Source: Oligoflexales bacterium
Lineage (GTDB): Bacteria; Bdellovibrionota_B; Oligoflexia; Oligoflexales; RGVZ01
Length of the DNA stretch: 29,733 nt
Assembly (NCBI GenBank): GCA_044236265.1
Contig: JBIIGV010000024.1
Coordinates: 1-29,733 of the forward strand
Direction of reading: 5' to 3'
The notes beneath the pieces are model-generated. The model saw nothing but the letters and a program-made list of their open reading frames with translations, did no database searches and was not told where the DNA came from. Within the stretch, counting starts at the first letter, position 1. Every line of letters starts with the position of its first letter. This document shows, in pieces, positions 1-29,733 of the stretch. The position numbers and the translations under genes are program-made.

Positions 1-286
1 TAAAAGACTTAAATAAAACGGGATTACCAGCTGCTTTTGAATAAATTGCAACCGGCTTGTCGTCCGCATCGCAATATGCGGGATCAGGAAGCTTAGCAAT
101 GGTAGCAACGCAGTCCATTTTGTTTATCAAGTGACGAGCTATTGATAGGTGGGTTAAATGAAGATCTCCGTGAGCCTCCGATACCGCCTGAGTCTTAAAC
201 ATCTGCGCGGTAACAACTCCCATAAAGGCCAAGATAGCTATTCCAATTAATAAACCCGGTAAGCTAAATCCACTTTCGCGTCTCAT
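1..286 (-). CDS. Prepilin-type N-terminal cleavage domain protein (minor pilin/pseudopilin-like); 3' part runs off the window start
   Basis: Not in the ORF track; translated by hand from ATG at 286: MRRESG|FSLPGLLIGIAILAFMGVVTAQMFKTQ..., open to position 1. AGGAGG RBS at 291-296 (minus strand). Short basic leader, G|F site and hydrophobic helix fit a class III signal peptide. Confidence 0.7.
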   Translation of the reverse strand, partial: MRRESGFSLPGLLIGIAILAFMGVVTAQMFKTQAVSEAHGDLHLTHLSIARHLINKMDCVATIAKLPDPAYCDADDKPVAIYSKAAGNPVLFKSF

Positions 287-347
287 ACGCCCTCCTGCTT
301 CTAGGAGTCGGCATAATGGACATTGGACGTTAGGCGCTAAAATAAGA

Positions 348-377
348 AAACCAGTAACCCACGAAGGTTACTGGTTT
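348..377 (-). terminator. Rho-independent terminator for the 2973->419 operon
   Basis: Perfect 12-bp stem AAACCAGTAACC / GGTTACTGGTTT with a 6-nt loop; T-rich tail on the minus strand; about 40 bp past the stop at 419. Confidence 0.8.
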
Positions 378-418
378 AAACGGAGTGATTCCGTAATAGT
401 CCTTTTTGTTCGAACGCC

Positions 419-1411
419 TTAGTCCAGCCAGAACATGCGCATACGCACATAATCGTGGATTAAGTTGTCCTCAATTGCACAGACGGAGCCCACAACATTT
501 TTTTGCAATCCGTCACGCCAGTTGGATTCAGTTTCACGGCGCTTAGCCTCACATGCTTCGAAGGTGGAATACTTCACGGACGTGAGATCTGTGGCCAATG
601 GCTGCATCACGATACCAGCAGCGTAGAGGTAAACGGTTGATGTATAGTTACTACCGCCACAAAAAAAGATGACCGACTGACCGTCCGCCCTCGAAAACAC
701 TTCCTGCATAACACTACGGTTGTTCTCGCAGGCCTGTAGAGTCCTAAATTGGCCCTCACCATATTGCACAAGGGGCAATCTTTTGTCCGAATAATAGAAC
801 GCGTGCATCGTTGTTCTATTCTCAGACGTTTTGATTTTCACCTTCACATGTTGTGCACCATAAGCTGCTAAGGTTGTTTTTAAAGTCCCCTCAAACGCCG
901 CGGGATCACCGTTCATTCCATGATAAAAATCTTTAGCGAGGTGATCTGGAGTCAGCTTTGGGGTTCCAAATCCATCAATTCGCATGGTCCACACACTCTC
1001 AAAATCCTCCCCACCGCGATCAAGGAAGCAATAGGCTAGAAGAGGCTCCAATCCGGTCGCTTGCTTAAAGGTTGCCAAGTCCTCATCGTAGTGAGCTGTG
1101 CAGTCTTCAGCGGAGTTGTAAAGCCCATGCACGTAGTCAAACTCATCGTACGTAGAGACCAAGTTAGCTAAAGTTGGCTTTGCGTATTCTATGACCAAGT
1201 CAAATGTGCGTGAGGGATTCACCTCGCACCCATGATTTAGAACGGTTGCTTCTGCCAATTGTGCGAACTTTGGCACAATCCATTGCTCCGAAGCCTGACA
1301 GTTCTGCTCCGTCGAGGCGATACGCGGAAGCCTGTAAGTATGAATCTCAGCAAATGCAGGCGATGCAATCAGAAACGCAAAAACTGTTGTCAAAAATGAG
1401 CGACGAATCAT
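419..1411 (-). CDS. Secreted hypothetical protein with four C-x22/23-C repeat modules
   Basis: 330-aa ORF, Sec signal peptide ending AFA|E, GGAGG RBS, ATGA overlap with the upstream gene; 8 Cys arranged in 4 regularly spaced pairs. Confidence 0.8.
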   Translation of the reverse strand: MIRRSFLTTVFAFLIASPAFAEIHTYRLPRIASTEQNCQASEQWIVPKFAQLAEATVLNHGCEVNPSRTFDLVIEYAKPTLANLVSTYDEFDYVHGLYNSAEDCTAHYDEDLATFKQATGLEPLLAYCFLDRGGEDFESVWTMRIDGFGTPKLTPDHLAKDFYHGMNGDPAAFEGTLKTTLAAYGAQHVKVKIKTSENRTTMHAFYYSDKRLPLVQYGEGQFRTLQACENNRSVMQEVFSRADGQSVIFFCGGSNYTSTVYLYAAGIVMQPLATDLTSVKYSTFEACEAKRRETESNWRDGLQKNVVGSVCAIEDNLIHDYVRMRMFWLD

Positions 1412-2973
1412 TTGGAAACCTCCATGAGTTCAATAAAGCTATGAGACTGCATAGGTCGCAAAATCCCCTGATTTGGAACCTTTAACTTGATACCCTTTTT
1501 TGTTCGCATACCGATATAGGCACCACCAGGACCGTCCGTATCAAGAGCAAACTTACCCGTAAAGGGATCAAAGGAAGTCTCCGAGAAAGGCTTTCTTGGT
1601 GATAAGTCTGTATACCATACATTACCCTGGATGGTGAGCGGAGAAAACGGGTCTTTTGAGCTCGTAGCGCGGTCGGACATGGCAACGATCATGTCAATAT
1701 TGAGCTTTCCGTCACTGAAACCTCCAGCCAACTTGGTGTCAAGTTTTGATGGATCAGATAGTAAAATGCTCCCCGAAGAGGCGAGAGCAAAGCGACCAAC
1801 GAAACCAAACCGACGGGAAAACCAACGCCCCTCAGCAACACCGCCGCCAATCCTGGTGATGGTCAGAATCATGTCAGTTGTGTTGTCCGAGCGATCGAAA
1901 ACCAGCTCCCCATCACCTTGGGTCAATGGTCTCGGGTCAAATTTAGTGTTGATTGATTCATCAGTATCCGTGTGCCCACCGTACCGGATGCTGGAAATAA
2001 CTGACACAAGTCCAGCTGCACGTTCCGCATCAGTTCCTGAGGTGCTCGGGTAGGTTGTAACAGAAATACTCATGGGACGGTAAACATCCATGCGCTCTAG
2101 ATGGACGAATCCCTTGTAAACGCCGTCAACACCTTCTTCAGGGGCTCGATCATCAACCTTGATAGTCCACTGAGGACTACTGACCTTAAACTCCATAACG
2201 TCACCGCGGACACTCTCTCCAGAGGAGCGGTTGTAACGACAGGTACCGCACGTAATTCCACCCTCATCGACAGAGCACGGCATTGATCCGTAAGCGCCGT
2301 GAAAATCAATGTGCCCAGTAAATATATCGTAGTCAGAATCGTGAAAAACTTTCGTGACGCAAGTACTTGCACCTGTGGGGCAACCTGCTCCTCCGTTATC
2401 GCCAATTTGAGCCATGATTATGAACGGCGCAAAAGGGTCCGTTCTATTCGTAGCGATAGGGTGTGACGGACTCGATTGAATCTGAAGCCTCCGCCCAACA
2501 CCTTCGCAAACACCTCGGTACTCGCCCCAAAGTCTTTGAACCAAAGGACGCTCAACTTTCACCGTATTTTGCTGCTGCAACTGAAGCTGCCCAACCACAC
2601 CAAGAGCTGTTCTTAGCTTAGCCTCCAAAGCCTCGCCACGAAAGGCTTCCACAATAAAGTGCAATTCTCGCTCGGCCCCGTCAAAAACGAGAGTTCCACT
2701 GGCTTTGTCGTAGGATACATTTCTGTATTCGTAACTAGCGTATTCATCGCTGTCAAAATTTCCAAAATAAAGCACCAACGTCGCGCGAAGCTTGATCGTT
2801 CGCTCATCTTCACTCTCTTTTATAAAGTCTAAACGTGCGGCTTGGTCTTGAGCGCGATGCTCGTGGTGTAGAAAACCGACAAAGCGACCGAACTCTGCCG
2901 ACGCAAAGGCCCCATTCGTTGCCGCAGTGCAAGACGACCACATGACAAACATGAAAACCATTAGGTATCTCAT
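1408..2973 (-). CDS. Secreted or lipoprotein hypothetical protein, beta-rich, with internal duplication
   Basis: Long ORF; likely start ATG 2973 (MRYLMVFMFVMWSSC..., possible lipobox) after a GAGGG RBS. Two similar halves (GRFVGFLH / GVYKGFVH; DPFAP..DIFTG / DPFSP..DPFTG). Confidence 0.75.
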   Translation of the reverse strand: MRYLMVFMFVMWSSCTAATNGAFASAEFGRFVGFLHHEHRAQDQAARLDFIKESEDERTIKLRATLVLYFGNFDSDEYASYEYRNVSYDKASGTLVFDGAERELHFIVEAFRGEALEAKLRTALGVVGQLQLQQQNTVKVERPLVQRLWGEYRGVCEGVGRRLQIQSSPSHPIATNRTDPFAPFIIMAQIGDNGGAGCPTGASTCVTKVFHDSDYDIFTGHIDFHGAYGSMPCSVDEGGITCGTCRYNRSSGESVRGDVMEFKVSSPQWTIKVDDRAPEEGVDGVYKGFVHLERMDVYRPMSISVTTYPSTSGTDAERAAGLVSVISSIRYGGHTDTDESINTKFDPRPLTQGDGELVFDRSDNTTDMILTITRIGGGVAEGRWFSRRFGFVGRFALASSGSILLSDPSKLDTKLAGGFSDGKLNIDMIVAMSDRATSSKDPFSPLTIQGNVWYTDLSPRKPFSETSFDPFTGKFALDTDGPGGAYIGMRTKKGIKLKVPNQGILRPMQSHSFIELMEVSK

Positions 2974-3215
2974 AAACCCTCTACTTTCCCGGACGCATCT
3001 AGGATTCTGGGCACGAAACTTGAACCATCCAGACAAAAGCTTTCTATAACGCCACTATGACGGGGGTCAACCCAACATTTTGACTGTATCACTCTGATAT
3101 TTAAGGTTTTTTAATCTGAGGAATTTTTTTTACCGCCCAGCCCCCAATTTCTCTCGAAAAAACACCCCAGAGATCCACGTGATACACTATTGAGGCCATG
3201 TCTTAAGGATGACGC

Positions 3216-4733
3216 ATGCAGCTACGAAAATCCGTCTTTTTCCCTCCGTTTTTATCACTGGTTTTGGCTGTCGTGATGGCAATTGCCCTTCCTTCTGACT
3301 TCAAGGCGTTGATGACCAGCCTAAACGCCTGGGTCCTTCACACGTTCGGAACCTTATTTTTGCTGACTGGTCTTGGCCTTCTAATGGTCAGTATCCTGAC
3401 CCTGATGTCTCCCTTTGGCTCAAGGACCATAGGCGGCCCCGACGCAAAGCCGCGTCTTTCCCGCTGGCAGTGGTTCTCCATCAACTTGACCACATCCGTG
3501 GCCATAGGAATTTTATTTTGGGGGTGCGCCGAGCCGATTTACCACCTGGAGACTCCTGCACCGTATGACTTGGTCAGCCCAGGCTCCGTCGAAGCGGCCC
3601 ATCGCGCAATGGTTACGATGTTTCTGCATTGGACGCTTATTCCATACGCGATGTATGCCGTCCCTGCGGTTTTGTTCGCTTACGCGTTTTATAACTTAAA
3701 TAAGTCTCACTGCCTTGGCTCGTTATTTTCACCCCTATTAGGTGATACCAAAATTAGGCTCCTCGGTTTTATTCTTAATCCTCTTTGCCTCTTTGCATTG
3801 GCAACCGGCATGGCTGCATCCCTGGGGACGGGGCTACTTACCCTTTCGGGAGGCTTGGAACAATTAATCGGGGTCCAAAAAACAAGCGTGACCTTGGCAT
3901 TGATCGCTTTGACGATCGTTGGTGCATTTATCTGGTCATCCGTAAAAGGCCTTAATTCAGGTATCAGTAAGCTTGCCGCCTATAGTTCATGGACATTAAT
4001 TGGCATTGTGGCATTCGTCTTTATCGCTGGACCGACAGTTGTCATTGTCAACATGTTTACGGAGTCTTTTCCTCGCTTCCTGGCCGAACTTCCTATGAGG
4101 GCTCTTGCCGGAGGCAATCCATTTACGCTCAGTTCCTGGAGTTATGATTGGACTGTTTTTTATTGGGCCGTTTGGATGGCTTGGGCTCCAATCACTGCGA
4201 TCTTTCTAGGTCAGATCGCCTATGGCCGAACGATTCGGGATTTTTTATTGATGAATCTTCTTCTGCCGGCTCTGTTCAGTGCAATATGGATGGGTGTTTT
4301 TAGCGGCGCGACTCTCCATCTTGAACTCACTCAGCACACTGGATTTGCGGGCATCATAAAGGCATCGGGAGCCGAGGCGGCATCGTACACAATGTTTCGC
4401 CAGCTCCCTCTCGCCGGTCTTTTAATTCCTACTTTTGTTGTGATTTCGTTTCTCTCATTCGTCTCAGGGGCTGATGCAAACACGACGGCCATGGCTGCCA
4501 TCAGTCAAAAAAATATGACTCAGACGAATCAAGAACCCTCCAACGCACTCAAGATAGTCTGGGGTCTTTTGATCGGCATCGTCAGCTGGATCATGGTGTC
4601 ACAAAGCGATCTTGACGGCATTCGCATGCTTTCAAATCTTGGTGGACTGCCGGTTTTATTTCTTGAGATAGGCTGTATTTTATCTCTCTCAAAACTCAGT
4701 TGGGATTCATTTAAATCACCTAGACAAAAATAA
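3216..4733 (+). CDS. BCCT family (betaine/carnitine/choline) transporter
   Basis: 505 aa, about 12 hydrophobic segments; family motifs GILFWGCAEP, FLHW, WTVFYWAVWMAWAP, GRTIRDF. Confidence 0.92.
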   Translation: MQLRKSVFFPPFLSLVLAVVMAIALPSDFKALMTSLNAWVLHTFGTLFLLTGLGLLMVSILTLMSPFGSRTIGGPDAKPRLSRWQWFSINLTTSVAIGILFWGCAEPIYHLETPAPYDLVSPGSVEAAHRAMVTMFLHWTLIPYAMYAVPAVLFAYAFYNLNKSHCLGSLFSPLLGDTKIRLLGFILNPLCLFALATGMAASLGTGLLTLSGGLEQLIGVQKTSVTLALIALTIVGAFIWSSVKGLNSGISKLAAYSSWTLIGIVAFVFIAGPTVVIVNMFTESFPRFLAELPMRALAGGNPFTLSSWSYDWTVFYWAVWMAWAPITAIFLGQIAYGRTIRDFLLMNLLLPALFSAIWMGVFSGATLHLELTQHTGFAGIIKASGAEAASYTMFRQLPLAGLLIPTFVVISFLSFVSGADANTTAMAAISQKNMTQTNQEPSNALKIVWGLLIGIVSWIMVSQSDLDGIRMLSNLGGLPVLFLEIGCILSLSKLSWDSFKSPRQK

Positions 4734-4921
4734 ATCACAGCTCATAAACGCCACATAACAGGGCTAATGGCACCAAATCACACGATCTGCGGGATTACGG
4801 GGACCACGATGCACATCGGGCTTCTTGCCAGCTAAGCTTGGTCACTGTTCTTGTGAAAACCTCATCCAAAAAAACAAGGCGTTAACGAACGATTGTTCAA
4901 TTATTGGTCTCCCAACATGCA

Positions 4922-4937
4922 TGGCATATGACTTGCT
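4922..4937 (+). promoter_or_regulatory. Putative sigma-54 (-24/-12) promoter
   Basis: TGGCAT-ATGAC-TTGCT matches TGGCAC-N5-TTGCW with correct GG/GC spacing, about 65 bp upstream of ATG 5002 (RBS TAAGGAG at 4984-4990). Confidence 0.6.
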
Positions 4938-5001
4938 CAAGACGGCGTGTTGCCTCAGGCATTTCAAATAAATCATTCATCAGTAAGGAGATCTCATCAC
5001 T

Positions 5002-5454
5002 ATGAAAACTTTAAAAAATAAATTGATAAAAATTAAAAACTTGGCGCCGTTGGCCTTAGCGGGTTCAGCATTGCTATCCCAAACAATTTTTGCAGCCGAC
5101 ATCACCGTTACCGGCGCACAAGCGCAACAGTTAGCTCAAACCCTTCAACAGCTTGGAGTTCAGTCATCGCAGGATGAGCAAGGCGGCCGAGTTCTCCTCA
5201 CACGAGAAATTAATTGTACCCGCCAAGTCACCCAAAATGTCCAAACAGACTGTATGGTGCATGAATATACCCAGGATATCCGTATTCAAACGCAAAGTGA
5301 CCTCGCCAGCCAATTGTATCAGCAACTGCAGAGTGCCGGCGCACAGTACGACTCCGATACCCCGGAAGAAACTAAGGTCGGTGTTTATATGCTGAGCTGC
5401 TACCAAAGCCTAAGGCCAGACCAATCCCAATGCCAAGGCCAGGCGCACAACTAA
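5002..5454 (+). CDS. Secreted Gln-rich hypothetical protein with two internal repeats
   Basis: Strong RBS TAAGGAG, signal peptide ending IFA|A; two similar halves, each with a C-x10/11-C pair. Confidence 0.8.
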   Translation: MKTLKNKLIKIKNLAPLALAGSALLSQTIFAADITVTGAQAQQLAQTLQQLGVQSSQDEQGGRVLLTREINCTRQVTQNVQTDCMVHEYTQDIRIQTQSDLASQLYQQLQSAGAQYDSDTPEETKVGVYMLSCYQSLRPDQSQCQGQAHN

Positions 5455-5489
5455 CTTTCAAAGAAAAAGAAAAACGAAAGGAATCTCGT

Positions 5490-6686
5490 ATGCAATCAAA
5501 AATAATCCCAGTGTCCACCATGGTCGGTGGTTTTTGGACAGCGTTACTATTGTCAAATGTAGCCCATGCAGCAAGCGACACCAAAGTGAATTTATGTAAT
5601 GAGAATGAACAAAGTCTCTATGTTTCTGTAGCTTATGAGCCAGAAGCCGGATCACCGTTTATGTCGCGCGGATGGTGGTCAATCCCAGCTAAAGAGTGCT
5701 CTGAAATTAGTTTCCCTCTCGGATCAGATAAGATTTTGCTCCATGCCGTTTCTGAGACCGGTGCGCTACAATGGGTGGGTGACCAAAAACTCTGCGTGAA
5801 CGTCTACGACAAATTCGATTTTGAGGACGCTGGCGCACGAAACTGTGCAGAAGAAGAAGGCTTTGAGACTAGGGGATTCAAAGAACTATCCGTTGCGGCC
5901 CTGACATCTCTTACACCAGGAGAAACTCCCAAATACAAGTTCATGCCAAGCGATGCGGTCAAAAGTGGATCACTCGTGAAAATCTGTAACGATTCATCCG
6001 AGGATGCCTACTTGTCATTTTCACAAAAAGCATCAGCAGCCACGAGCACACTAGTCGACGGTTGGTTTAAAATTGAACCGTCAAAGTGCTACGAGACGCT
6101 TCGACGACCTTCGGCTAACGAACTTCTGGTGTTTGCTCAGTCCTCATCAGGCCACATGCGATGGAAAGGTGAAGTCCCTCTTTGTACCGACGATTACGAT
6201 GGATTTCATTTCACGGACGCCCAAAGCATGACATGTGACGGTGACAATCAGAGATGGCAGCGATTCCGTAAGATTGACATGACGTCGTCATCTACAGATT
6301 TTGAGTATCGTTTGCGTGCAGAAGACGCTCAACCAGTTCGCTCGACTGTTAAAATCTGTAACACGCGGGACGAAAAATTGTACGTTGCCACGGCATGGGA
6401 CAACCTCGACTTTCCTGGTCAAGTGGTATCCATCGGCTGGCTCAATCTCGAACCGAACAAATGCTCTAACGACCTTGCGGTCAATGGTGATGCTCTATTG
6501 CTATACGTTGACAAAGATGACGGTGAAGCAGTTATTTCTGGCACAACTCAAGTCTGCGTTAACATAGAAGACGGCTTTGAATTCGGTAATTCTACCGCCA
6601 TGAATTGCAGCGGCGAAGATCTCACGAAACTCGGGTTTGCGTCCCAGCCAATTTCTGCTGGCGCAGTTCGCATCGACATACCTTAA
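5490..6686 (+). CDS. Secreted protein with three tandem DUF1036-like domains
   Basis: Start MQSKII (5490), signal peptide AHA|A; three repeats of (L/I)CN...YVxxA...GW(W/F/L)xIxxxxC...LC...F.F....C, the DUF1036 pattern. Confidence 0.8.
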   Translation: MQSKIIPVSTMVGGFWTALLLSNVAHAASDTKVNLCNENEQSLYVSVAYEPEAGSPFMSRGWWSIPAKECSEISFPLGSDKILLHAVSETGALQWVGDQKLCVNVYDKFDFEDAGARNCAEEEGFETRGFKELSVAALTSLTPGETPKYKFMPSDAVKSGSLVKICNDSSEDAYLSFSQKASAATSTLVDGWFKIEPSKCYETLRRPSANELLVFAQSSSGHMRWKGEVPLCTDDYDGFHFTDAQSMTCDGDNQRWQRFRKIDMTSSSTDFEYRLRAEDAQPVRSTVKICNTRDEKLYVATAWDNLDFPGQVVSIGWLNLEPNKCSNDLAVNGDALLLYVDKDDGEAVISGTTQVCVNIEDGFEFGNSTAMNCSGEDLTKLGFASQPISAGAVRIDIP

Positions 6687-6698
6687 AACCTTGTCCTT

Positions 6699-6727
6699 GG
6701 CGACTCATCCAAGAGGGGTGAGTCGCC
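6699..6727. terminator. Hairpin between convergent genes, probable bidirectional terminator
   Basis: GGCGACTCA(TCC)...(GGG)TGAGTCGCC stem followed by TCTTT; lies between the stops at 6686 and 6733. Confidence 0.7.
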
Positions 6728-6732
6728 TCTTT

Positions 6733-8478
6733 CTATTTGGCGCAGGATGCGGGTCTTGGCCAGCCTACAGCGTCAGCCACCGCGGGCAAAAGCTGTAAGG
6801 TCTTCTCAACAGCATGGGCTGGGATTTTTGAAACTTTTGGTCCCTCCAATACGAGTTTCGTTCGCATTTGAGACAACTCGTTCCAGTGACCGTGTTGACC
6901 GGACGGAACAGGTGTTGCGAGTACACCGTTATTCAGCGGCTCTGGGTATTTGGCCTGTAAGGGCTGCGGAATGGGAGACCATTTAGCACGAGCCAATAAA
7001 AACTTATCTTCTACGGAGTTTTTAAACGCCACCCCTTCACCTGCAAACGCCATGATCCACGGAACCTGTTTACCAATCAAGCCTTCAGCCTCTGCTTCCG
7101 GAGACCCGCGCACGATGACTTTGCCAAAAAGGGGTCTCCCCGTCAGGTCAAGCTGCATGCCTCGAAGAGTTTCTGCGACTCGTTCAAGGTTTAAAGTTGC
7201 GGGGGGATCCTGAGCCACGTCTCCTTGAGGCGGATATAGGTACAATGCTCCCCCACCCGTCATCACTGTTCCCTGTGCAGCGATCTCTTCAGTCAAAATT
7301 TTTCTTGCATTCAACACATACGCTATTGCAGACATTCCGTGGTCACCAAGCACCACAAGATCGGCAGACCGCGGGATCATACTTAGAATTGAGCCTAAAT
7401 CCCGATCAAACTCGGCAATGTACTGAACGACTTCAGACTCGACAGCCTGATCCTTGTAATATGCATGCAGCAACGCATCCAAATCTTCAAAATATAAAAA
7501 CAATGCATCCAGATCACCCTTGGCAAGCATCAAGCGATTGGCGCGAACGACATCTCGCCTGCGATGCTTCATTGACGCCAGGTACGGCTTGGTTTTTGAT
7601 TGAAATCGGTAATCTCTGAGTGCCGAGAAGGTGAGATTGGCACGATCTAGCTCATCGCGAAAGTCACCGGCCATACTAGGCATAATCTGTATCGGGGAGA
7701 CTTCGACAGAAATATCCAGCTCCTGGGATAAAAGCATAAAGCTGACACTGGCGCGGCGGTCCACATTTCCGATTTTTGTGGTAAAAAAAACGTCGACCGG
7801 TTTTGCGAGCTCTAGAGCCGAAACTGCACCCCATGGTGTTTTGACGCTGACGACTCCCTCCGCATTTGCCGTCAGTTCAATCGGGTACTTTTTCTCGGCT
7901 TGTTCACGATCAGGGATCGTTGCACCGACCGTCACGCCTTTGACCACCGAAAGAATCTGCGGGGTTGATCCGGGATTGTCGTAAAAGATACCGGCATCGG
8001 ATGAACGAGCCTCACCAACACCATCAATTGACGGATAAAGCGATGTTCCCACGCGGAAGCCACTTGCACGTAAGCGCGCGACCCAATTCTCCGGTGCATA
8101 GGGCTTATTAAATCCACTGGTGGTCCCCTGCCCCGTCCATGTGTTGTTATCTAATATTCCATGAGCCCCTGCCCCTGCACAGGTGATGGTTGAGATGTGA
8201 GATGGGGCTGTGATAGTTGGGTTGATAACCTTGAAATTTTGGCGGCCTCTAGCCGACTTCAAAAGCCAGATCAGACCCCGTGGATGAGGATTTTTGATTT
8301 TGGATGTCCAGACACTCAGCGCCTCTGGCTGAAATCCATCTAATGACATCCATACGAGTTTCATTCTACTGGGAGCTGGTTTGGAAATGCGTTTGGATTC
8401 ATCCTTTGAGGCCACTGTCGGCTTGGCGTTGGACATTAGAATCAATGCCGACAATAACAACATCAAATTCATCTTCAT
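6733..8478 (-). CDS. Alkaline phosphatase superfamily protein (type I phosphodiesterase/nucleotide pyrophosphatase-like), exported
   Basis: Motifs SLDGF, PTITAPSH (Thr nucleophile), EDLDALLH, LGDHG, QHG; signal peptide from the likely start MKMNLML at 8478, just downstream of gpx. Confidence 0.85.
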   Translation of the reverse strand: MKMNLMLLLSALILMSNAKPTVASKDESKRISKPAPSRMKLVWMSLDGFQPEALSVWTSKIKNPHPRGLIWLLKSARGRQNFKVINPTITAPSHISTITCAGAGAHGILDNNTWTGQGTTSGFNKPYAPENWVARLRASGFRVGTSLYPSIDGVGEARSSDAGIFYDNPGSTPQILSVVKGVTVGATIPDREQAEKKYPIELTANAEGVVSVKTPWGAVSALELAKPVDVFFTTKIGNVDRRASVSFMLLSQELDISVEVSPIQIMPSMAGDFRDELDRANLTFSALRDYRFQSKTKPYLASMKHRRRDVVRANRLMLAKGDLDALFLYFEDLDALLHAYYKDQAVESEVVQYIAEFDRDLGSILSMIPRSADLVVLGDHGMSAIAYVLNARKILTEEIAAQGTVMTGGGALYLYPPQGDVAQDPPATLNLERVAETLRGMQLDLTGRPLFGKVIVRGSPEAEAEGLIGKQVPWIMAFAGEGVAFKNSVEDKFLLARAKWSPIPQPLQAKYPEPLNNGVLATPVPSGQHGHWNELSQMRTKLVLEGPKVSKIPAHAVEKTLQLLPAVADAVGWPRPASCAK

Positions 8479-8491
8479 GATGGCTAACCCC

Positions 8492-8977
8492 TTATAGATA
8501 GCTTTCCAAATCTTTGCCAATGGCTTCTGGAGAATCAGTAGGTGCGTAGCGTTTGACGACCTGCCCATTTTTATCCACTAGAAACTTTGTAAAATTCCAC
8601 TTTACAGCCTCACTGCCGAGAAGGCCTGGAGCCGATGACTTTAAAAAGCTGTATAGGGGCGCTGCATTTGCTCCGTTAACATCAATCTTTGCAAATACAG
8701 GAAAGGTGACACCGTAGTTCATTTCACAAAATGATTTGATCTCATCTTCAGATCCTGGCTCCTGTCCGCCAAACTGATTACAGGGAAACGCAAGCACCTC
8801 GAGTCCCCTGCTAGCATTTTTCTTGTAAAGCTCTTCCAGGCCTTTGTACTGAGGCGTAAACCCACATTTGCTTGCAACATTAACGATCAGCAATGTTTTA
8901 CCACGAAAGCTCTCCATCGAAATATCGTGATTACTGATGTCTCTAACTTTAAACCCATAAATATTTGCACCCGCCAT
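8492..8977 (-). CDS. Glutathione peroxidase (Cys-type, BtuE/Gpx family)
   Basis: NVASKCGFTPQY, AFPCNQFGGQEPG and KWNFTKFLVD signatures; likely start ATG 8977. Confidence 0.95.
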   Translation of the reverse strand: MAGANIYGFKVRDISNHDISMESFRGKTLLIVNVASKCGFTPQYKGLEELYKKNASRGLEVLAFPCNQFGGQEPGSEDEIKSFCEMNYGVTFPVFAKIDVNGANAAPLYSFLKSSAPGLLGSEAVKWNFTKFLVDKNGQVVKRYAPTDSPEAIGKDLESYL

Positions 8978-9012
8978 TGTCAGTCCTTTCAAACTAAAAA
9001 AAATAAAAGTAA

Positions 9013-9654
9013 TTAAAGTGGGGCTCTTCCAAGAGCCTCCATCACACCACGCACCACAGACTCTGCTGCGAGAGCCGCCAATAAAATTCCCATGACACGA
9101 CCGATGACTTCACTTCCCGTATTCCCGAGGATCTTAATCAACCTGACTGAGCTGATTAGCGTCAACATAGTTAGGATCATAACTAATAACAACGCGCCAA
9201 TTTTACTTGCAAACATCATGGGAGACTCTAAGAGCCCCTGGGTCTGAACCATGGTCGCCAACATGGCACCCGGACCGGCAATATAAGGCAAAGCTACAGG
9301 AAACACTGCCAGGTCTCGGCCTCCGGTTTCTTCGTGGGCATGCCTAAGATCGTCCCCATGATTTTGAAACACCATCTGCAGACCCACGATAAACAAGATA
9401 ATGCCACCGGCGATCCTGAAGGAAGAAAATGAAATGCCCATGCTACGAAGCAGGAAGTTACCGAAAATCGCAAACCCCAAAAGCACCAGCGTTGCAATGA
9501 GCACGCCGCGTCGAACAAGATCCGATCTAGCCTCCGGCTTCATGCTTCGCGTCATCGCCGCCAATAACGGAACCGTCCCAATTGGGTCAATTGCAACCAG
9601 CAAAGTTATGAAGTCATTTATGAATACTTTACTCATCAACATCTCGCTTTTCAT
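9013..9654 (-). CDS. MarC family integral membrane protein
   Basis: IDPIG, FRIAGGIILF, VFPVALPYIAGPGA and RVMGILLAALA motifs; about 6 TM. Start could be 9636. Confidence 0.92.
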   Translation of the reverse strand: MKSEMLMSKVFINDFITLLVAIDPIGTVPLLAAMTRSMKPEARSDLVRRGVLIATLVLLGFAIFGNFLLRSMGISFSSFRIAGGIILFIVGLQMVFQNHGDDLRHAHEETGGRDLAVFPVALPYIAGPGAMLATMVQTQGLLESPMMFASKIGALLLVMILTMLTLISSVRLIKILGNTGSEVIGRVMGILLAALAAESVVRGVMEALGRAPL

Positions 9655-9734
9655 GCCTTAACAGGCTATCATCTTTTGCGAAATCGGGACATTACAAATG
9701 GTTGAGGCGGATACCCTCGAGGAGCCTTTTTGAT

Positions 9735-10787
9735 ATGAATGAGCTCGCCATCAATATTCAGAATTTGGAAAAAACCTATTCGACCTTCAAGAAAGACGCA
9801 GGGTTCTCCGGCGCTATCAAAAGCTTTTTTGTTCGTAAAACAATCCGTATTCCAGCCGTAAAGACCATGTCGTTTAGTATTGCTAAGGGCGAATTTATAG
9901 GATTGCTAGGACCCAATGGCGCAGGAAAAACGACCCTGCTTAAGATGATGACCGGGCTGATTCCACCGTCCTCTGGATCTGTTACGGCTTTTGGACAGTT
10001 CGACACGTCAACACGCCCCCCCGCCTATCTCCGCCGAATCGGCATGGTCATGGGTCAACGCAATCAGCTACACCCAGATCTTCCAGCCATTGACTCTTTT
10101 AAGTTGGCGCAAGCGATTTACGGCATTCCAGATGAACATTTTGAAAGAAGACTTAAGCAGTCACTCCATCTGTTTGAGATTGAAAGTAAGTTAAATATCC
10201 CGGTCCGAAAGCTATCTTTAGGCGAGCGGATGAAGATGGAACTTATTTTGGCAATCCTGCACGAGCCTGAACTTCTCTTTCTCGACGAGCCGACGATTGG
10301 ACTAGACTTCAATGCTGCAAAACAGATCCGCAATTTTCTGGCTGAAACTAATCGACAGTTTGGAATCACCATCATTTTAACCTCGCATTACATCAAAGAC
10401 ATCGAGGAACTCTGCAAACGCGTCATCTTGATTAATGAGGGAGAAGTCGTGTACGACGGTTCGTTAGCCGGATTGGATGTGCGAGTTCAAGGCGAGAGAT
10501 TATTCAATATTGAAACCGTTGACGAATCGAGTCACAGCAAAATCATGCAATGGATTGCTTCGTCTGAGGGACAAGTCAAGATCACTCAAGATGTCCCCTC
10601 AAATGAGGGAATCTCGTTTGCCGTCAACAGCCAAAAGGTTGGTGAGACCGTTAAGGAGATATTTCAACTTGTGGGTCCTCACGCGATTAGAGATATGACG
10701 ATCAATGAGCGCAGCCTAGAGGATGTTTTTGCCGAGATTTACAGCCGGCGGCCCGGGGTTACGTCCGTCTCAGAGGAGCGCGATTGA
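9735..10787 (+). CDS. ABC-2 type exporter ATP-binding protein
   Basis: Walker A GPNGAGKTT, signature LSLGERMK, Walker B LFLDEPT, H-loop TSH; likely start ATG 9735. Confidence 0.93.
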   Translation: MNELAINIQNLEKTYSTFKKDAGFSGAIKSFFVRKTIRIPAVKTMSFSIAKGEFIGLLGPNGAGKTTLLKMMTGLIPPSSGSVTAFGQFDTSTRPPAYLRRIGMVMGQRNQLHPDLPAIDSFKLAQAIYGIPDEHFERRLKQSLHLFEIESKLNIPVRKLSLGERMKMELILAILHEPELLFLDEPTIGLDFNAAKQIRNFLAETNRQFGITIILTSHYIKDIEELCKRVILINEGEVVYDGSLAGLDVRVQGERLFNIETVDESSHSKIMQWIASSEGQVKITQDVPSNEGISFAVNSQKVGETVKEIFQLVGPHAIRDMTINERSLEDVFAEIYSRRPGVTSVSEERD

Positions 10788-11656
10788 TGAGATCACACTC
10801 TCACCGAGACCCATGGGAGCTTTCAAGGTCTTCAGTTGCTTGGACGACCGTCGTCAACGCAAGCTGGCTTTACTTCACCCAATGTATCCAAGCAGCCTTA
10901 CTTTATCGAAGCTCTCTAGCCCTATTTGTAGTGACAGAGGCCTTTGCTTACGCTGGATTTATAGCATTTTGGTACAAAGCAGCCGCGAGTAACCCCAATC
11001 AAACATTTTACACACCGTTGGCTTTAGTTCTTTACTTCGCGTTGGCATCCTTTCATCACGGCATTCAACATCACACATCATCTCGTGACATTGGAAGCGA
11101 CATTAGGCTCGGCAAACTGTCTTATGCGATCATTCGACCTTTTCCTTATCTTCTGCAGGCCTTGTTACGGAGTATAGCCTTCACCATAACTTACGGAGTC
11201 CTGCTGCTGCCGCTTCTAGTCATCGCCGTTAAACTTGTTCCCGGGCTAAGCCAGGAGCTCGCAAAAGGATGGTCAATCATACCTTGGTGGCAATACCCAA
11301 TAGCCATTGTCATCGGAATCATGGCGAGCTGCCTTATTCGGATAGTGATCGGTTTACTTGCCTTTGATATGTCGCAAGTTTGGGGGCCCGACACCCTATT
11401 TATTGCATTGTATTATTCTGCAAGTGGCGTCATTTTTCCGATCGACCTTCTACCAGCAAAGTTACTGGCCGCCGCACAATGGACACCCATGTACTACATG
11501 GTTGGTTTCCCCGTTTTGACATTAATGGGCCGGATCTCAAGTGCAGAATTTAACGAACACGCAAGCCGCGGTTTAATCGTCTTGCTAGCGACATCCGCCG
11601 TCGTGGCAATTCTTTGGCGTCGCGGGATCAAGCGCTTCGAGGCAATTGGGATATGA
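10784..11656 (+). CDS. ABC-2 family transporter permease (DUF990/ABC2_membrane_6-like)
   Basis: About 6 TM; DIRLGKLSYAIIRP and SGVIFPIDLLP motifs; ATGA overlap with the ATPase gene. Confidence 0.85.
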   Translation: MMRSHSHRDPWELSRSSVAWTTVVNASWLYFTQCIQAALLYRSSLALFVVTEAFAYAGFIAFWYKAAASNPNQTFYTPLALVLYFALASFHHGIQHHTSSRDIGSDIRLGKLSYAIIRPFPYLLQALLRSIAFTITYGVLLLPLLVIAVKLVPGLSQELAKGWSIIPWWQYPIAIVIGIMASCLIRIVIGLLAFDMSQVWGPDTLFIALYYSASGVIFPIDLLPAKLLAAAQWTPMYYMVGFPVLTLMGRISSAEFNEHASRGLIVLLATSAVVAILWRRGIKRFEAIGI

Positions 11657-12465
11657 TGAAATTTTATCTCAAGCTACTTAAGCAACTTTTTTCTCTAAGT
11701 GCATCAAGCATGCTTGCTTACCGAAGTAACGTCGTCTTCTTTTTCTTGTTCGAATCATTTTTCCTTATGGCTAACATGGGAGGAATGTTCCTCGGAGTGA
11801 ACCTTGCGGGAGGACAGCTAGCAGGATGGACGCTCGATGAAGTCATGTTCATATCAAGTCTGTACAGCGTGGGGCACCAGCTCTTCGTTACTTTTTGTAT
11901 GGGTGGACTGTTCAGCACGGGCTGGTTTGTTTGGTCAGGGCGTATGGACTATGTTTTGCTCAAACCTCTGCATCCACTCTTGGCTTTGCATGCTGCTAGT
12001 GAGTTTGTCATCAGCAATATCCCCAATATCATCATCAATGGATGTCTGCTTATCGTATTTTTCTTGAAGTTATTAGCCAACGGCCTAACGGTCTCACTAC
12101 AGCAGGTCGGTGGCCTGGTTCTGTTTTTTTCTGCAGGGATGGCGGTTCGCTATGGTGTCGCACTTTTGGTAGTCACACCCGCCTTTTTTGCGGAGAAGTT
12201 AGCCGAAGGCGAAGATGCTTATTGGTCACTGCAATCGCTCGCAAAATACCCAACAGGAGTATTCCCACGAACCATGCAGTGGGTCTTTACGTTTGTTTTA
12301 CCGATAGCCACCATTGCAGCTGTACCGGCTGATGTGTTCTTCGGTAAAACATCCATAGCTTCAGGAGCGACCTATCTTGGAACAGCTGTGCTTTTTTCAT
12401 GGCTTACGGTAAAATTCTATGAGCTGGGAGCTCGTCGTTACCAGTCCGTCAACACCGGAGCCTGA
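11653..12465 (+). CDS. ABC-2 family transporter permease, second subunit
   Basis: About 6 TM; GRMDYVLLKP and KYPTGVFP..FTFVLP motifs; ATGA overlap at 11653-11656. Confidence 0.85.
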   Translation: MMKFYLKLLKQLFSLSASSMLAYRSNVVFFFLFESFFLMANMGGMFLGVNLAGGQLAGWTLDEVMFISSLYSVGHQLFVTFCMGGLFSTGWFVWSGRMDYVLLKPLHPLLALHAASEFVISNIPNIIINGCLLIVFFLKLLANGLTVSLQQVGGLVLFFSAGMAVRYGVALLVVTPAFFAEKLAEGEDAYWSLQSLAKYPTGVFPRTMQWVFTFVLPIATIAAVPADVFFGKTSIASGATYLGTAVLFSWLTVKFYELGARRYQSVNTGA

Positions 12466-12466
12466 A

Positions 12467-13759
12467 TTGAAAACCCCGCAAAAAACAGCATTTGAAGATG
12501 CCAAAATGGTTTTACAAACCCTTTTGGGTCAAGGTTTTCAGGCGATGTTTGCTGGAGGGTGCGTTCGGGACCGGCTGCTTGGTAGGATACCAAATGACTA
12601 CGACATCGCCTCGGCGGCAACTCCCGATCAGGCTAAAGCTGTATTTGAAAGCGCCGGATTTCGGGTAATTCCTACGGGCATTGAGCATGGAACAATAACT
12701 GTTGTATCGCCTTCTGGCCCTGTTGAGATCACGACCTTAAGAAAAGATGTTAAAACTGATGGTCGTCACGCCATTGTAGCTTTCGACAACGCTACCTTTG
12801 AAGATGATGCCCAACGCAGGGACTTCACGATAAACGCAATGTTCGAGGACATTCATGGCAAAATTCATGATTTCCACGGCGGCCAGCATGACCTTCGAAA
12901 TCATTACCTGCGGTTTGTCGGTGACCCAGTGAAACGGATTTGCGAAGACTATCTTCGAATTCTTCGGTTTTTTCGTTTCTGGTCCCGACTTAACTTCACG
13001 CCAGACAACCTCGCCTTGGAGGCCATAGGTACTGAGTGCCATGGATTAAGACATATATCCCAGGAACGCATTACATCGGAGCTTTGGGGAATATTTTCCG
13101 CACAATATTCAGCAGATCCTCTCAAAAAAATGGAAGAGCTTGCCGTGACAAAGCTCATACTGCCAGAGGCAATAACGCTCTCGCATAAGGTGCAACTCAT
13201 CCTTAGGGATGCCAACAACACTCCAGAAAATATTCGGCCTTGGATTGTGAGCAGCATTGTTACTGGAATTCTTGAAGACACAGCCCCTAAATCAGACGAC
13301 ATTGTAAAACTGGCGCGACGACTACGCATGAGTGAAAAACAGGCTCAGATATGGGGAAACATCTACCACGGCTGGCAACACTGCCTATCACTTCCGCGTG
13401 AACGGGCGTCAGCCTTGCTATTTGCCGAACGACTAGAGGCAAATGAACATCATCATAATTTGATCAATTTTTATGGGCCGATTTGGCAATTTCTTTCTCG
13501 CCACGAGGTAACCGGAAAAAAGGGTGAGCAATTTGGTTGGATCATTTCCACTGACCAAACCTTTCAAGAACAGCGTCGCATGCAACTACCGCTGAACGGA
13601 CATGACATCACTGAATTTAGGCCTGATTTGGACGGTAAAAAAATTGGCGAGGCCCTTGCTATCGCCCGCAGAGCCTTCCTTAATGGTCAATGGCATAGTC
13701 GTAACGATGGACTTCAATTTTTGAAAAACATCGAGGTCGACGACAGCCGTAACAGTTGA
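12467..13759 (+). CDS. cca: CCA tRNA nucleotidyltransferase (class II)
   Basis: GGCVRD, DYD, EITTLR, RRDFTINAM, EDYLRILR and ERITSE motifs; TGIEHGT where poly(A) polymerases have their GRRF-type signature. Start is TTG 12467 or ATG 12506. Confidence 0.85.
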   Translation: MKTPQKTAFEDAKMVLQTLLGQGFQAMFAGGCVRDRLLGRIPNDYDIASAATPDQAKAVFESAGFRVIPTGIEHGTITVVSPSGPVEITTLRKDVKTDGRHAIVAFDNATFEDDAQRRDFTINAMFEDIHGKIHDFHGGQHDLRNHYLRFVGDPVKRICEDYLRILRFFRFWSRLNFTPDNLALEAIGTECHGLRHISQERITSELWGIFSAQYSADPLKKMEELAVTKLILPEAITLSHKVQLILRDANNTPENIRPWIVSSIVTGILEDTAPKSDDIVKLARRLRMSEKQAQIWGNIYHGWQHCLSLPRERASALLFAERLEANEHHHNLINFYGPIWQFLSRHEVTGKKGEQFGWIISTDQTFQEQRRMQLPLNGHDITEFRPDLDGKKIGEALAIARRAFLNGQWHSRNDGLQFLKNIEVDDSRNS

Positions 13760-13919
13760 ATAACCTTTCTCATTGCTCGCTTATTTAAAAGCAGATTTAT
13801 CGGTTTAATCGATCGATGATTTAGAAATTATCTATTTTAGAAATATAGCCATCTTCCGTAACGTCATCTGTAGGCAATGGATTAAGCCTGCTGAATGTTC
13901 TAATTAGGAGGACCAAAAC

Positions 13920-15050
13920 ATGCGTTATATTTCGGTAGATGAACTTCGATCACTGATTGGACGCTCTGAGCCTTGTGTTAGCGTTTATGCACCGCTCACC
14001 GGAGATCGGGAAAAGGATCACAACACTTTACAAGACCTACTGAATCAGGCGACTGAAAGGGCGCGTGCAGCATTTCCAATGGTTTCGTTGCACTTTCGCG
14101 AAATCTCCGCATCTGAAGTGTTAAAAAACGTTGACCATGAAGGACAATGGAGTGGGATAGTTGTGTTTAAATCTCTATTAGACGAGCGATTCCATCCAAT
14201 AGAAGTATCGACAACGCCTCTCGTTGTAGTAAGCGATAGTTTTCATTTACGGCCGTTATTTAGCAAGCTTCAGACTAGTTTGGGTTACATCGCTATCCGG
14301 CTGGAGAGAGACCGGGTGCAAATGTTTCGTGGAAACAACGACGAAGTAAGCTTGGTGCGCCAATTTTTACAAGGAAAGCGTAGTCCCAACCTACTAAAAG
14401 ATGATCGGTTCAAAGAGCCGTTATCGGCGGGTGGAGAGAGGAGATACACCAACGCAGCGCGCCGTATGGCGCAGATGCAACTGGACAGAACAACTCTCAG
14501 ATTTTACCGCGAAGCAGACAAAGATATCCGACGCTCTATGGTTCGCGATGAGATACCAGTCATATTAGTTGGTGAGGATAGACTTATCAGCCTCTACAAA
14601 AGCGTTAACCGTCACCGCAGTGCTTTGATTGGTTCTGTGACGACTTCGGACGGCACCGTTCCCTCTGCAGAAGAGATTCAGAAGCGAGCCCTGGAACTCC
14701 TAGAAGATATTCATCGACGACAAGCTTTATTTGGAGCGGTTGAGTTTCGATACACGCGTGGGAAGGGTCGAGCCATCGACAATCTATCGCGAATCGCGGA
14801 AGCAGCTGCCCAGGGTCAGATAAAGTCTTTACTAATCCGCGCAGGGACAAACATTTGGGGTCGCGTGTTTCGCACGAGTGGTCGTGTGCAACTGGACACC
14901 CTGGGTGCGAATCCGATGGCCGATGACGTCCTGGATGATATTGGAGAAATGGTCTTGAAACATAAGGGACAAGTTTTTGTCCTGAAGTCTAACGAAATGC
15001 CAACCGCGGAGCCTGCGGCAGCCGTCCTGGTGCCGCGGACAGCCGTATGA
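13920..15050 (+). CDS. Bacterial archaeo-eukaryotic release factor homologue (baeRF3-like)
   Basis: AGGAGG RBS; PCVSVYAP, VVVSDSFHLRPL, PVILVG, AAAQGQIKSLLI, DVLDDIGEMVLKHKGQV and EMPT..AAAVL match the aeRF1-like baeRF layout. Confidence 0.75.
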   Translation: MRYISVDELRSLIGRSEPCVSVYAPLTGDREKDHNTLQDLLNQATERARAAFPMVSLHFREISASEVLKNVDHEGQWSGIVVFKSLLDERFHPIEVSTTPLVVVSDSFHLRPLFSKLQTSLGYIAIRLERDRVQMFRGNNDEVSLVRQFLQGKRSPNLLKDDRFKEPLSAGGERRYTNAARRMAQMQLDRTTLRFYREADKDIRRSMVRDEIPVILVGEDRLISLYKSVNRHRSALIGSVTTSDGTVPSAEEIQKRALELLEDIHRRQALFGAVEFRYTRGKGRAIDNLSRIAEAAAQGQIKSLLIRAGTNIWGRVFRTSGRVQLDTLGANPMADDVLDDIGEMVLKHKGQVFVLKSNEMPTAEPAAAVLVPRTAV

Positions 15051-15081
15051 CAAATACCCGCCTTCAGCAATCTCTCCAGTT

Positions 15082-15111
15082 AAGCCGCCAGCATCAGCTG
15101 GCGGCTTTTTC
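15082..15111 (+). terminator. Rho-independent terminator, possibly bidirectional
   Basis: AAGCCGCCAGC-atca-GCTGGCGGCTT continuing into a T run; between convergent stops at 15050 and 15149. Confidence 0.88.
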
Positions 15112-15148
15112 AATATCTATTGAGCGCCAAACAAAGGATCTATCTACT

Positions 15149-17143
15149 CTAAAAATAGTAACCATAGCTTAGGCCGCCACCTCTGAGCGAACGATCAATA
15201 TGCCCAAAAAGAGAGATTTCATGAGCATCGTAAAGGAGGGTTGTCCATTTCAACTCGAACTGACGTTCCCATTCCCCTACCTGATCCGACCTGTAAAAGT
15301 AAAAAGGTTTATACCAGACTCCCTTTAGGGACACCTTAGTGGTTGATGATGCATCAGCCAATGCTCCCAGCATGGCACCCGGAGCTCCCTGGGTCGTATT
15401 AGCACCCTTGCAGCTCACCGCCAGACGAACCAGCCCTAACGCGAAAAATCTAGCCGAATTAACTCGTGTCGAGGCTCCAACCCCTCCGCCCATGGAATGC
15501 TGATGACAGCTTCCTTCAGCATCATCAACACTAACGGGAACTGACGAAAGACTAAACGTCCACGATAAAGGTTTCTTAACACGTCCCAACGGAGGAATCG
15601 ATAATACTTCAAACGGAGTCGCCGAATGAAGACGCAGAGTCGATTTGCCATCTGTCATATTTTGACGGAATTTAAACTCGAGCATTTTTAGTTCAAGCTC
15701 CCGCGAATAACCATGAGAGGGCGTCGCCAAATCATGGAGCGTTGGCCTCCAGTCAAAATCAACTGCTCGGACTTGCTCTGATTTTACTTGATAAACCTCT
15801 GCGGAAACACCGACGCGCATAGACCAATGACCACGATCAGGGCGTTCATCATATGGAATCTTATCTATCGGCTTTGGTGGAACCAAAATAAGTGAGCGCG
15901 CCTTTAGAAGATCGAGTCGTCTCTGCTTTTGTTTCTCCGGAAGTTTATTACCAACAACATCTTCATCAAAATCAATATAATCAATGGCAGCATCAATAAC
16001 GGCGGCCTTCTCGTCATTATTTACGCCAGTCAATACATCATCAATGATGACAGAATTTTGCTGAATCAATTTCTTTAGTCGAGCAACTCCATCATCATCG
16101 AGATAAGACTCCCGCTGTATATATGTCGACAAGGCCGATGGACGATATTTTGGCGACTTCGTAAGCCCAGGTTGGGCTACAACCGCCCGCAGCGTGTCGG
16201 CAGGCGTTGCCATGACATTAAATGATTTGGCCAAATTCATGCCAGGATTTACGGTTTCGAGAACGAGCAGCAGGATATAGGAGCAGTTTTCATCGATATA
16301 CCAATAATCAATCTTAACTGGCCCGACTTCCCAAAGAGTCAGCATCAAATTTTTGACCTGCTGCACTGAGATATTTAGCGGATACTCCCACAAGTCACGG
16401 CTTTCGGCGTTGTTGTATTCCTGCACTTTTAAATAATAAGGCATCAAACTGAACGTACCAGCAAACTGTCCGGTTAACCCCATAAGCGGGTAAAGCAGTG
16501 CATTGTCTGTTGTAGGATTAGCTGCAAAATTAACTGCGGAGTCCAACAATGCATTGGGCTCACCATCCCCTGGCCCCTTGCCGCGGTGTATCCTCAGAAA
16601 TGTATGCCCAAACATCGATGCGGGATTATTTATAAAGTAGGATGCGAACACAAGTGAGATACCCTGCGCCGATTGCTGCTGAAGAAAACGGTCCAGCTCC
16701 TTACAGGTGACTTTTGGAAGGAGTTCATTAGGGATCTGAAGATTTTCTACAATCCATGCAGACCGTCGCGGAAATCGACACAGCGCATGATCATCCGGCT
16801 TATCATTTATAACCGGAAGAAAAAGCGCGTCGATGGACGCATGTAGCTCAGAGTGAGGATTGGTTTTTCCATCTTTAGCGAAAAAAAACTCAGACGAGTC
16901 CACCACACTCGAGTTTCGGCCAGCCAAGCGAGTTACATATAAAAGTTGTGCGCGCCATGCTGGACTTCCGTGCAGCTCAATCTCATCAGCGCGCTTCTTC
17001 CATGTCTCAGCAGCTTGCAGCTGCTCAATCGCTATAGGAGCATTGGCTGCAGCAAAAAGCCCCGTTCCGCCCCCCCCACTCAGCATGCAAACCAAGAAGG
17101 CTTGCATGGTTAATTTGAGTGGAGATTTAGCGAAACGGAGCAT
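15149..17143 (-). CDS. DUF4105/Lnb_N-like domain protein with C-terminal putative outer-membrane beta-barrel (copy A)
   Basis: CRFPRR, NNPASMFGHTFLRI, YNNAESRDLWEY and YIDENCSY motifs; N-terminal signal peptide; alternating beta-strand C-terminus ending YGYYF. Confidence 0.85.
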   Translation of the reverse strand: MLRFAKSPLKLTMQAFLVCMLSGGGGTGLFAAANAPIAIEQLQAAETWKKRADEIELHGSPAWRAQLLYVTRLAGRNSSVVDSSEFFFAKDGKTNPHSELHASIDALFLPVINDKPDDHALCRFPRRSAWIVENLQIPNELLPKVTCKELDRFLQQQSAQGISLVFASYFINNPASMFGHTFLRIHRGKGPGDGEPNALLDSAVNFAANPTTDNALLYPLMGLTGQFAGTFSLMPYYLKVQEYNNAESRDLWEYPLNISVQQVKNLMLTLWEVGPVKIDYWYIDENCSYILLLVLETVNPGMNLAKSFNVMATPADTLRAVVAQPGLTKSPKYRPSALSTYIQRESYLDDDGVARLKKLIQQNSVIIDDVLTGVNNDEKAAVIDAAIDYIDFDEDVVGNKLPEKQKQRRLDLLKARSLILVPPKPIDKIPYDERPDRGHWSMRVGVSAEVYQVKSEQVRAVDFDWRPTLHDLATPSHGYSRELELKMLEFKFRQNMTDGKSTLRLHSATPFEVLSIPPLGRVKKPLSWTFSLSSVPVSVDDAEGSCHQHSMGGGVGASTRVNSARFFALGLVRLAVSCKGANTTQGAPGAMLGALADASSTTKVSLKGVWYKPFYFYRSDQVGEWERQFELKWTTLLYDAHEISLFGHIDRSLRGGGLSYGYYF

Positions 17144-17173
17144 CAGATACTTAACTACCGAAACATCAAAGCA

Positions 17174-17770
17174 TTAATTGTAGAGACGTACGCAGTTCTT
17201 GCTTAGATTCTCGTCACCTTTGATGACTTCCATATAACCCGATACGACAGCATCAGAGTTTTGCTCGGTGAAAAGGCTAGCATACTTTTGTTGGCTCAGC
17301 GCCTGGAATGCTGCCAAGTCACTGTCATTTTCTGCGCAACCAAGAATATCTGCAAACGCTTCGAGGACTTCGCCCTCGCCTTGGGACGCTTCTTTTGACA
17401 GCTGAGCATAGTTCATCTCGACGAATACTTTGCGCTCTTGAGCCGACGCTTCACCACCAGGTCCATCCTTACAGTTGGATGTACCAGTTGTGATTCCAAA
17501 AGTCTGACTGTAGGAGCAACCATTGGTCGTTGCAGCAAAAGCCTGCATAAATCCTGGCTTAGAGCCAATAACAATAGATCCAAGGCCGCAACCAGCTGGG
17601 CCGTACGCTGGCACATAGCCGCCGCCCGACGTATCGGATGTTTCACCAGAAGCATCTTTTTTCTTCTTCTTTGTTTTCTTTTTTGCTTCTTGCGCCATAA
17701 CTGACTCAGCAAAAACTCCAGAAAGCGCCAAGCTCAAAACACCTAGGGACAAATATTTGATTACTTTCAT
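17174..17770 (-). CDS. DUF3015 family secreted protein (cassette A, second gene; Lys-rich linker)
   Basis: Signal peptide VMA|Q; YGPAGCGLGS...AATTNG...QTFGITTGTSNC, then ASQGEGE and LGC. Confidence 0.85.
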   Translation of the reverse strand: MKVIKYLSLGVLSLALSGVFAESVMAQEAKKKTKKKKKDASGETSDTSGGGYVPAYGPAGCGLGSIVIGSKPGFMQAFAATTNGCSYSQTFGITTGTSNCKDGPGGEASAQERKVFVEMNYAQLSKEASQGEGEVLEAFADILGCAENDSDLAAFQALSQQKYASLFTEQNSDAVVSGYMEVIKGDENLSKNCVRLYN

Positions 17771-17809
17771 CTTATAATTTCCTTCTTAATAGGCTTTGAT
17801 TGTCAAAGA

Positions 17810-18307
17810 TCAGATTGCAACAAACGTGCAGCCAGTTGCTGTTGCCGGCACAGAGCGAAGCTCCGTCTTAACCGACTCAAGTACGGCATAAGCACCGGGA
17901 GCTGCGAAAATCTTCGCGTGTGATTTTTGAAGTTGAGCGTGCGCGGCTCCAGTAACATCTGCAGAACAACCCAAGGTTTCTGTAAATGCAGATAGGGTTT
18001 CGCCTTGGCCACGCGCCATATCCTTAGATAATGGTGCTAGGTTGTTTGCAATAAAATCCTGTTGACCCTGTAAAGCGGCTGCTTCAGCCGAAGAACCCGC
18101 ACAATTGGACGTGCCGGTTGTGATGCCAAACGTCTGATTACCGCTGGTACCGTTCAATGTTGCAGCAACAACCTGAATAATTCCCTTTTGTTTTCCGAAT
18201 ACGATAGAACCCAAACCGCAGCCTGCCATGCCGTAGCCTGCAGCACTCGCGACCTGTGCACTTACTGCAAACCCAGTCACCATCAACCCTAGAATTACTC
18301 GTTTCAT
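17810..18307 (-). CDS. DUF3015 family secreted protein (cassette A, first gene)
   Basis: Start MKRVILG (18307) after a GGAGAGG RBS; signal peptide ASA|A; YGMAGCGLGS...AATLNG...QTFGITTGTSNC, MARGQGE, LGC. Confidence 0.88.
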   Translation of the reverse strand: MKRVILGLMVTGFAVSAQVASAAGYGMAGCGLGSIVFGKQKGIIQVVAATLNGTSGNQTFGITTGTSNCAGSSAEAAALQGQQDFIANNLAPLSKDMARGQGETLSAFTETLGCSADVTGAAHAQLQKSHAKIFAAPGAYAVLESVKTELRSVPATATGCTFVAI

Positions 18308-18393
18308 GAGCCCCTCTCCATTTGAGTCCAAAAAGACATCGTTCAAGTTACAGGAACAAAAGCCGCTACTTTAGACACTGAATTTATGACACT

Positions 18394-18423
18394 ATTGTAT
18401 CCGACTTTTCTGGAACTAGGCAA
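18394..18423 (-). promoter_or_regulatory. Putative sigma-70 promoter for cassette A
   Basis: Minus strand TTGCCT-N18-TACAAT with an AT-rich tract immediately upstream; about 87 bp before ATG 18307. Confidence 0.45.
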
Positions 18424-18515
18424 TAGAATTGAAATAAATTGGTAACTTAGCCCCCAAGGCCTGCTGCGCATTGGGTTGCTGATCTCGATGATCATTGGTC
18501 CACAAGGAGCGTCGC

Positions 18516-19157
18516 ATGACCGAAGCTGGGAAGACAAGTTTAACAGCAATTGTTGCCGGTGCAACAGGCCTTGTTGGGCAAGAAATTGTACGTCAGCTCT
18601 CTGCAAGTCCACGTTATAGCAAGATCATCATACTCGTCCGCCGTGATACCAACTTAACAGCACTACCAAAAGTGGTGGCCCAACCGTTCCCGGGTAGCGA
18701 TGAAATACTTAAAGCCGACGAGGTTTATTGCTGCCTCGGCACGACCATCAAAAAGGCGGGAAGTCGGGAAGCATTCCGTCACGTCGACTATGAACTGGTC
18801 ATGCAACTGGCTCGCTGCGCAAAAAAGGGAAGCGTACCCAGGATGGCTGTCATTACTGCTATCGGCACGAGTTTATCATCACCTTTCTTTTACTCTCGAG
18901 TGAAGGCGGAAGTTGAGAGAGACCTCAAAGCAATGGCGTTTCCTCAGCTAGACATTTATCAGCCATCTTTACTTTTAGGAGACCGAACGGAGTTTCGCCT
19001 TGGCGAAAAAATCGGAGAGCTATTTGCAAAAGCTCTCGACCCACTTTTGATCGGCAGTTTTCGAATGTATGCTGCCATCGAAGCTCGAGAGCTCGCCAAA
19101 CATATGATTGAGCAAACCAACTCGCCTCGCCTTTCTTTCTTTGAGGCTAAAGCTTGA
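18516..19157 (+). CDS. NAD(P)-binding oxidoreductase, atypical SDR (YraR/TIP30-like)
   Basis: AAGGAG RBS; GATGLVG Rossmann motif, CCLGTTIKKAGS, VDYEL, FYSRVK, QPSLLLG. Confidence 0.9.
   Translation: MTEAGKTSLTAIVAGATGLVGQEIVRQLSASPRYSKIIILVRRDTNLTALPKVVAQPFPGSDEILKADEVYCCLGTTIKKAGSREAFRHVDYELVMQLARCAKKGSVPRMAVITAIGTSLSSPFFYSRVKAEVERDLKAMAFPQLDIYQPSLLLGDRTEFRLGEKIGELFAKALDPLLIGSFRMYAAIEARELAKHMIEQTNSPRLSFFEAKA
19032..19157 (+). repeat. Direct repeat copy 1 (last 42 codons of the oxidoreductase gene)
   Basis: Aligns without gaps to 22586-22711 (offset 3554); 106/126 identical by hand count; 52-bp perfect core at 19065-19116. Confidence 0.95.
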
Positions 19158-19160
19158 ATT

Positions 19161-19191
19161 TAATCGGGGACAATGGAATGGTCCCCGATTA
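19161..19191. terminator. Hairpin directly after the oxidoreductase stop
   Basis: TAATCGGGGAC-N9-GTCCCCGATTA, a perfect 11-bp inverted repeat; no clear U tail. Confidence 0.6.
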
Positions 19192-19203
19192 CTACCAATT
19201 AAT

Positions 19204-19233
19204 ATGGCATTGATGGCGAGTCATCAACGCCAT
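19204..19233 (-). terminator. Second hairpin, probable terminator of DUF4105 copy B
   Basis: Minus strand ATGGCGTTGATG-N6-CATCAATGCCAT (one G-U pair) followed by AT-rich sequence, 6 bp after the stop at 19240. Confidence 0.55.
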
Positions 19234-19239
19234 GAAATT

Positions 19240-21117
19240 TTAACGTAGGAAACGATTATACTTCACGGACACCGAATAGGAGTCGTGAAGCACTTTGGCC
19301 GATGCCTCAAGATCATTCAAATCACCGAATGGCGAAGACATCCCAAGCTCAATAATGGGCTCTCGTTTAAATTTATTCATAGCATTCAGTTCTACTCGAA
19401 CTTTAGCAGAAGCCTTCACCACTTTCTCCCATTCAGCCACAACGCCCAAGCCCGGAAAAAATCCAAGATGGTTGCGATCTTTACCCGAAAGGAAATGGGA
19501 ATAAATACCGTATTCAAAAAATCCCAACGCATGGGAATTTCCCCATCCATAATTACGGCTAAACTCAATATCTAAGCTGTATGGCTTTGCTGGCTGATGA
19601 TGTAATCGACCAAATGAGAAGCGAACGCCTCCACCAATTCCTGATTTAAGCGGAATTGCCGCCTGATAATTCTCGAGAAGCAGCAAGTCGAATTCATGGA
19701 GGCCGAGCTCCTCTTTATCCATATAGACGTCTACATCAAACACGTGAATCCCCATGCCAAGCATAAAGCCCGTAGACGTTGAGTTAAGGGCTTTTAGGGA
19801 AGGTCTAACGCCAATTAGTCCATATGACTTTTTACCTGCATAAAGCACACCAATTCTGATCGATTTCTCTGGAATGATCAAAACCGGATTTTCCCTCTCT
19901 GGAATCTCTATGTTAATCTGGGTCGTTGAAGGGTTTTTTGCGCGCGCAAACAATGCCCGTTGGCGAAGTAACGAATATTTTTCTGCTTTAGCAGGACCGG
20001 CAAGATTTTGATCAAATTCAATGAACTCAACCAGAGTCTCAAGCACCTCCGCTTGCCGGTTCAAAGAAAGCGTGGAAATATCAACGATTGAATCTGTATC
20101 GATCATTGATTTAACAAGCCCAAACTCACTTTCAGTCAACCCAGCTGATTTTGCCAGAAAACGGCGTCTAGAAGATGCTCGCACCGAGGATGGCTTTGGC
20201 TCACCAAGTGTTTGAACTAACTGTTTCATCGCCTCAATGGGCGAAGTCCAAACACGACTCCCAGCAGAAAATTGCACGCGAGGCTCAACTGCTTCAATAA
20301 GCTTGGCTATCAATAGGCTGCAATTTCGCGATAGGTAATAATAATCCGAGTATGCCGGCATAACCTCAAACAACGACAGCTCCAGGTCACCAAGCTGCTC
20401 TTCAGTTAAATTTAGACGGTATTCCCAGAGATCGCGACTTTCGTAATTGTTATACTGCTGGATTTTCATATGCATGGGTGCAACCTCATATACACCCGGA
20501 AACCAGCCAAGAAGCCCACCAGCAACATAATTCAAAACATTTACATCACCGTGTTTGGCTCCAAAAGAAATAATGGGATCAAGTAAGGCGTTGTGCTTTT
20601 CGTCACTTCCTCTTTTTTCAACGCGAAGAAAAATATGACCAAAATAAGAGGCCGGACTTTCCAGAAAATAACTTGAAAACACAACATAAATCCCGGTTGC
20701 CTTCATGGATCTAAACTCAGGACAATCTGCCGGAGGAATCTGGAGTTTGCCACCTAGGGCCTTAAGCAGGTATTTCGTTCGGCGAGGGAAACGACATTGA
20801 ACTTTGCGTCTTTCAGGTTGATCGCTAAATGCGTGTCTTGTGAACGCCAATAATTCTGCTTTTGGATTATTGGCACCGTCTGCAGCAAGAAAAAAGTCTG
20901 GCGCATCAATCAAGCTCGAAGGCTTTCCAAGAACAGACGGATGATAAAACAGGATCCGACTCCACTCGTCGTGATTTTGATATTGATATGATTCTATAAC
21001 TTTGAGCACAGGTGCGGGAACTTCAGCATGTGCATTCGTTGCTGAAAGAAAAACGCAAAGGACTGCAGCCATTATGGCTGCAGTCCTCATACTAAACATT
21101 AATAGCACTAGATTCAA
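19240..21117 (-). CDS. DUF4105/Lnb_N-like domain protein with C-terminal putative beta-barrel (copy B)
   Basis: CRFPRR, ESPASYFGHIFLRV, YNNYESRDLWEY and YLSRNCSL motifs; signal peptide AHA|E. Start may be ATG 21099 or 21090. Confidence 0.85.
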   Translation of the reverse strand: MNLVLLMFSMRTAAIMAAVLCVFLSATNAHAEVPAPVLKVIESYQYQNHDEWSRILFYHPSVLGKPSSLIDAPDFFLAADGANNPKAELLAFTRHAFSDQPERRKVQCRFPRRTKYLLKALGGKLQIPPADCPEFRSMKATGIYVVFSSYFLESPASYFGHIFLRVEKRGSDEKHNALLDPIISFGAKHGDVNVLNYVAGGLLGWFPGVYEVAPMHMKIQQYNNYESRDLWEYRLNLTEEQLGDLELSLFEVMPAYSDYYYLSRNCSLLIAKLIEAVEPRVQFSAGSRVWTSPIEAMKQLVQTLGEPKPSSVRASSRRRFLAKSAGLTESEFGLVKSMIDTDSIVDISTLSLNRQAEVLETLVEFIEFDQNLAGPAKAEKYSLLRQRALFARAKNPSTTQINIEIPERENPVLIIPEKSIRIGVLYAGKKSYGLIGVRPSLKALNSTSTGFMLGMGIHVFDVDVYMDKEELGLHEFDLLLLENYQAAIPLKSGIGGGVRFSFGRLHHQPAKPYSLDIEFSRNYGWGNSHALGFFEYGIYSHFLSGKDRNHLGFFPGLGVVAEWEKVVKASAKVRVELNAMNKFKREPIIELGMSSPFGDLNDLEASAKVLHDSYSVSVKYNRFLR

Positions 21118-21132
21118 AAAAGTTCCCGCTGA

Positions 21133-21672
21133 TCAGCTAAGACCTGAACACTTTGAGGCCACATTCGATGACTTTCCGCGATTTTTCAGGTTCTCCCATA
21201 CTTTTTCTGGATCATCAGAATTGTAGAGGTTACTGAAATCATCCTTATTAAACACGCCAAACGCTGCTTTGGTCTCGCTACTTTCGCAGCCAAATAGTTC
21301 TGCCAATGCACTCAAGTGCGGACCATTCCCCGAAGCAGCCTCCTTTTCAAGCGTTCGAAGATTAGCAGTTACGTATACCTTTTGCTCTGTCATAGCAGTG
21401 TTATTGTTATAATTACAATTTGAAGTTCCAGATGTGATAGCGCTTGAGACAAACCCTATGTACGTGTTGATCAAAGAAGCAGCTATCTGGGATTTTTTGT
21501 CTTTGCTATCGATAATGATCGAGCCTAGTCCACATCCAGCTAGACCAAATGGCGTACTGTAGGCTCTAGAGCCACCGCCAGATTTTTTCTTTGGCTCCGA
21601 TTCAGCACCATGAGCAATAGCTCCTAAAACGAGCGAAGCAAGCGTAAATATTGTAAAAAAATTGTTTTTCAT
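21133..21672 (-). CDS. DUF3015 family secreted protein (cassette B, second gene)
   Basis: AGGAG RBS, signal peptide AHG|A; FGLAGCGLGS...AITSGTSNC, AASGNG, FGC. Confidence 0.85.
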   Translation of the reverse strand: MKNNFFTIFTLASLVLGAIAHGAESEPKKKSGGGSRAYSTPFGLAGCGLGSIIIDSKDKKSQIAASLINTYIGFVSSAITSGTSNCNYNNNTAMTEQKVYVTANLRTLEKEAASGNGPHLSALAELFGCESSETKAAFGVFNKDDFSNLYNSDDPEKVWENLKNRGKSSNVASKCSGLS

Positions 21673-21707
21673 GAGTTTATTCTCCTAGTTCTAAAAATTT
21701 TGTCCGA

Positions 21708-22259
21708 TTAATGGCTGGTAGCCACTTCGAGAGTAGCCTTGTCATCTAGTGTTGTGCAGTGACGCATCAGCACGGCGTTGCGCATCATACGCGCCCGCGT
21801 TTCCTCAAAAACAGCTTTAACACCTGGCTGAGAAAAAACTCCGTCAAATTCATTTTTCATGAGCTTATTGAATTCGCCATATGCGGACTGTGGACAACCA
21901 AAGCTAGCGGCTAAGCCCGTAAGGGATTCGCCGGACCCCCTCGAAGCGTCGCGAGCAATCGAGGAGAAATTTGCGAACATGTAGTTATACTGATCAAAAT
22001 AAGCTACGGGCATTGCATTTTCGCTACACCCAGCAATATCAAAAGCAATAGACCAAACTTGTGATGTCGGGATGCCGACGGGAAGATTTGGCGAAATAGG
22101 TATAGTTCCATGATTGGTGGTGGCGGCAGACGTCTGCATGTCGCGAGGTCCAAAAATTCTCGTTCCGGCTCCACATCCTGCAAATCCGTATTCGTCAGCC
22201 ATCGTACTTGTGCTAGTTAGCGCGCCCAGCACTAACAAATATCTCGCCACTAATTTCAT
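21708..22259 (-). CDS. Divergent DUF3015 family secreted protein (cassette B, first gene)
   Basis: GGAGGT RBS, signal peptide TMA|D; YGFAGCGAG...AATTN, ASRGSGE, FGC. Confidence 0.78.
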   Translation of the reverse strand: MKLVARYLLVLGALTSTSTMADEYGFAGCGAGTRIFGPRDMQTSAATTNHGTIPISPNLPVGIPTSQVWSIAFDIAGCSENAMPVAYFDQYNYMFANFSSIARDASRGSGESLTGLAASFGCPQSAYGEFNKLMKNEFDGVFSQPGVKAVFEETRARMMRNAVLMRHCTTLDDKATLEVATSH

Positions 22260-22585
22260 GAGATAACCTCCAAAAAAGTAAACGGCAATGCTAGAGTTTT
22301 TGAATTTTGTTTACAAATTATTTCGTCATTCGTGACTAAATATTAAGGTTTCTATTTTGTCGCAATGGAGCTTAAGGCGTGAAATAGACGAAACAAGGCT
22401 CTTGTTCACTGTAATAACCTGTTGAGCTTTAGACTGCTAGAACTCGCAAAAAAATGACTTTCGAAATTATAAGAATGGCTATTTTTTCAACAAAAGATTT
22501 TCAAGTCTTGCTTCTCACTTAGTGGAGACGAGGACTCTGAAGATTATATCAAGGGCATTGTGATTCCAATTTTAGCGTTTTGTCA

Positions 22586-22711
22586 GCTCTGGACCCACCT
22601 TTGATCGGCAGTTTTAGGATGTATGCTGCCATCGAAGCTCGAGAGCTCGCCAAACATATGATTGAGCAAAAAAAGTCGCCCAATCTCTCCGTCGTTCAAG
22701 TTAAATCGTGA
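22586..22711 (+). pseudogene. Direct repeat copy 2: detached alternative 3' end of the oxidoreductase gene
   Basis: Translates ALDPPLIGSFRMYAAIEARELAKHMIEQKKSPNLSVVQVKS* versus ALDPLLIGSFRMYAAIEARELAKHMIEQTNSPRLSFFEAKA*; no upstream homology; followed by TAATCGGGGAC as in copy 1. Confidence 0.9.
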
Positions 22712-22950
22712 TTCTAATCGGGGACGATAAAATGAGACAGACAAGACGTCTGCCCTGAAAGGGCAACTCCGACGTTGCGGAATCGGCCCACGTGTCACGA
22801 TAAAGAGTTGGCTCAGACACAGCTCCTTCGAAAAAGGCACATGCAAGAATACCTTCCTAGTGCACTCTTAGGGCTTGATCCTATGTTGCCGATGCGGGAC
22901 AATTTTCCAATTGGAGAGTCTTTGGCATGATCCTACATAATTCCTCTAGG

Positions 22951-23187
22951 CTAAGGGCACTGACGGCATTTGCCGTCTTCTGGGCTCTTGTAGGCGGCCG
23001 GGTCTTGCATGCAAGCGTCCCTATAAATAAAGCCATAATTTTGCAGGACGTAAGGTTGTCCTGCTGGCGCAGTGGCTTCAGCAGATGGGCTTTTTTGCGA
23101 CTCTGATTTCGGGACCGGACTTTGGGGGGCGCAAGCAACAAATGATGCCAACGTGATTTTGCAGCGCCTCGACCAAGAACAAGACAT
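22951..23187 (-). CDS. Possible small lipoprotein-like protein
   Basis: 78 aa from ATG 23187; basic N-terminus, short hydrophobic stretch and FVAC lipobox-like motif, P/S/A linker, Cys-containing C-terminus; same strand as the upstream operon. Confidence 0.4.
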   Translation of the reverse strand: MSCSWSRRCKITLASFVACAPQSPVPKSESQKSPSAEATAPAGQPYVLQNYGFIYRDACMQDPAAYKSPEDGKCRQCP

Positions 23188-23240
23188 CAAAACTCTGAGC
23201 TTTTGAAGTCGCAAGATTTACGCAATGCAAAGATAAATAT

Positions 23241-24098
23241 TCAAAACGTAAAACCAGTCGCTACATGAGCGCCTACGGCAGCCGATGATTTAAATTTTAG
23301 ATTTTGCTCGATCAGATCATAGATCTTTTCGTCACTGTCGACCGTTGAAGAGCTATACAGCGGGACATGAAACTCAGGCCCAGCATGCAATGAAACCCTA
23401 TTGCGAGACACCAGTAGGAATTGAAAGCGAGATCTTAAAGATAAAGCTATGAGTCTCGCTCGGCCCTCGGATTCCACGCCGCCTGACGAAGGCTTCATAT
23501 TAACTTTGATCGTTGCAGTATCGTATACGAATGACAAATCGGACACCCAAGGAGCCTCGCGGTACCGCTCGCCAAAAACCCATCCCAAAATAAATGCACT
23601 GGAAGAATATTGAAACTGGTTCACCGTCCACGGCTCATTACTTAACAAAACAGTCCGACCCTCTAGTCCTCGGTGCCATAAATCACGACGAGCAAGCCCT
23701 CCGAGCAGCACTCCTCCGCGCGGCACAGAAAACTCAACCTCAGCACCGCCGAAGGGTGCCGTATGATAGTAACTTGCCGGGTGCGGATTCCCTTTTACGT
23801 CTGGGAACCGCGTATTGTAACGGATCGGGCCGCCACCTTGATCACCAACGATCAAAGAGACCTTTGCGGTTTGCTTGGTGTGAGGATACTTCCAGTCGCG
23901 AGCACTTTGCGGCATCTCGCCAGGTGGTATCTGGTCTGTTTGACCTGGAGGAAGCTGCGGGTCGGTTGCAAAAGTCGGAGCGGCCTGGTGTTTGGCTGGC
24001 TGAGCAGCGTGAACACATACCGCCGGTAAACACACAAAAACAGAAAATAGACTCGCAGGCGCGAATATCCTGCCTCTACCGCGTCTGGACTTAGTCAT
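23241..24098 (-). CDS. Hypothetical exported protein, probable outer-membrane beta-barrel
   Basis: Signal peptide VHA|A, P/Q-rich linker, alternating beta-strands, C-terminal ATGFTF; overlaps the arfB stop by 8 bp. Confidence 0.7.
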   Translation of the reverse strand: MTKSRRGRGRIFAPASLFSVFVCLPAVCVHAAQPAKHQAAPTFATDPQLPPGQTDQIPPGEMPQSARDWKYPHTKQTAKVSLIVGDQGGGPIRYNTRFPDVKGNPHPASYYHTAPFGGAEVEFSVPRGGVLLGGLARRDLWHRGLEGRTVLLSNEPWTVNQFQYSSSAFILGWVFGERYREAPWVSDLSFVYDTATIKVNMKPSSGGVESEGRARLIALSLRSRFQFLLVSRNRVSLHAGPEFHVPLYSSSTVDSDEKIYDLIEQNLKFKSSAAVGAHVATGFTF

Positions 24099-24495
24099 CG
24101 CGAACCTTCCTTCGCGCCTTTTTTACATCGGACCGCTGCCTTTTAACTTCAACGCGCTTACGTTGAGAGGAATAAGTTGGCTTGGTGGCAACCCGCTTCT
24201 TCGGAGGAAGCCACACGCGACGCAGCATGTCTTGCAACTTCTCGATGCAGCGTCTTTCATTCGTTGAGCGGTCACGGCTTTCATCAGAGTGAATCACCAC
24301 CACACCGTCAGACGTTAAACGGCTAGCAAAATTATCTCTAAATCGCTCTTTAACGTCCTCTGGCACCCATTCAGCTGCTTGGAGGTTCCAACGCATGATT
24401 GCTTTACTTGACGTCTTGTTGACGTTTTGCCCGCCGGGGCCACTGCTTCGCGCAAACGTGAATTCGAGTTCAGAGATGGGGATCAGTAGCGCCAA
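24091..24495 (-). CDS. arfB: Alternative ribosome-rescue peptidyl-tRNA hydrolase ArfB (YaeJ)
   Basis: RSSGPGGQNVNK motif, basic tail PKKRVATKPT...KRQRSDVKKAR; TTG start with an AAGGA RBS. Confidence 0.95.
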   Translation of the reverse strand: MALLIPISELEFTFARSSGPGGQNVNKTSSKAIMRWNLQAAEWVPEDVKERFRDNFASRLTSDGVVVIHSDESRDRSTNERRCIEKLQDMLRRVWLPPKKRVATKPTYSSQRKRVEVKRQRSDVKKARRKVRDD

Positions 24496-24609
24496 GGAAA
24501 TTTCCTTTCAATCAAGACGCCATGATCGTATCACGAAATTAATTTATGATTAAGAGTCGAATATCGGCACTCTAGCTTCGATCCATGAAAGATCGCATAG
24601 CAGCAATTT

Positions 24610-24852
24610 TCAAGCCGCAGACAAACCCAAATCAAGTGCCAACTCTAGGACAAAGGACGCGTCAACCGCCGATTTCTCAGGCTTTTCCTCAGCGATCGCA
24701 TCTAACACATGCCCGACTAACAAAAATTCATCCTCAGTCGTAGGAAGCCCTGGGATCTGAAATGGACCAAGCAATGCACTCAAAGACGCTCCATCATTTT
24801 CTCGACCCTTCAATGCTGCAAAGTAGTCTTTGAAACTCATCACTGGATTCAT
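24610..24852 (-). CDS. Small acidic hypothetical protein
   Basis: 80 aa from ATG 24852 after GAGTGGGG; fills the gap between arfB and rarA; no recognised motif. Confidence 0.55.
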   Translation of the reverse strand: MNPVMSFKDYFAALKGRENDGASLSALLGPFQIPGLPTTEDEFLLVGHVLDAIAEEKPEKSAVDASFVLELALDLGLSAA

Positions 24853-24999
24853 TATAGTGACCCCACTCGACTCAGTTTTTTCCGTTTGCGTGATTGCCCG
24901 CGGAGATAAATGTGAGTCGGCAAAAGCTGCCGGCACTTAATTGCCTAGTGTTTTAATAGAATCCCAAGCACCTGTATTATTTGATCTTTTAGGGCGTTT

Positions 25000-26304
25000 A
25001 TGTTGGAGTTTTCACAAAATCCAGATGAAAGACCCCTTCCAGAACGGGTCAGACCGCGTGAGATGGATGCGATTCTCGGGCAGGAACACATCTGGAAACC
25101 AGGGTCGCCGCTGAGGCGCCTTGTAGAGTCCGATCAAGCGCACGCCATCCTACTCTGGGGCCCACCAGGTACCGGCAAAACCACCATCGCTCAGCTCATT
25201 GGACATCAAAGCTCTCGTAAGCTCGTCTGTATTTCTGCCGTTCACGCCTCGGTCAAAGATCTTCGTGCCATGATCGATCAATCCGCGTGTGCGATTGCCA
25301 ATGGCGAGAAAGCTCACATCCTGTTTGTGGATGAAATTCACAGGCTATCGAAGAATCAACAAGATGTTCTTCTGCCCGGCATGGAAACCGGATTGGTTCG
25401 CTTCATTGGTGCAACCACAGAAAACCCATCTTTCACTGTCAACAACGCGATTTTATCGCGCTGCCTGACGTTCAACTTAAAACCATTGAGCGACAAAGCT
25501 TTGGTCACCATGATGCAAGAAGCTATGGCGTCTGGTGATCCATTATTTTCCAACACGCAGGCAGATAATGATGCACTCACCATGATTGCACAGGCAGCGC
25601 GCGGCGATGGGCGGCAATGTTTAAATCTTCTCTCTGCCGCAGCAACCTGCGCCGATGTAGACGCTGCCGGTCATAAATTGATTTCCCGCAAGACGCTGGA
25701 GTCTCTCGGAACGTCGCTTCCACTTCGCTATGATCGGGACGGGGATCAACACTATGATGTTATATCCGCTTTCATAAAGTCCATTCGCGCAAGCCATCCC
25801 GATGCTGCAGTGTACTATTTGGCGCGTATGATCGAATCCGGCGAAGACCCTGAGTTTATTGCACGCAGGCTTTTGATCAGTGCCAGTGAAGACATTGGTA
25901 ACGCCAATCCCACAGCGCTACTCATCGCAGACTCCACAATGCGCGCCGTTCAAGCCCTCGGACTTCCGGAAGCCAGAATCGCTCTGTCCCAGTGCACGAC
26001 CTATCTTGCGGCATCGCCGAAAAGTAATCGTGCCTACAACGCCATTAACGTTGCATTAGACGACGTACGAAAAACCGGCGTGCTCGAAATACCGATGCAT
26101 TTGCGCAATGCACCGACAGACTTCATGAAACGACAAGGTTACGGTCAGGGCTATGCTTACGCTCACGACGATTTGGAAAAGGCACGCCGCATGACGTACC
26201 TGCCTCGTGAGCTAAAGGGAAAAAACTACTATCAACCGATCCCGGTTGGAGCAGAGCGTCAACTCATTGAAACTTTGAAACATTTGAGGCCACTGGAGGA
26301 CTAG
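25000..26304 (+). CDS. rarA: Replication-associated recombination protein A (RarA/MgsA AAA+ ATPase)
   Basis: PLPERVRP, WGPPGTGKTT, FVDEIHR, GATTENP, HYDVISAFIKSIR, SEDIGNA, HLRNAPT. Confidence 0.95.
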   Translation: MLEFSQNPDERPLPERVRPREMDAILGQEHIWKPGSPLRRLVESDQAHAILLWGPPGTGKTTIAQLIGHQSSRKLVCISAVHASVKDLRAMIDQSACAIANGEKAHILFVDEIHRLSKNQQDVLLPGMETGLVRFIGATTENPSFTVNNAILSRCLTFNLKPLSDKALVTMMQEAMASGDPLFSNTQADNDALTMIAQAARGDGRQCLNLLSAAATCADVDAAGHKLISRKTLESLGTSLPLRYDRDGDQHYDVISAFIKSIRASHPDAAVYYLARMIESGEDPEFIARRLLISASEDIGNANPTALLIADSTMRAVQALGLPEARIALSQCTTYLAASPKSNRAYNAINVALDDVRKTGVLEIPMHLRNAPTDFMKRQGYGQGYAYAHDDLEKARRMTYLPRELKGKNYYQPIPVGAERQLIETLKHLRPLED

Positions 26305-26307
26305 CAT

Positions 26308-27891
26308 ATGACTAGAGGAGCGTCGCGTGTCGCACTTGTATCAGTAACCGACAAATCGGGTGTGATCGAGTTTGCACGAGGGCTCGCTCAGCTGTCATTT
26401 AAGATCCTCTCAACAGGTGGCACTGCAAAACTTCTTCGCGAAGCAGAAATCGACGTTACAGATGTCGCGGACGTTACCAAATCCCCAGAGATTTTGGGCG
26501 GACGCGTCAAAACCCTTCACCCAGTGATTCACGGCGGGATCCTCGCCGATCGCCATAACCCAGCTCACAATGGCGACTTGAGGCTTCTTGGGATTGACGG
26601 CATCGACGTGGTGGTCGTTAATCTTTACGACTTCGCCAAAGACGCTCGAGAAAAAAACTTACCACTGACTACAGCGATCGAACACATTGACATTGGTGGA
26701 CCTACGATGCTGCGAGCGGCCGCAAAGAACCACCGTCACTGCTTGCCGGTTATTGACCCTCAAGATTACGGTCATGTTTTAGATTTCTTCTCATCTGGAA
26801 AAGAAAATACTGCATTTCGCGAGCATATGGCCGCAAAAGTTTTTGCGCAAACGGCTGCCTACGACCATATGATTTCCGAATATTTCCAGCAACGCACTGC
26901 GAGCAATGCGGCAGCGAACCAAACCCGTCTTGAACCAAAAATGGAAATCGTTCAAACACTCCGCTACGGGGAAAACGCCCATCAATCGGCTGCGTTTTAT
27001 CGCCCTAGCAACGAGCGCGCGACAGGTCTTTCGGCTGCCCAGTTTCTTCAAGGCAAAGAACTCTCCTACAACAATTATGTGGACCTTGATGCGGCAGCTG
27101 CCATTGTGGCTGATTTAGCGCCATTGCCTTCCATGACCATCATCAAACACACAAACCCTTGCGGGACAGCGGCTAGTCCGAGTCTGACCGCCTCCCAGTT
27201 ATTTGAGCAAGCCCTTAGCTGCGATCCAAAGTGCGCCTTTGGCGGGATCGTAGCCTCCAATATTCCGATCGATGAATCTTCAGCCAAAGCGATGGCGGAT
27301 ATTTTCTTGGAATGCGTCATTGCACCTGATTATTCTCCAGGAGCTCTTCGCGTGTTTGCCACCAAAAAGAATCTACGAGTCCTCAAATCCGACGCTGTCT
27401 TGGAATCTGGACGAATGAAGTCTCCCAGCAAATCCTGGAAATCCATCAATGGAGGGCTTTTGGTACAAGACGTGGATACGTCCGTGCCAAGGCCTGAAAC
27501 ATGGACTTGTGCAACAAAAGCAAAACCCGATGCGAGCATATTGGCTGACATGGCCTTTGCGATGACGATCTGCAAGCACGTCAAATCCAACGCCATTGTC
27601 TTATCGTCAGGTCTAAGAACCATTGGCGTTGGTGCTGGTCAAATGAGCCGCATCGACAGCGCCCGGTTTGCCATAGAGAAAGCCAGGGAATTGGCCCATG
27701 AAGTGCCCGGATCTGTGTTCGCATCAGACGCGTTCTTTCCGTTTCGAGACACGGTAGACCTCGCTGCCAAAGCGGGAATCAGAGGCATAATCCAGCCGGG
27801 AGGAAGCCTCAGAGATCAGGAGTCCATTGATGCGGCCAATGAGCATGGTCTAGTGATGATGATCACTGGCACGCGTCACTTTAGGCACTGA
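26308..27891 (+). CDS. purH: Bifunctional AICAR transformylase/IMP cyclohydrolase
   Basis: ALVSVTDK, GGRVKTLHP, IDIGGPTMLRAAAKN, LRYGEN, GKELSYNN, KHVKSNAI, ASDAFFPF, RHFRH. Confidence 0.97.
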   Translation: MTRGASRVALVSVTDKSGVIEFARGLAQLSFKILSTGGTAKLLREAEIDVTDVADVTKSPEILGGRVKTLHPVIHGGILADRHNPAHNGDLRLLGIDGIDVVVVNLYDFAKDAREKNLPLTTAIEHIDIGGPTMLRAAAKNHRHCLPVIDPQDYGHVLDFFSSGKENTAFREHMAAKVFAQTAAYDHMISEYFQQRTASNAAANQTRLEPKMEIVQTLRYGENAHQSAAFYRPSNERATGLSAAQFLQGKELSYNNYVDLDAAAAIVADLAPLPSMTIIKHTNPCGTAASPSLTASQLFEQALSCDPKCAFGGIVASNIPIDESSAKAMADIFLECVIAPDYSPGALRVFATKKNLRVLKSDAVLESGRMKSPSKSWKSINGGLLVQDVDTSVPRPETWTCATKAKPDASILADMAFAMTICKHVKSNAIVLSSGLRTIGVGAGQMSRIDSARFAIEKARELAHEVPGSVFASDAFFPFRDTVDLAAKAGIRGIIQPGGSLRDQESIDAANEHGLVMMITGTRHFRH

Positions 27892-27919
27892 TTAGATAGT
27901 GCTGCAAACAGTTTGATAT

Positions 27920-29733
27920 TTACGGCGTGTCTGCCGACCGTGTGATGTTATGGTTGATGATGCTTATATTTTGCGGACCTATATCAATAACTGCCGCAGT
28001 AGCCGGCGCATCTGGCATAATCAGATAAAGCAACGTATTGCTATCTTTTTGCAGTGCCTTGCTTGGCGTAAAGTTTGACGTATAACGTGCAACATTCGAA
28101 ATAGCTAATGTGAAAACGTTTTCACGACTATAGTTATCACCAGCCGGATAGTAAGGTGGGCCAGCCCGGCCGATAATCGTCGCGTAACCTGCCATCGTTC
28201 CGCCTCTGTCTCCACTAGCAAAATCAATGCTGCCCGTGCTTAAACCCGATGCCTCGGCCACGCCGTTGATATAAAGTTTTACTGCACCACCCTGCCTGAC
28301 ATAGGCTACATGGGTCCAAGCATCGTTGTTTGCAGTAGAGGTCGCAGTAAGTGTTGATCCGTTAGCGATGTAACATTCCCAATTCATATTTGTCACCGAT
28401 CTGGCCATGCAACTTAGACCAGCACTTTCCAGGAAAACAGACCAATAGGTTTGCCAGGAATCATATTTGATCCACTTCTCATATGTGAAGTCGCCACCAA
28501 CTGTCAGGCCGGAATTTGCTGCAATCATCAAGTCTGAGGCATCAAACCTAAAGCTGCTAGATGAATATCCGATTGTTTGCAGCACAAACTCACCCAATCC
28601 CAGCCATGAACTTGGCGACGAAACCTGCCAATAGCGAGCATTAATGTTTGGGAAATAATCCTTATATTGCCCGTCAATCGTTCCAGAAATGGTCGTGTAT
28701 GTCGTCCAAGTCACGCCGTCGTTACTATATTGAATTGGACGTCCATCTGAATAAGAGGGCCCCCATCCGCAGCTTGCTGACTCTAATGGAGAAATCCTGA
28801 TTCTCGCAATCGTCTTGGCAGAACCGAGATCGGCTCGAATATATTGAACGCCTGCACTGGTGCCAGCGCCGTTGCCAAGATTACCATCATAAAGTGAGGC
28901 TGCGGTATTCGTGGAGCACGAATCACTATAGGTGCTAGACATCGTCAGTGTATATGGCTGGGTCGTATAGGGACTCGCCGCAGGCACGGCACTAACAGTT
29001 GATGACAAGCTGGTTTCACTGGAATTAACCACAGATGCTACCCGGTAATAGTAGGTTGTGCCATTTGCTAGAGCACCATGTTGATATGAGTTTGAAGACA
29101 CGCTTATCTTGGATGATGCCGTGGTTGGAGATCCCGTGGTATTCCAATAAATACTGTATCCAGTTACCCCGGCAACCGCATCCCAGGTTATCGTAACAGT
29201 TGAATCTGATCCGATCGCACTCACGTTTGATGGAGTCGTGATAATGGAGTAAGAACCCCAAGCCCCCGCTGAATCGCTCATGCCAGATTTTACCGCAATG
29301 GCTCGGATCGTTTGATTGGCTGTCACTGAAATTGGTCCCGAATAGGGAGTCGAGTAAATGGATGGCGCGCCTCCATTTGTTGTGTAGTAAATGCTTGCGC
29401 CTGAGGTGGAGGTCGAAAGCGTTACCGATTGCGCAGATGCATAAGATCCTGGCATTGGATTAAATGTAGGAGTTGCAACTTGAAGAAGTATTGAGTAAGT
29501 CGCCGACCCCACATTGGAGTCCACAAAATTTGTTTTAACAGCTATCGCTTTGATAGTTTGCGACGAGGACACCGTGATAGGACTAGAATAAAGGGGCGAA
29601 AAAATTGTCGGCGTCGAACCGTCCGTGGTGTAATAAATCGCGGATCCCGAAGTTGTCGTTGATATGGTGACCGACTGAGCTGAGCTATATGTACCAGATG
29701 CAATACTGAATGTCGGAGTGGCCACGGCTCCAT
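27920..29733 (-). CDS. Large extracellular multi-domain protein, C-terminal part: 2x Fn3-associated/chitobiase C-terminal-like repeats, FN3, discoidin (F5/8C)-like, LamG-like
   Basis: Frame is open to the window end (..GGA GCC GTG), so it is 5'-truncated. VATPTF..IYYTTDGSTP repeats; TITWDAV..YSIYW..TYYYRV (FN3); IRADLG..YSNDGVTW..ARYW (discoidin); DFTYEKW..WTHVAYVR..LYING (LamG). Confidence 0.85.
   Translation of the reverse strand, partial: GAVATPTFSIASGTYSSAQSVTISTTTSGSAIYYTTDGSTPTIFSPLYSSPITVSSSQTIKAIAVKTNFVDSNVGSATYSILLQVATPTFNPMPGSYASAQSVTLSTSTSGASIYYTTNGGAPSIYSTPYSGPISVTANQTIRAIAVKSGMSDSAGAWGSYSIITTPSNVSAIGSDSTVTITWDAVAGVTGYSIYWNTTGSPTTASSKISVSSNSYQHGALANGTTYYYRVASVVNSSETSLSSTVSAVPAASPYTTQPYTLTMSSTYSDSCSTNTAASLYDGNLGNGAGTSAGVQYIRADLGSAKTIARIRISPLESASCGWGPSYSDGRPIQYSNDGVTWTTYTTISGTIDGQYKDYFPNINARYWQVSSPSSWLGLGEFVLQTIGYSSSSFRFDASDLMIAANSGLTVGGDFTYEKWIKYDSWQTYWSVFLESAGLSCMARSVTNMNWECYIANGSTLTATSTANNDAWTHVAYVRQGGAVKLYINGVAEASGLSTGSIDFASGDRGGTMAGYATIIGRAGPPYYPAGDNYSRENVFTLAISNVARYTSNFTPSKALQKDSNTLLYLIMPDAPATAAVIDIGPQNISIINHNITRSADTP
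29243..29725 (-). repeat. Two tandem ~80-aa Fn3-associated domain repeats (246-bp period)
   Basis: VATPTF starts at 29725 and again at 29479; shared AQSVT, IYYTT and QTI(K/R)AIAVK. Confidence 0.85.

Follow-up and report, generated by a model that had tools for sequence, protein, structure and literature searches.

The window examined here, a stretch of 29,733 nt from an Oligoflexales contig (JBIIGV010000024.1), carries two cassettes of three genes each, and the question it raises is what two small DUF3015 proteins and one large Lnb_N protein might do for one another in the cell envelope. An earlier note on this DNA had described two cassettes of the same order and strand, and six minus-strand ORFs were indeed located, with the order DUF3015, DUF3015 and DUF7843+Lnb_N+DUF7840 occurring twice:

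15149..17143, minus strand: AL, large protein of cassette A, 664 aa (Pfam, structure model)
17174..17770, minus strand: A2, DUF3015 protein of the proximal type, 198 aa (Pfam)
17810..18307, minus strand: A1, DUF3015 protein of the distal type, 165 aa (Pfam)
18495..19157, plus strand: NAD(P)-binding (HIM1/epimerase-like) gene, outside the module (Pfam, sequence comparison)
19240..21117, minus strand: BL, large protein of cassette B, 625 aa (Pfam)
21133..21672, minus strand: B2, DUF3015 protein of the proximal type, 179 aa (Pfam)
21708..22259, minus strand: B1, DUF3015 protein, 183 aa (Pfam)

The family assignments made in the note agree with Pfam for all four small proteins (DUF3015, E-values of 9e-17 to 9e-41) and for both large proteins (DUF4105/Lnb_N, 3e-47 for AL and 3e-36 for BL). 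AL and BL share the domain order DUF7843, Lnb_N and DUF7840, and no NCBIfam match was found for either. The start codon of AL is ambiguous (M1 or M14), and signal peptides of the module proteins were assessed by eye and by hydropathy. Cassettes A and B are not contiguous, with the opposite-strand NAD-binding gene lying between them. In the X7 run of a separate study, two contigs span 15410-19096 and 19087-22650 with a repeat node of double depth between them, which makes an assembly artefact an unlikely explanation of this layout.

The locus had been described as a twice-repeated module. Two cassettes are present, but they are better read as a resident cassette and a divergent, horizontally acquired one than as a local duplication, since cassette B shares 92% identity with a copy that occupies a different site in the relative G008, where the flanks share only 74%. 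The features bearing on this are:

19031..19180, plus strand: left copy of a 150-nt direct repeat, made up of the NAD-binding gene's 3' end and the bases that follow (sequence comparison)
19204..22516, minus strand: probable horizontally acquired block of a terminator-like hairpin, BL, B2, B1, an intergenic region and the start of a hydrolase remnant (92% DNA identity to the G008 copy)
22475..22580, plus strand: two remnants of a lipoprotein alpha/beta-hydrolase gene (22475-22516 and 22518-22580), divergently transcribed (comparison with relatives)
22585..22734, plus strand: right-hand repeat copy with 83% identity, in which the NAD-binding gene's 3' end recurs as an orphan (sequence comparison)

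From these sequence comparisons it is likely that cassette B arrived recently from another lineage and integrated at the NAD-binding gene's 3' end. The direct repeats bracketing cassette B and the hydrolase remnants had been overlooked in the first reading. About 565 nt are missing between the two remnants and the 3' end of the gene is lost; G008 and G006 retain an intact version next to the cassette. An omega of 0.10–0.15 indicates purifying selection on cassette B. The module is mobile and divergent, and its presence within the genus is patchy. BL lies on a long branch of the family tree, in which AL is not its sister.

Within AL and A2 the following parts were distinguished, all encoded on the minus strand:

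AL residues 56-133: DUF7843 (Pfam)
AL residues 151-323: Lnb_N permuted papain domain with H180, N205 and C287 (Pfam, model)
16283..16606: predicted catalytic His180 (16604-16606) and Cys287 (16283-16285) of AL (invariant in 107/107 rows)
15875..16018: helical region of AL (residues about 376-423), predicted to bind DUF3015, with D384, L413, R416 and S417 (co-folding)
15152..15817: DUF7840, predicted 12-stranded outer-membrane beta-barrel of AL, last residue Phe (residues 443-663; model)
17471-17590: Cys61-Cys100 loop of A2 (sequence)
A2 residues 116-172: helical domain, predicted to dock on AL (co-folding model)

The codons proposed for the catalytic residues read as claimed, CAT for both His (16604-16606 and 20635-20637) and TGC for both Cys (16283-16285 and 20320-20322), and the motifs FGH, ESRDLWEY and NC were found in AL and in BL, although the two proteins diverge strongly outside of them (32% identity overall). 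The predicted catalytic pair of BL is H161 and C266, with Ser replacing the triad Asn that is kept in 90 of the 107 family rows. Invariant in all 107 rows are H180, Y243, R249, D250, Y280, N286 and C287 (AL numbering). The structure model of AL supports a permuted papain fold, its matches to TseH (Z 11.4, rmsd 3.7, 150 aligned) and YiiX (Z 10.2) spanning AL residues 158-340; H180 opens strand 180-187 and C287 lies just before helix 289-296, in the papain-like order of His before Cys. The His, Asn, Arg, Tyr and Asn-Cys of AL align with an Lnb-type protein of the same genome (hhalign probability 94%, E 1e-7). The Bacteroides Lnb (Pfam PF13387, formerly DUF4105) likewise has a permuted papain domain with Asn-His-Cys, but the sections consulted of its description give it five inner-membrane helices and no DUF3015 partner (PMC11573676), whereas in AL and BL the Lnb_N domain is accompanied by DUF7843, a docking region of helices and a barrel assigned to DUF7840, modelled with 12 strands in AL. 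Identity between AL or BL and the genome's own Lnb-type proteins is 21–27% over short stretches. That AL and BL are Lnb itself was ruled out: no hydrophobic 19-mer occurs past the N-terminus of either, and the genome carries elsewhere two genes of Lnb architecture with 4 and at least 3 such segments.

Both large proteins had been said to end in beta-strands. This holds for AL, whose model contains a 12-stranded barrel (pLDDT mostly >90, mean 92), and for BL by homology only, through a weak DUF7840 match (Pfam E 1e-7). The closest structural matches of the AL barrel were Tsx (Z 15.3), NanC (14.1), EstA (13.9), KdgM (13.8) and FapF (13.4), and no autotransporter match was found by Pfam in the module proteins. 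AL ends in YGYYF and BL in YNRFLR, with F, Y or W as the C-terminal residue in 69 of the 77 family rows examined. The linker of AL (418-442) is Pro-rich and largely non-helical, and by strand count conserved long turns lie on the periplasmic side.

The DUF3015 proteins comprise two persistent, position-specific types, proximal and distal; B1 is the most divergent of the four and groups weakly with the distal types, and A2 carries a Lys-rich N-terminal extension. In the monomer model of A1 the Cys30-Cys69 loop is of low confidence and the helical domain (73-160) is confident. Their description as Gly-rich disulfide proteins was correct in part. Over 107 rows, Gly enrichment is seen in the first Cys-Cys loop (17% Gly, with 23% Thr+Ser) and not in the whole proteins (9–13% Gly), and the first Cys pair is family-wide (107/107 and 106/107) but the second is not (46/107 and 36/107). 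Conservation is highest in this loop, with a mean top-residue frequency of 0.63 (core 0.71), the helical domain having 0.42. The invariant Cys lies at positions 29-61 in the four window proteins, and the residues ahead of it are polar in 102/107 rows; it is not a lipobox Cys there, and no lipobox is present.

A dedicated physical partnership, as the note had suspected, was supported by co-folding of AL with A2, which passed with a score of 0.83 against 0.00 for the best control. The pass mark is reached by 116/157 solved complexes and 2/215 mismatched pairs, counts that are approximate, own alignments having been used. The runs share at least 49% of contacts and the partner pLDDT is at least 64. 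Sequence searches turned up no solved structure related to either chain, so that a pass through structures memorised by the predictor is unlikely. The model supports direct docking of the DUF3015 helical domain on the enzyme, with a docking core that is conserved across phyla; covariation at R416/S417 is weak and confounded by phylogeny. The note had supposed each cassette to be a separate specificity set, but the core docking residues are common to cassettes A and B and cross-talk between the cassettes is therefore possible. The Thr/Ser/Gly-rich loop falls outside the confidently placed interface residues, and the model accordingly does not place it in the active site.

The reading preferred here, with a probability of roughly 0.36, is that the enzyme moves a fatty acyl chain onto the DUF3015 loop, independently of Lgt. 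All three proteins would be exported by Sec, to judge from their N-terminal hydrophobic stretches, and the predicted barrel of AL would anchor the enzyme in the outer membrane with its catalytic domain on the periplasmic side, as strand topology suggests. The F-x3-N...A-x-G-x-G-E helices of DUF3015 are predicted to dock on L199/L200 and D384/L413/R416, beside the segment bearing Tyr243. Cys287 would then form an acyl-thioester as in Lnb and LRAT-type enzymes, with a membrane phospholipid as the probable acyl source and the flexible loop as acceptor, and the product would be a lipid-anchored periplasmic protein without a lipobox, from which the linked lipoprotein hydrolase may remove or recycle acyl chains. 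Published work on related enzymes reports that the Cys of Lnb is required for lipoprotein N-acylation (PMC11573676) and places DUF4105 as sister clade to Tox-Act1, which targets lipids (PMC12994826). A loop that is the most conserved segment yet of low confidence alone fits an acceptor.

Several points count against acylation of the loop. The 12-stranded barrel matches export channels such as FapF and the autotransporters in size, a point that a role as anchor only does not explain, and the permuted NlpC/P60 enzymes are described in part of PMC12994826 as hydrolases and peptidases as well as transferases. Also against it are the Ser of BL in place of the triad Asn, the patchy hydrolase, and the large genes of locus G121 and genome G010, where DUF3015 was not detected. 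The wider proposal is put forward somewhat more tentatively, namely that the module may be a widespread, mobile, self-contained outer-membrane lipidation system which picks its client through the helical docking domain, acylates the loop without Lgt or lipobox, holds or exports the product, and is reversed by the lipoprotein hydrolase.

The published enzymes acylating envelope proteins (Lgt, Lnt, Lnb, LnsAB and Lit) work at the cytoplasmic membrane, in the excerpts consulted, and on lipobox clients. An outer-membrane barrel that carries an Lnb-type catalytic domain and has an obligate partner lacking a lipobox suggests acyl chemistry in a compartment and on a kind of client that are both new; if true, Gram-negative bacteria would have a second way of making lipid-anchored envelope proteins, traded between lineages in the form of complete cassettes. 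Exact mutations for testing two long-unknown families together follow from the predicted interface (R416, L413 and D384 against A-x-G-x-G) and the catalytic Cys, and the divergent cassettes side by side offer a natural comparison of cognate and non-cognate pairs. New here are the docking support from modelling and the reading, from sequence, of cassette B as acquired rather than as a local duplicate.

The linkage of DUF3015 to the large gene was upheld across genomes, the two being co-located in 74 of the 80 loci fetched, which cover at least seven phyla. The supplement of a 2023 study, in the part consulted, places DUF3015 at +1 of DUF4105 in epsilon- and gammaproteobacteria, with a papain-like fold and deep pocket, and Lnt and SecDF adjoining DUF4105 in epsilonproteobacteria; that part reports the adjacency but no function, barrel, interaction, hydrolase or mobility (PMC10318531). 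No published function for the DUF4105-DUF3015 module was found in the literature. Among 86 genomes of the phylum, DUF3015 occurs in 61 of the 62 carriers of the large gene and never without the enzyme (0/86); among 121 genomes of a distant order the figures are 41/47 and 0/121. Two or more large-gene matches were found in 29/62 carriers of the phylum, and it is thus only the side-by-side placement of A and B that is unusual. A lipoprotein alpha/beta-hydrolase, absent from the first reading, is a frequent fourth gene (36/80 loci) and adjoins the cassette in 12 of 17 other carrier relatives; it is patchy elsewhere (1/11 Myxococcota and 3/16 Pseudomonadota loci) and was lost from cassette B here. 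An MlaA cluster occurs in 12 loci, mostly in Nitrospira.

This near one-to-one co-occurrence, together with the confident and conserved interface, is also what would be expected if DUF3015, as activator, lid or acyl carrier, belonged permanently as a subunit to an enzyme remodelling outer-membrane phospholipids or lipoproteins, with a lipid or another envelope protein as acceptor and the hydrolase in the same acyl cycle. A stable interface of this kind, as modelled, suits a substrate no better than it suits a permanent subunit or an inhibitor, and the envelope-lipid neighbours (the hydrolase, the MlaA cluster and, in the supplement excerpt, Lnt and SecDF) agree with a subunit. Such a subunit is possible, if on balance unlikely, as it poorly explains two ancient position-specific paralogues per enzyme and the genomes with up to 6-7 DUF3015 matches for 1-2 enzyme matches, and no candidate lipid substrate was identified.

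The two persistent paralogue types could instead be major and minor subunits of a Fap-like machine in one polypeptide, the papain domain cleaving or unlocking DUF3015 and the barrel exporting it, or its loop, to the surface. The Fap operon likewise encodes a Cys protease of the periplasm (FapD), a barrel of 12 strands and several small paralogues exported by Sec, as set out in the excerpted text of PMC5557850. FapF was the top Foldseek match (E 1.6e-6) and among the top VIA rows (rmsd 4.3, 206 aligned), and the DUF3015 loop is of low complexity. FapF is, however, level with the other 12-stranded barrels, and the same text describes FapD as a separate C39 peptidase and FapF as having a coiled coil and helical plug (PMC5557850), whereas enzyme and barrel are fused here and the enzyme belongs with YiiX, TseH and Lnb and has no C39 match in Pfam. 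Fap subunits have N/Q-rich repeats and stay unfolded according to that excerpt (PMC5557850); the DUF3015 loop has 11% N+Q and no such amyloid repeats, and the helical domain, which is folded, often carries a disulfide and is predicted to dock on the enzyme, would probably not fit through a 12-stranded pore in its folded state. With the hydrolase link also unexplained, a machine of this type is doubtful.

An enzyme-inhibitor pair, with the barrel enzyme as a weapon against lipids that vesicles or membrane contact would deliver and the DUF3015 loop blocking its active site as an immunity protein might, is improbable. TseH (6v98), YiiX (2if6) and the B. cereus protein 3kw0 (Z 9.7) share fold and His-before-Cys order with AL, TseH and Tox-Act1 being T6SS effectors and none of these enzymes being fused to an outer-membrane barrel (PMC12994826); the small secreted genes lie in tandem upstream, and the mobile module is in 62/86 phylum genomes. 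The docking core and loop are, however, conserved across phyla and not diversifying, no secretion-system genes were recognised among the inspected recurring neighbour clusters (10 representatives scanned), and PADLOC matched 0/7 proteins. Orphan immunity genes are common, but DUF3015 was never found without the enzyme, and the omega of cassette B is low. A second lipoprotein N-acyltransferase, sited in the outer membrane, that takes over Lnb's role for ordinary lipoproteins and uses DUF3015 as its chaperone is very improbable even with a shared Lnb_N domain and triad and no Lnt above cut-off in this genome (88.7% complete), as two Lnb-architecture genes are already present, 24/86 phylum genomes lack the module, and N-acylation normally precedes outer-membrane transport in the excerpt of PMC11573676.

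It should also be noted that Pseudomonas carries an operon of three DUF2388 genes and a DUF4105-like gene whose product, by eye, has an N-terminal HExxH domain, a helical C-terminus and no barrel. Profile comparison gave no support for homology between DUF2388 and DUF3015 (hhalign probability 2%, with 2 of 40 block shuffles scoring higher). The likeness lies in the arrangement, in which several small secreted Thr/Ser-rich proteins are encoded directly upstream of an enzyme that is exported and bears WGH and NNC motifs.

Two cassettes of identical strand and gene order had been described in the earlier note, and the six ORFs, together with the His and Cys codons of the large proteins, were all found as stated there. 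The features concerned are as follows, with A1 and B1 being the distal and A2 and B2 the proximal small genes.

15149–18307, minus strand: cassette A, DUF3015 genes A1 and A2 and large gene AL
15149–17143, minus strand: AL, 664 aa
18495–19157, plus strand: NAD-binding gene between the cassettes
19240–22259, minus strand: cassette B, DUF3015 genes B1 and B2 and large gene BL
19240–21117, minus strand: BL, 625 aa
19031–19180 and 22585–22734: 150-nt direct repeat around cassette B, 83% identical, corresponding to the 3' end of the NAD-binding gene
L007:715–2025 (contig C128) and L008:1378–2547 (contig C17): Lnb-architecture genes elsewhere in this genome, 38% identical to each other

The Pfam search proposed in the note found DUF3015 in each of the four small proteins and the domains DUF7843, Lnb_N and DUF7840 in both large ones; NCBIfam gave no name for any of the six. 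AL and BL are 32% identical, and the four DUF3015 matches of the genome all lie in these cassettes. The nearest named relatives among the matches listed belong to the Oligoflexia of the Bdellovibrionota. A promoter and terminator scan was at chance level (8 vs. 11.3 and 11 vs. 9.8) and found no terminator between the small and large genes. It should also be noted that a perfect 14-bp hairpin, from a scan at chance level overall, lies inside the signal-peptide coding region of BL (21058–21088) and could dampen BL translation relative to B1 and B2.

The cassettes represent a real, widespread and uncharacterised envelope module. Conserved linkage of DUF3015 to the enzyme, as expected in the note, was borne out by a neighbourhood survey of 80 loci, the best of 594 confirmed, of which 74 have DUF3015 within the fetched flanks; three of the other six stop just upstream of the gene and three have other genes there. 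In counts that are descriptive, the genomes being kin and not independent, 17 of 30 relatives carry both families, 12 neither and one the large gene only, the same lone exception as among 86 genomes of the phylum (DUF7843 in 62, DUF3015 in 61); in 121 genomes of a distant order, DUF7843 was found in 47 and DUF3015 in 41, every one within the 47. Of three exceptions viewed in that order, two carry a divergent gene resembling DUF3015 immediately upstream. Two or more DUF7843 matches occur in 29 of the 62 phylum carriers. A serine alpha/beta-hydrolase, in many cases bearing a lipobox, is present in 36 of the best 80 loci and in 26 of the 47 among them with wide flanks, unevenly by phylum, and adjoins the cassette in 12 of the 17 relatives that carry the module. 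A divergent enzyme clade (L124, L133, L139, L140, L146 and L148; SH-aLRT 100 for four rows in a quick tree) has as partner a divergent DUF3015 type (DCGIGAALF...ATSNVxWD) barely detected or missed by Pfam. Among genomes G201–G208, some have four to seven DUF3015 matches, several of them within 340–420 aa open frames (possible fusions) and on contigs apart from the enzyme.

The adjacency of DUF4105 and DUF3015 has already been published in a paper that describes DUF4105 as a papain-like domain of unknown function whose +1 neighbour is DUF3015 (PMC10318531); the predicted docking, paralogue division and mobility described here were not found in print. No functional study of DUF3015, DUF4105, DUF2388, DUF7840, DUF7843, PF11220 or PF13387 was found in the full-text literature, subscription papers and bioRxiv supplements being outside it, nor one of Lnb or a permuted NlpC domain joined to a barrel, an architecture which the supplements of PMC12994826 and PMC11573676, outside this scope, may describe. 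In Leptospira, expression of a DUF3015 gene is lowered in vivo (PMC13066512), and nothing further on the module was found in PMC6034422, PMC11963402 and PMC12419801.

An AlphaFold2 model of AL (117 rows; mean pLDDT 92.3, pTM 0.89) predicted both parts of the fusion proposed in the note. The barrel, checked for AL only, forms 12 strands spanning residues 443–663 and resembles Tsx (Z 15.3, rmsd 4.2, 201 aligned), NanC (Z 14.1), EstA (13.9) and KdgM (13.8). Residues 158–340 match TseH (Z 11.4, rmsd 3.7, 150 aligned), YiiX (Z 10.2) and 3kw0 (Z 9.7), as predicted for a papain-like fold. Residues H180, Y243, R249, D250, Y280, N286 and C287 are invariant across 107 alignment rows from diverse loci. 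In the model the enzyme domain most likely lies under the barrel in the periplasm, since both long conserved connectors (470–482 and 515–527) fall on the periplasmic side by strand count from a periplasmic N-terminus. The contig of a strain from another study's sequencing run (X7) diverges from the window at 15410 (window 15149–15410), so strains may vary in the last ~85 codons of the AL barrel and in the DNA past them.

In the model of the small protein A1, the helical domain (73–160) is confidently predicted and the N-terminal part is of low confidence; the latter is the best conserved part of DUF3015. This includes a loop of ~40 residues between two Cys (present in 107/107 and 106/107 rows), composed of 17% Gly and 23% Thr plus Ser. 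A GxAGC lipobox was ruled out by a check of the 107 rows, as was a membrane-spanning loop, with 0 of 107 loops attaining a hydropathy of 1.6. No clear fold match emerged: the best had a Z of 5.3, Foldseek gave none at E ≤ 0.001, the PDB none by sequence under E 0.1, and Atlas was blank, which together signifies neither novelty nor absence. In a quick tree, with 30 of 87 single-copy rows sampled, distal and proximal copies in this lineage group largely by position, which points to an old division of roles and not a recent duplication. Sixteen distal rows group together (SH-aLRT 81), as do 11 proximal rows (SH-aLRT 96), including the B2 copy of relative G008, with the remaining proximal rows unresolved; L032 and L022, labelled distal, are probably unrelated and drawn in by iteration.

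Co-folding of AL 36–664 with A2 52–198 scored 0.82, 0.83 and 0.83 in three runs and 0.00 in all three controls. Of 157 solved complexes, 116 attain the pass mark, as do 2 of 215 mismatched pairs; these counts apply only approximately with our own alignments. The runs share at least 49% of their contacts, partner pLDDT is at least 64, and no solved relatives of AL or A2 were found by sequence. The modelling supports binding of A2 by AL. The predicted interface joins the A2 helical domain (116–172, centred on S129-Q130-G131) to AL 380–423 (D384, L413, R416, S417) and papain-domain residues 196–200 and 235–245, with no confident placement of the loop. Its core is conserved (L413 in 103, R416 in 94, L200 in 99 and G131 in all of 107 rows) and mostly common to both cassettes, while peripheral residues vary. 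AL and BL agree at 11 of 29 interface positions and A2 and B2 at 5 of 29 (the near-identical G008 copy standing in for BL), and over its full extent the interface shows no higher conservation than the remainder of AL (0.46 vs. 0.47). Paired alignments gave 15 covarying pairs above z 5 against 0–1 in three shuffles, three of the top 15 lying inside the predicted interface, a signal confounded by phylogeny and drawn from the same alignments as the complex, hence not independent support. The mirror-distance correlation of 0.88 is as expected from shared ancestry.

With regard to function, the reading we favour, at a probability of roughly 0.36, is that the enzyme would move an acyl chain onto the DUF3015 loop. 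We infer this chemistry and acceptor since the closest relatives of the enzyme that have been studied act on acyl chains, a deacylase-like gene accompanies the module, and DUF3015 has both a docking domain and a flexible, conserved segment rich in hydroxyl groups. The enzyme would be of Lnb/LRAT type in its mode of action, but it is not a member of Lnb. Nearly as likely, though still tentative, DUF3015 would be a permanent subunit in lipid or lipoprotein remodelling; the predicted docking and linked hydrolase stand beside this reading. Fap-like export (PMC5557850) appears doubtful: FapF was the top Foldseek match for AL (E 1.6e-6), but among many barrels, and its Z of 13.4 ties with those of other 12-stranded barrels. 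An enzyme–inhibitor pair, with DUF3015 as inhibitor, is improbable, and a second Lnb very improbable. N205, the counterpart of the Lnb triad Asn, is kept in 90 of 107 rows (Ser in BL). Lnb itself is described as having five membrane helices and an Asn66-His49-Cys148 triad (PMC11573676), an architecture found with membrane helices in the two further Lnb_N genes on other contigs.

As these two genes exist and no Lnt was found above its cut-off in this genome (88.7% complete), AL and BL are probably not the housekeeping N-acyltransferase, and this lineage probably also uses N-acylation of the Lnb type. DUF4105 has been placed as a sister of Tox-Act1 that interchanges with Lnt in genomic contexts (PMC12994826). 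A Pseudomonas-type DUF4105-like enzyme (L164:2056–4014, L165:1908–3863, L166:1590–3548) has an HExxH motif, ends in a helical region, and lies behind one to three DUF2388 genes, making up a parallel system with small partners but no barrel. DUF3015 and DUF2388 are alike by eye (ATTN/ATSN, ITSGT/FTSDT) by analogy only; homology between them was not supported, the signal being gone once signal peptides were removed and shuffled controls compared (probability 2%, with a higher score in 2 of 40 shuffles).

Cassette B shows signs of horizontal transfer. Window 19204–22516 has a 92% identical counterpart in G008. The genes on either side of that G008 block are syntenic with a different contig of this genome and only 74% identical, so mis-binning of the G008 contig was ruled out. 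The G008-type site is empty here (C37:10315/10385). Synonymous distances are 0.21–0.29 for cassette B genes, with omega of 0.10–0.15, against at least 1.8 for three flanking genes. Local tandem duplication of A into B was rejected, BL lying on a long branch and not as sister of AL in a quick tree, and B being 92% identical to the G008 copy. The hydrolase is intact in the G008 block and left as two short remnants in the window; an intact copy on contig C74 is 70% identical. The same hydrolase is 93% identical in relative G006, where it fronts an A-type cassette, from which the cassettes and hydrolase are, judging by sequence, reshuffled. The simplest account would be that a block of four genes was recently gained horizontally, through recombination at the NAD-binding gene's 3' end, and that the hydrolase was then lost. 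The same layout occurs, with a few per cent differences, in a strain from another study's run, and no joint skipping cassette B, as at an empty site, was found in any of the four runs covered out of 22 listed. No RNA run carrying this stretch was listed. Module matches occur in nine plasmid records (several chromosome-sized) and three phage records, all <60% identical, and the 26 window ORFs scanned included no recognisable integrase or transposase. Strain contigs have joints of ~343 and ~443 nt at 22717–23240, which suggests that an intergenic element immediately past the right repeat is variable or repeated.

On C74, the intact lipoprotein hydrolase directly follows fatty-acid-oxidation-like genes (L121:556–5078), by eye acyl-CoA dehydrogenase/hydratase and thiolase. 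Elsewhere in the window, a baeRF3-type release-factor homologue (13920–15050), convergent with AL, and an RF-1 domain gene (24091–24495) are two ribosome-rescue-like genes within 10 kb. Two ORFs of 330 and 542 aa with no Pfam match and a protein with three DUF1036 stretches lie within 419–3036 and 5430–6686. A 285-aa protein (23241–24098) with no Pfam or NCBIfam match has a signal-like N-terminus and a beta-rich C-terminus with a final Phe, and is possibly a small outer-membrane barrel.
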